A stretch of DNA of 64,000 nt from Oikopleura dioica. Lineage: Eukaryota > Animalia > Chordata. Shown here piece after piece: positions 1 through 64,000 of the stretch. Within the stretch, counting starts at the first letter, position 1. Each line of letters starts with the position of its first letter. Location: contig OU015568.1 of NCBI GenBank assembly GCA_907165135.1, positions 15,263,208 to 15,327,207 of the forward strand, in the 5' to 3' direction. Both the position numbers and the translations under genes were made by a program. Below the pieces are notes generated by a model. That model had not been told where the DNA came from. It saw nothing but the letters and a program-made list of their open reading frames with translations, and did not search any database.

Positions 1-180
1 AGCCGCATGCGGCTTTGAGCGACAAACGAAGAAAATCGCGCTTCTCGATAATTATCATTTTCTAGCGCGCTAAAAATTCCCTTTTTCCCTCTTTCTACTT
101 TCCCTCTTCTCCATTTCTTCAGATTCTCATCATCTGACTATTCCCTTTTCAGATTTTAATTTCTGTCCGTTTCACATTGA

Positions 181-1433
181 ATGACAAACGCGATCACATC
201 TGGACGAGTTAACTTCAAATCGAGAGAAGGTACTTTTGGAATGATGAATTCGACACAGTACACGCCCATCCAGCCCAGAATACCGACATTTGTCGCAGAG
301 GCTGTTACAGAGACCCAAGAATCAGAAGGTAATCTCGATCTTGGCCTCAATCAGGATTTTGTCAATGAAAACCTGGACGACCTTTTTGGTTTCCAAGGCC
401 ACACGATGGGCGAGCAATACGTCCAAGACACAGCGACAGAAATCGCCGCCCACCCGCTAGTGGAAACTCCGCCTCCTGAACAACTTCAGAGCACGCTCGA
501 TTTTGTAAGTCTCTAACCCTCTTTTCTTCTTTCAAATACTCTTTTCAGAGCGGCGTTGCCAAGACAGAGCAAGGAATAGACGCCAACAAGATCGAGCTCA
601 CATTTCCCCAGCATCCGCTCAAAGCGAATGGGATCTCGTACTTCAACGACAAGGGAGTTCTCTACGCCACGCATCGACTGAAAGATCAGAAACAGGTGCC
701 GTTTGGAATCAGCGGGATCTCCGAACGAACCCATCCGGCTTTTATCGCCTTCATGTACGCCTCCATCCCTGGCAATCACCGAGAAATCACTGTCTGCCAG
801 AAACACGCCACTGAATACATGTTGCAGAACGACTTCTTCATGAATATCAACTTCCAAGGCCAACAACTTACGGTCGATGAAAACGTCATCGTCGACGGTA
901 AATACGTCCGTGCCCGTCGCCTCCCAATCGTCCACGAAATCGGCCGAGACAACGATAGGACTTATCATGTCATGTTCAACTGCACCAACTCCTGCTTGTC
1001 AAATCGCGAAGAGCGAAAGAAGCTGACCCTGAATGTCGTCATTTTGAACAAATACGACCGAAGCATCTTCAAGCATCTAACTCAGCGCGTGATCATCTCC
1101 GCCAATGCTGGCCGAGATGCCGGTGTCTTCAAAGGGGCAACTAAAAGGAAGAGTGAAATCGCCTCGACCTTCGACCCAAGCTACAAGAAAGAGCGACTCG
1201 AGGCAATTCCTTCGACACAGATCAAAGTAAAGACTCCCGATGGGGATTACCGCCCAGCAAACATCGGAGAGCGAATATCTGCCAGAGTCGGTGCTTACAG
1301 GAACTCCCTACCGGACTCAATGTCCGAGCCGATGAAGGACCTGAAACAGAAGGAAATGGAGAAGAGGATAGATGCAATGGTCCGCTGCCAGATCGAGACG
1401 CAGCAGCAAATAGACCAGGCATTGGAGACATAA
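181..1433 (+). CDS. Divergent p53-family transcription factor (2 exons: 181-504, 549-1433; ~402 aa)
   Basis: A 44-bp GT-AG intron (505-548) joins the ORFs in frame. DBD landmarks: VCQKH (cf. RCPHH), FNCTNSC (cf. YMCNSSC), ISANAGRD (cf. VCACPGRD). All four Zn ligands are kept, and the acidic N-terminus has NLDDLF. Confidence 0.7.
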
Positions 1434-2890
1434 AAGCAGCAGACAAACTTCGAACCCGATTGGTTATATGAAAAAGTATTGACTCTATTCACTGTATCTT
1501 CCTTATTTTTATTCAAGTTGGAACCCGGCCGGCTTGCCGTCAAACAACAATGGACATAAACGAATGGAACGATAAACGATTGCTGCAAAAACGAACGATA
1601 TCTGATACAACCGATGGCCCTGGTAGGAACGAAACTGAAAAAAACATGCAATTATATATGTATTATCTTAATTACTGGGCCCTTTTTACACCGCATTTTT
1701 TACGATACAAAAACACAGAAAACACTATCACATAAAAAAGACAAAACTCTTTAGAAAAAAAAACCAGCTAAAAATTTCAAAACTAGAAAAATTCAAAAAC
1801 TAGCCTATGAAAAAATTGCTTTACTTTTGTATAAGTTTGTCGCTTACTAATTTATTCGATTGAGTTGTGCCTTTTTTGCGACCTCGGGTCTCCTCTACTC
1901 AAGCAGGTCCGAGGTCAAACGAATATATCCTGTGTATATTACTATCTTGCGCCCGTGTATTTTATTTACTACAGTTTCACCGACCTTACTTTGACTCAAA
2001 ATGAGCACGAGGGCAGAGATCCTCTGCTCTTTCTTCTCACCCTGCTTTGCGAAAAGAACTGTGACTCGACTATTTCGTATTTTGAATACTCCTAGCATTT
2101 TATTAATTGATTACTTACTCCATCCCTTTCTCAACAAATGTGCTTCCCCGATTCTGCTGCAAGCTTGAAGTCCTAATGCCAAAGTGACTCTCATTACTCC
2201 CTCATTTACAGCCCTCCCAAACTGCTGTGACGCTATTCGTAGTGGAAAAAATCCGCCAATATTTTTTTAAACTTTAAACTCGCGCTCCCTGGCGGTCCTC
2301 ATATTTGTTTCCAAGTGGAGAGGAGCGCGTCGCGTTTAGCATTTCAGTCCAAGCTAAAAAAGATATTCATGTTTTTTCAATCTTTCAAAGATACTTACAA
2401 CTTCAATTACTATTTCTTACTTCCGTTTAACTTGTTTTCGAAGTAACTTTGTCTTTAGAATTTTTCAATTTTCAGTCAGTTGACGGGTAGCATACTTCAT
2501 TGTGAATGTATTCCTCTATCTCCATCTCTCTATTTCTTTCTCCCAATATGTTTTCTTTCACTTCGGCAACCCCAGTAGTCGAATATGATTTTATCTGCAT
2601 ATTACTATTTAATTTGATGATTTCCCTCTTCAGTGAATAAATCTCTCGATAATTTGTTAATGAAAAAATTGTCTTATCTTTGCGCGAAAAACAGTCAATT
2701 TGAATGAGAGCATTTTGAGAGCAGGGCAGGCTTTATATTGACGGTGTCGAATGAACGATCTTGATGGAGCGCGGCGCAGCATGTCTTGTTTTCGGAAGGT
2801 CTTAGTCCGCTAGACGAATTCTGAAGCTCATTCATTCAATCGAAAATGAATCGTTGTTTACTCGTGAACTCATGTCTATCTTTTTTAGAA

Positions 2891-4650
2891 ATGAAGCTTT
2901 TACTGCCGGTTTTATCGGCAGTACTTGCCGATGATCGCATTCGCGGAGTATCGATTACTCGTCAGTCATTGTATCCACCTGGAACACACTTTACTTGTCT
3001 TGATGGCTCCAAGAAAATTCCTTACTCTTATCTCAACGATGACTTCTGCGACTGTGATGACGGATCTGATGAGCCCGGTACTTCAGCCTGTCCTACTGGG
3101 CGATTTCATTGTCCCAATGCTGGGTTCGCTCCTCAGAATATCATCAGGTAGTTAATATGAGCGATAAAAATAAACGCGCTTGTTTAGTTCCCGAGTAAAC
3201 GACATGATCTGTGACTGTTGTGATGGGTCCGATGAGTGGGGCGGCTTTGTCGAGTGCCCGAACACCTGCAAAGAGGAATATCTCAAAGCTCATGCGGCAA
3301 AGATCCAGGCTAGAATTGAGCAAGCTCAAGGTTTCGAAAAGCGAAAGAGTCTCGTCGACCTTGCCCTCGTCCAAAAATTAGATGATGAAGAAGAACTTGC
3401 CGCTGCCGAACCTGGAATCAACGAACTCAAAAAGGCCAAAGATGATGCCGAAGCGCTTAAAATCGAGGCCGAAGAGCTTGAAACAAAGGTCAACGAGGAG
3501 CTGGAAGCAATCAAGAACCAGAAGATCCTAGACAGGGCAGCGACGTACTCGGAAGAAGACATCAGCGAAATCGCTTTCAATCATCTTGATGCAAACAAGA
3601 ACGGCGAAATCGTGGTCTACGAAATAACGACTCAAAAATATCTCGATCCTAAGCCCGAGACATCTTCATTTACCACCAAGGAGGCGAAAGAAGTCATGAA
3701 GCAAAAAGATAAAATTTACCTTGAAGACTTCCGCACAGAAATTTGGCCGGAAATACGGGAAAAGATCTTGCCGAAGCTCGAGCGAGCAATGAACGATTGG
3801 GATCGAGCTATCGAGGAAGCCAATAAAGTAGATGAGCCCGAAGAGCCAGGAGAGCCATCTGAAGAACAAGTCGCTGAGTCAGAAGAAGCACTTGATGCCA
3901 TGGAAGATGAGCTTGACAATGAAGAGTACGATGATGATGATCATGACTTGCTTGACGACGAGTATGACTTTGACGACGACGATTACGACTACCGAGACTA
4001 CAGAGATACTCCAGAGCCAATCAAAGACGATGAGAACGTTTCTGAAGAGCATCAAAAGATATTCGACGCTGCTAAAGATGCAAGAAGAATTTTTGACGAT
4101 GCTGATCGAGCATTGAGAGATGCCGAAAGCAAAGTTAGCGAGATTCGTGAGCGATCAGAGCGAGACTTTGGCCCAGACGATGTTTTCAGAAGCATGCACA
4201 AAGTCTGCTTTGAGTTCAAAACCACTGAATACATCTACACGGTATAAAGATGTTTTGAGCTCAGAGATCAACCCCTTTTAGCTTTGTCCATATGATAAGT
4301 GTGAGCAAAAGCCGGCTAATGGCGGCAGTGGTACAAAATTAGGCAATTGGGAAGGCTTTGAAGACGATTTCAAGTAATTATTGTTTGTTTTGACAGTGAA
4401 TCATCGTAAATTTAGAGTGATGAAGTTTACCAATGGTGTCAAATGCTGGAACGGGCCAAATCGTAGCGCGATTATCAAACTATCATGTGGAGTTGAAAAC
4501 AAAATTCTCTCAGTTACTGAGCCTAACCGGTAATTTCTGCAGAACAGCTGCTCTTTCAATTCATATTTTAGCTGCGAATACGAGTACAAGTTTGAAACGC
4601 CCGCGGTCTGCAGCGAGCCAGAGCCTATCCCGGACCATGACGAGCTATAA
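2891..4650 (+). CDS. PRKCSH: Glucosidase II beta subunit (multi-exon)
   Basis: Signal peptide, LDLa-like [20 protein letters not shown] and [10 protein letters not shown] motifs, acidic stretch, MRH domain (CWNGPNRS), C-terminal HDEL-stop at 4636-4650. Confidence 0.95.
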
Positions 4651-4824
4651 AAACCTTTCTGTCGGATTCGATTAGATTTTGATTAATCAAGTTAAAGTAC
4701 TTAGATTTTGTCCATCGGGAAATTTCGCAATCAAAACCCTTTTAGTTCAATAATTTCTGTCCAAACCATGATCACTCTTTCGCCTCTATAAATATAGAGA
4801 CTTTCTTCTAGCATTTCAGAAAAA

Positions 4825-5282
4825 ATGACTTCCCGAGTTGTCTTCGATAACAACATCGATGCCTTCGATGAGGCGCAGAACGACGATAAGTGCCCACAGA
4901 AGGAGATGGTCCACATTCGAATTCAGCAACGTAACGGTCGTAAGACTCTTACCACCGTCCAGGAAAGGGTTGAATAATTCTTCGCTTGATCGCAAAAAAA
5001 AGTTACTTCAACCCAAAGCGAAGGGTCTCTCAGACGAGTACGACTTGAAGAAGATCATCAAGGTCTGCAAGCGGCATTTCGCCTGTAACGGAACCGTCGT
5101 CGACCACGCTGAGTGGGGTGAAGTCATTCAGTTCCAGGATCGTGTTTTATGCAAAATCAATGATAAGTTAATTACGCAAATTTCGAAACACGTGACAGGG
5201 AGATCAGCGAGCAAACATCCAGCGTTTCTTGTTAGGCGTCAAGCTCGCCCGAGCTGAGCAGATCAAGGTCCACGGTTTCTAA
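4825..5282 (+). CDS. EIF1: Translation initiation factor eIF1/SUI1; two 61-bp GA-AG introns (4963-5023, 5138-5198)
   Basis: HIRIQQRNGRKTLTTVQ|GLSDEYDLKK...FACNGTV...GEVIQFQ|GDQR...KVHGF-stop. The frame is restored only by GA-AG introns. Confidence 0.95.
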
Positions 5283-5477
5283 CTGCACCGTGTAGGTTTC
5301 AACAAAATTAGGGACGGACGCCAAAAGAAAAGAATATCAGAAATTATATCTTACCATTTGTTCGTTAACATTTGTTCTGAAATACATCCTGTAACAGTGA
5401 AAATGAATGCCCCGCTCAGAAAAGAAACATGATTTTTTGACACGTTATTTCTAGAACGTGTTTTTGTTGGATGGCGA

Positions 5478-8400
5478 ATGGGAGCAAATGCGGAGAGCGA
5501 GGCATATCTGAATGAGATGAGGAACGGGACGGAGGAAGAATGCAGACTCTCGTCCCTGATCGTGATACTCGACTCCAGCGCTGGCTCCACTGCGCGGATC
5601 GAGCATCGAATCAAGATTGCTGAGCAGCTACTCTACACGATCAATAAGAAAGAGGCATACAAGCGTGAATTTTTATCGTAAGTACTCTTTCCTTTTTCAC
5701 GGGTTTCAATATGGCTCTCTAGTTCCAAAGGAGTGGAAGCATGCTTGAATGTGATCGAAGATCTTGATAGCAAGCAACTGGCGCTGTCCTGCGTCAAGAT
5801 CCTCATTTCGCTGCTTGAGTTTGGCTTCGCTCGCCGCTTCATTCAAAATAATGGAACTGGGACGCTCTTTCAACTCGTCGCCCGTTGCCATTCTGAGGAT
5901 AGAGCGATGCAGAATCACTCCGAAATCGTCAAGAACTCGCTAAACTTACTGATCCTGGCGAAGGCGAAAGACAAAGGTACAGTTCTTTATTCATTTTCAT
6001 TCATACTCACGAACTACCGGTAGGATTCGGGCTGAAATGCGTAAATGCTGACGGAATAACGACGCTTCTGCGTCTCATTCGTGAGCCGACCAAGGTCCGA
6101 CCGACTGCGCTCAATCTTCTGAAGATCGTTGCAGGAAGTCCTAGTTGCTCGCGCGAGATCATCCCGTCTCTTCAGATGTTATTTACATTGTGCCAGGTTA
6201 ACCAAGGAAAGAAAAACACTGGCCATGTTCGCATTATACTACAGCTTATTCACAAGGTAAGAGCACATCTGTCGGAAATGCTTGAGCTCATCTGTTTGTA
6301 GGCGATAAAAGTGCAGAAGAAAAACGTTACGAAGTCCTTGCCAATGCTGCCAGTCGTCGTTGACCTGGTGGAATCCTGGCATAAATACGATCACCGCCAC
6401 GGCGGTCGACTTATTCATCTAAGGAAAGGATTCATCATTCTGCTCAAGAGCATGACCTCAGAGAAAGAGGGCCGTACAAAGCTCTCTGAACCGACGATAT
6501 TAAAGAAGTTGTGCGCCGTCGCAGAGGGCATGATGCAGAAAAATGAGCCGGAACAAGTCGTTCGTCTACTGATAACAACGATGCAAAAGGCGATTCCTTC
6601 AATATCCCCCGCGATACGATCTGCAAATACCGATACGCACTTTGAGCAGACGCAGCAAGATATAAACGAGATGCCTACCTCGCATGTGATCGAAGAACAA
6701 TACAGAACCTTTAGCTATTTTGAAAGATACTTTATCGAAGAAACTCATTCAAAATGTAATGATGACGAATGGGAAGATGATTATTCTGGGGAAGCTCTCA
6801 CGAGACAGGTCAGTTTGCCGAAGATATCAGCCGTGAGAAGGTCGACATCGTTGGGCTCGACGCTTATTCCAAAAAGTCATCTGGATCTTTACAAGATTTG
6901 ACGCAGTCAGCAAGCGAGCTTCTTCCAAGAGACACGCTCAAGGAATACGCCGAGTCGACAACCTACAAAGATCTCTGCAACGTAATCGACCACGGCTGGG
7001 ATCAAGAAGCAAGAGCTCACAGTAATCAAGAAAAAGCTGAAATATCTAGATGCGAAAGAATCACGAAAAACATCAATCGCTTTAGCGATGGACCAACACT
7101 CGATGATATCAACAACGTTCTTCCTAGCTGCGAATTATTTGGCCAAGTTCCTCAACCCCCTTCTCCAATGGTCAGAACGAAATCGATGGCAAGACACAAC
7201 CGCGCTCTCCAGGAAATAGAAAAATACGTCCATCCGGAGCGTTTTGAGCGAAAGCTCGTCTACGCTGCAAGAGAGACCGAACGGATAGGAGAAAATACGG
7301 AAGGCTTGTTAGCATTCGATTCTAAATTTGAAAGTGGAAACTTGGCCGAAGCGTACTGGACACGTGACGAGCAATACGAGCTGTGGATTGAGCCTGACAT
7401 GTACCAAGACTCTCACCGACAGTGGTTTTTCTTCAAGATCGGCAATATAGACGCGAATAATCGGTATCAATTCAGCATCATGAACTTTGAAAAGAAGGAA
7501 TCGCAATTTGGCAAAGGAATGCAGCCTTTAATGTTTTCAGTAGACGAAGCTCGAGCTGGGAATCCGCATTGGCGCAGAATTGGCTCCAACATTATGTACT
7601 TCAGCAATAATATAAGAAACAAAGGCAACAAGAACTACTACACAATGAGCTTTGACGTGACATTTCCGCGAGATACGACCCTCGTTTACATGGCCTACCA
7701 CTATCCTTACACGTATACGCGATTAAAAGCACATCTAAACATGATCCGGCCGCCTGAAAATGTGATCTTCCAAAGGCAAACACTGTGCCAAACGTTGCTC
7801 CACAATAAGATTGATCTTGTGACAATTACAGCAGCTGAAAACTACAGCAAACCTATATCAAATCGAGAATACGTCGTTATTTCTGCACGAGTGCATCCTG
7901 GGGAGACGAATTCAAGTTGGATAATGAAGGGCATCATGGATTTCTTGGTCTCAGATCATAAAGTAGCCGAGGCAGCGCGAAACGAGTTCGTCTTCAAACT
8001 TGTGCCAATGCTCAATCCTGACGGATGCATCATTGGAAATCACAGGACAAATATGGCCAAATTTGATCTCAATCGCCAGTGGGAAATGCCCAATCCAAAC
8101 ATGTCTCCTTCGATCTACTACCTAAAGGGATTCATAGCCAGTCTAAATGCAAAAGGAAAATCACCCATGTGCTACATTGATCTTCATGGACACTCGTTAA
8201 AGAAAAACGCTTTTATTTTCGGCTGTGATGGAACTGGCGATGTGCTTGCTTTACCAAGGATCGTTTTTTCAATAATTTTGGAAATTAAAATCTTGAATAT
8301 CGAAATTTCTAAAAACGCCTCATAGATTACTCAATCGTCTGCCAATGTTCTCTCTTATGAATTGCCGCTTCCAGCTTACCCGTGAAACATGTGCTCGTAC

Positions 8401-8692
8401 CGTTGTCTATCGTCGTCTTGGCATTCCCCGCTCTTACACTCTAGAAAGTACTTACAATGGCTGCAATCAAGGAAAACATAATGGTTTGCAAATTACGGAG
8501 AATGACCTCTGTCAGCTTGGCGTTGGACTCGTGGCTACAATTAAACTACTCAAAGACTACATCGCGATTGGAAAAGGTGCCTTCGGCGGACTGGGTCCTT
8601 ATCAAACACTCTCCGAGCAGAAGCAAGAACGAGGTGATGATAGTGACAACTCCGTTTCCGAAGAAGAATCCGAAGCTAGCTTTGAGATTTGA
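5478..8692 (+). CDS. AGTPBP1: Cytosolic carboxypeptidase 1 (Nna1/CCP1, M14 family), multi-exon
   Basis: FDSKFESGNL, ARVHPGETNSSW, PMLNPDG, GNHR, DLNRQW, IDLHGHS, SYTLES motifs after a helical N-terminal region. One apparent 1-nt frameshift in an A-run near 6870, probably an assembly error. Confidence 0.9.
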
Positions 8693-8737
8693 CCCAACGT
8701 TTTATTCTGCTGCTGCTTTATTTTTGTATTCTAATAA

Positions 8738-11341
<2,604 letters not shown>

Positions 11342-11559
11342 AAGGTAGCATAATGCTAAATATTTTTCACTAACTTTCACTTAAGGTAAATGTTAAGCAT
11401 TTGCACCAGAAGACACCCTTAGAAAAAATTGATCAATTGAATTCTTTCCTGCGAGATCTACTGCCCTCAAACTTACAATAAAATGTCTTGTGCACTTGTT
11501 ATCAGCGTATTTTTATTTCAATTACTGAATGAAAATACTCTAGAAAAAGCAGCTAAATC

Positions 11560-12136
11560 ATGTCGGTTACTCTGCATACGGATCTTGGTGATTTGAAATT
11601 GGAGCTCTTCTGTAAGCTCTGCCCAAAAACTTGTGAAAACTTTCTTGCTCTTGTCGCGTCGGGAAAATATGATGGCACAGTGTTCCACAGAAACATTCCT
11701 GGGTTCATCGTCCAAGGAGGCGACCCAACGGGGACTGGAAAAGGCGGTGAGTCTATTTGGGTAAGGCAGCGTGTCAGTTTCTGTCTTCTAATTATGAATA
11801 AGGGCGGACCATTTGAGGATGAGATTGACGACAATTTGAGACATTCTGGACGGGGTATTTTGTCGATGGCAAACTCTGGAGCAAATACAAATAGAGTAAG
11901 GGCGAATTGTTTGTTTTCCGATAAAATGAGTTCAGTCGCAATTCATGATAACTTACGCCAAACATCCCACTCTCGATTTGAAGCATACCGTCTTTGGGAA
12001 AGTCATCGATGGCGACGAGACACTTGACGCCATGGAGAAAGTCCTGATCGATCCGAAAACGTACCGACCGACTACAGATATCAGACTCAAACAGTGCACG
12101 ATTCATGCTAACCCCATCGCTGATGAAAGCTCATAA
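11560..12136 (+). CDS. PPIL3: Cyclophilin-like peptidyl-prolyl isomerase 3
   Basis: [18 protein letters not shown]...[26 protein letters not shown]...[10 protein letters not shown]...HANP; two short introns. Confidence 0.93.
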
Positions 12137-12179
12137 ACTGCCAATTAGATCAAATTCTCACTTTTTATCCAATTTCAGA

Positions 12180-13064
12180 ATGATGGATTGCCATGCTCAT
12201 TTAGGCGAATTTCATGATAGAATTGAGCAAGTTATTGCTGATGCGAAAGCAGAAGGTGTCGCTGGTGTCATTGTCGTTCCAGAATACGGAAATAGTAAGC
12301 GATAATGAATCATTTTCTTATGCCTACAGATTTTGAAAGGAACATGAAGATGTGCGATGAACACCCAGACTTTCTCTTCCCTGCTCTTGGTCTGCATCCT
12401 ATTCAAGGATCATATGCCGTCCCGGAAGAGTCTTCTGCTTGCAGCTTATCAGAATATGATCAATACAAGGCAAGTTCATTTTACAAGATTCAATAAAAAT
12501 GTGACAATTTAGGCGACAATTGAAAAGTACATCGATCGAGTTGTTTGTATTGGTGAATGTGGACTTGATTTTACTCCGAAATTTATCAGAACACCAGATG
12601 ATAAAGAGCTGCAACTAGCGGCGTTTCGAGCTCATATCGAACTCGCTAAAAAGTACTCGCTGCCGCTGAACGTTCATTCTCGATCAGCTGCTCCACAGAT
12701 ATTCACACTTCTTGATGAATACGAGTACTACGATGTTCTCATGCATGCTTACGGCGGAAAAGCCAAAAGAGCCGCTCTTTATGCTAAGAAAGGCGTTTAC
12801 TTCAGTGTTCCCAACACAGCTGCTAAAGAAGACAGTCAAATGAGAAATCTCATCAAACTTGTTCCGATTGAAAATCTCATTCTTGAAACAGATTCACCCG
12901 CGTTATCACTTATTCCTGGGACTGAAAACCAACCCAAGAACCTCATCATTAGTGCGAAAGTTATTTCTGAAGTAAAAAAGTTACCTATTGAAGACGTAAT
13001 CAACATCACTAGAAACAATACCCTTCGCCTTTTCAGTCGTATTTCAAAGTTAATAAAGCTATAG
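12180..13064 (+). CDS. TATDN3: TatD-family nuclease (TATDN3-like)
   Basis: DCHAHL, LGLHPIQG, IGECGLDF, LNVHSRS, ILETDSPAL motifs. Confidence 0.88.
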
Positions 13065-13116
13065 AAAAATGTGATTTAAAAAGAATGAATCTATTAGATT
13101 GATCGAGTCGGACCAA

Positions 13117-14889
13117 ATGGCAATCCTCGAAGATAAGAAATGGAACCTTGCCCACATTCAAAATTCTTTCATCGTTGATCAATTTTGTGAAAATGTTATT
13201 CACAAGCGAGATCAAATGACCGTTGATGAACTGGCTGATCGATGGGATGATCCAGATTTTGATCACAGTCCTGAAATTCGTGCATTTCAAAACTTCGACT
13301 CTGAAAAACCATCCGAGAAAGAAGCAACACTGACAGATTGCTCAAATCATACCAAGATAACTACAGAAAGAAGTCACGGGTTATAAAAAGCGACCTGGAT
13401 GATCCTCCTCAAATCCGATATGTTGCCGATCCGGAAAACAACTCGCCTGGCAAAATTCCTACAGTAGAAGAAATCAAGCAAAGAATAGAAAAACGAAAGC
13501 AAGAAGCTCTCGGAGTTGCGGATAAAATTGTCGAAGAGCTACCAAAAGATGTCCGCCCCTTTGCGGAATATGACAAGCTTACGACAGTTAGTCTTGATGT
13601 TCCGTCTTTATCATACAGGGAGAGTTCTTTAATATATAAATCAAGGAAGAATACCCTTATTTTCGGCATCTAATCGAACTCTTATCAGTGTTTCCCTTTA
13701 TAAAATGGTCGGAAATGAAAAGATCCCGCTTCGGTTCCCAAACGAAAAAGGTGAATTCGTGCATGGCATTACCATCAATATTCGACAGAATCAAAAATAT
13801 CGCGATCTCGTTGGTCTGACATGCTTCCAATACATAAAAAGCTACGATCATCCTAGCTTCAGTGGTCCGAAGCTTGAACACTCCGAGGTCACAGACCGAT
13901 CGCACTCAATCTATTTCGTCGAGAACGGAAATATTGAGCCGGACGTGACGATTCACATTGCGCAGGATCTTAAGTCGGCTGCGTTTGATTTAAAATCATT
14001 GGCGGAGGATAAAATTAATGGGAGAATGACTCTTGCCAATATGGGCTTAGCGATTGTAGAAAACTGTATTGCGGAGAGAGCGAAAGGTGGTTGTATTTGA
14101 AAGTCTTACTGATATTAATAAACATATTTAGTCGGAAAAGCACGAGTTATTTTGAGTGAGATACAAATGTCTCGCTCTACTTGCCAAGATGTCGTCGTTC
14201 CCATCGATACAGAATCAACCGCTGACGATGTTCTCCAAGCAGCAAAAAGGACCTTCGACGAGCACGGCCTTCAAAAGCTTCGCACGAATCAATCCTTCGT
14301 GCTCAAGAAAGACAACGTGATTCTAGCGCCGACGATCGCTATTCTTGAATTCCTGCAGCACAACTGTAGAAACCCACAAATCCCTGACCCAGTGTACACT
14401 ATCAATCTCTGCGTACAAACCGTTGAGCCTCCTCCCAAGCCGCCGACGTTTACAGAAGAGCAGTGTTCCTTCACTGTCAAAATCATTCCAAGCGTGATGC
14501 AAAGCTTCAAGCTCGGAAAGAAATTCCAGATCGCTCAAGACTTCACGATTACTTTCGGTAACGATTGTATCACGATTGCCACTGGTAAGCCGAAAGCGAG
14601 CTTCAAAAATAAAATGACGCCGACGAAACTGTTCGCTGGCATTCCCTCAGTGATTCCCTACAGTAAGATGTCCGACTTTACGATCACGCCACAGAAGAAC
14701 GAAAGAAGTCAACTGACCGTAGCGTACAAATCTGATGCAGCATTCGAGAAACTCGTGATCAGAGCTCCCACCGACATCGGTCGACGGATGCAGTACTTTT
14801 TCGAGAAAAACGACATTCAACTTCAGTCAGCGTCGCCGAGTCTCGCCTCTTCGCGACAAAAGGGGCGCAGAAAATCCGTCTTCTTTTGA
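13117..14889 (+). CDS. Uncharacterised multi-exon gene (possibly RA/FERM-like C-terminal region); may be more than one gene
   Basis: Chain of + strand ORFs (13099, 13338, 13705, 14152) with coding-like composition separated by short intron-sized gaps; no family firmly recognised. Confidence 0.5.
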
Positions 14890-15031
14890 TTCAACCCGTT
14901 ATTTATTATTTCTAACTGTTTCTTTCACTGCTGATTCAATGTTTTCGAAAATTCATAAACTCACAATTCATGTCATTTCTAGCGTCTCACTCACTTCTAG
15001 ATTTTTCTAGTTTTTGAAAAGTACCGTAGGT

Positions 15032-15542
15032 ATGGGCTGGTTCGGAAGCTCCGCTCCTGAGAAGAAGAAAAACTATGACGAGGATATGAGTACGGATTTT
15101 GGATTTGACTTTGTTTAACAGAGATATTGAAGATGACGGCGCTGGCGGTGGATATGATAAGTACGATACAGGCTCTTCCGCTGGTTCTTCGGCGCCACCA
15201 CCACTTGGAGGAGGACTCGGAAATGCAAGCGCGATGCCATCAATGAGCGAGGACTTGGGAGCTGCTTCTATGCCAGGAAATGTTTCTCAGGTAAATGAGT
15301 GATCCCAAGATTGTTTCCTTATTGTAGATAAGGCTCTTGGTATGGTCAAGCAACAATTGAAACAGCAGCTCGCTCAGGCTCACCAACAAGCTCTCATGGA
15401 AGCGATCAACAAAAACTGCCTCGAAGCTTGCGACCCAGATGGCTCCAGCAGACTCCAGACAAAATGCGTCGAAACATGCGCCGCTAGATACATTGACGCG
15501 TGGAACCACGTGTCCAAGAGTGTGCGAAATGCGCAGTCCTAG
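15032..15542 (+). CDS. TIMM13: Mitochondrial small Tim chaperone Tim13
   Basis: Twin CX3C (CLEAC...CVETC) followed by RYIDAWNHVS; Gly/Ser-rich N-terminus over 3 exons. Confidence 0.85.
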
Positions 15543-15716
15543 TTCTATTGTATTTCCAATTATGTATTTATTAATGCTCACTGCGTGTAACTGAAATGGC
15601 GCTGATTAGAATGATTCAAGCTGCGCGCGCTGCGCTTTGATTGGCTCCTTGTCGGTGCTAATGCGCAGCGCCCCGCTCCGTACATTATCGATTCGACATT
15701 ATTTATCACTCCTTAA

Positions 15717-16460
15717 GGGTAGAACATGAAATCGGCGCGCGGCGCCTCGCTCGCCAAGCGCCCCGCCGTGCCCTACTTTTCAGAATGCCCTAAAATCGGA
15801 ACGGATAAAGCTTTTCAAAAATTTCTTCGGATTTCAGATTATCAAAGCCTTTACTTTTCACAGATCAAAAATGAGCAGAATCGTCAAACAGTAAGTCGGA
15901 GAAAATGACATGAGTTGGTTAAACTCTATCTCCTCTCGCAATTTTTATCCGATTTTTTCAAATTTAGATAGGTCGAAAGTGCTCCGTTAGACCTAAAATT
16001 TCGTAGTCTCAGAATTAATTTTGAAGCTTTATGGAATTTTATATGAGCTTTTGAAATGAGAGCTGCACTGTCGTGAGGCGCGCAGCGCGAGAGAAGAAGC
16101 GGCGCGGCGTGAGAGCACTTGTTTTGAGAAGCCGTGTGGATTTTTAGGGAGGTTCAAAATTAATTCTGAGACTACGAAATTTTAGGTCTAACGGAGCACT
16201 TTCGACCTATCTAAATTTGAAAAATCGGATAAGAATTGCGAGAGGAGATAGAGTTTGACCAACTCATGTCATTTTCTCCGACTTATTCTTTGACGATTCT
16301 GCTCATTTTTGATCTGTGTAAAGTAAAGGCTTTGATAATCTGAAATCCGAAGAAATTTTTGAAAAGCTTTATCCGTTCCGATTTTAGGGCATTCTGAAAA
16401 GTAGGGCACGGCGGGGCGCTGGGCGAGCGAGGCGCCGCGCGCCGATTTCATGTTCTACCC
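15717..16460. mobile_element. Non-autonomous hairpin DNA transposon (MITE) with TTAA TSD and GG..CC ends, Kolobok-like
   Basis: ~310-bp near-perfect inverted arms (15717-~16026 and ~16153-16460) around a ~125-bp spacer; TTAA at 15713-16 and 16461-64; purine-purine 5' terminus. Confidence 0.85.
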
Positions 16461-16490
16461 TTAAGTTCAGAAAATAATGGAATGAACCGT

Positions 16491-16797
16491 TGTTATGATA
16501 TAACTTATGTTTATGCAGCTGAGTGCCCAGGTTAGCCTGAGCATCTCGTTCCATCCTGACGATATGCCTCGTGCATAATTGATCAACCAATAAGAACCTG
16601 GATGGCTCGGGATGCAGCGTAGGATAGCCTGGGGGCTCAGCGATCAGTATATAAGGAAGACACCTTCCTTCAGATCAGTAACGTTCTCATTTCATACCAT
16701 GTGCAAGACATGAAATAAAACACAAAATACGTTATACCAAAATATGCGTTAGTTTTTATTGCAAGATTGATACACCATTGCAAGGCAGCGCATAACA
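16491..16797 (+). repeat. 5' LTR (307 bp)
   Basis: TGTTATG...CATAACA 7-bp terminal inverted repeat; direct repeat of 53546-53852 with no mismatch seen by eye. Confidence 0.97.
16587..16719 (+). promoter_or_regulatory. LTR promoter and polyadenylation signal
   Basis: CCAAT 16587-91, TATATAA 16648-54, Inr-like TCAGT 16675-79, AATAAA 16714-19; the same layout recurs in the 3' LTR. Confidence 0.7.
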
Positions 16798-16798
16798 T

Positions 16799-16811
16799 TG
16801 GTGTCAGAAGT
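16799..16811 (+). other. Primer binding site complementary to tRNA-Leu 3' end
   Basis: TGGTGTCAGAAGT 1 nt after the LTR; reverse complement of ACTTCTGACACCA, the 3' end of metazoan tRNA-Leu(CAA). Confidence 0.85.
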
Positions 16812-16899
16812 ATAAACAAACCCAGCGCCAGGTATGAATTTTAGGAAAATATTAAGAAAGGTAAAAATATTTATGAATCTTCACGCTGGTAGCTTAGAA

Positions 16900-17700
16900 G
16901 AAACATAACAATTCATCAAAACGCGGTAAGTCTTTGAAAAACCATCAAAATTTTATGATTTTCTAAAGTGAACCTGCGTGTAGGATTTCTTTATAATTCA
17001 TAAAAGCGGAAAAGAGACTCTAAAAATAATGAAAGCTAAATGAAAAATTTATAAACCCCCACACGTGTAAGCTCAGAATAAACATTTAAATTTATAAAAG
17101 CACTAGAAGTCTTTGAAACACCATCAAAATTTTATGATTTTCGAAAGCGAGCATGCCTGGGGGATTATTTATTATTCATCTAGATGCAAGCTAGAAACTC
17201 TGAAATAGGAATTAAAATTCATAGACTTGCAAGGCTTTTGAAATAATGAAACATGAGAAGGAATACGCGCTGCGAAAGTTCAAAAGAGACGTTAACTCAG
17301 TCTCTTCTCGAGCGGATACGCGCTAAGTCGTATTCATAATTCATCAAAAACTGAGCAAAACGTCTGAAGAAACAATTAGAATTCATTAACGGGCAGACTC
17401 AAAGAAGTTATGAAACTTTCAAAGGAATAAATAATTTGATACTTCAGAAGAAACTTATAATTCAGTCTCTTTGAGAACAACGATACCTGAAGGTTTATTC
17501 ATTATTCATAAAAACGCAGAGAAGAGACTCTGAAATGGATAATTCATATGAATAGACTGTTGATGTTCAAAGAAATAATGAAAATTCCAAAGGAAGAAAG
17601 AATCTCAAACTACAAAAGAATCTCTAATTTCGTCTCTTTCAGATCCAGCATGATGAGAATATTCTATTAAAGAAAAACCCGCGAAGCGCGGCGCGCCAAA
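16900..17700 (+). repeat. Degenerate ~150-190 bp direct repeats in the element 5' leader
   Basis: gtctttgaaa(a/c)accatcaaaattttatgatttt near 16930 and 17110; recurring (g)agactct(g/a)aa motifs. Confidence 0.55.
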
Positions 17701-18993
17701 AGCGCTCAGTAATTTATGATCTTCAAAGAGATCAAGCTTTTCGGAAAATTAAAAATTCAGGAGAAGCGCGAGACGGTGCGCTTAGATTTTACGAATAATT
17801 TCTGGAGCAACCAGGCTGTCAGAATATGAATAGTTAATAGAAAACACGTGGAAAAATGCTCTCAAAAATATCAATTATTAAAAGGATTCCTCAGAAGTTG
17901 AGCCTGAAGATACCGTTTAATATTCATGATTCCGCGAAAACGGAAAACGGAAATCCACTTTCGTCATTTCACAAAAACCCAGCTTGGGGAAGGCAGAAGA
18001 AAAAAGAAGAAGTGGAAGTGAAGAAACCAATGCTGGCGGAGAAATTGATGAATCTTTGCTTACCGATCGCCCCGTTTCTTTTTGTTACACATTTTGTAGC
18101 CTAGACTTAATAAGCCAGAGAAGTAAGAATCAATGTTTTTTAAAATCCTAAGAGAAAAAGGTTGGGAAAAAATCATTTTAGGAAAAGCCCGCAGAATAAC
18201 ACAAAACCGATTATCAAAAAGAATCAAGATCTTTATAGAAGAAAAATACGGTAGGAGAAAGGTGAAACCTTATTCAAATTTTCTGAGGCTCCCTTAATCA
18301 AAAAATTTTTTTGATCGTCTCTTTTGAAAAGGAAAACTCAAAAATATGCCTTATTTAAAAATAACTCAAGGGAAAGAAACGTTTTTCTACGTTCCCTTTA
18401 AACAGAAGGCTATTATTAGCGAAAAAGAGTCAATTTACGATGAACCCAATTAATTTCACCCATGCTTTAAAAAATTTTTAACCTTCCCCTCTTCGCCCGT
18501 CTTAATGAAAGTCTACACTTTATTGACAAGGAAAGAATTTTCACGCGAAAATACGTTTACCCCGTTTTAAGAGTTACAACACCGATTTTTTCATTTTTTC
18601 TGCGAAAGTTAAGGTACCTTCCGCTCATAATAAAGATCTGATTATTCGCCCAGTTTAAGATGAAATCTTAAATAATTTATGGCTAAAGATCACCTTTATT
18701 ATTTTTTCGACACAATTTTTCGCTCAGCCCACCAAAAATAATTGTTCTTGATCAAAGACACATTATTCCGAGACGTCTTTCAACGTTTCCGACACGATGG
18801 TGGAAGAAGCGAAAATGATTGACAGCGGAAGAACAAAAGGCACCGGAAAATCACAACGAATTTTTATTATTCTGAGCGGTGTGAGCCGCTTCGGAAAAAT
18901 TAAAAATTCAAAGAGGCCGGTGGCCAAGTTTTCATAATTAATGAAGTAACCAAGTTGCGTGACAATGTATTCTGAAGCCAATTAAAGTGTACA

Positions 18994-19326
18994 CTATAAA
19001 TACAGCACTGGGAGGTGGAAAAGGATAACGAAGAGCAAGATCATAAGTGTAGCTCTGAAAAAAAGTCGAAAAATAAACGGCAATTCTATCGTCAATTTAC
19101 AATCAAGGATGAAGAAGCAAGCAACGACCAAGCAAATAAACACGATAAACTCCTCTGCTAACAAAAATCGCATCAAAGCTACGCTGGTCCTAGATTCAGC
19201 GCTAGGCCCGAAGCAACTAGCGTGCCCCTTCCACCAATTGAATGGGTCAAAGTTAAGGTAGAGTAAAAATTTTATTTCGGGATGAAAAAGCGCATATGTC
19301 ATGGTCCAAAATATTTTTCTTCTCAC
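18994..19326 (-). CDS. Possible antisense hydrophobic (membrane) ORF inside the element
   Basis: 110-aa ORF with two hydrophobic segments; no homology recognised. Confidence 0.3.
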   Translation of the reverse strand: MRRKIFWTMTYALFHPEIKFLLYLNFDPFNWWKGHASCFGPSAESRTSVALMRFLLAEEFIVFICLVVACFFILDCKLTIELPFIFRLFFRATLMILLFVILFHLPVLYL

Positions 19327-20774
19327 TAATCATACAAATATTTTTGCGGATGACAGGTCAGGCTGGCCCACTTTTCCGACATTTTTCGGCACACCCGATT
19401 TCTTGCGCTTATCTGAAAGAAAAATTTGGCTGAGTATCTTAGGCTTTCAACCGACCCTTTGAGATTTTCGGAAAGTATTTTTATCTGCCCTTGAAATTAT
19501 AAAAAAGGGGCCTAAATTTTTCGGAAATTTCGATGTTCTGGCGGGGAAAAATCTTGAGTTAACTGACCATTATTTTTGTCACATTTCTTTCCTAGAAAAA
19601 GGCCGCTTCCGCTTTTTCTTATAATAGCGCGCCGCGTCAAAAGCGTAATTATGTATCGGCCCTATTATGATAATTCGATATTCTCGTAAAAAGAAACAAT
19701 TTCGAGTTAATTTCCCCTTCCCTATGTGCCCAAAGAACGGAAAATTATACGTTAATTTTGGTAACACCGACTCTTCGGAGGGAAAAATCATCGGTAAATA
19801 GAAGTCAATGTGGTCTTAAGCTTGCCCGATCCTTGTAGCAAATTTTGTTATAAGCAGCAAAATTGTTATAAGCGACCCCAAAAAGCAAGCTTAAAATTTT
19901 CGAAGGAAAGTCATGATTTTGATTCAGATTGTTTTTCTTGAAAATAAATAGAGGCTTACTAACAGACCCATCGGAAGTGACGAATTTTCTCCTCCCCTTC
20001 GTTATAAAACGTCTCTTTTAGAAATCTCAGAGGATTGATAATTCTCATATAAACCTAGGTTGACTTCATTAAAGCCAATTTTTCAATTTTTCACTAAGTG
20101 AAGCGTCTCTTTCGATGCCGAAATAGGGTTATTTAGGTCGTTAGAATATAGTTTGAGTTTAATTCTTTGAAGAAAATTTTTTTCTTAACAAAAATAAACG
20201 AATGTTTGCATGACAAACAACCTAGAATAATGAAAATAAAAAAAAAAGCCCCTCTTAATTGGAAATTCAAGCTACAGTATTAATTCAAGAGAAACATCAT
20301 GTTCGCCGGCTTTGATTTTTTGTCGATCAAACCCCTTCATTTTCTCATTGAGAATCATTAAATGACACTCTACCGACCGTCGTAAATCAATTTGTTCACA
20401 ACTGTTTATAATTAAAAGAACACGTGCGGAAATCTGCTTGGTAGCTTATAACAACGGCAAAGGCCAAGTAAAAGCTTAATTATTTTTTGAATTTTTAATT
20501 TTTATTACAACAAAAATGATTAAGACAGTAGAATTACGGTTGAAAGAAGGATAAGCGAAAGGAAAATAATTGCGTACAAGATCATCGAGGCGGAAAATTT
20601 TATGCACCAAATTCTACAAAATAATTTCAAAACGGGCGGTAAATTAGAAAAAGATAAAGTTTATTTTTTGGTTGATAAACATTTTAAGAAAAATAGAAGG
20701 AAACAAATTCTGGCGTCTAGAAAAAATTGTGCATCAGTCGAGAGCGGGAAATTCTGAAAAAAGGGGCGCAAAAA

Positions 20775-21517
20775 TTACGCAGACTCGAAACCGGAGTCAT
20801 AGGACTCTAAGAAAAACGCTGGTTCAAAGATAATTTGATGCAAGTTGTCGAAGACAAAATCCACAAACGGATTCGGGTGCGGGTCAACTTCCATCAGGTC
20901 GTCTTCTTCGGGCTGATTTGCTGCAGCAGATTCATCGTCTGTCTGCTCGTCTTCTTCTGAAGAATCGGGAGGGAGCGGAATAGAAGCAGCAGGCTTAATT
21001 TAAAAGTTATTTTACAAAATAACTAATAATATTTAATGATTAATCATAACAAACGAAAAAAAGAAAACACCGAAGTAAAACTTACAATTAGAGTCACTGG
21101 AACGTCGGCGAAGAAGTGAGCGGGAATACCATTAAAATCAAAAGTCGCGTAGCGGTTGAGGTATTTGTCAACTTCTGGCTTCATGGCAAGGGGAAGAGAC
21201 GAAAGGCGAAGCCAAATGGAACCGCGCCGTCTTTCGTAGACGTTTGCAAGAGTCCGTCCGAAATCGGGCTTGCTATTCTGGGAAGGAATTGCGAGCTGAA
21301 ACAGGCCGAAGAGCTGAAGATTCATCCCCAAGATGTGCTCGCTTCTCGAAATCTGTTTCACGTAGTGTCGATAAGTCGGGCAGTCTCTTTCAGATGAATC
21401 CAACTCGTTATAGCCACGGGAATCAAAAATGCAGGGCCGCTTGCGAGGCAGATCATCTCGGGAACCATACGAAATCGTAGGTCCGTCGTCTCTTTTACGT
21501 TTTAAAAAGCGGCGCAT
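20775..21517 (-). CDS. Antisense 2-exon element gene (216 aa): basic NLS, acidic tail, C-terminal DSGFES motif
   Basis: Exon 1 21517-21086; 92-bp intron GTAAGT...TTAAG (21085-20994); exon 2 20993-20775 stays in frame to TAA and ends YDSGFESA. Confidence 0.65.
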
Positions 21518-23039
21518 TTTTTTTTTGGGTTGCGAAAGAAACTTTTTATTTGATAAGAATCGTTTGTAATCTGTGGTAAAACGAACATCCCGTCGAGTTT
21601 TTACAGAAAGTTATTAAAAATGAATGCATTTAAAACAATAAAAGTTCCAAGAAAACGAACGAGGAATGATCAAAAGCGGCGCGCGCTTCAGAATTTTTTG
21701 GAACGCTAGAATAATCGCATCCCCCAGCCAGCGAACCTTCACATGATCAAACCATGATTCGATAATTGACACGTAAAATAGGGCGGCCAAAGCCTTTTAT
21801 TTGTTTGAATGATAAGGAAGAAGTATCGTAAAATTTAACGCACTCAGAATTTTTGAATTTTTAAAATCAAACTAAGGATAAAGTAGTCCTAAAGACAAAT
21901 TAAAGATATAAAAGAAACATCATTCAAAGTATAAATGCCTCTTTTGATAAGGTAAATGGAATACAATCTGTCTGGGAAAAAATTTTTTATTAACAATACC
22001 CTCCTTTAGACGAAGTTACCCCAAACTCACGTGAAAACTAAAAATCTATTGGATCATTTTAATTTCATTTTTAACCGAAATGAGCGTATTTAAAGAACCC
22101 AACAAAATTGTTTCTTTTGATGCAAGAAAGCGATAAGCGCGGAATTTCAAAAAGCCCAAAAGAATAACTTAATATCTTCCGAATAAGCAAATAATTAATG
22201 GATGCCCGTTATTGCCAGTTCTTAAAAACGTAACTGCGACTGCCAAGCGATTACGAGGATTTGCAGCGGCAAGTTGCCGTCGCCGCTGTTTTACCAGAAA
22301 GTTTCGAACTCCCGCCGCTAGAATTAATGCTTTTGTTAATAAGAAGAAGCGCCAAGAAGAGACTATATTTTTAGCAAGAATTACAAATGTCTGACAATTT
22401 TTATTGGAAACGGTGCTTATTTAAAGAAAGAAAATACTCTTCCAAAAATCCGCGCGCTTCGACCGAAAACTTCCTTGCCCACCATTTTGTCTTTCATCAG
22501 AAATTCTTCCTGATTATTTTCAAATAGAAGATTTAGAGTTTATAAAATTAAGCGCATTAGTAAATTGCCGGAAGAGACGGAATTTCCTAAATAACCAGTT
22601 ACAATTGATGGTACGGAAGGCGCAGGTGCAACCCGGGGATCGGCTGCAATCGAAGGTTTACTGTTATCATTTATTCAACAATCGCGGTCACGTGGCGAAC
22701 GCCAAACAGGTGTCAGATAAGGACAATAAATGAAAAGGGCAAGCGATTTATTGGACCCTCAGCAAACTGCTTTACCGAACAATTATCTCCCCTCTTACAA
22801 AATATCAAAGAAACCTCCGGGACTTCAACAAAAGAAGGTGCAATTTTTGTCGGGACATTCAACTTTGATCGGATTAAATCAAAACTGCCTACGATAGGGA
22901 TGTTCGAATAGCTCGCTTTACCTAGCGTAGCCTCATATAACTTAGAACGAGGACTTAAAAGGAACAATTATTAAAAATCATCGGCCTCGGACTTCGCTTT
23001 ATTGGAGAAGCGTCTAATATTAAAGTAGAAAAAGTCAGA

Positions 23040-24000
23040 ACTCATACCGAGTTTTTAAGATAAATTTTTGAAGTCAAACTAAGGTCAATAGAACTTATTA
23101 AAGGAGTTTATTTTATAAAAGAAACATTTATCTAGGTTTAAAGGTTTTTTCAAGATATAGACTTCAAACAAAGGCAAGGAAAACTTTAATTTTAATTTTG
23201 AGTTTTGTCATCCTTGACGGGAAAGCGACTATTTTTAAAGGCAAATCAAGTCTAAAAGGCTTGATTGACACGTTCAACACATAAAGTGAACGTTTCGATA
23301 ATCCAAAATGGTTCTTTCAAGAATTCGAACCCCGAAGAAAAAGCAGAGTAGAATTTTAAAATAAATTCTAGTTTTGTCGTTTTAGACGAGAAAGCCATTA
23401 TTTTTAAAATCAAACTACGCACCAGATAGCTCGTCTAACAAATTCAACAGGAGAAAGAAACGTTACCAGAAGGAAAAATGCTTCTTTCGAAAGAACAAAC
23501 TCTGAAGTAAAACAAGAAGGAATTTTTAAAATAAATTTAAATTTTTCAAAAACTCGATAGGGAAAATGTGATTTTTAAAGTCAAACTAAATTACATCGGT
23601 TTTGTTTAACAAGTTTATCATACAAAAGGAATGATATTATGACGATAAATGCTTCTTTTGAGATATTTACTCCGAAGAAGAAGCAGGGGAAATTTTAAAA
23701 TTCATTAAAGGTTTGTTCCCTTAAAATAGGAAATTTCTGATTTTTTGAACTCAAACTTAAGTCGAAACAATCTTGTTGACATATTTGAATCTTTAAAGAA
23801 ACAAGATCTGAATCATTGATGTCTATTTTCAGAAAATCGACATGGATAAGGCCAGGAGAGAATCATTAAATTCTGGTCTCTATTTAGTCTCTTCTTCGAT
23901 AATGCCTCTTCTGCGGCATATAAGGAAAGAAACAACAATTATTTTCAAAAAGGAACTCAAACTCGGATATACGGACAAATCAATTTTTATTCTCACAATG
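23040..24000 (+). repeat. Degenerate ~170-bp tandem repeat (5-6 units)
   Basis: Core tttt(a/g)aa(g/a/c)tcaaact recurs near 23073, 23240, 23409, 23580, 23750, 23956, each with an aattttaaaat(a/t) co-motif. Confidence 0.6.
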
Positions 24001-24116
24001 ATCGAATGGTTCTAAAAAGAAATATCTACAGTGATATTTTCAATTACAAGAGACAATTGACGAATGAATTACCAGAAATCAACGTTTCTTTACAGTAAAG
24101 AAAACCGCGAAAATTA

Positions 24117-24446
24117 CTAATAATAATGAAAATCGTCCTTTTTCGTTGATTTACGGACGCGGGTGGACCGGCGAAGCGGGGGCTGCACAGGATTTCGCGC
24201 AGCTGGTTGTGAGGCTGTTTCGGAAGCAGCTGGTTGCGTGGCCGGGCGTGCAATCGCCGACGTGGTAGTAGTAGTTGTCGTTGTCGAAGCCGAAATTCCC
24301 AATCGTCTTTCCCAAGGAAATGGCGGTAGAGTTTGGAATTTTCTCCAGCGACGCTCTGAGCGACGATCTAGCTTCTTGCAGAGCTTTTTCAGATCCAAGA
24401 TACGACGCATTCTCTTCGAAACTTTCTGATCAGGGCTAGTGACCAT
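24117..24446 (-). CDS. Antisense 109-aa basic protein ending RRSTRVRKSTKKDDFHYY
   Basis: GC-richer island in an AT-rich region; C-terminal motif shared with 25672-26175. Confidence 0.6.
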   Translation of the reverse strand: MVTSPDQKVSKRMRRILDLKKLCKKLDRRSERRWRKFQTLPPFPWERRLGISASTTTTTTTTSAIARPATQPAASETASQPAARNPVQPPLRRSTRVRKSTKKDDFHYY

Positions 24447-25042
24447 TTTTCGTAGGTGCTTCGAGACCTTTTGTCTCCTTTTCGAGCAAAAGCCTTCATT
24501 ATCAAAATGCAGTAAAAATCACGAAACTTAAATTGAACCAAATAAGTTCGAAGGATAATTTTTTCGAATCGTTGTCGATTATAAGTAGCGATAATCTTGC
24601 CCCACCACTCGTTACTGCCAGTATAAACGGCAACTAAAAACAGACTCGGGAAAAGGGCCAGCTGGCCAGGTAGCACGAACATGAAAGAAGTAGGAGCCTT
24701 CCGATTCATGTTAAAACCGCGGTAAATAAGAATACTCGCTGCGGGTTCGTGAAATTAGTGTTTAAAATTATAAGATCAAAAGAATCGTATTTCTAACATT
24801 TGGGAATTACACATTTTCCTCTAATGCTAGGTAAGCTTTATTCTAGCTTCCTCAAAGTAAATTCCTCTTCATAACCTTAAAAACACCCTCTAGAAAGAAA
24901 AAATTTTTATAATAATCAAACACTAAATCTTTTGATGAAAGAAAAGAGGCGAAAAAGACCAATAAAATTTGCTCATTTTCAAAGGAAACTTCCATTAAAT
25001 GAGAGGGTAAGGTTTTTTCTGTCAAAAAAAAATGAATATTTC

Positions 25043-25230
25043 CAAAGAAGATCTTTTCAGTTCACAAAAACGGCACTTTTTACAAAAGGAGAACTTCTCC
25101 CCTTCACAAAATCGGCATTTTTTGTAAAGGAGAACTTCTCCCCTTCACAAAATCGGCATTTTTTACAAAAGGAGAACTTCTCCCCTACACAAAATCAGCA
25201 TCTTTACCAAAGGAGAATTTCTCCCGTTCA
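25043..25230. repeat. 41-42 bp tandem array carrying palindrome GGAGAA(C/T)TTCTCC
   Basis: Palindrome starts at 25088, 25129, 25171, 25212, plus one degenerate unit upstream. Confidence 0.85.
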
Positions 25231-25671
25231 TTTATGATTGCTTTCGGAAAATTGCGGCTCGCAATTACGAGGTTTTTGGCAAAAATCCCGAAAAAGAAAA
25301 ACCGCGTATTTGCAAGACCTGACTGTCATCTCTGCCCGGGATTAAACCCAGAATTTGAGCAAGATGAGACGAAAAAAACCAAGCTTTGAGGTTGACAATT
25401 TAAAGTATTTATTTTATAATAAGCAGCATTATATAAGGAGAAGAAATTTATAAATTTCATTTTATTGAAAGAAAGTAAAGTTGGTAATAAGAAATAGAGT
25501 CTGGGAAAATAAGGGAAAAAACGTGTTGAGTAATCCAAGTAATCATTTTATGGGAAAATATAAGAAAGTGCTACCTGACAGTTAGGTACAATAAAAATCA
25601 TTTTTTTCAGAATATCAAGGAAAGAATAAAGATATTTAAAGAAAAAAAAGAAAATTAACCGGTTAAGTGAT

Positions 25672-26175
25672 TCAATAATAAGCAAAATCGGGTTTTCTGG
25701 TGGATTTTCGGACGCGTTGAGATCGACGAATTGCAGGAACTTCAGGGAGCGTGTTGATAAAGCTGGCATTTGGCAGAGTAAAGACGTCATTCGTGTTGGT
25801 GTCCGGATCGATTTGACAAAAAAGGTCGGGGTCAGAAGAGGCGATAAGAGCGTCAAGGGCTGCATTAGTCGGAGATGAAGCGGCGGCGGGACGATTAGTG
25901 TCGACGTTTGTGGCAGAAGAGTGTGCAGCAACATGAGGGCCGCCGTAGTCATCCTCGAGGAAGAATTTATCAACGCCATCTTTCGTAATACAGCTCGCTA
26001 GTCCACGAGTGTAATCGTCGGTTGTGGCGGTTGCGAGCTCAAGAAACACGAGGCCGTCTTCATCGAAAACATCTCTTTCAATCTGGAGCTGTTCTCCTTC
26101 GCGTAGCGAAAGATTTCGCAGCATCTTCGTCAGTTTAACTGGCTTCAAGGCAGTTGTCTTACGAGCGATACCCAT
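25672..26175 (-). CDS. Antisense 167-aa acidic protein ending RRSQRVRKSTRKPDFAYY
   Basis: GC-richer island; C-terminal motif shared with 24117-24446. Confidence 0.65.
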   Translation of the reverse strand: MGIARKTTALKPVKLTKMLRNLSLREGEQLQIERDVFDEDGLVFLELATATTDDYTRGLASCITKDGVDKFFLEDDYGGPHVAAHSSATNVDTNRPAAASSPTNAALDALIASSDPDLFCQIDPDTNTNDVFTLPNASFINTLPEVPAIRRSQRVRKSTRKPDFAYY

Positions 26176-28099
26176 CTCGCAAAATTGTGGATGAAAAACA
26201 CACCAACCGGGGATTATAACTAGCTAGAAAATAGCGCCCGCGTTCCCCAGAAAAAGTCTACCGCCAAAACCAATAAAGAGTTTATTAGCCCAAAGATCAT
26301 CGGACCTAATAACAGTAATAAAAGAAAAGAGAGAAGAACACCTGGCATGATTATAACAATCAAGACAAATCATCTTTAGACCAGAATAAACGTCAGAAGA
26401 AACGATTTTTGTGGCAGATTGATCTGCATAAAATTAACAATGAAAACCTTCCTTCTAGCAGAAAAGGAACGATACCCCTAGAACCAAGGCGAATCTCTTT
26501 AAAATAGAAAAAGCATCCTTTGAAAAAAATAAAGCGCGGATAAACTTTCTTTACGCCAGTCTTCGCATCAATTTAAGCCCATATATAAATGAAAAGGGAC
26601 GTTTGCCCGCGAGTTACAGCCTCTTTACGACAATTAAAATATTTTTAAAAGACTCTTTAAAAGGAAAAAACGGACAGTCAAAGTGTTCCGCTGATAAGAA
26701 TGCTCCTCCCCCTTTAACAAGAAGACAGTCTTTTGTCGTTTAGTAATTAAGAATTCACCTAGTTACTTCTCTCAACAAGTTTAATTTCAATGATAGAAAT
26801 TAAATTTTCCTTAGCGCTAAGGAGTTATTAAAGAGTCAGAATGATCTGCTTGTTATTTATTAAGCTTATGAAGATTCCAAAAATCTCCCGGATCTGAATA
26901 TATTTCATCTTGACCACAAGATACGCATCTTTTATGGACGCGCGTATGCACTAGCGCTAGTTGAATTACTCAGCTAGAAAGAACATTTCGCAATTTCAGA
27001 GTTTATCTACCAAATTACATGTTTTCTGAAAGCTGGGAAAATTCTCTATTCAGTGACACCCATATCGATAGATCAAACCAACATTCTCAAATGCGAACTC
27101 CGCGCCGGAAGTCAAGAACACCTGCGCCTGAAAGGGGGAGTAAAGGATTAATCAGTGAAAAATCGGAGCGCAGTGGGACATCGTCGAAGAATCAATTCTA
27201 TTATCCCTGGGAAAAAGTAAGGGTGTCAACAACGATTGTCAGCAAATTTCTGACTCCGGTCGAGGTACCTAAAGGGAGCTGTTCAGAATTCTTTATATGT
27301 CAATGATTAGTTTGAATCCCTTCTGTGACGCCTCTCAAAGCCAAATCTTGGACTGGTAGTCTCTTTTTACCCCTCACCGAGTTCAAAAGAAGCCCATTTT
27401 TCACAAAAGACAAAAGAAATTTTTGACCCTTGTTGCAAGAACACTCGATGGAACGTAAACCTGTTATTTTAGTAGAAGAACCTTTAGACGAAACAACGTG
27501 AACGTGAATTGAACGTGAAATCTTCGAAATTATAATCCCCAAAAATTTATTGCTAAACATATTAACAGAAGAAATTAAATCGAAAGCATGCAGTAGAGAC
27601 GTTCATCACAGCGTTTATCAATGTTCGGATTAATAAAATCGCAAAAAATCGAACTGCATAGTAAAATGGAAAGAGTGACATAAAAGCCCCCCCTCCGCAT
27701 TAATTTTCCGGCAGGAGCGAGTTTGGGAATAACTTCTGTCTGAAGATCTTCTCCGGGGAAAAAAAACTCGAGGGAAATCAACAAGGAAAAACGATCTAAC
27801 CGAATATCCAAAAGAAAAAGGGTCCAGAATTCTGGGTCGCCACTTGCCAGATTTTCACGTTATAGGCCTATAGAATCTAATCCAGCAACAGTGACGCTCG
27901 GAAAACCGGTAAACACGAACATCGGTTCATTAGAAGAATTTTTATGGGACTCTTTTCATTGATGTTTGAATTGCTTGAAGAACCTAAACGGCCTCCCAAA
28001 GCGCCCAAAAATAGCCTCTTCCGTTACGAGTTCTATTTGAATATTAACCAATAGTTAATTCTCAACTTTCGAACAAAATAGGACCAGCTAAAGGAAACA

Positions 28100-29400
28100 A
28101 TTTTTGGAATTTTCTTAACTCAAACTAAGCGTGTTTGAATCTAGTAAAGACTTTTTGCTTAGGAAAGAAACTTATTTATCACGACAAAATGTTTCTTGCG
28201 TCTCTTCTTGGGAAAAATAGTCATCGAAATTAAGCCAAAAAGGGAGATGTCGCATTCACAATTTCATCGTAACCCGTGGAAAATCTCGGCGGAGAAACTT
28301 AATATGCCCAGGATCCTGGAAAAATGACAGATGTCGGGAAGCATTATAGAATTTTAAAATATTAAAAACCTATTATTTAAGATTATTGAAGTCAAACTAA
28401 TATTGTTTAACTCGTATTAATGTTATTAATTTTAGAAAAGAGACCTCTGACATAAGGAAAATTCGGTTAACGTTTCTTTAGAGTAATAGGATATTTTGTC
28501 ACCAAAAAAAGACCGAGAACTTGAAAACTTTATCCTTCAGTCTGCGATTATCCTGGGATTTTTCAATGGGAAATTTAACACGTCCGAGACCGTTCGAGAA
28601 TGACAGATATCGAGAAGCATTGTTAAATTTTTAATAATAAGAACCAAATATATAAATTTCTTGGAGTCAAACTAACACAAGTAGATCCGTGGTGTGATTA
28701 TTAATCGAAGAAAAGAGAGATCTAGCATAAAGGGATTTCGGCGAACGTCTCTTCTTGAAGACAATAAAGAAAAAAGCGGTCAAATATGATCGATAAATAA
28801 AATTTGACGAGCTGAAGGAGCAATCAAAATTTTTAAAGTCAAACTAGGCACATTTTAGTCAAGTTAACCCTTTGATATTAGAAAACAGACATAGATAACG
28901 AGGATAGAATTTTTAACAGTTCTTCTCTCTCTTTGAATAAAGAGTCATCGGAGATAACAAATAAAGGGGGAAGATCTATTTACCATGTCCTCACAGCTCC
29001 TTAACATCTCGACGAAAAAAACTAAACACGCCCGAGATCGTTCGAGAATGACAGATATCGAGAAGCATTGTAAAATTTCGGCAGCACATATTAAATACAT
29101 TCCATTTTGATTTTGGTATTTATTTGCAGAAGCATAATGACTTAACGTTTTCGGAAGAGAGTGTTTATCATCAGAGCCTCGTCTTTTCGTGTAAACTACA
29201 GTTCTATCGTTTAAAGGAGGAATTTAAGAAAAGCAATAAAATGCTGCGATGTTCTACATGTGCGTTATACTCGAGAAGAGCCAAAGCCACATGGTCTACG
29301 TGTTACAAAAAATTTATCCGGGTTTTTCATTATATTTCAACGTAAGGACATCTTTTTAGAATTCTTAAACTCAAACTAGATAAAAGTTGAGCTCAAATAT
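28100..29400 (+). repeat. Degenerate direct repeats related to the 23-kb array
   Basis: aatgacagat(a/g)tcg(a/g)gaagcatt near 28323, 28599, 29047; (g/c)tcaaacta near 28120, 28391, 28666, 28838, 29370. Confidence 0.6.
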
Positions 29401-29665
29401 GATCTCTTTGTTCCAGACGAGACGATAAATCATTAAAATCGTCTCTTTTCATCTAATTGCATTATTTTTTAAACATAATAACTTATAGGACGCCAAATGA
29501 TTGGGAAAACTTGCGCTTGAAGAGAATATCTATAAGACAAACAGATTCCGAAAAAATGAGAGATGGCAACCCTCTCTTAGAAGGCGCGGAAGAGATGATT
29601 TCCTGCTTTCGCAAACGCCTCTTTCGATGGAAAAGAGACATTTTACAAATAGTTAAGACTGTTAA

Positions 29666-29911
29666 ATGAACCCTAGATACAACCACGTATTGAGGATACT
29701 CATGAACGAAAACTTCAGCGAATATGGATCAAGACTGTTAATCCGATTTGCCGACGGAACGTTTTCTGAATGTTTCACCTCAACACTCGGGACCGACTTC
29801 AAAATTAAAAGTTATGAGCTTAGTGGGAAAATATTTAAACTTCTGATAACAGACTCTAAAGTCGGGAGTAACGATCAGTTCCTTGAAAAAAATCTCGACT
29901 TGGGACAATAA
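29666..29911 (+). CDS. Truncated Rab1-like protein (81 aa) with degenerate P-loop
   Basis: MNPRY...LLIRFADGTFSECFTSTLGTDFKIKSYELSGKIFKLLI aligns with Rab1 MNPEY...[38 protein letters not shown]. GxxxxGKS and DTAGQ are lost. Confidence 0.8.
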   Translation: MNPRYNHVLRILMNENFSEYGSRLLIRFADGTFSECFTSTLGTDFKIKSYELSGKIFKLLITDSKVGSNDQFLEKNLDLGQ

Positions 29912-29976
29912 AAGAGACGATTGGAATGCCTCCAAAGCAATCACCATCATAACTTACCATAAACTTAAGGACGAAA

Positions 29977-30405
29977 ATGAAACAAGAGACCCTTCAAAGC
30001 TTGAGAAATCGATACTTGGACCTCATTCCAGAAATACTCTACAGAAATAAACAGTACCACGTCATCTCAAAATTCGAAGGAAATATCGACTCAATAGCAT
30101 TGCTTACAACAAGAGTAATAAACAGCACGACGCTACAACAAATGAGCGCGCAAAAGGGATTGAATAAACTGAAGAAGTTTTTGCAAAACGAAGCAAGTCC
30201 AAAAACACTCGAAGAGCTACTACACTGGCATTTTCATGTAGCTTTAAGAATCAGATCAACCCAAACTGCAGAAGCATACAATCAACAAGCACAACGCGAG
30301 GCTGCGAAATTTTTCCGAGCACACATAGACAACGAAAAAAACATGGGACATATTAAGCAAGGCGAAGTTGGACGACTGCGAAGTAGCAAGAATTGTCGAT
30401 TTTAA
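29977..30405 (+). CDS. Element cargo, hypothetical 142 aa
   Basis: ATG preceded by the acceptor-like cttaag; A-rich coding bias as in neighbours. Confidence 0.55.
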   Translation: MKQETLQSLRNRYLDLIPEILYRNKQYHVISKFEGNIDSIALLTTRVINSTTLQQMSAQKGLNKLKKFLQNEASPKTLEELLHWHFHVALRIRSTQTAEAYNQQAQREAAKFFRAHIDNEKNMGHIKQGEVGRLRSSKNCRF

Positions 30406-30645
30406 CCTGCGAAGCCTAGCATCTCGCATAGAACGAAGGCTATTGCGTGAAGCGGTTGCTCGGGCCGGATTTAGAAGAAATCGGCATCAAATTGAAATTG
30501 AAGGACAAAACATACGCCCACTACTGTTCACGGGAAAGCTACCGGAAGGCTTTAGCCGACGACGGGGCTGACCCAAGCACCTTCCTAATCAAGTCAAAGT
30601 AGAGTCATCAGTCTTAGTATCATTCTTTCAGAATCGAAATCCAAC

Positions 30646-30837
30646 ATGGGGAATATTATTCGCATCATTCATACAATCATTGAAGCCCTCACGATAGTCG
30701 TTAGACCAATAAGAAGTGGAAACGAGGAGCACGAAAAAATCGCTGAAGCAACAATAAAAGATGAAACTGACACGAAGGCAAAACCAAAGTCTGACAAAAA
30801 GCCATCAACCCAAGCCAAGCCCTATAAAAAGGGATAA
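30646..30837 (+). CDS. Small cargo ORF (63 aa) starting MGN, amphipathic N-terminus; overlaps capsid paralog
   Basis: Acceptor ttctttcag 14 nt upstream; Gly2. Confidence 0.45.
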   Translation: MGNIIRIIHTIIEALTIVVRPIRSGNEEHEKIAEATIKDETDTKAKPKSDKKPSTQAKPYKKG

Positions 30838-31519
30838 CGAACCAGACTTGGGGGAAATCAGCAACGGAAGGAGAAAACACTGGCAAAAAGAGGACAAATT
30901 CACAAAAATAATAAATAAAGAAAAGGAAAATAGACGAAACGACATCCAAAGAATAATTGATAAACACCTCGGCGAAAATCAGTTCAGAGCATGGAAATCG
31001 GACGAAAAAATATCATTCTGCGAGCACTTGTGCCGAAACGCAAACGCAATTTGCTTTGCCCGAAACTGTGGCCTCTCAGACAAACAATTGGTTACTTTAT
31101 TTATGCTGACCCTACGCAAAGAGGATATGTACATCGAACAACTGCTTGAAGCGGAGGATTTGCACGACTTCGGTCGTTGCCTGAAAAAGATAGGAAAGTA
31201 TCTGGGGGAAAGGGATGTCATGACAGATGAAATCTTCAACGTAAGAAGAAAGCCAGAAGAGTCGCTCCTGACATTCTTTAAACGCCTCACCCTGGTATAC
31301 GAAGCCTCTTCTAGGCATAGCTTGAAGTCCGATCAAACAGCAGCGTTTCTTTACCCATTAGTAAAAAACAATGCTACAAGAACTCAAAAGATTGAGCTTA
31401 GCAGAGTGCTAGAGGTCAACGGAAAGTACAAAAATGCGATTACCTACGCACGCTTGGAATCCGCGATAAAAGTAGCCCAAATAATGGACGACTCAGTCTT
31501 CAATCCGGACCAAGCTTAA
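30761..31519 (+). CDS. Stand-alone capsid (Gag CA) paralog 1, 252 aa
   Basis: Colinear with Gag CA: GLSDKQLVTLFMLTLR vs GLTDSQMVSLFMLTLR; RRKPEESLLTFFKRL vs KRRPQESLLAFFIRL; PLVKNNAT vs PVIKNNAT; AQIMDDS in both. Confidence 0.9.
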   Translation: MKLTRRQNQSLTKSHQPKPSPIKRDNEPDLGEISNGRRKHWQKEDKFTKIINKEKENRRNDIQRIIDKHLGENQFRAWKSDEKISFCEHLCRNANAICFARNCGLSDKQLVTLFMLTLRKEDMYIEQLLEAEDLHDFGRCLKKIGKYLGERDVMTDEIFNVRRKPEESLLTFFKRLTLVYEASSRHSLKSDQTAAFLYPLVKNNATRTQKIELSRVLEVNGKYKNAITYARLESAIKVAQIMDDSVFNPDQA

Positions 31520-31742
31520 TCACCAGCCACCAAAGAAAGGAGATAGTTAAATAGGAATTAAACGCTGAAAAGAGACGCCACATGAGGATTAACCTGCTCA
31601 GGCTTAAAATAACAGATATCGAACTATTACAAGAAACCAAAAGAAGCTATTTTACTGAAAATATCATAACAAAAAAATGAAGGAAAGAACCTTCAAAACC
31701 CATTGGGCTCACACCAAAGAAATAATAATAACATCATTCAGG

Positions 31743-31985
31743 ATGATTCGTTATAGTGAAAGATATCAGGACAATACGTACGAGTATGTCCACGTCACGG
31801 TCCCAAAGTCTTGGGTCCCGAAAATACCGATTGAGCGCCTTATGACAGTACAAGAGTGGCGGGAACTTGGAATAAACCTCCTAACAAATTGGGAACACTA
31901 TTTGAGACATCTTCCCGAACCACACATCCTCTTGTTTCGCCGCAAACGACAAAAGGAGGAGTCTTTTTCAACCCCGACCAAGTAA
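31743..31985 (+). CDS. Cks1/Suc1 CDK regulatory subunit homolog (80 aa)
   Basis: YSERYQDNTYEYVHVTVPK...LMTVQEWRELG...WEHY...HLPEPHILLFRR matches the Cks signature. Confidence 0.92.
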   Translation: MIRYSERYQDNTYEYVHVTVPKSWVPKIPIERLMTVQEWRELGINLLTNWEHYLRHLPEPHILLFRRKRQKEESFSTPTK

Positions 31986-32127
31986 ATAAAGCAACGCGGA
32001 GCGAAGCTAAACCATATTTAAGCATCGATGAAGAAAGAACACAAAACTAAAATTCGAAAATCGCCAATTATTTGCTGCAAAAGCTCTCCGACCAAGAAAT
32101 AGTGTTCAATAAATAGTAAGTTTAGAC

Positions 32128-32601
32128 ATGAATGAAGCAACTACTGTTAGTGGCCTCATTATCGGGTTAATAATCGCAATATTGACCTGCGCCCTAATCT
32201 CCTTGATCCTTGTCGTCGTAACAGCCCGGTTCCTTGAAACCAAATACTACTCGCCAGCCCAGAAGGAAGTCGCCAACAGAATAGCGGCCCAACTAGACGA
32301 ATGCCGAACGTTGGTCCGCCGAATCGACGACAGACTGACAAGACAAGCACAACAACAATCAGCCAGACGAGCGCTACGCAATCAACAAAACAAGTTGGCC
32401 GACCAAGTGAACCTGACACTCCCGCGACGTAAACGATGTCGAAGTGAGGATTTGGATGCAGTGTTCCCGAAGCTGAATCTTGGAGGCGATAACGAAACGG
32501 ACAAAGAAAGCCCGGCTATGCCACCGCCAATGCGCCTTCTTGATCGACGCGAATCAAAAATTATGAAAAGATCCTGCTCCCTTGACAATAATCTCTGCTA
32601 A
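32128..32601 (+). CDS. Single-pass membrane protein with cytosolic coiled coil (157 aa)
   Basis: N-terminal TM GLIIGLIIAILTCALISLILVVV; acceptor tttag 2 nt before ATG. Confidence 0.7.
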   Translation: MNEATTVSGLIIGLIIAILTCALISLILVVVTARFLETKYYSPAQKEVANRIAAQLDECRTLVRRIDDRLTRQAQQQSARRALRNQQNKLADQVNLTLPRRKRCRSEDLDAVFPKLNLGGDNETDKESPAMPPPMRLLDRRESKIMKRSCSLDNNLC

Positions 32602-32672
32602 AAGAATCAGTTAATTGTGAATAGCGAATATCGTAGAACTATAATAACCCTACCAGAAAACCCCACTTCAGC

Positions 32673-33232
32673 ATGACTTTTAATGAAAGCATCGGCCGAA
32701 TTCCAACAAAAGATACGCAAAGCGAATACCTCAGGACTATTCCATCTATCCTGCGAGGAGACGAAGTTGCCAACGTGTTCCAAGCAAGAAAAACAAAGTC
32801 AGCCATTGGCGTTTTGAAAATCATACTTGCCGAATTAATGCGGTCGGAAAAAGCAGTAATGACGCCCGCAGAAGCCTTAGATCATCTAAGAAGCTACCTT
32901 AATACCCACCCAAAAGCAGAATCAGCATCAAGCATCCTCGATTTCCATTGGAGAATTACATTCACCCTGGCAAGCACAAAAGGAAAGAAAAAACTCACGA
33001 AAAGGCCTTGGGCCTAGTCGCAAACTTCATCGACAATCATCTTCTCTCCAAAAGCTTCTTTGAAGAGCTGAAATATGCAAATTTTCACCTCCAAAGCTGT
33101 AGGGAAATATCAAAGAAAAGATGCATTGTCGCCAGGGAGGAGCTGCAAGCAATTCGCGCAGGAGCCGCTGCAAAGAATAGACGTACAATAAAAAATGGCC
33201 TAAGAAGACGAGTCATCATCACAAAAAAGTAA
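32673..33232 (+). CDS. Element cargo, hypothetical (two overlapping ORFs, probably one gene with a 1-nt frameshift near 32942)
   Basis: ORFs 32673-33017 and 32948-33232 overlap; one extra T in gatttc joins them. Confidence 0.5.
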
Positions 33233-33336
33233 AGAAACATGCTCCCTTTTCCAATGACTAAAACCTTCTAGTGCAAGCCAGCCGAGGATAATCAACAACG
33301 AAGAAAGCAAAAAGACAATTTAAAATTAAGGATTAC

Positions 33337-34116
33337 ATGGACTGTACAAAACATCTCAAAAAAATGTCACCCGAAATAGAACAAAGAAATTATAAAGTCC
33401 AAGTAGCAATAATAAGCAATTTCAGTATGAACTCAATCGAAAGAAAACACTTCTTCGTGTGGAACGTCTTACCAGTGTGCTTCGGTGACCAAATCGCTCC
33501 AAATAGGCTGCCATTTCCGGAATTGTGTGAACTCAGTGGCTTCAAGGCCCTCTTGGACCAACTCATCAACGATCTGTCCGACTTGCAGATCATTACCGAC
33601 GGACTCATAAACGAACTCAAGACGAGACCGGAACGAATCAGACCATTGCTAAAGCGATACGCGCAGGACGCAAATAGAACCCCCACGTGCGTCGCATGGA
33701 CTTTCTTCTATGCAACTCTCGGAACCTATCTCTGTCTTCGAGAAGAATCACACGACCCCCGGATCTATCAGAGATGGAGAAACTGCCTTCTCGAAATCGC
33801 AAACACAAGGCTTGACGACAGCGCCTTCAACTTCGAACTCGCCCCAACCCTATACCTTCTTAGCCGCTCACGAGCTACAGCAATCGGGTCAATCATTGAT
33901 GCTTCCAGACAAGCCGACCAGGAAAGGGAACAAGACAGCGGAAACGAAGGCACTGAAAGTGGATCGGACATCGCCGAAGAGGATTTTCTGCCAGCCAACA
34001 GTGAAATCAATGGGAATGAAGAGCAAGAGCAAGTACTCGAACAACCAAACTCAATGGAGTCCTCACCAGCAAACAAAGCAGCGCCTGAACGTCCCGAAGA
34101 GGAGACATCTCTATAA
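33337..34116 (+). CDS. Element cargo, hypothetical 259 aa with acidic tail containing DSGNEGTES
   Basis: Long ORF with acceptor-like aattaag upstream. Confidence 0.7.
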   Translation: MDCTKHLKKMSPEIEQRNYKVQVAIISNFSMNSIERKHFFVWNVLPVCFGDQIAPNRLPFPELCELSGFKALLDQLINDLSDLQIITDGLINELKTRPERIRPLLKRYAQDANRTPTCVAWTFFYATLGTYLCLREESHDPRIYQRWRNCLLEIANTRLDDSAFNFELAPTLYLLSRSRATAIGSIIDASRQADQEREQDSGNEGTESGSDIAEEDFLPANSEINGNEEQEQVLEQPNSMESSPANKAAPERPEEETSL

Positions 34117-34336
34117 GAAGGTAAACACCAGGCACTAGGAAACGACTAACACTAATTCAAGGGCAAAATTCAATCATACATGAAGAAAGAAGCAGTGAAA
34201 AGAGAAAGTCATAAGTACTATTTTCTGACCAAACATAAATCCAATTTTCGACGTGAACTGTAACTAAAAACTAGAAAAATCGTTAACTTAGCATTGAATT
34301 CAACAAGGAAAATTTAGACTGAAAATCAATAAAACC

Positions 34337-34912
34337 ATGTCTCAAAAGGAAAGTCGGCTCGCAAGCGTAGAAGACCTCCTTAACGGAACAGTAAGAAGCC
34401 CAATCCAGTTGTCGCTTTTCAAGGAAACACTGGCCCGGGCAATACTCAAAAAGCCGCAACAGCGATGCAATGACGTGAACGAAGAATGGCTCAGCCCCTT
34501 CTGTGAAGCAGTGAACACTGTAATACGAGCCTCCGAATATTGGCTTGCGGCGCAAACAACGGCAACAAGAATGCGAATTGCAGGAATGCACCATCATCAG
34601 TTAGCCCGCAGAAACTTAGGGTCAACCGAAGACTTAGTATACTTCATTGCCTTTCGAAACATCCAACGATGGCTACAGATTGCGGACCAAGGGTAGGAGC
34701 AAAGAACGGATAATATTCAACCCATAAGAATTTTAAGCTATGACTACTGGTTGATTCTCGAAATCTGGGGATTCTCTTTCAACGAACCCGAAGTGGCGCG
34801 ATGCTTCTACCTGGATGTTCAGGGCTGGACACCGACTCTTCCATCAATCATTCAATATGGCTACCAATGCGCGGCAAAAACGTCACCAATGGGAGACTTC
34901 CGGTTTTTCTAG
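34337..34912 (+). CDS. Element cargo family X, copy 1 (2 exons; intron 34693-34737; 176 aa)
   Basis: Splicing the 45-bp GT-AG intron gives GYDYWLILEIWGFSFNEPEVARCFYLDV, which aligns with intronless paralog 45547 (GFDRAIIKEIGSINVQEPAVAKEFARDV). Confidence 0.8.
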
Positions 34913-35206
34913 GCAATGCTCAAAAGAAGAAATGCGGAACAGCATCAAGCAACGTACTAATTACGTTAACTTAAACAACAGCTGTATGCCACTTATTAAC
35001 AAAATTGATAGTAGTAGAATTGATCTGTGTTATACTTACCCTTCGTACTTATCGATCATCAATTCGAACCAAACTCTGTATCCTACTGTCCGCCATTGTT
35101 ATAACAGTATTTTTTTAAATCCGTAAAAGACTTAATTATGGTCATCGAAGGAAAATTTCAAGAAAGTGAGTAACTATTTTGGTTCAGACAAACGCATAAA
35201 ACAACC

Positions 35207-37057
35207 ATGACAAAACTTATCAAATCAACCAAACAACAAGCTGACTTGTGCAAAGGAGGAACTATCCTCCTGGTCACCAGCACCGATCTCAGCGGGGCAC
35301 TCGCTGCGGCGGTAAAAACCGCAAAGATCGAAGGCAGCTTCCTACTGGCAACATACGAGGAGTCAATCTTTGCCCAGAAATTCGCTAACAGCGCATTACA
35401 ATGGGCAAAGATGAAACAAGCTGCAGAGGAGATATTGGGAGAAAGCCCAAACACTCTGATCTATTTGGACGACTCCCTGGCCCAGCGGCACGGAACCCAA
35501 ATCCCAAGTTCTTCAAAAACTGAACCTGTGCAACAAGTAAAAAGAGAGCCGGGAAAAGGCGAGAGTATCACAGAAGGAGGTCTGGAGGCGAAACCAGACG
35601 TACCGAACGAGCAAGAGACTGAACAAGTCAAAGAGCTCAGGCGACAGATTGAGCGGCTTCGCTTAGAAAATAGCTTGAAGACCGAGAATCTATCAAAAGC
35701 GCTAAGTAAGGTGGGGGCCATAGAAGAGGAACGGAAGGCAAACTGCGAAATGCTTAACCGATACGACGAGATACACAAAGAAATGATCGCAAAAATGGAT
35801 AACGCATCGGAAATCCTCGACAAGGCCAACCATCTTTTTGGTAATCGTAAGCGAGATCACGACAGTAACACCTCAGAAACAGACTCCGAGGAAGAAGATT
35901 GGGACGAACAAAGAGAGAAAGAAGCAGAGGAGCGAAATGCAAGGAAAAGAACGAGCGAACAACGTCAAAAGAAGAGAGGCCGAGAAGAGAATCCCAGTCC
36001 CTCTCGGAGGGAAAGCTCAACAGAGACAACAAGAAAAGAAAAACTGAGCGAGAAAAAGAAGCCAAAGAAGGATGGAGTGGTCCGATTCGTTGGAAACCCA
36101 CAGAAATTCCAATTGAAAAATTGGAAGACGGAAGAGAATATCACCTATTGGGAGCACCTTACAAGGAATAAAATTGCTCTCAACAACGCAAAGCAGAGCG
36201 GGTTAACAGACAGTCAGATGGTGTCACTCTTTATGTTAACCCTCCGCCCCGAAGACGCCTTCATTGAAGAATTGCTGGAAGAATCCTGGAAGAATAATTT
36301 TGAGCTATTTCTGGAAAAAATTGGGAAATTTCTGGCAGGAAGTCAGAGTAGCATGATGAACGATGTATTGACCGCCAAGCGACGGCCTCAGGAATCTCTT
36401 CTTGCATTCTTTATACGGCTTTGCACCATGTTTAAAACATCCTCGGGAAAAGACCCTAAGTCCCAAGAGGCAGCAATGGTGCTTCACCCAGTCATCAAAA
36501 ACAACGCCACTAAAATCCAAAAAACGGAACTAATCCGAGAACTGGAAGCCGGGAAGGCGGCTGACACACCAATAACGTTTGATAAGCTTCAAGCGGCGAT
36601 CAAACAAGCACAAATCATGGATGATTCAAACTTCCATGACGCTCCCGCAGAGCTTGTCTACAACATGGAAGGGGACAAAAGAACGAACACCCAAGAAAAC
36701 CAAGCATGGTCCAACAAGGGGAAAGGGATATCCGAAGCACCCAAGGTTAGCTGGAAGGAGAAAACAAGTGATGAATGGAACAGGGGACCCGCCACCCGGC
36801 CGAACGCAAATCGACCCCCATGGAACCGACAAGAGCGCTTCAGTCGGGGACGAGAACCTTATCCCCGAAGAACTGGACCACGTGAACCCTTATGTTTCAA
36901 CTGCAATGGGCGAGGCCATATGTGGCGCCAATGCAGCAAACCACTCAAAGACCGATTCGTGCGGGCACAAGCACAAGACAAAGCACGAGAGACGCGGGCG
37001 CGAGAGACAAAGACTCCGCCCGGGACAACAACTGCTAAGCCAAAAACCTCGGGCTAA
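35207..37057 (+). CDS. gag: Gag (616 aa): N-terminal extension, coiled coil, capsid, CCHC nucleocapsid
   Basis: Zinc knuckle CFNCNGRGHMWRQC; lies immediately upstream of pol. Confidence 0.92.
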   Translation: MTKLIKSTKQQADLCKGGTILLVTSTDLSGALAAAVKTAKIEGSFLLATYEESIFAQKFANSALQWAKMKQAAEEILGESPNTLIYLDDSLAQRHGTQIPSSSKTEPVQQVKREPGKGESITEGGLEAKPDVPNEQETEQVKELRRQIERLRLENSLKTENLSKALSKVGAIEEERKANCEMLNRYDEIHKEMIAKMDNASEILDKANHLFGNRKRDHDSNTSETDSEEEDWDEQREKEAEERNARKRTSEQRQKKRGREENPSPSRRESSTETTRKEKLSEKKKPKKDGVVRFVGNPQKFQLKNWKTEENITYWEHLTRNKIALNNAKQSGLTDSQMVSLFMLTLRPEDAFIEELLEESWKNNFELFLEKIGKFLAGSQSSMMNDVLTAKRRPQESLLAFFIRLCTMFKTSSGKDPKSQEAAMVLHPVIKNNATKIQKTELIRELEAGKAADTPITFDKLQAAIKQAQIMDDSNFHDAPAELVYNMEGDKRTNTQENQAWSNKGKGISEAPKVSWKEKTSDEWNRGPATRPNANRPPWNRQERFSRGREPYPRRTGPREPLCFNCNGRGHMWRQCSKPLKDRFVRAQAQDKARETRARETKTPPGTTTAKPKTSG

Positions 37058-37067
37058 GGCCCAGGTT

Positions 37068-40000
37068 ATGAACGTCAGACGAGGACGGCCGGATCACTGT
37101 ACAACTCTCCTCGTACGAACTGACGTAAAATTACGATCCGAGCGACGGTATCCAGTAGTGGTCAAAAACATTCTCACTCTCTTGGATACCGGCGCGAGCC
37201 TCAGCTGTGCCAGCCTTGATTTCGCGAAAAATCTGGAGGCACAGGGGTTCCCACTCAATAAGGAGAAGCCTATCCGTAGCAACCCGATGGCAGCGAAAGG
37301 GGCGCGAATGGAAATAGCATTCGACCTTGTATTGGATATAATCTTGCGAGGAGATCCTGATATCAGATTCCCTGGAACTCGCATAAGCATCATCCCGGGT
37401 CTAAGAGCTGAGCTCATTCTCGGAGTGGACAGTTTGCTTAACAAGACCATCCAATTGCAGAGAAGGACCGTTAAAATAAATGGGCAGACTTTCCCGCTTG
37501 CCTGCCCGGAAAACACCGTCCTACTGCGCGTTATCGAAGCCGGAAAGGGACAGGGAATGAATTTCCTGCGGGTTGATACAGGCCCACGAAAAGTGCACAA
37601 GGCATCAAAGCGACTTCTCCTTACATTGGATCCTGAATTTTCGCCCGGAGTCCCAGGAGTGGCTATGATTATCAACTCAAGCGAGTTGGAAACTGAGTTG
37701 ATGATCACGTACCCGGGTCCTGCGACTCCCGTCCCTAAGATATTCCTGGCCAGAATTGACGAGGTACAGGATGACCCTAATGAAGACTCACCGAAGAAAC
37801 TCACTCTCCAAGACATCGAGAAAATGACATCGAAAACAGAGCTTAGCGAAGATGGAATCGAGCGATTGAAGGAAATTCTAAAACAACATTCTGAAGCATT
37901 CTCGAAAGAAAAGACAGACGTTGGACTATATCAAGGACCGGAAGTCAAGCTCCAGCTTCTCGACCCCAGGCTCCCTGGAGCATGGGTTCGGCCAAGAAGA
38001 ATACCTTTCAGCCAAGTGGAATGGTTGAAAGCTGAGCTAAAGAAGATGGAAGAGGCGGGGATCATCGAAAGATCTACCGGAAGTAGCTTCAACGCGCCAC
38101 TCCAACTGGTAAAGAAGGCGAGCGGGGGCTATCGCATCTGCGTTGACATGAGAGCTCTTAACAACAGGCTCGCTGAAAGCAAATGGCCCCTTCCGTCCCT
38201 TGCCGAGACGTTGGAAAGCTTGTCGGGGTCTGCCTTCTTCTCCTGCGTGGATATAAGACAAGCCTTTTTCCATATGGCGCTGGAAGAAGAAAGCAAGCCG
38301 CTTACTGCGTTCTCAGCTCTCAATTCGCAATACCAGTTCAGACGGTTACCCATGGGTCTCAAGATCTCGCCGAGCGTCTACCAAATGGCAATGAAAGCCA
38401 CTCTGGGAGACGATCTGGGTAACCGTGTGGTCGCCTATCTTGACGACGTCCTCGTGTGTGGGAAAAACGAAGAAGAGCACCTCCAGACACTCGACCTCGT
38501 CCTTGCGAGACTTAAGAAAGCGGGGTTCCTGTTGAATCCAGACAAGTGCATCCTTGGAGCAAAGAAGATAACGTTTTTGGGGCACGAAGTAACACCAAGC
38601 GGCTATTTTCCAAAGACAGACAATCTTGCGGCCATACGAGAGTTTCCAGTACCGACCAACAAGAAGGCGCTTCGAAGGTTTATCGGGATGTGTTCGTTTT
38701 ACAGCACACTCGTTCCTAATCTTCAACGAAAACTAGCCCCGCTTCATGAAATCAGCGGGCCAAAAGCAACCTTCAATTGGACAAGCTCGCAAGAAGACGC
38801 GTTTCACCTCATCAAAAGGCTTATGGTGGCTCAAACTGGGCTAGCCTTTCCATCGAATGACCCAAAAGCTGTCTTGTTAGTCACATCAGACGCCAGTGAA
38901 ACGGGTTTCGGCGGAATGATAAGTCAGAAAATAGGAGATGAGGAAGAACAGCCCTTGGGCTACACTAGCGGATTCTTTCGAGGTCCTCAAGTGCGGTGGG
39001 CCATAAACGAAAAGGAACTTTATGCTTTCATTAAAACTCTTGAAACATTCCATCACTTCGTTTATGGGAGATCATTCCGATGGCGGACGGACAGTAAATG
39101 CCTGTCTTTCATTTGCGCGGAAACAAATGGCAAGCAAACCAGAAGACCATCTGCCAAGAAACTCCGCTGGCTGGAAAAATTAACAGAATACGATTTTAGC
39201 ATCACTCACTGCGAAGGGACAAGCCTCGAAATGAGTGTCGCTGACTGTCTTTCCCGGATTGATCCCCCAAACTTGGTAATGCACATCGACTCGGAAATTC
39301 AGAAGAAGTATAGGATGCTGAACCGACCAATCCCGACCTGGATAAAACTTAAAGGAATCACGAAGTCTGAGCTTCGCTTGGCCCAGGACAACGATGGAGA
39401 CTTGGTCAATTTTCGTAATGGATGGAAACCGCTGAAAGCCAAATATAGACTCAAGGAGCGAAGCGATGGAATACTTGTTTATGATCACAAGGATAAACCC
39501 CGGATTCCAATCCCGCAAGAACTCCAAGACAGGATTATATTAAGCTTTCACCTCCCACACCACGGAAGAACAACCAACCTGGTCCACGCGATGAGGGACG
39601 CGGATATCATCTTCCCAAAAATGGCAAAGAAGATAAAAACCAAGGTACAAACGTGCCCAGCGTGCCTCGCAACCGGAACGACCGAGAACCCAAAGCATCG
39701 ACAAGTGACGGCGCCAAAAGAGATGCATCCGAACATGACCGTAACCATCGACCTTTTGGGTCCTTTACCGACAAGTCCAACTAGAAAGAAGTATATCCTC
39801 GCGGCCGTAGACAATCTCACTCGTTGGATTGAGTTGAGGTGCATAGTCGACAAGACAGCCGAGCACGTTGCAAAAGCCCTTCTCGATATATTTTTTCTAA
39901 GAGGCCCCCCAAGGGCCGTATCTTGTGATTTCGGTCGAGAATTTAACAACGTGCTCTTAACAGAACTATTAACATCGTTCGGCACAGCAGTCAACCATGG

Positions 40001-40607
40001 CACCCCTTACCGACCACAAGGACAAGGACTCATTGAACGAGCAAATCGCGAGATTCTTAAACACCTAAAATCGCTCGACATCGACGAACACCGATGGGAC
40101 ACTTACATTCCATCTATACAGTTATCGATGAATTTAACTTACCACTCGGCACTCGGAACGAGTCCCTTCCAAGCAATGCACGGATGGCTGCTCGCCGAGC
40201 CACTTTTCTCAAGACAAATCAACGGAGAAGAGCTCCCTCGGAACGTCAGACTCTGGGTCAAAGAGTCAAGTTCCCGAATGTGCGCAGCCTTATCACTGTT
40301 AACAGCGAGACAAGCTGTGCCTCTCATGGAACTACCGGACGAAAATCAACCCGATGGACTTGAAAAGGGGACCCCCGTCCTTCTGAAAAAAATGAAGCCT
40401 CCAGGAGTGAGCTCCAAATTATTTAACGCCTGGAAGGATGGCTTCGTCGTGAGAAAACGACTTGATCATAATACTTATTTAGTTACTCCCGTCGAATCTC
40501 CTAGGCGGCGCTTCCTAGTCCATCGCTCCCGTATACGGCGATTGGGCAGGCCTCTTGAGGAAGCACCACCGGAAAAACACGTATATACGGTAATCAGTCG
40601 AGAATAA
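37068..40607 (+). CDS. pol: Pol polyprotein PR-RT-RNaseH-IN (Ty3/gypsy order); possibly extended to 40818 by a 43-bp intron
   Basis: LLDTGAS (protease), VDMRALN and YLDD (RT), TSDAS/EKEL/TDS/ADCLSR (RNase H), H-x-x-H-H...CPAC, D-D-E (IDLLGP, SCDFG, LIERAN) and GPY/F-like WKDGFVV. The ORF is uninterrupted. Confidence 0.97.
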   Translation: MNVRRGRPDHCTTLLVRTDVKLRSERRYPVVVKNILTLLDTGASLSCASLDFAKNLEAQGFPLNKEKPIRSNPMAAKGARMEIAFDLVLDIILRGDPDIRFPGTRISIIPGLRAELILGVDSLLNKTIQLQRRTVKINGQTFPLACPENTVLLRVIEAGKGQGMNFLRVDTGPRKVHKASKRLLLTLDPEFSPGVPGVAMIINSSELETELMITYPGPATPVPKIFLARIDEVQDDPNEDSPKKLTLQDIEKMTSKTELSEDGIERLKEILKQHSEAFSKEKTDVGLYQGPEVKLQLLDPRLPGAWVRPRRIPFSQVEWLKAELKKMEEAGIIERSTGSSFNAPLQLVKKASGGYRICVDMRALNNRLAESKWPLPSLAETLESLSGSAFFSCVDIRQAFFHMALEEESKPLTAFSALNSQYQFRRLPMGLKISPSVYQMAMKATLGDDLGNRVVAYLDDVLVCGKNEEEHLQTLDLVLARLKKAGFLLNPDKCILGAKKITFLGHEVTPSGYFPKTDNLAAIREFPVPTNKKALRRFIGMCSFYSTLVPNLQRKLAPLHEISGPKATFNWTSSQEDAFHLIKRLMVAQTGLAFPSNDPKAVLLVTSDASETGFGGMISQKIGDEEEQPLGYTSGFFRGPQVRWAINEKELYAFIKTLETFHHFVYGRSFRWRTDSKCLSFICAETNGKQTRRPSAKKLRWLEKLTEYDFSITHCEGTSLEMSVADCLSRIDPPNLVMHIDSEIQKKYRMLNRPIPTWIKLKGITKSELRLAQDNDGDLVNFRNGWKPLKAKYRLKERSDGILVYDHKDKPRIPIPQELQDRIILSFHLPHHGRTTNLVHAMRDADIIFPKMAKKIKTKVQTCPACLATGTTENPKHRQVTAPKEMHPNMTVTIDLLGPLPTSPTRKKYILAAVDNLTRWIELRCIVDKTAEHVAKALLDIFFLRGPPRAVSCDFGREFNNVLLTELLTSFGTAVNHGTPYRPQGQGLIERANREILKHLKSLDIDEHRWDTYIPSIQLSMNLTYHSALGTSPFQAMHGWLLAEPLFSRQINGEELPRNVRLWVKESSSRMCAALSLLTARQAVPLMELPDENQPDGLEKGTPVLLKKMKPPGVSSKLFNAWKDGFVVRKRLDHNTYLVTPVESPRRRFLVHRSRIRRLGRPLEEAPPEKHVYTVISRE

Positions 40608-41013
40608 ATATCCAATCATGATTGTTGCCTAGGAGGAGAATAAGTCAAGCAAAACAAGGAGCGTGCAACCAGTAGAAGAGCTTCCCAATAGCAGCAAAAC
40701 CGAGAACACGGCGACAAACCCGCTTGGAAACGAAAACGGAAAATATGACACGACTGAGCAAGCGAGGCCGCGGAGAACAAAGGGACGCGATAAAAACTTC
40801 TACAAGAAATTCTTCTGAGGGTACCGGCCAACAGGGAGACAAGAGCCTCCTCAAAAATAAGAAGGTACCACAATTCGAAGCAGACGAATCCTCAGAAGTC
40901 GACGGGAAAGAGATTTTTCTTGCGAAATCTGTCAGTTCTAAATTTTTTCACTGGAAATCTGCGATTAAACCCTTAGTCATAAGGTGATATAATCAGGAAT
41001 TATATTTAGACTG

Positions 41014-41385
41014 ATGACATCAACTAATAACGAAATAATGAAAATCTGCCCATCAATAACGATACCCAAATGCCCCGATCCACCAGAAATCGGAGTAAAA
41101 ATGAACTGCGTGAGCAAAGCGAACGCGGGACTCAACAGTACAACTAAGGAGAAATCCTCCACTAGCTTCGAGGTAGGAGGTAGCTCACTTATAGGAAATT
41201 TTATTTCATTCCTATTTTCTTTCGTCGCGGGACTTATAACCAGTCGCATCTTCAGCAGACTCCGCGGCCGGAAGAAACGAAGAGAAAACCTTTTTGCAAA
41301 GCGGAACTTCTGCTTAAACCCAAGCAACCAACGACAGGAAGACGTGCAGGTATCCCAAGAATGCCAGCAAATAGAATTCATCTAG
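41014..41385 (+). CDS. Small single-pass membrane protein (123 aa): Cys/Pro ectodomain, TM, polybasic RLRGRKKRR
   Basis: TM LIGNFISFLFSFVAGLITSRIF; acceptor atttag 4 nt upstream. Confidence 0.7.
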   Translation: MTSTNNEIMKICPSITIPKCPDPPEIGVKMNCVSKANAGLNSTTKEKSSTSFEVGGSSLIGNFISFLFSFVAGLITSRIFSRLRGRKKRRENLFAKRNFCLNPSNQRQEDVQVSQECQQIEFI

Positions 41386-41546
41386 ACATATGCCCAATAT
41401 GTCTCGACAATAAAATTGTGCCAAAAATTCTCTGTTGCACGCATAGCTACTGTCAGGGCTGTATCGATTACTGGTTCCTGACCCAAATGGAAAACTGCCC
41501 CTTGTGTAGACGTTCTATAACATGGGCGGAAATGATGGCGAAATAA
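41361..41546 (+). CDS. Minimal C3HC4 RING protein (61 aa)
   Basis: CPIC-x11-CTHSYCQGC...CPLC. Confidence 0.75.
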   Translation: MPANRIHLDICPICLDNKIVPKILCCTHSYCQGCIDYWFLTQMENCPLCRRSITWAEMMAK

Positions 41547-41649
41547 TGAACTCACTTTAGGAAGATCCCTTCTTGAGCAAACAAGGCTTAATGATCCAGA
41601 AATTGGATTTCTTCGTGCAAGCAGAAAAACAGTCACAGAAACCGACCGG

Positions 41650-42321
41650 ATGATTCGGGAAATCGTTAACCGAATAATCCAAAAATCACCACCATCGGAA
41701 GCGACTAAAAGGAAAATCTACGACGCTCTATGGAAAAAGCTCCAGACAGCAAAAGAGGCAAAGGAACAAACCATTGTCAAAAGGATTCGACAAATGACTG
41801 CAACAACCGCTGCGCACAAAAAAGGAAGGATCCTACATTTGGATATCCTTGAGTACCTTGAAGGAAGCGACCTAGTACCACACTGGCACAAAAACATCGA
41901 CAGATGGGCAACCGCGATGAGATACATCGACGAACTGGAAAATCATTATAAGAGCAGCACGCCATTATATCAGCGTGACCAACGAAATATCAAAAGTTTA
42001 CGCAAACAGACAAGCCGAGTCATCAGCGACCAAATACGGCGTGGCTTCCGACAGCCTCCTCAGATATCTTGGGAAAAGCTCTTTGAAAAAACTGAAAGCA
42101 CTACAAAGATCGAGAGGAAGCCACTTCTCGAAAGTATCGAACAAGCGACCGGCAAAATAGGAAAGAAGACAAGCGTAGTCTTGGAGATTGCTTTTCACTC
42201 TGTGCTACTGTACAATTTCATAAAAGCCTGCCTTCAAACAGTAGCAGTAGGATGGCAGGTTGTTTACGTGCCCATACGAGAAATCACAAGATATATTGTA
42301 TCACAACATCAGATGGACTGA
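41650..42321 (+). CDS. Element cargo, hypothetical 223 aa, hydrophobic C-terminus
   Basis: Long basic helical ORF in the sense cluster. Confidence 0.65.
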   Translation: MIREIVNRIIQKSPPSEATKRKIYDALWKKLQTAKEAKEQTIVKRIRQMTATTAAHKKGRILHLDILEYLEGSDLVPHWHKNIDRWATAMRYIDELENHYKSSTPLYQRDQRNIKSLRKQTSRVISDQIRRGFRQPPQISWEKLFEKTESTTKIERKPLLESIEQATGKIGKKTSVVLEIAFHSVLLYNFIKACLQTVAVGWQVVYVPIREITRYIVSQHQMD

Positions 42322-42362
42322 CAGACAAATCGTGAAAGATGATAAACAAATAGTTTAGACCA

Positions 42363-42509
42363 ATGACATCCATGGAAGAGATTCGGGAATACGTCTACGG
42401 GGCCTATGAGTACTCAAGGGATCTAAATACTATCGTGGTTATTATCTTATTTGCCCTGTACGCTATCGACTTTGGACTTAAATCTCTGTCCAAGGAAAAA
42501 CAAAACTGA
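42363..42509 (+). CDS. 48-aa micropeptide, copy 1
   Basis: MTSMEEIREYVYGAYEYSRDLNTIVVIILFALYAIDFGLKSLSKEKQN; acceptor gtttag 4 nt upstream; paralog at 42589. Confidence 0.7.
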   Translation: MTSMEEIREYVYGAYEYSRDLNTIVVIILFALYAIDFGLKSLSKEKQN

Positions 42510-42588
42510 AACCTCATCCAAACCAACCCCCAGGGGGAGGGGGGAAATCAACTACCCATCGACGCTCACGGAAACCTACTTCAGAAAA

Positions 42589-42735
42589 ATGACCTCGATG
42601 AGCCTTGCCAAGAGATACCTTGAACGGGCGTCGGAATACCTGAAGATGGCGAGAGAAACAACATTTCACATCCTTATCGTTCTGCATGCCATCAAATTCG
42701 GATTGAGACTGCTAACTAAACCCAAACAAAACTAA
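42589..42735 (+). CDS. 48-aa micropeptide, copy 2
   Basis: MTSMSLAKRYLERASEYLKMARETTFHILIVLHAIKFGLRLLTKPKQN; acceptor cttcag 4 nt upstream; same length and same MTSM/AIxFGL/KQN frame as copy 1. Confidence 0.7.
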   Translation: MTSMSLAKRYLERASEYLKMARETTFHILIVLHAIKFGLRLLTKPKQN

Positions 42736-42821
42736 CCCGTCTGGAAACTAGCCTAGCTAGTCACAGAAAAAAAAAATATTATATCGCACTCAGCCCATAG
42801 CCAATCGATTCCTTAAGACCT

Positions 42822-43187
42822 ATGGGCGGAAAAAATTCGGCGTGCAAAACCCCCTGTCCCGAACCGATCTGCCCCGTCAAACACACCATAAGATGGGATA
42901 TGGCTTGGGAAATGACGCGGAACAAAATCAAAGAAACAAGTGCATGGCCGTATCTTACATCTATTATGATAGGAACAATCATCACACTTGTAGTCAAAGT
43001 ATACACGAACCGACGAGAAGAAAAGTATCAGCCTTCCGAAACGGCATCGAGAATTATCCTCGACACCCAAAATATTGCTGATTGGACACAAACGGCAGCA
43101 ACGACAGGCTCTAAACACAATTCTGCTATAAGAAACGATAAAACTTGTACTGTTAGGAATAATCTCGAAAGAGTAACCCATCTCTAA
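42822..43187 (+). CDS. Small single-pass membrane protein (121 aa), N-myristoylation consensus MGGKNS, Cys/Pro ectodomain
   Basis: CKTPCPEPICP, TM WPYLTSIMIGTIITLVVKVY. Confidence 0.7.
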   Translation: MGGKNSACKTPCPEPICPVKHTIRWDMAWEMTRNKIKETSAWPYLTSIMIGTIITLVVKVYTNRREEKYQPSETASRIILDTQNIADWTQTAATTGSKHNSAIRNDKTCTVRNNLERVTHL

Positions 43188-43247
43188 GGTAGATCCGAAC
43201 CCAAGAAATAACCAGTTGTGCTTAAGACAAGCCACTATTTCAACAAA

Positions 43248-43757
43248 ATGTCGGCAAGATCTACACAAACAGTAAGCAACAATGCTTGCGACGAATTCGA
43301 AGAGATGATCGTTTGGACCATCATGGACAATGACACAAGCCATTTTGACGAAAAGGAACTCGTTGAGAAAATCGGATGGACTGGATTCCGGGAAGCCATA
43401 AAAGAAGCAACCGAGGACGCAAAAACTTACCAACAATGGTTAAAAACCACCGTTGCAACGTGGACCCGAGTTCCTCAGGAAATAAAAAGCACACTTAAGG
43501 ACTTTGCTCATGATAATTCTAGGCAAGGACTTTTCGACTGGACTTACGAGCTTATACTCTATGGATCCGCACTGCACTCCACGACTACTGACAGAGGGGT
43601 GTTAAACGAATGGCAAAACGCAGTATACGGAGATTTTGTTGAAAAATTCGGAAATCCTCCTTACATAGCATTTACCGAGCGCCAACGACTTCCGGAAAAA
43701 GAAGAGATAAATATTGCACGTAAAACGTGCTTGCTGCGCTTAACCTCAGAAATATGA
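43248..43757 (+). CDS. Element cargo, hypothetical 169 aa
   Basis: ATG after acceptor tgcttaag; Trp-rich globular-looking ORF. Confidence 0.65.
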   Translation: MSARSTQTVSNNACDEFEEMIVWTIMDNDTSHFDEKELVEKIGWTGFREAIKEATEDAKTYQQWLKTTVATWTRVPQEIKSTLKDFAHDNSRQGLFDWTYELILYGSALHSTTTDRGVLNEWQNAVYGDFVEKFGNPPYIAFTERQRLPEKEEINIARKTCLLRLTSEI

Positions 43758-43831
43758 ATCATAAAAACCCCAAGTAGAGTTAACCTCAAGTCTTTATTTG
43801 AGTAGATTGATAGCACTAACTTCCGTTTAGA

Positions 43832-44047
43832 ATGGCCCCAAATACTTGCAAACCAACGAATTGTCCCTCAACCGAATGTTCCGAAGCCGTAGAAAAACTT
43901 GATTTACCGGGGACCGTCTATCTAGCGGACACGATAAGCAAAATCCTATTTTCAATCATATACATTTTGCTTGGAATCGTCGGCTGGATGTGCGTGCATG
44001 CTCTCTTCAAGTACTTTAAAAATAGTCAAGAAAAAAAGACAGAATGA
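43832..44047 (+). CDS. Small single-pass membrane protein (71 aa), Cys/Pro N-terminus
   Basis: CKPTNCPSTEC, TM ILFSIIYILLGIVGWMCVHALF; upstream cactaac branch point + ttccgtttag. Confidence 0.7.
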   Translation: MAPNTCKPTNCPSTECSEAVEKLDLPGTVYLADTISKILFSIIYILLGIVGWMCVHALFKYFKNSQEKKTE

Positions 44048-44136
44048 GTTTATTAAATCCTGTTTACCCTTATGGAACTGCTCGGACAACGAAAAAAACC
44101 AATGAATGTGTAAGAAAATAAACGAACTTCCTTTAG

Positions 44137-44919
44137 ATGGAAGAAGGAAACACCACTCAGCAAGCAAGTCGGGAAAACGAAAAGCAAAACCGGCACTATC
44201 CGCGGCTACACATTGAGTATCCATGTGGCAACAGGAAGATATGTCCCGCAACGAGTGACGATCCGATGGAAAATCTGAGGAATGCGATTTTTGAAGCATG
44301 CCCCGCTAAGCCCGGAGAAGAGTTGCGAAATAAAATCAAGATTTTTCACAAAGGGTCCGAAGTCAAACGAAAGGAAGAATTAAAAGGTCTGAAACCTGGA
44401 GAAACAATCCACGCCACTTGGCCTGGGGAACTCGGCCCAAATACTACTCCCGCGCAACAAACTAGGCAGATCCCAAAAATCATCGATGCCGCCTCCATCC
44501 AAAGACAAAATTTCGAATCATCCCTTAGAAACACGTTGAGAAACCAGCCACCTCAAAAACGAAAACTCGAGGAAGAAAGCGAGGTTCAAGCAGAGCAAGC
44601 AACACATCGACAGATCGGCTGTCTGCTAACAAAACTTGGAAGCGATCTTATCCAGTGGTCAAGCCCCTTACATGACCTAAGTAACCTGTTACAAGCAGAT
44701 GAAATCTTACGACACGACCCCGAAAAAGCAGACAAAACAAACAAAGCCATTCTTAACAATTACACGAACATGACGTACCTGAGTCAGCTCCTAGTAAACC
44801 TTCAACGAATCCTGTCCCCGACGACACTCAAGTCACCAGAGACCTTATCCGAAGCACCGTATCTGAACACAATGCACCCAGCCTTTGAACTGTCTCCTAG
44901 CTTCAACAATTTCCTTTAA
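44137..44919 (+). CDS. Ubiquitin-like-domain protein, BAG6/Scythe-like (260 aa)
   Basis: UBL pattern LHIEY..G.RK...DDPMENLRNAI...IKIFHKG...L..GETIH, followed by a helical block (IGCLLTKLG...PLHDLSNLLQ) resembling the BAG6 conserved region. Confidence 0.5.
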   Translation: MEEGNTTQQASRENEKQNRHYPRLHIEYPCGNRKICPATSDDPMENLRNAIFEACPAKPGEELRNKIKIFHKGSEVKRKEELKGLKPGETIHATWPGELGPNTTPAQQTRQIPKIIDAASIQRQNFESSLRNTLRNQPPQKRKLEEESEVQAEQATHRQIGCLLTKLGSDLIQWSSPLHDLSNLLQADEILRHDPEKADKTNKAILNNYTNMTYLSQLLVNLQRILSPTTLKSPETLSEAPYLNTMHPAFELSPSFNNFL

Positions 44920-44953
44920 TAAAAGACGTGAATAGGTAACAGGCTCCCTTCAG

Positions 44954-45487
44954 ATGCGGTACAGATGCGCTTATTGCAACACTCAATGGGCGTCCATAAA
45001 TTTCGAAGACGGCTGTAGAAATTGCAATAGCGATTTCATCGAAATAATCAATGATCGAGCCAGCACACGAGATTCAAATACAAACTGGACCACCCTGGGA
45101 CAAATCAAGTGGACTCTGACGATAGAGAAAAGGCACTGGGAGAAGCTTAAGTCCTTAAACACCGACCTGGTAAAGAGCAAACAGAAAAAATAGAGCGGCT
45201 TAATGAATCACGTATTTAAGATGATGCGATTCCGCATTCCGACGCCCTCCTCGCCCAAAGAGAAGCTAAGAACCGAAAAGGAAGGCGGTAAGGACTTTCC
45301 CGTGGACAAGCAACGCCAAAAGGAAGTGGACATCTGCGCAATATGCCAGGAAGGACTCTTCAACAACCTTGCTTGCCTACGTTGTAATCATGTTTTTCAT
45401 CAAGGTTGTATTCGCAAGTGGTTAAACCAACCACGCTGCTCGCGCTGTCCGTACTGCAACCAAACAGTCCCACTGCGTTTCTTCTAA
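44954..45487 (+). CDS. RNF126/RNF115-like E3 ligase A: Zn ribbon + RING-H2 (intron 45170-45220; 160 aa)
   Basis: YRCAYC...CRNCNSDFIEII (cf. CPRCESGFIEEL); CAIC...CNHVFHQGC..W...CPYC. A 51-bp GT-AG intron joins them in frame. Confidence 0.75.
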
Positions 45488-45546
45488 CCACGAATTATAA
45501 GAAGCTAAAGAGCAAATTGAGTAATTGTTCCTTCTTTTAAGAACAA

Positions 45547-46104
45547 ATGGAACAGGCAAAAATTGACAATATTATCATTGGAACAGCGGAAGACGCGATC
45601 AAGCTTTCCTCCTTCCAAGAAATTATCGTACGAGAAATCCTGGGGAAACCGAAGTTGATTGGTTTCAATGCTGAAGAAGAATGGCAGCGTCCCCTGAGAG
45701 ACGCCGTTCATTTGGTAAACCAGAAAGCCGAACTATGGCTAAGATCCCAAACTTGGCAGGAACAAGCAACAATAGCGAAACTGCCGAGACAACGACTAGC
45801 GACAACAACTTTGTCTTCCACCAAGGACCTCGCACTGCTGATCGCATTCCGAACTATGCAAAGAAAGTTGAAAAGCCCTTGGCAAAAAGAAGGTTTTGAT
45901 CGCGCGATCATCAAAGAAATTGGGAGCATCAATGTTCAAGAACCAGCGGTCGCCAAGGAATTCGCTCGCGACGTAAACACGGGAATAGAATCGATTCCGG
46001 CAATCATCGAAGAGGCGTACACAAAAATAAAAAATGAAGAATCACTGGAAGATACCCGAAAAAAACCTGTTAAACCTGCATGTCTGACACTTTCCCAGCG
46101 ATAA
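45547..46104 (+). CDS. Element cargo family X, copy 2 (185 aa, intronless)
   Basis: IKLSSFQEIIVREILGKP / EEWQRPLRDAV / STKDLALLIAFRTMQR align with copy 1 (34337). Confidence 0.8.
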   Translation: MEQAKIDNIIIGTAEDAIKLSSFQEIIVREILGKPKLIGFNAEEEWQRPLRDAVHLVNQKAELWLRSQTWQEQATIAKLPRQRLATTTLSSTKDLALLIAFRTMQRKLKSPWQKEGFDRAIIKEIGSINVQEPAVAKEFARDVNTGIESIPAIIEEAYTKIKNEESLEDTRKKPVKPACLTLSQR

Positions 46105-46202
46105 GAGAAAAGCTGGATAATACTTCCCCGAACTCATTTCCTTCCGTCTTAAACAAGTCAACGTCTTTTAGAAAGCATTTGCTGACAAAAAGTAATTTAA
46201 GA

Positions 46203-46694
46203 ATGAAGCAAACCGGAGGAAATTACATCCTCTCCCTTGTCATGAATCAACCAACTGCAATGCCCAAAGAGGAGCTCGCCGCGAAGGGACTTGACCGTGG
46301 TAGAGCATTCGGGGAAGGATGCGGAGGAACTCAAGACAAATTCCTCGGTAGCAAAATTGGGATCGACGCTATGATAGAGGCAGTGAAGCAAACCCTCGAA
46401 GAATTGTCCGAGGGTCGAGACCTGCCTGCAGAACAAGGAGGACTTCTAATGGGAACCGCGATAGGCTTTATGAAAAGCCACGGTCACTCACCTCTTCACG
46501 AGGAAGGCTATCGAAAAATAGTGCAAGTCGTGTTTCCTCGATTGGCAAACGTACAAACACCGGCTTACTGGAGCCCTAAAACAATATTCGCACACCTGTA
46601 CTTCAATCTCATGATGAGACGACAGAAACTACCCAGACAGGGCGTAGGCGCGGAGCCACCGAAGGTAAGCTTGCAAGATGTGTCCCGAAATTAA
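46203..46694 (+). CDS. Element cargo, hypothetical 163 aa
   Basis: ATG after acceptor aatttaag. Confidence 0.6.
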   Translation: MKQTGGNYILSLVMNQPTAMPKEELAAKGLDRGRAFGEGCGGTQDKFLGSKIGIDAMIEAVKQTLEELSEGRDLPAEQGGLLMGTAIGFMKSHGHSPLHEEGYRKIVQVVFPRLANVQTPAYWSPKTIFAHLYFNLMMRRQKLPRQGVGAEPPKVSLQDVSRN

Positions 46695-46715
46695 ACAATC
46701 TAGAAAATCGCCCGA

Positions 46716-46901
46716 ATGGATCCGTCTGTAGCAATTCCGGGACCAACAACTCAGACAACACAAATTTTCCCCGGGCAACACACCACTCAAATCCAGCCGA
46801 CAACAAGGGAACAACCAATCCAGATGCCAACGGAGAATCTCATCGGAGACGGAAACGTAGACAAATTCTTCGAAACAGTCTTCCCACCTGCCTTTCAATA
46901 A
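46716..46901 (+). CDS. Small Pro/Thr/Gln-rich ORF (61 aa)
   Basis: Sense ORF filling the gap between cargo genes. Confidence 0.4.
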   Translation: MDPSVAIPGPTTQTTQIFPGQHTTQIQPTTREQPIQMPTENLIGDGNVDKFFETVFPPAFQ

Positions 46902-47038
46902 CCCTGAACCATATGTATTTCCGGGCTAACCATCCCCCTCCTACAACCATACCCAACAACCACATCTGAAAACACCAATCGATTATAAGGAATTATCACT
47001 GAAAACCGGAATTAATAAGATTTCTTTCAAGATTGAAA

Positions 47039-47700
47039 ATGAGCTCCCCAAGAGATTCGAACCTAGCTCCAAAAACCGAGCCGGAAATAAAGGTAAATAA
47101 ACAAAATGATAAGAGCTAATCTTCCCTAAGGAGGAATCCGTTCATCTCGAGCTACTCAAATCCTACAAGCACCTCCTTCCGAACCAAATCTACAATTATG
47201 CCAAACTTGTCGTTAAACGAGTAATGACAACTGACCCAAAGCTTTCCCCAAAAGGCATCGTGACCAGCGCAGTTTATTTGGCGTACAAATTTTCGCCAGA
47301 GCCAAAAACAACAACAGCCATCGGAGAAATGCTGAAATGCCCAAATTGGATGATTTACAAAACCGCACCGTTAGTACGGACACGATTCAACAAGGAGACC
47401 AAAAACGAGCTAGAGATTGCAAGAAAATACATCGATCAACAAGCTCATCTCGCTGATTCGGATTGGATCACTCGGGCAAGACAAATAGCCGACCATGCCT
47501 GGCACCCCAACATCAAAGCGAGCCCGAAAAGAATTGCTGCATCATCCGCGTACTTAGCATACAAATTTTCGCCAACACCAATGTCGGCGAGGAAAGTAGC
47601 ACAGCAATGGAACTTCTCCACAGCGCAAATTCTGGCAACAGCCCAAACCATTCAGAAGCATCTCAAAATAGTCTGTTTTATTACCGCCCGGCGGGAGTAG
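47039..47700 (+). CDS. TFIIB-core-like (two cyclin-fold repeats, no Zn ribbon); intron 47093-47130; 207 aa
   Basis: Repeats GIVTSAVYLAYKF and RIAASSAYLAYKF. A 38-bp intron (GTAAAT...gctaat...ccctaag) supplies an in-frame ATG exon. Confidence 0.7.
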
Positions 47701-47749
47701 ACTGCTTGAACAATCAGAGTTACCGATCTTAACCTGAACCCGATTTCAG

Positions 47750-48524
47750 ATGGCTAGCTTTCGCTGCTTAGGTTGTAACCTGAATTGCGAGGAGATTCGA
47801 AAACCCTGGAATTGCCCGAATTGCAACAGTAAGTTCATCGATCTAATAGGAAAATGGAAAAAAGAAGACGTGGTAGACAAGACCGGTTACAACAATGGAG
47901 AGATTCTCTTCAAAATCGTTGCAAACCACGAGAGGGCAATCAGCCAAATCAAACACTTGATGGAACTTAGTAACTGTCGAACCTCTGCACATGTAAGTGC
48001 CCTAGATGGTTGGGAAAAAGTAAAAAATTAATCAGGGTGAAACAAATGAAAACGCCCAAACACCGGGGCCTACTCCATCAACGGAACCACCGAAAGACCC
48101 AACAGGCAGAAAGACGTCCGGGCTTTTAGAAGAAAAGAACAGTTTCAAAAAGGCACCGACTTCTGTTAACCTTGAAGGACGGAATCAATTGAAAATGAGA
48201 CCACAGCCAAGGGTAGGAGAAATAGAAGGTATTCGGGGACAGTGCCAAGGAAGATACCTCATACCAAATGGGAAGCGTAGACATAAACAAAAAACAATTG
48301 AAGAAATTGGGACTCGCGAATATGAAAGACGCGAGGACACACTTCGACATTCCACCATGCATGAGACTCTTGAATACCCTTGCGGCATCTGCATGGAAGA
48401 ATTCGCGGCCAAGTGCTGTTCATTCCTCCCCTCGTGCGGGCACACTTTCCACACTCACTGCATCCTAAAATGGCTTCTCCACAAAAATACCTGTCCAATT
48501 TGCCAGGAAATCATAGCAAAATAA
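47750..48524 (+). CDS. RNF126/RNF115-like E3 ligase B: Zn ribbon + RING-H2 (intron 47993-48035; 243 aa)
   Basis: FRCLGC...CPNCNSKFIDLI; CGIC...CGHTFHTHC..W...CPIC. A 43-bp GTAAGT...CAG intron joins them in frame. Confidence 0.8.
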
Positions 48525-48576
48525 AATAATAATAAGAAAAAGATAACTCTGACACTCTTAACTTACCCTGTTAAGT

Positions 48577-49421
48577 ATGGACGAGAACCAAGAGGAAGCA
48601 GCACAAACTGAAAACGAAGAATCACCGCATAATTCAAGGCAGAAGGAACAAACACTGCCATGTTTCTTGGAAGAAATAATGACACCACCGAAGAAAATAG
48701 GGCGCCTAGAAGTAATCAACCCAGATGGAACAAGAACTTTGCAACAATTCGTTGAAGGAGGAGCCACGTGCGAGGAACTGCAAGCACTCTTAGACTCACT
48801 TTCACGCATTGAATTGACAGAATGGGAAAAAGAGGTAGGCGACCCCTGCCGCATTTGCCTGGAAGAATTTGACAAAACAGCAAACCTTATACCCACCTGT
48901 GGACACTTCTTTCACCAACATTGTCTACGAAACTGGCTCATATGGAAGGATTCTTGCCCACTATGCATCTTACCGGTAAACGAGAACAGATTGAACATGA
49001 CCCGAAAATACTTTAGGTTAAGCCGAAAGGAACCATCCCAATAACAATTAAGGATTGGCTGGAAAAGAAACATAAAGTTAAGTACGAATCGTTGCTCGAT
49101 GCGGTAAATATACTTGAAAAGAAGGAAGAATATGACAACATCAACTCACATTTCCGCCTCGAACCGGACGGATCGCTCATTGAAATAAAAATCATCTTCA
49201 GGAAAGTCGAAGGCGAAGAATTGGAGGAAAGGCTCATGCTGACAAAGAAAATCAAGATAAGCGCAGTAGAAAAGTACGAAAGTGATTGCGGGCTCTGCCA
49301 GGAAGACCTGCCTGAAGACATATCGGTCATGACATGCTGTTACGCCTACTACCATAATGCGTGCCTGCGAAAATGGCTAGCAAACAGACCTTACTGCAAG
49401 TACTGCAACACCCCCCTATAA
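48577..49421 (+). CDS. Tandem double-RING protein (intron 48976-49016; 267 aa)
   Basis: RING-H2 CRIC...CGHFFHQHC..W...CPLC and a second RING CGLC...CCYAYYHNAC..W...CKYC. A 41-bp GT-AG intron joins the ORFs in frame. Confidence 0.75.
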
Positions 49422-49481
49422 GATTGAAGTTGCAACAGATTCAGAAACCACCTAAATTAAAATATACCAAAGGATAGCACT

Positions 49482-50351
49482 ATGATGTTTAGAATGCTCT
49501 CCACAAACACATTTCAGCTCTACGTATGGCTTCCTACCGAAAACATTTTTTTCGAGAACCATGTCTCGAGGAACCAACAAGGATTCCGGGACGCACGGAA
49601 AGCAGGGCTCTCCGACGAACAATTGACAAGTCTCTTTCTCATAACACTGACACCAGAACAAAGGAGTTACGAGACTCTCCTCGACGAAATTGAGAAAACA
49701 AATTTTGATCTATGCGTAGATCGGATGAGGAAGATTCTTACCACGAACCTGGTATACGATCGAGACTTGCCATACCTCGACGCCAAGGAAAAATTCCGGC
49801 TCTATGTATGGGGACCAAACGAAAAAATCAGCTTCGCACAACATGTGGCAAGAAACAGACAAGGGTTCAACAGCGCAAGAAAATGTGGGCTTCTAGATGT
49901 TGATCTCACTCGTCTTTTGTTTATGACTCTCAGACCAGAGTTTGCACACCTCGAGAAAGGCCTAAATAGGAATGAAAAAACCAAACTCGAGCTTTGCATC
50001 GAGAGAATGAAGAAATGTATTTCAGCGAAACATCAAAACCATAATAAGGGGAATGAAGTAAACGGAAAACGCAAAGAAGGCGAAGCCCTGATCATTTTCT
50101 TCGGACGACTCTGCGCAGATCTGCAAAAGTCACCTGGCGAAGAACCACTATCAGACGCCGCGGCCCTCAGAATAATTTACCCTATTCTCCTACAGAACTG
50201 TGGCCCTGCCGAGTTCCATACCCTTGTCAAATATAAGAGCAGCGACGGAACCCAAGATTTAACCTTCAGAGCGCTTGCAGCTAAACTAGGGAACCTGCAC
50301 GTACCCTACGGTGGCATACAAACAAGACCAAGACGCGCTATTAATCGCTAG
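49482..50351 (+). CDS. Capsid paralog 2 with tandem-duplicated CA N-terminal module (289 aa)
   Basis: FQLYVW..ENI.F..HV.RN.QGF..ARK.GL.D..LT.L...TL.PE occurs twice and matches Gag FQLKNWKTEENITYWEHLTRN...GLTDSQMVSLFMLTLRPE; then RKEGEALIIFFGRL. Confidence 0.85.
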   Translation: MMFRMLSTNTFQLYVWLPTENIFFENHVSRNQQGFRDARKAGLSDEQLTSLFLITLTPEQRSYETLLDEIEKTNFDLCVDRMRKILTTNLVYDRDLPYLDAKEKFRLYVWGPNEKISFAQHVARNRQGFNSARKCGLLDVDLTRLLFMTLRPEFAHLEKGLNRNEKTKLELCIERMKKCISAKHQNHNKGNEVNGKRKEGEALIIFFGRLCADLQKSPGEEPLSDAAALRIIYPILLQNCGPAEFHTLVKYKSSDGTQDLTFRALAAKLGNLHVPYGGIQTRPRRAINR

Positions 50352-50444
50352 AATCCCTTAGCTTTAATTATAATTAAGCCCGCATTAACCGCAAGTAAAT
50401 CGGAACTGAGAGTCCAATACCGAACATTCAGATTGAAAAAGACT

Positions 50445-50657
50445 ATGCATCTCGCTCCGCAATTCTGGCATAAATGGCTCTCGTGCCTTTGCCTAGCAAC
50501 ACCAGCTGACCCGACGATTGAGGGAAGGGAGCAGGTGACCCGGAGAGTTCCTCTCCGCGACAAGATCAAACGAAAACTAGGGATAAGTAAAACCCAGAAT
50601 CGGGAGGCCCCCGAAGAAGAAATCTTGATCCCATCTGCACCTACCCGAACTCCATAA
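50445..50657 (+). CDS. Small cargo ORF (70 aa) with PSAP motif near C-terminus
   Basis: ATG after acceptor acattcag; ends LIPSAPTRTP. Confidence 0.45.
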   Translation: MHLAPQFWHKWLSCLCLATPADPTIEGREQVTRRVPLRDKIKRKLGISKTQNREAPEEEILIPSAPTRTP

Positions 50658-50703
50658 ACTCTCGAACTAAAGCCCCTCCAATCTTAAACTGTTCAGAGTC
50701 AGA

Positions 50704-51675
50704 ATGGATAAACATAAAATTATCGGAGAAAAGGCAAGTGGGCTGCTTTCTGGGCTCAATGATTTGCTCCCACACCTCGGTCCCCTCGGTAAAGTCTGGT
50801 ACGCAACTTTGCTGGTAAGAAGTATTGTCCTATTAACAGTTGGTACGGAAATTTATTCAAACGATTCAGGCGGATTCAGATGTAGCACCAAACAGCAACT
50901 GTGTAGCTCAGTTTGCTATAACCAATTTTTACCAGTCAACCTGACTAGATTTTGGACTTGGCACCTCGTCATTATTGGGATCGTCACTCTGGGGCTCGGA
51001 CATCTTATCCTGAAACCCGCAGAAGACGTACAGCTTATGCGATTACTCGAACACGACATAAACCCAAAACCGACAGAATTAATCGTCTGGCCAAATCGCC
51101 AGGACCGGCCAAGCTGGACATTTCAACTGAAGAGGCTTAATGAACTCCGCTCAAAATATGGGCATATGCAAGGCTTCAAAGAAAAATACAAAGGTAATCG
51201 CCTGGTCATCACGACACCATCAACGAACTGGAAACGAATCTTGTTCCTAACCAGTCTGTGCGTCATTGACCTTATTTTTCTAATTATGAATTTTGTGCTC
51301 CTCAAACACCAATACAACCACGAAACACCTTGGACGACCCTCCTTAAGGCAGGACAACTGTTGAAGACCCCAGCTTCATTTATCTGCAAAATTGATAAAT
51401 ACGCGATACTATCAGAAAAAGAGACGAGGAATTTCGCGGAAACTGGATATGATCCTGCTGACCCGCGTTACTTCTTCTGGAAAGCACAGCACGCATGTGC
51501 CCAATCCGAGTCCGTCTGTACTGTCGACAAATTCACGGAAAAAACGTTTATCTCCTGTACCATGATCGGTGCAACCCTAGCGGGCACTCTATTGCTAGCA
51601 ACAGGCGGACTGTTTTACCTGATTAAAATAATTCATAGAATTCTGTCAAGACAATGGAAAATCAGGCGGACGTAA
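50704..51675 (+). CDS. Connexin (gap-junction/hemichannel protein), intronless, 323 aa
   Basis: GKVW TM1; EL1 FRCST.Q..CSSVCYN...P....RFW; EL2 C...C...C with FTEKT; four TM segments; very short C-tail. Confidence 0.92.
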   Translation: MDKHKIIGEKASGLLSGLNDLLPHLGPLGKVWYATLLVRSIVLLTVGTEIYSNDSGGFRCSTKQQLCSSVCYNQFLPVNLTRFWTWHLVIIGIVTLGLGHLILKPAEDVQLMRLLEHDINPKPTELIVWPNRQDRPSWTFQLKRLNELRSKYGHMQGFKEKYKGNRLVITTPSTNWKRILFLTSLCVIDLIFLIMNFVLLKHQYNHETPWTTLLKAGQLLKTPASFICKIDKYAILSEKETRNFAETGYDPADPRYFFWKAQHACAQSESVCTVDKFTEKTFISCTMIGATLAGTLLLATGGLFYLIKIIHRILSRQWKIRRT

Positions 51676-51712
51676 AATTCGACTACCAAATTGTAACGAA
51701 ACACGCTTTAGA

Positions 51713-52622
51713 ATGTCTGCTCCAGGCTGCTCTCTTCCCGCCTTTACCTGCTCATATCATGGCCCAAAGCACATAGCCGACGAAAGGCTTGTGACAGGAG
51801 ACCTTATCTGCAAAATATGCGGACTTGTCGTAGGAGAAAGATGCCCACCACTCAACCCAGAAAAATCAATGCGAGTGACGGCCATCAAACCAAACGAAAA
51901 CTTGCCAAAAACTTTCACCCGGAATAACGAAGAAACAGGGGACGAATGCATCATATCAAACGAGGCCCAACTATCCAACCGCGAGAAAAATAGGTTACAA
52001 ACTGTCCTTCGGGAATGTGAAGACCTCATCGAAGAAGCAGGAGCCCGATTGATATACTCAGGACTCACTAATACAAAACTACGAGCTTACGAACTCATCA
52101 AAAAGCTATACCTCAAAGAAAAACAGGGAACAACTTGGTACTTCCACCGCCAAAATCGCGCAGAACCCGTGGCAATAGCGGCGTGCCTCTACCTGGCCAG
52201 TAAGCAAGAGAACTGCGACCTGAGCTTGGAAGAAATCTGCCAGGCAACTGGCACCTCTCCCCCTAATCACCCAGAGAATGATTCGCAAATTCGATACCTT
52301 CCTCAGAACAGCAAAAATCGACGCACACATTAAAAACAGAATCAAACCTTACATCCAAAGAATAGCAGCTGCGCTTCGATTAACTAATCACCAAGCGAAA
52401 GAAATCGAAGCGCATGCCATCCTGATAAGCAAAGAAACCCCATCAGCCACAACCTCAGCAAAAACGCTCGCCGCCGCCAGCACCTACGTATATATCGACC
52501 GAATAAACCGACCAAAGTCAGTCAAGGAAATAGCAAGACTTGTGAACGCGGGAACCCGGCGGCTTCAAATCTACATCGCAGAACTCCCTCGAACACTCGG
52601 AGGAAGAAGAGAAAGGGAATAG
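51713..52622 (+). CDS. TFIIB homolog (Zn ribbon + core), split by a 1-nt frameshift in a C-run near 52258
   Basis: CSYH...GDLICKICGLVVGER Zn ribbon; AIAACLYLAS...SLEEI and TLAAASTYV...KSVKEIA cyclin repeats. Deleting one C joins the two ORFs. Confidence 0.88.
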
Positions 52623-52858
52623 AAGGAAAAGGTGATTACTATATAAACGCGATGGCGCTACAAAACCAACACTAACCAATTACGTAGTTAATCCCGCTCG
52701 ATCCTGACAAACAACAACTTAAACACCCAGAATATAGTAGCTGCCACCCATTTATGTCTGTACCCATTATTTCGAACTTCAAACAAAATCTTTATGCCTT
52801 ATGAATAGCGCTCACTCCTTTAAAATAGGCCACTTTCATCCAACATCCGATTTTTAGT

Positions 52859-53479
52859 ATGTCAATCCTTAAAGAAATCCAAACGATCCAAGCCGCGTCA
52901 AACCGACGAATTGTAAAAACGCTGCTCCTCCCAAGAATGGTCGGAATCGAAATACCCATTGGAACCATGACCCTTCGTGATGAGCAGCCCGTCCAAGCCA
53001 TGTACGATTTTATCGATAAAGTCACCGCTTCCGCCATCACCTACCGGTCCATCCCGAACTTAAACTCTGACGCTTTCCTGGACGCCTTTCTGAATCAAAT
53101 CCCAAGACAAGAAACCGAGCAATGCGTTCTACTTTGGATCGCAAAAACCATCATCGTCGCCCATATGACCTTCCATGAAACCAGAGACCGACTGATCGCA
53201 TACCTCACGGATGCTTTCCAAACCAAGTATGGTCGACGTCAGATCCCATTTCGACCAATAGCATTGCCAAGAAACGAACTCCAAGACAAACTCCAAGCGA
53301 TCGAAATCCGCGTTAAAGCGGTCGCTTCTACTATCATCCTCGCCAAACGCGTGGTCAAACCCGGCTTGCCAAAAATGGAGCCAACTCCGGCTAGAAAAGG
53401 GACCAGACAACGAATGCGAAAAATCCAACGTAACAGACGAAAGTGGTCGGCATCGAGCACCAAATCCAATGAGGCTTAA
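52859..53479 (+). CDS. Last cargo gene (206 aa): candidate Rev/Rex-like RNA export adaptor (NES + Arg-rich motif)
   Basis: ELQDKLQAIEI fits the CRM1 NES spacing phi-x3-phi-x2-phi-x-phi; RKGTRQRMRKIQRNRRKW resembles the lentiviral Rev ARM. The function is inferred. Confidence 0.55.
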   Translation: MSILKEIQTIQAASNRRIVKTLLLPRMVGIEIPIGTMTLRDEQPVQAMYDFIDKVTASAITYRSIPNLNSDAFLDAFLNQIPRQETEQCVLLWIAKTIIVAHMTFHETRDRLIAYLTDAFQTKYGRRQIPFRPIALPRNELQDKLQAIEIRVKAVASTIILAKRVVKPGLPKMEPTPARKGTRQRMRKIQRNRRKWSASSTKSNEA

Positions 53480-53532
53480 CCAGTTAAAAATTTACTGTAC
53501 TTCTTTTCCTGTCTCTCTCTTCCAGATTCCCT

Positions 53533-53545
53533 AAGGAGGGTAAAG
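53533..53545 (+). other. Polypurine tract
   Basis: AAGGAGGGTAAAG directly abutting the 3' LTR. Confidence 0.8.
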
Positions 53546-53852
53546 TGTTATGATATAACTTATGTTTATGCAGCTGAGTGCCCAGGTTAGCCTGAGCATC
53601 TCGTTCCATCCTGACGATATGCCTCGTGCATAATTGATCAACCAATAAGAACCTGGATGGCTCGGGATGCAGCGTAGGATAGCCTGGGGGCTCAGCGATC
53701 AGTATATAAGGAAGACACCTTCCTTCAGATCAGTAACGTTCTCATTTCATACCATGTGCAAGACATGAAATAAAACACAAAATACGTTATACCAAAATAT
53801 GCGTTAGTTTTTATTGCAAGATTGATACACCATTGCAAGGCAGCGCATAACA
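53546..53852 (+). repeat. 3' LTR (307 bp)
   Basis: Direct repeat of 16491-16797; followed by TSD CCGT. Confidence 0.97.
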
Positions 53853-53856
53853 CCGT

Positions 53857-54735
53857 GCGTTGCGAACTGCCGGCCACCAACAGGACATTCTGCTCGAGCT
53901 TGGTATTGAACTTGGCAGTCGACCAACGCTAGCACAGCGCGCGGGCCTCATAAAATCAAAACCGAAAAAATGGACAGAGAGCGATTGGAAATCCCTCGAA
54001 ACATCCCTCTTGCAGAAACGCGCCTTTAGAGACATTTGTTCTATCTGCCTCAACCGACATGGGAAGCATCCGATTGCTATGACCACCTGTGCGCATGTTT
54101 TTCACCAAAGTTGCTTGAAAGCGACGAGGCAATCGAAAACTTTTCACAAATGTCCGCTTTGTCGGTAATGCCAAATTATACTTTCCAATAATTTATGCAA
54201 CTTTAGTGAAGAATATAAAGAAAAAGTCACGAAACGCGGTCTCCGAGCGAGCCAGAACTACGCGGCAGCTCAAATCCAAGCTTGTGTTCGATCGTTTATG
54301 ACGAGGCGACGTCTGGTCAAGAATTTTTCCTCCCGTCCGAACGTCAAAGCTCTCAAGTCCGAGTACGAGTCGTTTATTCTACGGAATTGGTCGAAAGAGG
54401 CCATTTCTTCTACTTCGACGATGATTTCCGAAACGGACAAGCTACTTGAAGCGTCTGAAGATGCACTCGCCGCCTCGAGGAGGATCTTTTCGCAGATCAA
54501 GCTAGCGCCAGAAAAGGAGAGCGAAGAATTCCAAGCGGCGGCAGAACGCTGTGTTCAAGATCGCTCCTGCTCAGTTTGTCTTTGTCCGTTCAAGGGAAAA
54601 ACAGTTGCACTTCTTTCTTGCTCGCACGTGATTCACGACACTTGTAGAATTCAGCTCGAGTCTTTTTCGGGCAAAACGTTGTGTCCAGTTTGCAGACAAT
54701 CGTATTCTTTCAAAGCTTCTGATCTTATGTCCTGA
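53857..54735 (+). CDS. RNF32: RING-IQ-RING protein RNF32, disrupted: first codons ATG AAC CGT lie at 16482-16490
   Basis: PTLAQRAGLI...W, RING, IQ motif AAAQIQACVRSFMTRRRL, second RING. The empty-site join gives MNRALRTAGH in frame. Confidence 0.85.
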
Positions 54736-54802
54736 TTTTTTTATTCTGATAAAGTTTTATTTTCACAAAATAACTATTTATCATTCATGCTTTCAGAAAA
54801 GA

Positions 54803-56387
54803 ATGGAAGCTCGGCGCTTGAATCCTCGAAATCGTTTGGAAGGGGATCTTGTCAGCAAAGGCATCGGCGGAATCGCAAAGCAGAGAACTGCTTTGGGAAA
54901 TGTACATGGGAACAGCAGACAGGTCGTTTTCTCTCTCTATTCTATCATTACCTGAATTTTAGATCAAAGACGATGCTTCCAAGCCCCATGTTAGAACCAC
55001 CAGAGCACAGATGCTCCGGTCGAAGATGGTGGTCGACAATCAACGAACGAAGCCATCCCTCAAGTCGCAAAACCAGCCCATCAAAAGAAAGGCTGAGGTG
55101 AAAAAGGCGAAAATTGAGGTTCAAGAGAAGATCGAAGAAACAAAGCCACAAGTCCAGGATATGTCTTTCGACTCACCGATGGACGTGTCCATGCAAAGTC
55201 TCACGTCGGATGACAGCGTTGACGACAAAGTAATAAAGAAAACAGTTGATTTCTTCTCATTTCGCTTTTAGTTGCAAGCAGCAATTAAAAAGGTAAAAGA
55301 ACACGACCTTCTCGACGATGCTAATGGTGGTCCGTATGTCGATACGATCTACAGCTACACGAAATTCCTCGAACATGCGTACCCTGTCAAGCCCCGCTTC
55401 CTCACTGGACAGAAAGAAATCAGCCACAAAATGCGAACGATCCTTGTCGACTGGATCGTCCAAGTCCACCAGCGATTCAAGCTTCAAAATGAGACCCTTC
55501 ACTTAACTGTTGCCATTATGGATCGTTACTTGTCAAAGGTTCACGATTTGCCCAGAAAAGAAATGCAGTTGATCGGTCTCACTGCCATGCTTTTAGCGTC
55601 AAAATACGAAGGTTAGGACCTCAGTTGACAAACAATTTAAAACTTGTTGTAGAAATCTACATGCCCGATCTTGGAGACTTTGAATTTATCTGCGATAATG
55701 CGTACACCAAAGGTTAGCTAACTGTCAGTGTCTTCAGAAGAAATCTTTGATTTTATTCTATTTTCTAGACGATTTCAAAGCTACGGAAATTGAAATGCTC
55801 GACGTTCTCCAGTGCAATCTCGCCTTTGGCCTCTCAATTGAGCATCTTAGAAGATATTCGACGGTCCTTACGGATGAGATTGATGGAATTCATGTAAGGG
55901 AAGAAATGTTTGTCATTCCATGAAAAATATTCTAGCACTCTCTCGGAAAGTATTTTACCGAGCTTTCTTTGATGGACTACGACTTGTGCACATTCAAGCC
56001 CTCGATCATTGGCGCTGGATCGATGAAACTCGCTCTGGAAATTCATGGGAACAAAGAGTGGGATTGCAGGCTCGTTCACTTCAGGTAAGACTTTGCGGAT
56101 ATAAAAGGTCAAATTCAATGAATTTTCTAAAGTGGCTACAAGGCAGAGGACCTTGAATTTTTCATAAACATGCTCTGCAAAACGATCTACATGGTTCACT
56201 TCACAAAGTCAAAGTACCAAGCCAGCAGGAAGAAATACTCCAGCGAAAAGGTAACCTTAACTTTTCTCCCTCTATCTCAAATTCCTTCTAGCTCTACGCC
56301 GCGGCAACATATCACAAGTTCGAGGAAATGAAAGAAGAAATCTACCGACGCGCAAAACTAGCGAAGGAGCAAATGGACAAGCGCTGA
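54803..56387 (+). CDS. B-type cyclin (multi-exon)
   Basis: D-box RTALGNV; cyclin box MRTILVDWIVQVH..FKLQNETLHL...IMDRYL...QLIGLTAMLLASKYEE. Confidence 0.93.
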
Positions 56388-57274
56388 TTCCAAATCCCGA
56401 CACTCTTTTTTTTTTCTTTTCTGTGTTTCAATTTTTTATACCCACGCCACTTTTTACTTTTCTCATTCCCATAAAATAAACAAGTACTAAAAATACAAAT
56501 TTGATGATCGCAGTATGCTTCCTATATACTGTCAGCATTCCTTTTTGACCGTCTTACCCAACTAGAAGTTTTGAATGAAGTAAAAAAAAGACCGTGCTCG
56601 TCAAAGTTCTGTTTATCTTGTGCAGTTAAGTTCCAAAAAAGAGCCTCACAAGAGCCTGAAAATATTGAATTTCCCCTGTTTTTTCCTTTTCTTTATAACT
56701 CACGTGATCCATCCTTGCTTCTTACGTTCCAATTAGTTAAACCCGACTAACTGCCCTATCTATTCTTCTCTCCCTCATCTTTCTCTTCCCCGAAACGGAG
56801 GCGCATATTGAAACTATATGTTATAATGTATCGGCATATAGTATTACGGGAATCGATTTTGACGAATCGATAGTTAGTTCCTGCCTCCGCTGTCTGAGGT
56901 GTCTATAGTTCGACCTTGATTCTAATACTCAAATCGTTTTATTTTTTAACCTGCGAGAAACAAAAAACTGGGAAATCCGAAAATAAACTTTCATCCGAAC
57001 GAAAAACCAAAGCACCGGCTAGCACCAGCCGCCCACAAGGTGGCGCACTTATGGTGGAATGTTATTTCCAGCACGGAAACAGCACGAAACCAACGAAAAA
57101 GCAATGCGCCACCGACGAGGCTTGTCACTTGACTTATATTATTCACATTAATAACGTAGATGCCAATAATTCATATAAAATTAAAGCCAGGGTGGCAAAT
57201 TGGACAATTTTGCGTTATCCAAAATCATTTTCTTCCAGTACCATTTTAATCATTTTTTCACCCTCGAGACTTAG

Positions 57275-60200
57275 ATGAAAACGAACTCAATCCCTTCCAA
57301 GGAAAGCTTAAAATTTTTGCAAGTTGTACTTGATTTTGAATTTGGTAAAGCAGGTTTTGAAAAGCTCCCTAAAGCGGATTGTATTTCGCTAGAAAACCGC
57401 CAAGAGTGTACGCAGTATCAGGAGGAGTGTGGTCATTATTATACGCATCGTCGAAACGGCAGCGGCCACGGCTACGACTGGGGATATTATACGATCTACT
57501 GCTGCTGCACTTCGCCTCTCTGCAACCACTATACAAATGCGACACTTCGATCATGCTCTGCGGACGAATGCACTTCCACGAATCACACGAAACTCTCCGA
57601 AAGTTGCTTTTGCAACGACCCGACGGATAAAATACGATTCGATGATCTTCCACTCCCGTCAGAGCAGATATCACTCGATGCGCTTATCATTCATTATCTT
57701 TCTATCCTCATCTTTGTCGTTTTGGTTTGTTGTCTTTCAGCTATCATTATCAAAAAAGGTATATAAGAGGATTGAAGTTGACCTAGATAAAGTAGTTTTT
57801 CACTTCGCTTTCTGAGATTTCTGACATCTATCGTTCAGTTTATCGCAAGTGGCGTCATAAACGAACGTCTACCGCATCGAATGAAAGTCTTGAGATCGAT
57901 GAAAGTAGGCTACAAGCTAATCGCTTCGATATGATGCTCAGACCTTCACACTACGACGCACCGATAACTGGCTCGGCTACTCATTTTAAGACGCAATTTA
58001 AAACAAAATTACTGAATAGATTGACGTAAATCAGCTTTATAACCTCCCCTTGATAAAGTTTAAACACAGATGGAATTCTTCGCGTCTCGAGATTAATATT
58101 GCCAGATAAGCTGATTAAGATGCTCCAAAAAGGGATAGCCGAGGGCAGAGGAAAAGTTCAAAGACTACAAATATGCTTACGGAGGGCCGAATAGCAAGTC
58201 TATGCTTGGAAATGGAAGATATGGAACCGTCCATTTAGGTATGAATACATTAATCGCCGCCATTTGAATCTGAAAGTTTGAACTTCAATCGACCAAACTG
58301 TGACCCAGAAGTGGTAGATTAATGCACTAAATCTACCACCTCTGTGTCTACTTTTTTTTCTACATGGGTTGAACTCGAATCACTCGAAATTCTCGCGGGA
58401 AAAGTTCAACCATAAACCGGAGCTGGAAAGTTTTGCCCGCGGAATAATCAGACATCCGGCTGCGACTATAGATCGTGTCTTCTTGTCCTCGGGAAGGCAA
58501 TTGCAGAGCTCAACCTTTTCGAAACAACCCCTGTAGAAAAAGCAAGCTTGGCAAATGGACACAACTTTTATTGAGTAGAATGTGCCATCGATCACAGATT
58601 TCTCTATTTATGTAAAGGAAAAGTTTTTGAAAACACTAATATCAAAAATATCATAGGATGTTTAGATAAACAATTTTCAATAGTTCGTATCTGAGTGTCT
58701 CTCAATTAATTTTTGTTCTGTTAGAAAATCTCATCCTTCCCAAAAACATTGTTTTCGATTAACTACGTTTCTGCGTCTGGATCTCAGAGAGAGAATGATG
58801 CGGAGTAGCGCGACTAATAGACGCCGACTACTATAGCCCGTGTCCTCTTGTCCCCAGGATATGGCTTCCACAGTTCGCCAATTCTATTGAATTACCCGTA
58901 GAACTTCTACGGTAGAAGTAAAAGGCTGGTCCAATAGAGGACAAGATGAATTTCCCGTTTTTGGAGATGTCAGGAATAATATCCGTGGAACATTCCATCT
59001 CGCACCGTTCGCAGAACTAACTTAAGACGTGGGAATTTTCGCGAGATTGACGACCGCAAAGATTCCACAAGCATAATTAAACAGCCGAAACGACCCATAG
59101 ACCTTGTCTTCTAATCCCTGCGGCACAAAACCTAAGTTGCTACTCGCCAAAACTTCTTCCTGGACTTCAAAGTCTCGCCACTGCGGGATAGCAAATTCGA
59201 TGGCATTAATTTTGTGTCGTTTCCTCTAAGAACAAACGTTTGTAAGGTGCGGTTTTTATTCGAATGGTAGTGATTTTCTAGGAAACCTCAAATGGACAAG
59301 GTTAAATGAGCCTAGGTGATCTGCTCCTCAATCGCTTATTGACAATAAGCGATCGACTTTTTTGTAACCAGATGCACTTTGAGATTTTCCTAAAGGGAAT
59401 ATTATCCGTCGTACTTTTGGCAACACTTAGGGAAACAGGAATCCAGGGTTTGGAAAGTCTGAGCATAGTATGCTCAGCCGTGATTTGAGCTCTCCGTGCT
59501 CAGCCGTGCCCATGCTCGTCCAAAATTTGTGACTTTTCAAACCCTGCAGGAATCTCTTAACCCCTGCCCGCATATCGACCTACGCGTAGGTCGGGCCTTT
59601 TGAGGGTCTTTCAGTCGTGATAAAATTTTCGAAAGGACTTGAATGGAAAGATAAAAGGCTGAGCTATCTTCTGGACATTATCAAATTTCAAATATCCAGT
59701 GTCAAACGTGAACAAATGTCGTTTTTCCATAAGTAAAATTGGGATTAAAAGACCTACGCGTAGGTCAATATGCGGGCAGGGGTTAAGAAAATATTTTGAA
59801 GCTTTCTTGCAGAAGTTTTGAAACCGTGCCGATCCGACCATTACCATTTTATAGACATAAATTGAACGATAACTTATTAACTTCAATAGTTGAAAAGTCA
59901 AGTGGCGAGTTGTATGCGATGAAGATCTTCATGTTCCAGGGTCAACAACGTAATCCTGATGATCCGATGATCCGTGCAATGTGGCAAAAAGAATATCAAC
60001 ATCTGAATAAGTGCACGCATCCCAACATTGTCCGGCGAGAAGGCGCTGGACGGTTTAAATATGGCTTTGGGATCTTAACTTAAAACAAGCAGCTTTTTTA
60101 TGCTCATTTTTTACAGGTTTGATTTTGCTGAAATTGCCTGCGCGTTGTTTTTGAACCGGTAAATAACCAGTGCTTTTTGAACTCTTCTGACTTGAATTCT

Positions 60201-63200
60201 GCGACTTCTAATTCTAGCATAAAATTTGGTTAGGTAAAAGTGACTTAATTCTCAAGTTAAAATCCTTGACAGTGCGTTAAATTGTTTCGCGATCGTCCTC
60301 GAATACTGCAAGCTTGGAAGTCTATCTTCTTGGTTGAACGAGTGTGCTAGAGAGCAGCGCGCCGTTCCCCTTTATTCCGCCGTTAAAATCGCCAAAGATA
60401 TTGCATCAGTTACGGGATATATTCACGATCGGACTCTGAGAGTCCGATAAACCTAGACCAAGTCACGCTTTTTAAGAGAAAATATCAACGCTGCTAAAAA
60501 TGACCAAAGGTGTTCCCTCTGGTGTGAATAATTAGTCCGAACTATGGCTGCCCGAACTTCTAAAAAAGACGCACTATAAATGCCATGGCATTGCAATTTG
60601 CCATTGACACCTTAAAGTTTTAAAGGCTTAAACCGTGTCTTCACTTTCAAATTCAGTCAAAAAGAGAAAGTATATCAATAAAAAGCTCTGGAATTTCTGC
60701 ATGAGCCGAGTCGAGAATCTGGACTTTATGTTCGGATTCCTGTTGCTCACAGCTAGGGTGATCAAAAGTGAGTATATTTATAAAGTCCAATATATAATCT
60801 GAAACTGCTTTGATCCAAATTTACCAACTTTTCGTGTTTCTCGTATAAAATTGCCCACCCGTAATGATCAGAGACGTCAAATCAACTAATATACTTCTAC
60901 GAAGCAATACTCACGCACTCTTGTCAGACTTTGGTCTTGCAATAAGTCTCGGTAATCTATTAACTGCGGTGCAAACATGTTTCATACGGAATTAAGAGTC
61001 GCTTGTGGGCACGGCGGAGAAAGTTGACAAAGAAAATACACAGGTTCGTCCTCCCTCCTTTCTGATAAGAAAGACTATTTTGATTTTAGCCGGACATTGA
61101 CTACTACAGGATCAAGCAATGTGGAACTCCAAGGAATGTGGTTAGAAAGAAGGACAGAATCTGACGGTTTATTTCAAACAAAATTCAAGGGGAATATTAT
61201 TAGTGACAACTTTTTTAAACCTTGGTTTGTGAGCTGACATCAATTTGCGAATGTCATTAAATTCTCGCCATAAATCAGGCGGCAATTATTTTTCGTTAAG
61301 CGACCGTAAAAATTAACAGGCATCAAAATTCACGTCAAATTCAAGTCTGACGATTCGCTTTTTCAAAGTCAAGTTCGTTCACTTTTCTCTCTTAAAAGGT
61401 CTCCCAGTTAAAACATCTTGCGGCATTCTTACAATACCGGTTAATTGGATTTCGCGGGTCAAGTCGATAATTTGAAGAAACGATATAAAACTGTGAAAAG
61501 CGTTAGCATTGGACGGAAAAAATCCAAATTTAAAAATCTTTTTTGGAATTTCATTTTTATTGTTTCCATCAAATTCTCCATATTCGAAAACCTAGAAAAA
61601 AATTATTTGTTTAGACAGGAGGCCTTCTAAATATTTTTAATATTCATCTAAAAGTGCAAAAATGCCCTTCAGGAAAAGCTTCTTTTGAAAGGGTTCCGGT
61701 AATTTTCTTTTGATTTCTTTCCTCGACCATCTAGAGACAGGTCTCGGACAGTTCGGTTAGCAAAAAAATAAATAATACTTATTGTCTTCATGCTCAAAAT
61801 ATGCATTAAATAACGTGTTAATGACCAAAAACACCGAAAACGTGAAAAAACGCTGAACGATCAATGATCGTCATTCTATTTAGCGAAAAAGTCGAATAAG
61901 TCAAAGGCAAGATATTTCAAAATAATTGCCTATCGAAATATATAAATGTATATTATTCATTAAGAGCTATTTTGTCAATTCACAGAGATGCGACTATTTG
62001 GCTATTTTTCAATCAACTTAATAATCTCAGAGGCTACGAAACGCAAAACGACCAATTTTTAACGACATTGTTATTTTTGAATGCTTAAAAATAACCATTC
62101 ATTGTACGGATAGTCGAAATCTTGGGGCCTCAATCTCATTTTCTCAAACTTGTTCAAATACAGTCACTTATCATGTCTGCAAAATTTCATGCGATTTGAA
62201 ACGCAGCGCGACCATTTTTAGTATAATTTATTATAAAGCTTTAAATAGCTCTAGAATCTGAGTTTTCGGGCCTCCAAGCTGATTGCTCTTGACCAAACTT
62301 TGGTATATGTAAACTACATTTATGCAAAATTTCATAAAATTTGAGACGCAGCGCGACCCTTTTTGTCCAAATTATATCGAAATTCTATAAAAATAGCAAT
62401 TTATTAGTTGGTTTTGGCTCTAGAATCCAAGTTTCGAGAGCCTCCAACCTAATTCTTCTCAAGCAGGGTAAGAAGACTATATTCTATCTGACTGCCTAAT
62501 TTCAATCAAATCGAGACGCAGCGCGACCATTTTTTACGAAAAATGATAATAATAACCACTTATTAGTAAGTTTTGGATCAAGAATCCAAGTTCCAATGGC
62601 CTCCAGCCCAATTTTTCTCATGCGAGTTTCAGCGGGTGCTTTTTATCAACCTACCAAAAATCAATCGATTTGAAGCGCAGCGCGGTCATTTTAAGACAAT
62701 TTATTACTAATAAGTGGTTATTATTATCATTTTTCGTAAAAATGGTCGCGCTGCGTCTCGATTTGATTGAAATTAGGCAGTCAGATAGAATATAGTCTTC
62801 TTACCCTGCTTGAGAAGAATTAGGTTGGAGGCTCTCGAAACTTGGATTCTAGAGCCAAAACCAACTAATAAATTGCTATTTTTATAGAATTTCGATATAA
62901 TTTGGACAAAAAGGTCGCGCTGCGTCTCAAATTTTATGAAATTTTGCATAAATGTAGTTTACATATACCAAAGTTTGGTCAAGAGCAATCAGCTTGGAGG
63001 CCCGAAAACTCAGATTCTAGAGCTATTTAAAGCTTTATAATAAATTATACTAAAAATGGTCGCGCTGCGTTTCAAATCGCATGAAATTTTGCAGACATGA
63101 TAAGTGACTGTATTTGAACAAGTTTGAGAAAATGAGATTGAGGCCCCAAGATTTCGACTATCCGTACAATGAATGGTTATTTTTAAGCATTCAAAAATAA

Positions 63201-64000
63201 CAATGTCGTTAAAAAATTGGTCGTTTTGCGTTTCGTAGCCTCTGAGATTATTAAGTTGATTGAAAAATAGCCAAATAGTCGCATCTCTGTGAATTGACAA
63301 AATAGCTCTTAATGAATAATATACATTTATATATTTCGATAGGCAATTATTTTGAAATATCTTGCCTTTGACTTATTCGACTTTTTCGCTAAATAGAATG
63401 ACGATCATTGATCGTTCAGCGTTTTTTCACGTTTTTCGGTGTTTTTGGTCATTAACACGTTATTTAATGCATATTTTGAGCATGAAGACAATAAGTATTA
63501 TTTATTTTTTTTGCTAACCGAACTGTCCGAGACCTGTCTCTAGATGGTCGAGGAAAGAAATCAAAAGAAAAATTACCGGAACCCTTTCAAAAGAAGCTTT
63601 TCCTGAAGGGCATTTTTGCACTTTTAGATGAATATTAAAAAATATTTAGAAGGCCTCCTGTCTAAACAAATAATTTTTTTCTAGGTTTTCGAATATGGAG
63701 AATTTGATGGAAACAATAAAAATGAAATTCCAAAAAAGATTTTTAAATTTGGATTTTTCCGTCCATTTCTCTTGCCATTTTATCTCGGGATCTTATGGTC
63801 GGCCGAGCCCGCAAAACCTGGAAACCTAAACGTGAAAAATCTTTGACATATTCATTTTTAAAAAGCTGAGACTCTTTGGCCCCAACCTTTTACCACAGTT
63901 CGGCTGGACCTAAACTTGAACGCGTCTTCTTGTCGCAGATTTTCTAATCGTATCCAAAGATACCTTGCCCCTGAACTTTTAGAAGGACCGATGGATGTTT
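57275..64000 (+). CDS. TGF-beta/activin-family receptor Ser/Thr kinase (type II-like), multi-exon, runs off the window
   Basis: Ectodomain Cys box CCCTSPLCN, TM, GNGRYGTV (~58208), AMKIF and HPNIV (~59916-60032), LEFLHE...PVAH (~60690-60750), RYLAPELLEG (~63958-63987). Exon boundaries are not fully resolved. Confidence 0.72.
59561..59782. mobile_element. piggyBac-like MITE (222 bp) in a kinase intron
   Basis: TTAA|CCCCTGCCCGCATAT...ATATGCGGGCAGGGG|TTAA; ~32-bp TIRs, each including the 16-bp palindrome GACCTACGCGTAGGTC. Confidence 0.85.
61510..63765. mobile_element. Foldback-like long inverted repeat (~1.06-kb arms, ~135-bp spacer)
   Basis: Arms 61510-~62570 and ~62705-63765 are reverse complements except for homopolymer lengths; internal sub-repeats (g)acgcagcgcgacc. 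No clear TSD. Confidence 0.75.

Follow-up and report, generated by a model that had tools for sequence, protein, structure and literature searches.

In Oikopleura dioica, a young LTR retroelement of 37.4 kb carries two highly divergent TFIIB homologues, and our preferred reading, which we offer tentatively, is that they could be the element's own Pol II initiation factors. The window, i.e. the whole stretch of 64,000 nucleotides that was analysed (contig OU015568.1, assembly GCA_907165135.1, positions 15,263,208 to 15,327,207), contains the element at 16491-53852 (37,362 bp), with gag and pol inside. Both homologues, here termed A and B, are encoded on the gag-pol strand, after pol and ahead of the 3' LTR. 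The original prediction placed two TFIIB homologues inside an LTR retroelement, in ORFs at 51713 and 47039, and this was confirmed by hhalign, by a hidden Markov model (HMM) of TFIIB and by the LTRs and target-site duplication. It also named no LTR-element precedent, and our literature searches agree, as no report of TFIIB in an LTR element or other retroelement was found in the literature searched. The framework of the element consists of the following features:

16487..16490, forward strand: 5' copy of the target-site duplication, CCGT
16491..16797, forward strand: 5' LTR, 307 bp, with TG..CA ends
16799..16810, forward strand: candidate primer-binding-like site beginning TGG, from sequence inspection
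35207..37057, forward strand: gag with a CCHC knuckle
36576..40607, forward strand: pol frame with RT, RNase H and integrase (RVT_1 1.5e-29, RT_RNaseH_2 2.4e-20, rve 2.1e-11)
53533..53545, forward strand: polypurine tract
53546..53852, forward strand: 3' LTR
53853..53856, forward strand: 3' copy of the target-site duplication, CCGT

The LTRs, target-site duplication, primer-binding-like site and polypurine tract, together with the CCHC knuckle of gag and the order RT - RNase H - integrase in the pol frame (RVT_1 at residues 512-672, RNase H at 735-872, integrase at 979-1147), are those of a Ty3/gypsy-type LTR retroelement; no env was recognised in the element. The 5' LTR contains TATATAA at 16648-16654 and, 66 nt downstream, AATAAA at 16714-16719. 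The two LTRs, of 307 bp each, are 100% identical, and read-derived contigs of two DNA runs (X1 and X4) represent an empty-site allele in which the 5' flank is joined straight to the 3' flank. The element is polymorphic, and its identical LTRs, target duplication and empty site suggest that it was inserted recently and as one piece. Every ORF between 30 and 53.5 kb is on the gag-pol strand, and one X1 contig has even depth from ~29.5 kb to within the 3' LTR. In the 12.9 kb after pol there are 15 plus-strand ORFs of at least 130 codons, as compared to 0.46 in shuffled sequence. The second homologue, B, is located near the end of this region:

51713..52622, forward strand: TFIIB-like B, with a ribbon, a reader and linker that have diverged, and a pair of cyclin repeats; split over two frames in the window
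51743..51844, forward strand: zinc ribbon of B, residues 11-44, with ligands C13, H16, C33 and C36
52259..52263, forward strand: run of five C at which the frames of B overlap, and on whose length the window and the run contigs disagree

Read through with an X at the break, B is a protein of 302 aa and, by profile comparison, a full-length TFIIB homologue. It aligns with five TFIIBs over 242 columns in hhalign (probability 98.7%, E 1.8e-16), scores 28.9 bits with Pfam PF00382 (cut-off 23.6), and reaches 51.5 bits with a local HMM of 113 TFIIBs, with 34.5 bits for the domain at 147-280. In a sequence search of the PDB, human TFIIB was the best match to the part before the break (E 6.2e-7), with yeast TFIIB at 0.36-0.49 and Brf1 at 0.64; the same search gave no match for the part after the break. 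The invariant zinc ligands of TFIIB are matched in the alignment by residues C13, H16, C33 and C36. The ribbon by itself scores 16 bits with Pfam PF08271, under the cut-off of 29, which we count against the preferred reading of B. Conservation was further assessed at columns whose conservation among 113 metazoan TFIIBs is 90% or more, using region borders that we presume to be those of TFIIB. B keeps 14 of 18 such columns in the ribbon, 3 of 16 in the reader, 2 of 7 in the linker, and 14 of 51 and 12 of 49 in the cyclin repeats. The reader positions W52 and R53 are replaced, the reader motif thereby lacking its W, and in place of reader and linker there is a stretch of similar length with no detectable similarity to TFIIB. 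The description of B in the original prediction, with zinc ribbon and both core repeats retained and the B-reader replaced, therefore holds. This uneven conservation, high in the ribbon, low in the reader and about one quarter in the repeats, fits selection on Pol II docking.

The first homologue, A, is predicted to be encoded in two exons:

47039..47092, forward strand: predicted exon 1 of A, 18 codons, starting with ATG and followed by GT at 47093
47093..47130, forward strand: predicted intron of A, 38 nt, GT..AG, removal of which joins two frames
47131..47700, forward strand: exon 2 of A, with two cyclin-like repeats and without a ribbon

We infer the intron because the frames join on its removal and because sequence homologous to the first core helix of TFIIB is already present upstream of the following ATG, at 47224. 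Sequence comparison indicates that A is a core-only TFIIB homologue, as had been predicted. It scores 20.2 bits with the HMM of 113 TFIIBs (E 1.5e-8 for one comparison), whereas the best of 2000 shuffles reached 7.7. Its two tandem repeats resemble each other (BLASTP 2e-10), and both are in register with the TFIIB core in a MAFFT alignment. In the comparison of conserved columns, A has gaps at all 18 of the ribbon, and its predicted exon 1 shows no pattern of Cys or His. Other comparisons were weaker, with 18.4 bits for Pfam PF00382 (below the cut-off of 23.6) and an hhalign E of 0.0056 against the five TFIIBs. The PDB sequence search returned no significant TFIIB match for A; its best hit there, an unrelated monooxygenase (0.017), was set aside. 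In the ESM Atlas, 23 of 30 matches to A belong to the TFIIB set, with a best score of 0.93, which we treat as a lead only, and clusters with PF00382 from Nucleocytoviricota were seen among the matches. An AlphaFold model of A alone was unusable (pLDDT 50.3), and a model made with a TFIIB alignment is partly circular and reaches a TM-score to TFIIB of only ~0.4.

B is 21-28% identical to TFIIBs. In a tree with 27 TFIIBs, its end branch is ~10 changes per column long, versus ~0.15 for metazoan TFIIBs, which hardly vary among themselves, so B's origin cannot be placed in the tree, which carries no evidence on the donor. Compared directly, A and B match with a BLASTP E of 0.04. Word-index searches of the protein libraries retrieved for B only itself and one distant TFIIB, and no relative for A, while a full HMMER scan with the first part of B gave five matches at E 1e-3 or below, namely itself and four ordinary-looking TFIIBs. 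Scans of metagenome and viral contigs gave no match. Close relatives of either protein are thus absent from the protein libraries searched, and the libraries and contigs yielded no other copies or relatives for a selection test. Both genes probably derive from a metazoan-type TFIIB that was captured long ago, and one may have arisen from the other by duplication within the element, by analogy with gag, for which such duplication is demonstrated, and the RING genes, which are also duplicated.

Further cargo of the element includes several RING genes, extra gag copies and these features:

16798..29950, forward strand: low-GC leader (GC 0.37) of 13 kb with few ORFs
31659..31985, forward strand: homologue of CKS, the CDK regulatory subunit (Pfam PF01111, E 2.1e-26, 92.3 bits)
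50671..51675, forward strand: connexin-like ORF directly upstream of B (Pfam PF00029, E 2.9e-18)

In the leader, only one of 69 ORFs of at least 55 aa has a Pfam match; dispersed repeats of 61 nt occur there and, at 25020-25226, a tandem array with a unit of 41 nt. The leader may be an original part of the element or may be nested DNA. A decayed Rab/Ras-like piece is also present, and the cargo therefore need not all be functional. Base composition did not separate the cargo from host genes, and Rfam and tRNA scans of the 64 kb found no match. A pyrimidine run followed by AG precedes start codons in 6/24 cases versus 24/339 (p 0.006); this motif was picked post hoc and is a lead only.

Under the preferred reading, the kept ribbon of B would dock Pol II, the core of B would contact TBP at the TATA box, either in the LTR or in internal promoters, and B would replace or supplement host TFIIB for transcription of the element. 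Internal promoters exist in the related tunicate Tor elements, according to the available part of the source (PMC4402516). Loss of the B-reader would relax the choice of start sites, an effect proposed for the reader-poor Emit3, which the accessible text describes as functional with ribbon and core while most of the B-reader is missing (PMC12082453). A, having no ribbon, would modulate the action of B, either through occupancy of TBP-DNA or as the partner of some other factor. A bolder version seems doubtful to us, namely a currently mobile and gene-rich retrovirus-like element of a chordate with a DNA-virus-like toolkit of a TFIIB pair, CKS, connexin and RING ligases, in which B would replace host TFIIB at TATA promoters and transcription would be partly host-independent.

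The state of the B frame bears on whether A and B are instead passenger host genes, functionless and heading for decay, which we regard as somewhat unlikely. In the window, B runs from its ATG at 51713 in one frame to 52258 and, from 52263 on, in another that ends with the stop codon at 52620-52622, and a second assembly contig encodes a protein (P0009) with the same shifted tail. The possibility raised in the original prediction, that this frameshift is shared by all copies, was not borne out. The C-run is unbroken at full depth in the contigs of X1, X3 and X4, three of the four DNA runs, so the break is not fixed; X5 contains both forms, mostly the broken form of the window. All length differences are confined to homopolymers, and with no record of the sequencing platforms either form of B may be the real one in a given animal. 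Genes in decay would also account for the extreme divergence of A and B, for the Rab/Ras-like fragment in the same element and for the non-synonymous variants in neighbouring ORFs; against this, both variants in A itself, only two in number, are synonymous. Four RNA runs (three oligo-dT and one single-cell), compared with 34001-54000, gave no reads on 34001-53530, a result that would suit passengers and is uninformative, since the animals may not carry the element. Reads at 53531-53560 were rejected as an element transcript because they differ from the flanks on both sides and so come from another element. Despite the strong divergence, however, the frames remain open over 302 codons in B and at least 189 in A, which argues for constraint; shuffles give 0.012 ORFs of at least 190 codons in the region after pol. 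Retention of the four zinc ligands and most ribbon columns alongside loss of the reader likewise speaks against simple decay.

It is unlikely that A and B modulate or inhibit host transcription by unproductively occupying the Pol II dock or complexes of TBP with promoters, possibly dampening host or silencing-related transcription. This corresponds to the dominant-negative idea of the original prediction. A ribbon combined with so few reader columns in B would suit such a role, a core without a ribbon, as in A, is the classic shape of a competitor, and the several RINGs, CKS and connexin-like protein are other cargo that likely manipulates the host. The element itself requires Pol II, however, and its LTR has a TATA box; moreover, a reader-poor TFIIB-like protein works as an initiation factor in Tetrahymena, as far as the available text of that study goes (PMC12082453). 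An active initiation role is accordingly more plausible for B than a dominant-negative one. Of the original interpretation, then, the descriptive part stands, i.e. two homologues, one with a ribbon and replaced reader and one reduced to the core, and its dominant-negative option is the less plausible for B; altered start-site choice and elongation past internal AATAAA signals are further roles that it conjectured.

Quite improbable is a third alternative, in which A, and perhaps the core of B, is a cyclin-like adaptor for a CDK or Mediator kinase, possibly acting with the CKS of the element in the manner of the cyclin-fold protein of walleye dermal sarcoma virus. A does consist of two cyclin-fold repeats only, cyclins appear close behind TFIIB in its fold search (from rank 25, E 3e-4), and the CKS gene is strongly conserved, but the sequence similarity of A is to TFIIB and not to cyclins, as judged by Pfam (only PF00382), the Atlas TFIIB sets and the HMM, which was built of TFIIB only. 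Finally, that the genes are host DNA caught between a pair of LTR elements, or solo LTRs, unconnected with each other is scarcely credible, as the low-GC, nearly ORF-free 13 kb after the 5' LTR, unlike the rest in composition, is outweighed by the same 4-bp duplication outside both identical LTRs, flanks joined exactly at the site in two runs such that the 37 kb are present or absent together, a single coding strand from 30 to 53.5 kb and even X1 depth into the 3' LTR.

To our knowledge, retroelements have been thought wholly reliant on the basal transcription machinery of the host, and an own general initiation factor has so far been a mark of large DNA viruses. If the preferred reading is true, a 37-kb, RNA-copied element is able to collect and retain regulators derived from its host, LTR elements can be larger and carry more genes than known so far, and the two proteins provide a natural experiment on a reader-less TFIIB and a ribbon-less core. 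The host is a small, apparently culturable plankton animal and the element is polymorphic and apparently young, so direct tests are open.

Large DNA viruses carry TFIIB-like genes, and many have their own polymerase. They resemble the present element as mobile genetic entities with an own general initiation factor, whereas this element replicates via RNA and depends on host Pol II. Walleye dermal sarcoma virus, a complex retrovirus with a genome of roughly 13 kb, has a cyclin-fold accessory gene that is said to act on Pol II transcription. Unlike A and B, that gene is cyclin-derived rather than TFIIB-derived, and the virus is an exogenous fish retrovirus. Metazoan GTF2B shares with B a C-x2-H ... 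C-x2-C ribbon with GLVVG.R behind it, as well as a pair of cyclin repeats that agree in order and spacing, and shares with A the two-repeat core; A differs in having no ribbon, reader or linker, and both A and B are encoded inside a mobile element.

Emit3, a TFIIB-like protein of Tetrahymena that is stage-specific, resembles B in combining a ribbon and B-core with the absence of most of the B-reader. According to the available part of its description, it brings Pol II to DNA of transposon origin and cannot do without its ribbon (PMC12082453). Emit3 is a host gene that serves to make silencing RNAs, in contrast to the element-borne A and B, and the likeness is by description only. The Burro elements of planarians, the Ogre elements of plants and Tor of Oikopleura are likewise Ty3/gypsy-type LTR elements with extra coding capacity, as far as the accessible text of the sources describes them. 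Tor expresses env from an internal promoter and has polymorphic insertions (PMC4402516), and Burro encodes RING and apoptosis-related domains in an internal region of up to 25 kb (PMC6431247); the word TFIIB does not occur in the available portion of the latter review of giant LTR elements. By comparison with these accounts, the element described here has an internal region of 36.7 kb as opposed to up to 25 kb in Burro, and differs from all three in its many separate small ORFs, including those for TFIIB, CKS and a connexin-like gene.

A 37,362-bp LTR retroelement occupies 16491-53852 of the window. Its two LTRs are 307 bp each, 100% identical and bounded by TG..CA, and the same four bases, CCGT, lie at the outer edges of both. 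A primer-binding-like site (TGG...) is found directly 3' of the 5' LTR, a 13-base purine tract stands just 5' of the 3' LTR, and TATATAA occurs in the LTRs at 16648 and 53703, with AATAAA 66 nt further 3'. Ordinary cellular genes stand close together to the left of the element, those within 15 kb being p53-like, glucosidase II beta, cytosolic carboxypeptidase, cyclophilin, TatD and Sin1. Taken with the connexin-family gene in the cargo, such crowding would fit a very compact chordate genome, for instance that of a larvacean tunicate.

Features of the retroelement and its cargo
16491-53852: LTR retroelement, whole
16798-29950: leader, 13 kb, low GC (0.37), reaching from the primer-binding-like site to the first cargo ORFs
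29666-29908, plus strand: degenerate Rab/Ras-like piece (Pfam PF00071, E 1.3e-5, profile positions 13-55)
30761-31516 and 49482-50348, plus strand: extra gag C-terminal domain copies
31659-31985, plus strand: well-conserved homologue of CKS (cyclin-dependent kinase regulatory subunit), 5' of gag (Pfam PF01111, E 2.1e-26)
35207-37057: gag with CCHC knuckle
36576-40607: pol frame with reverse transcriptase, RNase H and integrase in Ty3/gypsy order
41184-41546, 45194-45487, 48024-48524, 48562-49044 and 49017-49421, plus strand: five RING-finger ORFs
47039-47700, plus strand: TFIIB-like gene A, core only
50671-51675, plus strand: connexin-like ORF, adjoining the 5' side of B (Pfam PF00029, E 2.9e-18, profile positions 9-170 of 225)
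51713-52622, plus strand: TFIIB-like gene B, frame broken in the window

The 12.9 kb from pol to the 3' LTR are packed with plus-strand ORFs, 15 of them of at least 130 codons versus 0.46 expected from 500 shuffles, and eight of at least 190 codons versus 0.012 in the shuffles. The connexin-like ORF represents a gap-junction family gene as retroelement cargo. Small C-x2-C ... C-x2-C ORFs (44936-45193 and 47738-48031) precede two of the five RING ORFs and may be their upstream exons; two more RING ORFs (53851-54735) lie in host DNA just beyond the 3' LTR. One extra gag C-terminal copy shares 47% identity with gag (E 7e-52), the second ORF has the domain twice in tandem (E 3e-24 and 9e-17), and gene duplication has therefore taken place inside the element. 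The translated Rab/Ras-like piece contains no recognizable P-loop and looks like decayed cargo. A plus-strand ORF at 41536-42321 matches the DEK C-terminal domain weakly, under the cut-off (E 0.0017). In the leader, a Pfam match was obtained for one of 69 ORFs of at least 55 aa; its repeats comprise a 41-nt tandem array at 25020-25226 and seven dispersed copies of a 61-nt unit whose ends are conserved.

A donor-like AG/GTATGA is situated 3' of the primer-binding-like site, at 16830-16837. A pyrimidine run plus AG, a motif picked after inspection, occurs no more than about 16 nt from the ATG at 6 of 24 ORF starts versus 24 of 339 ATGs overall, examples being the starts at 44137, 44954, 47750, 51713 and 52859. 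These splice-like motifs hint at spliced or trans-spliced subgenomic mRNAs.

The region 46500-54500 was compared with Logan contigs from four DNA sequencing runs (X1, X3, X4 and X5) of three studies. X1 and X4 each contained one contig in which the 5' flank of the element (...AAAATAATGGAATGA), as seen in the window, stands in place of the sequence before 53852. This is an empty site and shows the insertion to be polymorphic, with all 37 kb present or absent as a unit. Depth is uniform along a 24,066-letter X1 contig that spans the element from about 29.5 kb to within the 3' LTR. The element moved recently and in one piece. All four runs held further loose ends at the LTR borders, joined to different sequence, which points to additional insertions or to relatives, contig depth in these runs not being equivalent to copy number. 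In host DNA right of the insertion (53973-54430), X1 carried two contig versions at depths of 78.5 and 80.3, one of them with 21 differing letters and 3 gaps over 298 bases, and heterozygosity at the insertion site is very high.

Gene B starts at 51713 and is read in two frames in the window, which join within five consecutive C (52259-52263); translated across the break with X at the junction, it yields 302 aa. It matched a five-TFIIB profile over 242 columns (probability 98.7%, E 1.8e-16), scored 51.5 bits against a local HMM built from 113 metazoan TFIIBs, and gave 28.9 bits with the Pfam TFIIB repeat (cut-off 23.6). The Pfam ribbon model alone gave 16 bits, under its cut-off of 29. In a PDB sequence search, the unbroken first 182 residues matched human TFIIB at 6.2e-7, yeast TFIIB at 0.36-0.49 and Brf1 at 0.64. 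In the alignment, C13, H16, C33 and C36 and the subsequent G.V.G.R fall on invariant ribbon columns. Conservation was then counted over columns at least 90% conserved among the 113 TFIIBs, with region borders that we take to follow human TFIIB numbering.

Conserved TFIIB columns kept by B
Ribbon: 14 of 18
B-reader: 3 of 16 (E retained, W and R replaced)
B-linker: 2 of 7
Cyclin repeat 1: 14 of 51
Cyclin repeat 2: 12 of 49

No other part of B is nearly as well kept as the ribbon. The original prediction had B keeping the ribbon and both repeats with its B-reader replaced, and this description is correct.

At 52259 the run contigs and the window differ in length by one letter. This difference, which leaves B unbroken at this place, was present at full depth in X1 (301.1 of 301.1), X3 (124.7 of 124.7) and X4 (94.6 of 94.6), and in one X5 contig at a depth of 12.7 out of a summed 84.2. 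The break is thus not common to all copies, as the refutation set out with the original prediction would have required. A 206-aa protein from public collections (P0009), encoded on another, 17.09-Mb contig, has the same shifted tail as the B of the window. All length differences between window and runs inside the element fall in homopolymers of 5-7 letters, the run platforms not being on record. The break in B is either a variant specific to a copy or animal or a consensus error. Further one-letter length differences were seen at 47071, 47858, 48022, 48147, 49411 and 49546, mostly in X5, the one at 49411 being found in X3 and X4 as well; they may have shifted some of the ORF borders given for the window, for example 47738-48031 / 48024-48524.

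Gene A begins with an ATG at 47039; splicing out the 38 nt from a GT at 47093 to an AG at 47129-47130 would bring its frames into one, which then stays open to 47700. Indirect support for this predicted intron comes from similarity to the first TFIIB-core helix, located ahead of the next ATG (47224). No zinc ribbon was found in A. Its halves are similar in sequence (30% over 70 residues, E 2e-10), both align best with TFIIB repeat 2, and MAFFT placed A in register with both core repeats, apart from residues deleted where repeat 2 begins. Against the 113-sequence HMM, A scored 20.2 bits (E 1.5e-8 as a single comparison) versus 7.7 for the best of 2000 shuffles. In an ESM Atlas feature search, 23 of 30 hits belonged to clusters that contain TFIIB (top score 0.93), which is a lead only. 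Pfam gave 18.4 bits, under the cut-off of 23.6, hhalign against five sequences only gave E 0.0056 (probability 6.5%), BLASTP of A against B gave E 0.04, and the PDB sequence search with A found no significant TFIIB match. AlphaFold on the single sequence was unusable (pLDDT 50.3), and a model built with a 72-row TFIIB alignment reached 87.1. In Foldseek its 24 best-ranked chains were TFIIB, TFB or pre-initiation-complex entries (best E 1.4e-5), cyclins appearing from rank 25; this model adds little independent weight because it leans on the TFIIB alignment and TM-scores were only about 0.4. Support for A as a TFIIB-core derivative is good but not overwhelming.

A word-index search of 5.8 billion proteins returned only B itself and one distant TFIIB for B, and nothing for A. 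A HMMER scan of 1.84 billion representatives with the first part of B gave five hits at E 1e-3 or below, namely B and four ordinary-looking TFIIBs with an EW reader, the best at 28% identity. The profile search yielded 662 TFIIBs; all 120 listed carry TFIIB Pfam domains, and those among them with a named source are from animals. Metagenome and viral contig scans found no relatives. In a tree, the end branch of B was so long (about 10 changes per column) that placement was impossible. The ribbon of B is of the metazoan C-x2-H type, and a host origin is therefore likely. No RNA run was recorded as covering the stretch, and four RNA runs with the same species label, compared with 34001-54000, gave no reads on the element except for a 30-nt piece; as the animals sequenced may lack the polymorphic element, this result counts neither for nor against expression. 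The matching reads, from three oligo-dT runs, cover 53531-53560 alone, at the purine tract and LTR start, and continue on both sides into sequence unlike that of the window; this junction is shared with another, expressed element.

The element depends on Pol II, with the TATA-box LTR as the promoter on offer, and B retains the Pol II-docking part of TFIIB together with the TBP-binding core architecture. Related tunicate elements are reported, in the available part of the Tor paper, to use internal promoters too (PMC4402516). By analogy with the Tetrahymena protein Emit3, described below, we tentatively propose as the likeliest reading that B could be the element's own initiation factor, with A as a ribbon-less modulator. 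Somewhat doubtful is the alternative that A and B are functionless passengers, which is favored by the broken window copy of B and by the decayed Rab/Ras-like piece within the same element. That the two modulate host transcription is unlikely, and a cyclin-like role for A with the CKS of the element is quite improbable. Host DNA caught between two LTRs is an extremely improbable source of A and B, with both the target duplication and the empty site speaking against it.

Precedents of a general sort are known, namely mobile elements or viruses in which a transcription factor of host origin is carried, and complex retroelements equipped with accessory genes. Among the papers retrieved on TFIIB in connection with retrotransposons, endogenous retroviruses, Oikopleura or giant retroelements, at the level of their main texts, none dealt with a TFIIB gene in an LTR element. 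The term TFIIB does not occur in a giant-transposon review (PMC6431247), and the available part of the Tor paper lists gag, pol and env only (PMC4402516). The largest LTR elements in that review, Burro, have an internal region of up to 25 kb (PMC6431247), compared with 36.7 kb here, of which 13 kb are nearly ORF-free leader. According to the accessible text on Tetrahymena Emit3 (PMC12082453), this host TFIIB-like protein has a ribbon and core with most of the B-reader missing and recruits Pol II to transposon DNA, and its ribbon is an essential part; its authors tie loose start-site choice to the missing reader. Emit3 and B thus share a ribbon and core without most of the B-reader, but Emit3 is a host protein, whereas B is carried by the element.

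Follow-up and report, generated by a model that had tools for sequence, protein, structure and literature searches.

An intact connexin gene with an expanded second extracellular loop inside a 37-kb Ty3/gypsy-type LTR element of Oikopleura dioica

The 64-kb stretch of Oikopleura dioica DNA that was analysed (hereafter the window) contains on its plus strand a Ty3/gypsy-type LTR element of 37,362 nt (16491-53852), recognised by its LTR pair, target-site duplication, polypurine tract and gag-pol, and known from this one copy. The bases CCGT flank it as the left (16487-16490) and right (53853-53856) target-site duplications. The 5' LTR (16491-16797, plus strand) is 307 nt long, has the ends TG...CA and contains TATATAA at 16648 and AATAAA at 16714; the 3' LTR (53546-53852, plus strand) is 100% identical to it and is directly adjoined by the polypurine tract AAGGAGGGTAAAG (53533-53545, plus strand). 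The element is a recent insertion, and a repeat search of the window returned no long repeat pair besides the two LTRs. The sequence that follows the 5' LTR starts with TTGGTG, within the primer-binding-site-like TTGGTGTCAG; the Rfam and tRNA scans of the window gave no match and hence no tRNA with which to compare this site. It opens a leader of 12.9 kb (16798-29660, plus strand), poor in ORFs, low in GC (0.34-0.39) and with dispersed short repeats, in which none of the 68 frames that run from stop to stop over 55 aa or more matches Pfam, and which has no similarity to the ORF array or to the flanks of the element. A nested insertion or a fault of the assembly might account for this leader.

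The core of the element consists of gag (35207-37057, plus strand, 616 aa), in which a CCHC knuckle is seen in the sequence although its zf-CCHC score of 17.8 bits lies below the Pfam cut-off of 20.8, and of pol (36621-40607, plus strand), which overlaps gag in another frame; both genes are intact and open. The pol product matches RVT_1 (E 1.5e-29, residues 497-657), RT_RNaseH (E 1.7e-19, 720-857) and the integrase domain rve (E 2.1e-11, 964-1132), giving the order RT-RH-IN, and of its protease only a DTG motif is recognised, by inspection of the sequence. The closest pols are metagenome proteins at 76% identity, followed by others at 37-39%.

Besides gag and pol, the element carries 26 accessory ORFs, namely a connexin and 25 further ORFs in the same orientation. 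An upstream array (29666-35126, plus strand) includes a decayed Rab-like fragment (29666-29911), a gag-capsid-like ORF (30761-31519), a CKS cell-cycle gene (31677-31985) and an ORF with a single TM segment (32128-32601), among others. The downstream group (40745-50351, plus strand) includes three RING ORFs (45203-45487, 48195-48524 and 48577-49044), a weak TFIIB-like ORF (47224-47700) and, directly before the connexin, a double gag-capsid-like ORF (49482-50351), so that gag-capsid paralogues stand on both sides of gag-pol. Behind the connexin, and starting only 37 nt from it, lies a TFIIB-like gene in two overlapping frames (51713-52622, plus strand; 51713-52333 and 52278-52622) with weak TFIIB and Zn_Ribbon_TF matches below the Pfam cut-offs, and then a last ORF without an assigned family (52859-53479, plus strand). 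None of the element ORFs is env-sized, and the connexin is the only one with more than one hydrophobic segment, i.e., the sole multi-pass membrane protein.

All 27 ORFs picked in the element lie on the plus strand, which is A-rich from 30 kb to 54 kb (AT skew 0.16-0.31, compared with 0.04 outside the 3' LTR). When synonymous codon usage was scored by a leave-one-out procedure, 24 of 25 element ORFs grouped with the element, and of the flanking host ORFs 12 of 13 grouped with the host. The score of the connexin (+0.019, like the +0.018 of pol) is a weak signal, marginally element-like, and its third-position A content, 0.30, lies near the bottom of the range in the element. Six DNA runs, from three or four studies, contain 94-98% of the sampled words of 49400-53900.

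The connexin ORF (50704-51675, plus strand; protein P0001) lies between the end of pol (40607) and the polypurine tract and 3' LTR (53533-53852), on the same strand and inside the LTR pair with its target-site duplication, as expected from the earlier note, which had spoken of a retrotransposon-encoded connexin. It is open from ATG to TAA over 323 codons, requires no intron, and is an intact, full-length connexin gene. The protein of 323 aa matches the Pfam Connexin family PF00029 with E 2.6e-18 and 67.1 bits (cut-off 31.3) over residues 18-201, and with E values up to 1 the Pfam search returned besides this only a chance match to 7tm_1, without an Innexin domain. A phmmer search of the PDB gave 34 distinct chains, all connexins, with Cx43 as the best (E 1.8e-13). 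The AlphaFold2 model, built from a 44-row alignment (pLDDT 90.3, pTM 0.85), has the fold of four TM helices with an N-terminal helix that is found in the solved connexins, and the Foldseek matches listed for it in the PDB are all connexins (Cx31.3, Cx46, Cx26, Cx43, Cx50, Cx32, Cx36 and Cx40.1), with target-normalised TM scores of 0.63-0.81. Because these alignments span about 270-311 columns, TM3, EL2 and TM4 are also covered.

Each of the other traits read from the sequence in the earlier note, i.e., the lack of introns, the two cysteine-containing loops, the enlargement of EL2 and the near absence of a C-tail, was recovered as well. EL1 (residues 53-79; 50860-50940, plus strand) has the cysteines C60-x6-C67-x3-C71 (C-x6-C-x3-C), and EL2 (residues 205-276; 51316-51531, plus strand) has C228-x36-C265-x6-C272 and two additional predicted helices. 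The three EL2 cysteines align with those of 42 of the 43 other rows, the exception being P0019, the 15th tunicate-like row, in which the first two are missing in the alignment. The spacing is C-x4-C-x5-C in five vertebrate-type rows, from which P0001 departs, and C-x7-16-C-x7-16-C in 14 other tunicate-like rows; by comparison with both groups, the EL2 of P0001 is expanded. Since the other tunicate-like connexins also lack C-x4-C-x5-C, this spacing marks the vertebrate type and not the connexin family. TM4 (helix 277-322 of the model) ends the protein, leaving no C-tail; a host connexin of O. dioica (P0091) is similarly short past the EKT motif, with 48 residues compared with 43 in P0001, and judged from these two proteins a short tail is nothing exceptional among the connexins of O. 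dioica. In P0001, the N-terminal helix that lines the pore exceeds that of Cx43 by about seven residues.

Information on how the gene might be expressed comes from short signals around the ORFs. A 3' splice-acceptor-like TTCAG (50692-50696, plus strand) ends 7 nt before the ATG of the connexin, a TTTAG stands 1 nt before that of the TFIIB-like gene at 51713-52622, and the motif TT[TAC]AG, which was defined after the pattern had been seen in the data, ends at most 40 nt upstream of 18 of the 27 ORF starts, compared with 2.9 +/- 1.6 for random positions. The presence of the motif before these ORFs, the connexin among them, suggests that the element ORFs are expressed from spliced or trans-spliced subgenomic mRNAs. 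There are precedents in this animal, as the available text on the Tor elements describes a spliced env mRNA in Tor3a and internal promoters in Tor3b/4b (PMC4402516), and that on Oikopleura operons describes their resolution by SL, with spacers of 23-30 nt (PMC1488885). Poly(A) hexamers occur near 9 of the 27 ORF ends against 1.9 expected, an enrichment that is partly a trivial effect of TAA stops, and there is none after the connexin. As a test for a single long transcript, AATAAA was counted on the plus strand and was not depleted (26 observed, 22.8 expected); together with the missing hexamer after the connexin, this gives no sign of a 37-kb RNA. In four RNA runs (X11, X12, X13 and X8) compared with 34500-54400, no reads fell on the connexin, and the strain may lack the element; 25 reads from X11-13 and one from X8 fell only on 30 nt at 53531-53560.

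The relationship of P0001 to the connexins of its host was addressed with a homologue search that returned 417 matches in 1.84 billion representatives, two O. dioica proteomes included. The closest relative is the O. dioica protein CAG5111107.1 (P0002; OKI2018_I69 chr2 g5441), with 46-47% identity over 270 residues (46% for P0001 against this Okinawa protein), and the second-best has 33%. Because a host connexin of O. dioica retains 96.7% identity from the Bergen to the Okinawa annotation, the parent of a recent capture would be expected at about 90% or more, and the best protein found is at 47%. On these identities, the connexin gene of the element was not copied recently from the host and is deeply diverged from host connexins.

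In a tree of 97 rows, P0001 belongs to a clade of seven rows, supported by an SH-aLRT of 100, whose stem measures 1.59 changes per site. The long EL2 (C-x34-36-C-x6-C) is common to 24 of 24 clade rows, and as far as these rows represent the clade it is a fixed trait of the whole group and not an oddity of a single copy. The six extracellular cysteines are invariant despite identities of 26-47%, and conservation is highest in EL1 and EL2 (mean pairwise identity 0.50 and 0.36) and lowest in the N-terminal helix (0.16, from only 10 pairs) and the cytoplasmic loop (0.18). A long, variable N-terminal helix would fit a role in docking or adhesion better than one as a precise channel, and it may also reflect relaxed constraint. 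The O. dioica relative P0002 has the long EL2 (C-x35-C-x6-C) and belongs to the same clade, but in its gene model the N-terminal helix is missing together with part of TM1, and a tail of 60 residues is present; P0002 and the ENA/Logan relatives may be ordinary host genes.

Wider searches added few relatives. The homologue-cluster search with P0001 as a single protein gave no match, although a 47% relative exists, and the 19 clusters obtained with the clade profile were all of the P0005/P0006 type. The metagenome scan with P0001 alone was also negative, and with the closer alignment A3 it returned one contig of 2.3 kb (L001). This contig encodes a clade member 32% identical to P0001, which follows two intronless ORFs of the same orientation; the strand is A-rich, and TTAAG precedes both complete ORF starts of the contig (2/2); neither upstream ORF has a detectable relative among the element ORFs or elsewhere in the window. 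Among viral contigs, neither P0001 nor P0006 nor pol had a match, and a search of BFVD found no viral protein with the P0001 fold at E values up to 0.001.

The explanation that we favour, with a probability of roughly 0.55, is that the intact connexin is old, functional cargo of the recently inserted 37-kb Ty3/gypsy-type element, with predicted subgenomic expression and predicted channels. The gene would have been carried along with the element across many rounds of retrotransposition, and its subgenomic mRNA would be spliced, or SL-trans-spliced, at the acceptor at 50692-50696. Wherever the element is expressed, P0001 would assemble into hexameric connexons, to which the enlarged and conserved EL2 is predicted to give a docking specificity of their own. 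Their docking partners might be connexons of the same kind or one particular host connexin. Such docking would create or re-wire coupling or adhesion between the element-expressing cells and their neighbours, plausibly the germline, to the benefit of the element.

One alternative, doubtful in our view yet the most probable of the rivals, is that the long-EL2 connexins form a normal subfamily of the appendicularian host, quick to evolve, and that one of them was captured by read-through or template switching and is now a neutral passenger, still open only because the insertion is young. It would agree with the capture of ORFs behind pol by LTR retroelements described in the available text of PMC6431247, with the Rab-like fragment of the element, which resembles dying cargo, with the sighting of the element as one copy, with the status of the closest relative, CAG5111107.1, as an annotated O. 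dioica gene, and with the only marginally element-like codon usage of the connexin. It is opposed by the distance of the gene from any known parent, since nothing closer than 47% was found in the 1.84 billion representatives when a host connexin differs by only 3.3% between lineages, by an ORF that keeps every hallmark residue over its 323 codons, and by the acceptor-like signal that the connexin has in common with neighbouring ORFs.

Less probable again is a functional P0001 that builds no junctions and instead shuts those of the host, by co-assembly with host connexins or by occupation of their docking sites, for instance to cut the expressing cell off from signals of its neighbours, or else leaks as an unpaired hemichannel. 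Putative functions named in the earlier note are constitutive channels and the poisoning of host gap junctions, with altered signalling between follicle and germ cells or between neighbouring cells. Which connexins can dock with one another is governed by EL2, and the 36-residue insertion with its two extra helices sits in this loop; the longer and variable N-terminal helix would also be in keeping with such a role, as would the disruption of host cell functions by vinnexins in the available text of PMC8402728. Against this, conservation in the clade peaks in EL1 and EL2, where all disulfide cysteines are kept, which favours a specific extracellular interaction over a mere loss of docking.

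There is also a bolder reading, which we regard as improbable. In it, the element would outsize every LTR retroelement described so far, as a retrovirus-like genome that is operon-like and with env given up, and its own connexin would build private junctions between element-expressing somatic cells and the germline, or junction-derived double-membrane vesicles, that pass the element or its signals to the next generation; the long-EL2 connexins would then be a retroelement gene family distributed among appendicularians.

That the 37 kb are not one mobile unit at all, i.e., that they are a composite or mis-assembly in which LTRs of one family surround unrelated DNA, or in which gag-pol sits inside a gene-rich mobile or viral island and the connexin was not retrotransposed, is very improbable: the set of CKS, RING and TFIIB-like genes is reminiscent of large DNA viruses, the leader differs in composition and lacks ORFs, and the 37.4 kb exceed Burro, the largest LTR element in the available text of the review PMC6431247, but the 4-bp duplication is the same at both ends (1 in 256 by chance), the LTRs are identical and the only long repeat pair in the window, the ORF array ends precisely at the polypurine tract, the ORFs share orientation, strand skew and codon bias with gag-pol, gag-derived paralogues are interspersed on both sides, and 94-98% of the sampled words of 49400-53900 recur in the six DNA runs.

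To our knowledge, connexins have been regarded as purely cellular chordate genes. The capture of genes by retroelements is already known, and no earlier report of a connexin as cargo was found: the literature search gave none in which a virus or transposon carries a connexin, and no paper linking Oikopleura retroelements with connexins or gap junctions. If the element carries and keeps its connexin, it would be a chordate counterpart of the polydnavirus vinnexins and would indicate that the coupling between cells is open to mobile elements as a target. The host genome is among the most compact animal genomes, in which an LTR element of 37 kb with 26 separate accessory ORFs, apparently expressed by splicing or trans-splicing, is remarkable. 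Should the long-EL2 clade be element-borne, it would offer natural variants for studying the docking specificity of EL2 and a handle on the access of env-less retroelements to the germline.

Compared with known connexins, P0001 has the fold, the four TM helices and the N-terminal helix of the solved Cx26, Cx43 and Cx46/50 and of O. dioica CBY15042.1, and it shares with canonical connexins the EL1 pattern C-x6-C-x3-C, three EL2 cysteines and an EK(T) motif entering TM4. Its EL2, with 72 residues and 36 between the first two cysteines, is about twice the canonical length, and its similarity to the O. dioica host connexin, 31% identity, is confined to the first 91 residues.

The carrier resembles the giant elements rich in accessory genes, i.e., Burro of planarians, Ogre of plants and the foamy-like ERVs of fish, which are likewise gypsy-like or retroviral and far larger than 10 kb, and whose captured host-like domains (RING, BIR, BCL2 and MATH) are thought to meddle with host pathways, according to the available text of the review PMC6431247; no connexin is mentioned in that text. 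As quoted there, Burro has an internal region of up to 25 kb, compared with 36.7 kb here, and a total of over 30 kb, and it carries its domains in one polyprotein of 4,873 aa, unlike the many small ORFs described here, most of which have an acceptor-like signal of their own. Similar features are known from the retrovirus-like Ty3/gypsy Tor elements of O. dioica, with near-identical LTRs and a 4-5-bp target-site duplication (identical LTRs and 4 bp here), whose extra gene behind pol is expressed next to the germline by splicing of the LTR transcript or from an internal promoter, as far as described in the available text of PMC4402516. The Tor elements have this one extra gene, env, whereas the 37-kb element has 26 extra ORFs, none of them env-sized, and a 12.9-kb leader.

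The earlier note had named as the nearest parallel the vinnexins of the ichnovirus polydnaviruses, for which effects on host cells are reported (available text of PMC8402728; bioRxiv 10.1101/788661). The vinnexins are innexins and not connexins, and their carrier is a dsDNA polydnavirus of wasps with an arthropod host, in contrast to an LTR retroelement in a chordate. As Pfam finds a Connexin and no Innexin domain in P0001, the likeness does not extend to homology; it stands as a fair analogy, because in both cases a gap-junction gene from the host lineage resides in a virus-like mobile genome.

The ORF at window 50704-51675 (+) runs for 323 codons with no interruption, and its product, P0001, matches the Pfam Connexin family at 67.1 bits (E 2.6e-18; cut-off 31.3). 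A phmmer comparison with PDB sequences matched 34 distinct chains, all 34 of them connexins and the top one Cx43 (E 1.8e-13). Because these Pfam and PDB matches cover mainly the N-terminal half, P0001 was folded on a 44-row alignment, consisting of 24 rows of its own clade (the long-EL2 connexins that group with it) and 20 other connexins chosen among the matches. The model has a pLDDT of 90.3 and a pTM of 0.85, and every match listed by Foldseek against the PDB is a connexin (target-normalised TM-score 0.63-0.81; about 270-311 alignment columns); thus, the second half of the protein (TM3, EL2, TM4) is connexin too. The extracellular loops carry their cysteines, in the canonical pattern in EL1 (C60-x6-C67-x3-C71) and as three residues in EL2 (C228-x36-C265-x6-C272). 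Compared with Cx43, P0001 has some 7 additional residues at the N-terminus. The description in the earlier note of a full-length, intronless connexin with both Cys-bearing loops and an expanded EL2 therefore holds. The near absence of a C-terminal tail was also borne out, as the final modelled helix ends at residue 322 of 323, yet this is not peculiar to P0001, since the O. dioica host connexin P0091 (CBY15042.1, Bergen) has a C-terminus about as short.

The carrier is delimited by a 307-nt pair (16491-16797 and 53546-53852), the sole long direct repeat within the window. These two LTR copies are 100% identical, start with TG, end with CA, contain TATATAA and then AATAAA in the expected order, and are both bordered by the tetranucleotide CCGT. 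The polypurine run AAGGAGGGTAAAG lies directly 5' of the 3' LTR, and the sequence after the 5' LTR starts TTGGTG. Given this identity between the LTRs, the insertion is judged to be very young. The element measures 37,362 nt, with an internal region of 36,748 nt and LTRs of only 307 nt. Its gag (35207-37057, +) is an open frame with a CCHC knuckle and a sub-threshold zf-CCHC match, and pol (36621-40607, +), also open, encodes RT, RNase H and integrase in Ty3/gypsy order.

That the connexin is retrotransposon-encoded, as had been claimed, agrees with its position on the coding strand, inside the identical LTR pair and between pol and the polypurine tract. Moreover, the A-rich strand skew of the ORF array (0.16-0.31) spans the connexin and ends at the 3' LTR. 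Leave-one-out synonymous codon usage was element-like for 24 of 25 element ORFs and host-like for 12 of 13 flanking ORFs; the connexin, at +0.019, fell weakly on the side of the element, at the same value as pol. On either side of the element are genes of ordinary animal type (glucosidase II beta, SUI1, cytosolic carboxypeptidase, DEAH helicase, cyclophilin, TatD and Sin1). Their introns, about 40 nt long, agree with the O. dioica median of 48-51 nt given in the part of the source consulted (PMC8008620), so the host is taken to be an appendicularian similar to Oikopleura. A near-perfect long palindrome at 15712-16465, with arms of 253 nt (96%) and 75 nt (99% complementarity), stops 25 nt short of the insertion site.

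On the element coding strand, 27 non-nested ORFs of at least 80 aa were selected, one being gag and 26 accessory; pol, lacking its own start, and the overlapping ORFs 33710-34138, 34815-35126 and 40094-40363 were left out. When 29 ORFs were compared with Pfam, 18 had no match. Apart from the connexin, the matches were gag, pol, a CKS (cyclin-dependent kinase regulatory subunit) homologue, four RING fingers, two sub-threshold TFIIB-like ORFs and a DUF533 match at chance level. The intact CKS homologue (31677-31985, +; E 1.9e-26) is a further host-type cargo gene. Three small, mutually paralogous RING-finger ORFs lie inside the element (45203-45487, 48195-48524 and 48577-49044, all +); the fourth, at 54298-54735, is just beyond the 3' LTR, outside the element, and has host-like codon usage. 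The TFIIB-like ORFs (47224-47700 and 51713-52622, +) are weak matches below the Pfam cut-offs, with a zinc ribbon and a cyclin-like repeat; the latter, directly behind the connexin, is divided between two overlapping reading frames. An 81-aa Rab-like ORF (29666-29911, +) with degenerate P-loop and switch II motifs looks like a decayed fragment of a captured GTPase. Four copies of the capsid-like portion of gag are present: one in gag, one at 30761-31519 (47% identity) and two in tandem within 49482-50351, the ORF immediately before the connexin. ORFs 34337 and 45547 are also paralogous (39%), and the element has therefore grown partly by internal duplication.

A 12.9-kb leader (16798-29660; GC 0.34-0.39), in which 68 frames gave no Pfam match, separates the 5' LTR from the first ORFs. 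Within it a ATTTTTAAAGTCAAACTAAG-like motif recurs 7 times, together with dispersed repeats of 60-97 nt and a 41-nt tandem array (25020-25226); a C-terminal R-S-x-R-V-R-K-S-T motif is common to two minus-strand ORFs (24117-24446 and 25672-26175).

The layout of the ORF array reads as operon-like or complex-retrovirus-like. A splice-acceptor-like TTCAG (50692-50696) ends 7 nt upstream of the connexin ATG, and 18 of the 27 ORF starts in 29600-53545 have TT[TAC]AG ending within 40 nt upstream, mostly within 8 nt. Random positions gave 2.9 +/- 1.6, reaching 18 in 0 of 2000 trials, a statistic that is indicative only, as the motif was picked after the pattern had been seen; among all ATGs of the region, 16.5% are so preceded. 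The host intron inspected terminates in TGTTTAG. A[AT]TAAA overlaps or closely trails 9 of the 27 stop codons. This arrangement would fit three routes of connexin expression: cis-splicing that joins a donor close to the 5' LTR with the 50692-50696 acceptor, an internal promoter within the 352-nt gap before the connexin, or spliced-leader trans-splicing at an unpaired acceptor. In the excerpts consulted, the first route is described for the env mRNA of Tor3a elements and the second for Tor3b/4b (PMC4402516), and spliced-leader trans-splicing for Oikopleura operons with spacers of 23-30 nt (PMC1488885); the spacer from the connexin to the next ORF is 37 nt. In RNA, 25 reads of three oligo-dT runs match 53531-53560 only (30 nt; the polypurine tract plus the initial 15 nt of the LTR) and diverge on both sides, so that material contains transcripts of a related element sharing this tract and LTR edge. 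In DNA, 94-98% of sampled 31-mers of 49400-53900 are present in six runs from three or four studies, which places this stretch in several samples.

An exhaustive HMMER search of 1.84 billion representatives, a collection from which P0001 itself is absent, gave 417 matches at E up to 0.001. The top one, P0002 (CAG5111107.1; O. dioica, Okinawa assembly), shares 47% (E 4.6e-74), followed by unnamed proteins of ENA, JGI and Logan assemblies at 33-40%. In a midpoint-rooted, quick-search tree of 97 rows of 215-460 residues from P0001-P0151 (54 rows were excluded by length), P0001 falls in a clade of seven that has SH-aLRT 100 and whose stem measures 1.59 changes per site; the tree does not resolve the order of the deeper branches. 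A profile search added 16 further clusters of the type of clade members P0005 and P0006, one of them on 26 contigs. All 24 clade rows have EL2 as C-x34-36-C-x6-C, against C-x7-16-C-x7-16-C in 14 other tunicate-like rows, including P0091, and C-x4-C-x5-C in 5 vertebrate-type rows; a 15th tunicate-like row, P0019, lacks the first two EL2 cysteines. Within the clade, mean pairwise identity is highest in the extracellular loops (EL1 0.50, EL2 0.36) and lowest in the N-terminal helix (0.16, from 10 pairs only) and cytoplasmic loop (0.18).

A less favoured reading is that the clade is a normal host subfamily of which a single member was transduced. After a recent capture from the host, a parent with roughly 90% identity or higher would be expected, and the 1.84 billion representatives contain none; P0091 is 96.7% identical to its Okinawa counterpart, P0001 46% to P0002. 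Since no such parent was found and the insertion is so young, the most economical interpretation is that elements of this kind have long carried the gene. On L001 (1-2292), a marine metagenome contig from JGI, a connexin of the type of clade member P0003 stands downstream of two intronless ORFs in the same orientation, one of which has C2H2 zinc fingers; the strand is A-rich (AT skew 0.21), and TTAAG lies just upstream of both complete ORF starts. The two upstream ORFs have no relative in the window. L001 would thus suit a second element built in this style, though it is no proof of one.

The conserved cysteine loops, high-confidence fold and fixed EL2 length point to a connexin subunit that is inserted in the membrane and for which the extracellular face would matter most. 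No env-sized ORF was found in the element, and none of its ORFs except the connexin has several hydrophobic segments. For these reasons we favour private or re-targeted docking, by which junctions or adhesion would form between element-expressing cells and particular neighbours, and rank a simple poison subunit or hemichannel below it.

No report of a virus- or transposon-borne connexin was found in the literature searched, and among BFVD viral protein structures none has the P0001 fold at E up to 0.001. The nearest analogue is the vinnexins of ichnoviruses, which belong to another protein family and another type of carrier. In the presumed host, the known carriers that come closest are the Tor elements, but their only additional gene is env. 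LTR elements can be large and gene-rich, as Burro and the foamy-like ERVs of fish show, and the accounts of these, in the portion of a 2019 review consulted, mention neither a connexin nor an array of about 25 separate ORFs (PMC6431247). That portion quotes Burro elements as record holders, with internal regions of up to 25 kb (PMC6431247), a length exceeded by the 36,748 nt found here.

Follow-up and report, generated by a model that had tools for sequence, protein, structure and literature searches.

How a retroelement RNA of 37 kb avoids being spliced, polyadenylated internally or retained in the nucleus is a genuine question, and it is raised by an LTR retroelement in the genome of Oikopleura dioica from Okinawa (assembly GCA_907165135.1; PMC11384887). 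The setting is unusual: the O. dioica genome, at 65-70 Mb among the smallest animal genomes (PMC8008620), hosts a 37-kb LTR element that is still moving whole. We analyzed the 64,000-nucleotide stretch of DNA that contains this element (contig OU015568.1, positions 15,263,208 to 15,327,207), called the window here, and all coordinates refer to positions within it unless another sequence is named. An earlier, sequence-only reading of the window had proposed that the last open reading frame (ORF) of the element encodes a Rev/Rex-like factor that exports unspliced RNA. This terminal ORF and a long hairpin in the U3 region of the LTR are reasonable places to look for an RNA-escape mechanism; considered alone, the ORF is another example of an orphan accessory gene in a complex retroelement. 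The explanation we favor, at roughly even odds (a probability of about 0.5), is that the ORF is a genuine accessory gene whose product, a basic, alpha-helical and soluble protein made from its own sub-genomic mRNA, would act as a nuclear regulator of element expression.

The window contains a complete LTR retroelement of 37,362 nt (16491-53852, + strand), bounded by a 4-bp target-site duplication, CCGT. Its two LTRs of 307 nt each (5' LTR, 16491-16797; 3' LTR, 53546-53852) have TG...CA ends and are 100% identical to each other, and the 3' LTR contains TATATAA at 53703 and AATAAA at 53769. A purine-rich polypurine tract (53533-53545) abuts the 3' LTR. The gag gene (35207-37057) encodes a CCHC zinc knuckle and the pol gene (36579-40607) encodes reverse transcriptase, RNase H and integrase in the Ty3/gypsy domain order. 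These features, all on the + strand, identify the element as Ty3/gypsy-type. No tRNA was found in a scan of the window, and the primer-binding site is without a tRNA match. A second full-length copy of 37,377 nt is located on chromosome 1 (OU015566.1, about 3697268-3734644) and has its own target duplication, AGAG. It is collinear with the window copy and 99.6-99.8% identical to it; compared with the window LTRs, its 3' LTR is an exact match and its 5' LTR differs by one mismatch. Two full-length copies with their own target duplications show that the 37-kb unit, together with its spacers and putative introns, transposes whole and is copied through RNA, which bears out the premise of the sequence-only reading. 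The element is a very large, very young and recently mobile LTR retroelement.

Comparison of the two copies over the 12.1 kb at the 3' end revealed 7 substitutions and 15 indel events. Twelve of the 15 indels fall in homopolymer runs, and 7 of 15 ORFs compared are affected by indels. The terminal ORF has 0 substitutions between the copies, which makes the copy comparison uninformative on selection, and in the chromosome 1 copy one single-base indel changes its frame. Because most of the indels are homopolymeric, the signature of residual nanopore error (assembly method, PMC8008620), this frame change may be a nanopore assembly error, and we give it no weight. The closest relatives of the pol product are metagenomic proteins that are 71-72% identical. 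One metagenomic relative (L001), with a pol that is 68% identical, is collinear with the element through gag, pol and the first post-pol ORFs. The post-pol ORFs of L001 are only 28-45% identical, and its contig stops 3.4 kb past pol, short of the region of the terminal ORF.

About 25 ORFs on the + strand of the element share a gag/pol-like coding signal, and several of them belong to recognizable families. A connexin-like accessory ORF (50704-51675, + strand) matches Pfam PF00029 with an E-value of 2.6e-18 (67 bits); a word-indexed single-sequence search returned no relative of this ORF, which is too diverged. Immediately upstream of the terminal ORF lies a TFIIB-like gene (51713-52622, + strand) with weak Pfam matches to the TFIIB zinc ribbon and cyclin repeat. 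It is split into two frames by one frame change in the window copy, the two genomic copies differ there by indels, and NCBI annotates a protein for its first ORF. A second TFIIB-like gene, likewise with weak zinc-ribbon and cyclin-repeat matches, is found at 47224-47700. Together with gag (here 35174-37054), two further ORFs (30758-31516 and 49461-50348) make up a set of three capsid-like paralogues, and the core of gag shares 47% and 30% identity with these two. A further duplicated pair is present at 34298-34693 and 45541-46101.

The terminal ORF is present as claimed, at 52859-53479 on the + strand, and is the last ORF ahead of the polypurine tract and 3' LTR. It runs from ATG to TAA and encodes a protein of 206 amino acids (23.7 kDa, pI 10.6). 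Shuffling the coding-dense 23.6 kb of the + strand 200 times never gave an open frame of at least 206 codons, with 0.014 expected. The codon-usage log-odds of the ORF are similar to those of gag and pol in its own frame only; its other frames and minus-strand ORFs are unlike them. By length and codon usage the ORF looks coding, and we take it to be, as part of the favored explanation, a genuine accessory gene, specific to this lineage, and the final cistron of the element. Gene models cover it in both genomic copies in the RNA-seq-guided annotation (PMC8008620). In the chromosome 1 copy the annotation consists of a 118-aa gene. In the window copy, residues 27-192 are fused to a RING gene past the 3' LTR (CAG5091025.1); this model joins 52937-53434 to about 53978 onward, and its predicted intron removes the 3' LTR. 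The fusion reflects either a transcript that reads through from the element and is spliced into a host gene, or an artefact of gene prediction; as a chimeric model it is uninformative on the biology of the element itself.

Two other assignments of the terminal ORF were considered and rejected. It is not part of the TFIIB-like gene, as it forms a separate ORF past a 236-nt spacer and is modelled separately in both copies. Env, with a signal peptide and a membrane anchor, is the usual last gene of Tor/errantivirus-type elements. An Env-like identity was rejected for the terminal ORF: the protein has no membrane segment (maximum 19-residue hydropathy 1.27), its N-terminus is hydrophilic and its pI is 10.6.

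Searches for relatives of the 206-aa protein gave 0 families in Pfam (E up to 10), including no DNA-binding or activation domain, and 0 matches among PDB sequences (E up to 10). A word-indexed search of 5.8 billion clustered proteins and an exhaustive phmmer search of 1.84 billion representative proteins likewise gave 0 matches. ORFs and exons were searched as separate pieces, including those of the two-frame TFIIB-like gene and of annotated multi-exon models. The protein has no zinc knuckle and no similarity to gag or nucleocapsid proteins, tblastn found no paralogue of it within the window, and two metagenome scans, with the terminal ORF and the neighboring connexin-like ORF as queries, yielded no relatives of it. 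Fold searches with a predicted model of pLDDT 41 returned best E-values of 0.15 (viral proteins) and 0.95 (PDB) at TM scores of 0.27 or below, none of them Rev-like; owing to the low confidence of the query model these searches are not meaningful. Neither Rev, Rex nor any other family was returned by the Pfam, PDB-sequence or fold searches. The two annotated proteins of the ORF sit in a 90%-identity cluster that is held together by a chimeric 775-aa model and has a representative unrelated to the ORF, so representative-based searches cannot return the ORF's own annotated fragments. As no homologue was found, there is no sign of purifying selection on the ORF, which we count against the favored explanation.

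The terminal ORF encodes a protein with a basic C-terminal tail. Its last 31 residues (176-206; 53384-53476, + strand) are rich in Arg and Lys and carry a net charge of +10. The sequence-only reading had pointed within this tail to an Arg-rich motif close to that of HIV Rev. The cluster is indeed found at 53399-53446 (residues 181-196, GTRQRMRKIQRNRRKW, + strand), with 9 Arg/Lys in 16 residues. Equally basic clusters arise in 1.5% of shuffles and are seen in 3 of 72 open segments of the + strand and in one further ORF of the element, so that the cluster is real but only moderately unusual. The element is A-rich and most of its ORFs are basic, so that the basic character of the protein is partly compositional. 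The tail would suit a nuclear localization signal (NLS) or any nucleic-acid binder just as well.

The second motif of the proposed export factor, a CRM1-type nuclear export signal (NES), fares less well. ELQDKLQAIEI is present at 53276-53308 (residues 140-150, + strand) with class-1a spacing. Patterns of the NES type occur 14 times in the protein, and at least one is found in 99.7% of shuffles. Such a pattern is expected by chance and therefore carries almost no information. It sits at the start of a hydrophobic seam of 8 heptad a/d positions (residues 141-166; 53279-53356, + strand), a length reached by 8.6% of shuffles, and a packing or coiled-coil helix appears to be at least as good a fit to this segment as an exposed NES. 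AlphaFold prediction without an alignment gave an all-helical protein of seven helices at low confidence (pLDDT 41). The predicted helix at residues 138-164 is likewise of low confidence, with pLDDT values of about 30 around the NES-like pattern. The favored layout is a helical body followed by the amphipathic heptad helix (residues 141-166), with a proline-rich linker between this helix and the Arg/Lys-rich tail. The protein is probably soluble and all-helical, as far as this model indicates. The proposal of an export role for the ORF comes down to two short motifs of low information content.

The surroundings of the terminal ORF contain candidate signals for its separate expression. An acceptor-like TTTTTAG (52851-52857, + strand) ends 2 nt ahead of the ATG. 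TTTAG occurs within 10 nt of the ATG in 5 of 22 ORFs, compared with 2.65% of all ATGs (P about 2e-4), and the same TTTAG-ATG arrangement is found ahead of accessory ORFs in the metagenomic relative. In keeping with the premise of the sequence-only reading, acceptor-like sites are located directly ahead of several ORFs. In O. dioica a spliced leader is trans-spliced at AG acceptors, resolving polycistronic RNA (PMC6883708). Upstream, the 236-nt spacer contains a candidate internal promoter, TATATAA (52640-52646, + strand), 219 nt before the ATG. It represents the sole + strand instance from 30 kb to the TATATAA of the LTR itself. The Tor elements of O. dioica express their last gene from a spliced form of the LTR transcript or from an internal promoter (PMC4402516). 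The mRNA of the terminal ORF would most likely be sub-genomic and started at this TATA-type promoter about 220 nt upstream; alternatively, it could be produced by splicing, in cis or by spliced-leader trans-splicing, at the acceptor-like site.

A long imperfect hairpin occupies U3 at 53573-53696 (16518-16641 in the 5' LTR; + strand), about 95 nt past the stop codon of the terminal ORF. In a scan of 160-nt windows it is the strongest predicted RNA structure of the element (z -8.7), the LTR as a whole scoring z -5.7, and the beginning of gag forms a second structural outlier (35211-35370, z -5.3). By its position, the hairpin is part of the 3' UTR in every transcript of the element. An Rfam scan of the window returned nothing, the U3 hairpin included. 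The acceptor-like site, the TATATAA and the hairpin appear compatible with a separately expressed regulator, the kind of which they leave unspecified. We infer the expression route, the nuclear localization and the nucleic-acid binding of the protein from this arrangement and from its composition: the Arg/Lys tail would most likely direct the protein to the nucleus or nucleolus, bind nucleic acid, or do both, and the protein would act in the nucleus to regulate expression of the element at the level of RNA export, transcription or packaging.

Known systems offer several points of comparison. In Rev-like regulators, an Arg-rich motif serves as RNA-binding site and NLS and an exposed leucine-rich NES recruits CRM1; these regulators possess a helical oligomerization fold, are made from a spliced sub-genomic mRNA and act on a structured cis response element. 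The terminal ORF resembles the genes of Rev, Rex, Rec and Rem in its location towards the 3' end of a retroelement, in its small basic product with both an Arg-rich cluster and a leucine-rich pattern, and in a candidate splice acceptor ahead of it; its element must likewise export a long RNA bearing splice signals. In contrast to these regulators, it has no sequence, profile or fold match, its NES pattern is not above chance and its host element is of the Ty3/gypsy type and not a retrovirus. Retroviruses also contain cis-acting 3' RNA export or processing elements, such as those of the constitutive transport element type and the Rex-responsive element located in the LTR. The long stable stem-loop in U3 of every element transcript is similar to these, but it has no Rfam match and could function at the DNA level as a promoter palindrome.

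A direct precedent for the proposed export role, encoded by an element of the Ty3/gypsy type, is CERV of Cer1 from C. elegans, which is required for genomic RNA export (PMC10309623). CERV is a lineage-restricted nuclear protein produced from a spliced mRNA and possesses a candidate NLS and NES; it consists of 517 amino acids in three domains, H, M and G, one of them G-protein-like, and shares 5' exons with gag (PMC10309623). The protein described here differs in its length of 206 amino acids, in being encoded by its own ORF at the 3' end, about 15.8 kb downstream of gag, and in giving no hit in the search of 1.84 billion representative proteins. CERV (PMC10309623) makes the gypsy export factor put forward in the sequence-only reading less novel than claimed; a positive answer on export, if true, would be the second independent case and not the first. 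By their published description (PMC4402516), the Tor elements share the host species and the pol type with this element, and the TATATAA and acceptor-like site upstream of the terminal ORF fit the two expression routes of Tor. Tor elements are described with env as the only gene beyond gag and pol (PMC4402516), whereas the present element is 37 kb long, contains about 25 ORFs and ends in an ORF that encodes neither a signal peptide nor a membrane segment.

Several functions other than the broad one we favor can be assigned to the terminal ORF. As a Rev/Rex- or CERV-like adaptor, the protein would bind structured element RNA through its basic tail, recruit CRM1 through its leucine-rich pattern and so export the unspliced 37-kb RNA. 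Both motifs are present, and the need is real for a 37-kb unit that is copied whole through RNA and bears numerous acceptor-like sites as well as 27 AATAAA hexamers on its coding strand. The acceptor-like site ahead of the ATG is what would be expected for the product of a spliced mRNA, the very stable U3 hairpin just downstream could serve as the response element and CERV provides the gypsy-type precedent (PMC10309623). However, the NES pattern is expected by chance and leads into a heptad seam of 8 positions, as is typical of helices that are buried or form coiled coils, and the protein shows no likeness to any Rev-like family or structure. The hairpin, present in all transcripts, could equally be a protein-independent export element, a polyadenylation element or a promoter element, and Tor elements show that splicing can be bypassed through internal promoters (PMC4402516). 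We consider this role quite unlikely. A more specific version, in which the ORF would be a second, independently evolved gypsy export adaptor, made from a cis- or trans-spliced mRNA, binding the U3 hairpin through its Arg-rich tail, multimerizing through the heptad helix, taking a 37-kb RNA rich in splice acceptors and poly(A) hexamers out of the nucleus of a chordate and bearing no sequence relation to Rev or CERV, seems very unlikely. A transcriptional regulator or cofactor with a Tat/Tas/Tax-like role, brought to the nucleus by the basic tail and acting at the LTR or at internal promoters together with both TFIIB-like proteins, is unlikely, if less so. The ORF lies directly downstream of one TFIIB-like gene and the element has another, the TATA boxes of the LTR and of the upstream spacer share their core, and the tail is accompanied by a possible dimerization helix. 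Against this role, the Pfam search (E up to 10) recognized no DNA-binding or activation domain, gene adjacency is weak evidence, and the searches gave no relatives of the ORF.

A structural or chaperone role, in which a small basic protein coats or condenses the long genomic RNA or cDNA in particles, would account for the high pI and the Arg/Lys tail. A 37-kb genome may need additional nucleic-acid chaperoning, and three capsid-like paralogues are present in the element. But the protein lacks a zinc knuckle and any likeness to gag or nucleocapsid, and the position of its ORF after regulatory-type genes is unlike that of a structural module. This role is the least probable of those considered here. 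The ORF could also be non-functional, its frame open through the youth of the insertion or left over from captured sequence. It is an orphan with no homologue, the copies are too young to reveal selection, its frame is changed in one copy and its annotation is inconsistent, with a 118-aa gene modelled in one copy and, in the other, a fusion to the host RING gene downstream. Yet an ORF of this length was not reached in any of the 200 shuffles, the gag/pol-like codon signal is frame-specific, the TTTAG context of the start site is common to other ORFs of the element and the frame change probably arose in assembly. We regard a non-functional ORF as improbable, on a par with the transcriptional role.

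Further features of the element and its surroundings were noted. RING-finger ORFs are present within the element at 45194-45484, 48024-48521, 48562-49041 and 49017-49418. They resemble the RING gene of the host flank (53851-54165 and 54169-54732), with 36-39% identity in the RING, and the window copy is inserted into or beside this host gene. A Ras-family exon upstream of gag (29666-29908) covers the P-loop to switch I (E 1.3e-5); its similarity in kind to the G-protein-like domain of CERV is noted as a coincidence only. The 13 kb from the 5' LTR to the first recognizable ORF (16798-29600) have a GC content of 0.34-0.39 and no Pfam domain on the + strand. This region contains a 41-nt tandem repeat (25061-25230) and annotated minus-strand genes at 25672-26175 and about 20767-21509. 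Near-perfect palindromes are located beside the 5' LTR (15712-16465, with 253-nt arms) and near the end of the window (61518-63758, 2.2 kb, nested), and neither has an Rfam or tRNA match. In the left flank, host genes encode a p53-like DNA-binding domain (696-1433), a glucosidase II beta-like protein (2825-4244), a cytosolic carboxypeptidase (6311-8325) and a cyclophilin (11560-12027), and these genes are closely spaced, as would be expected in this species.
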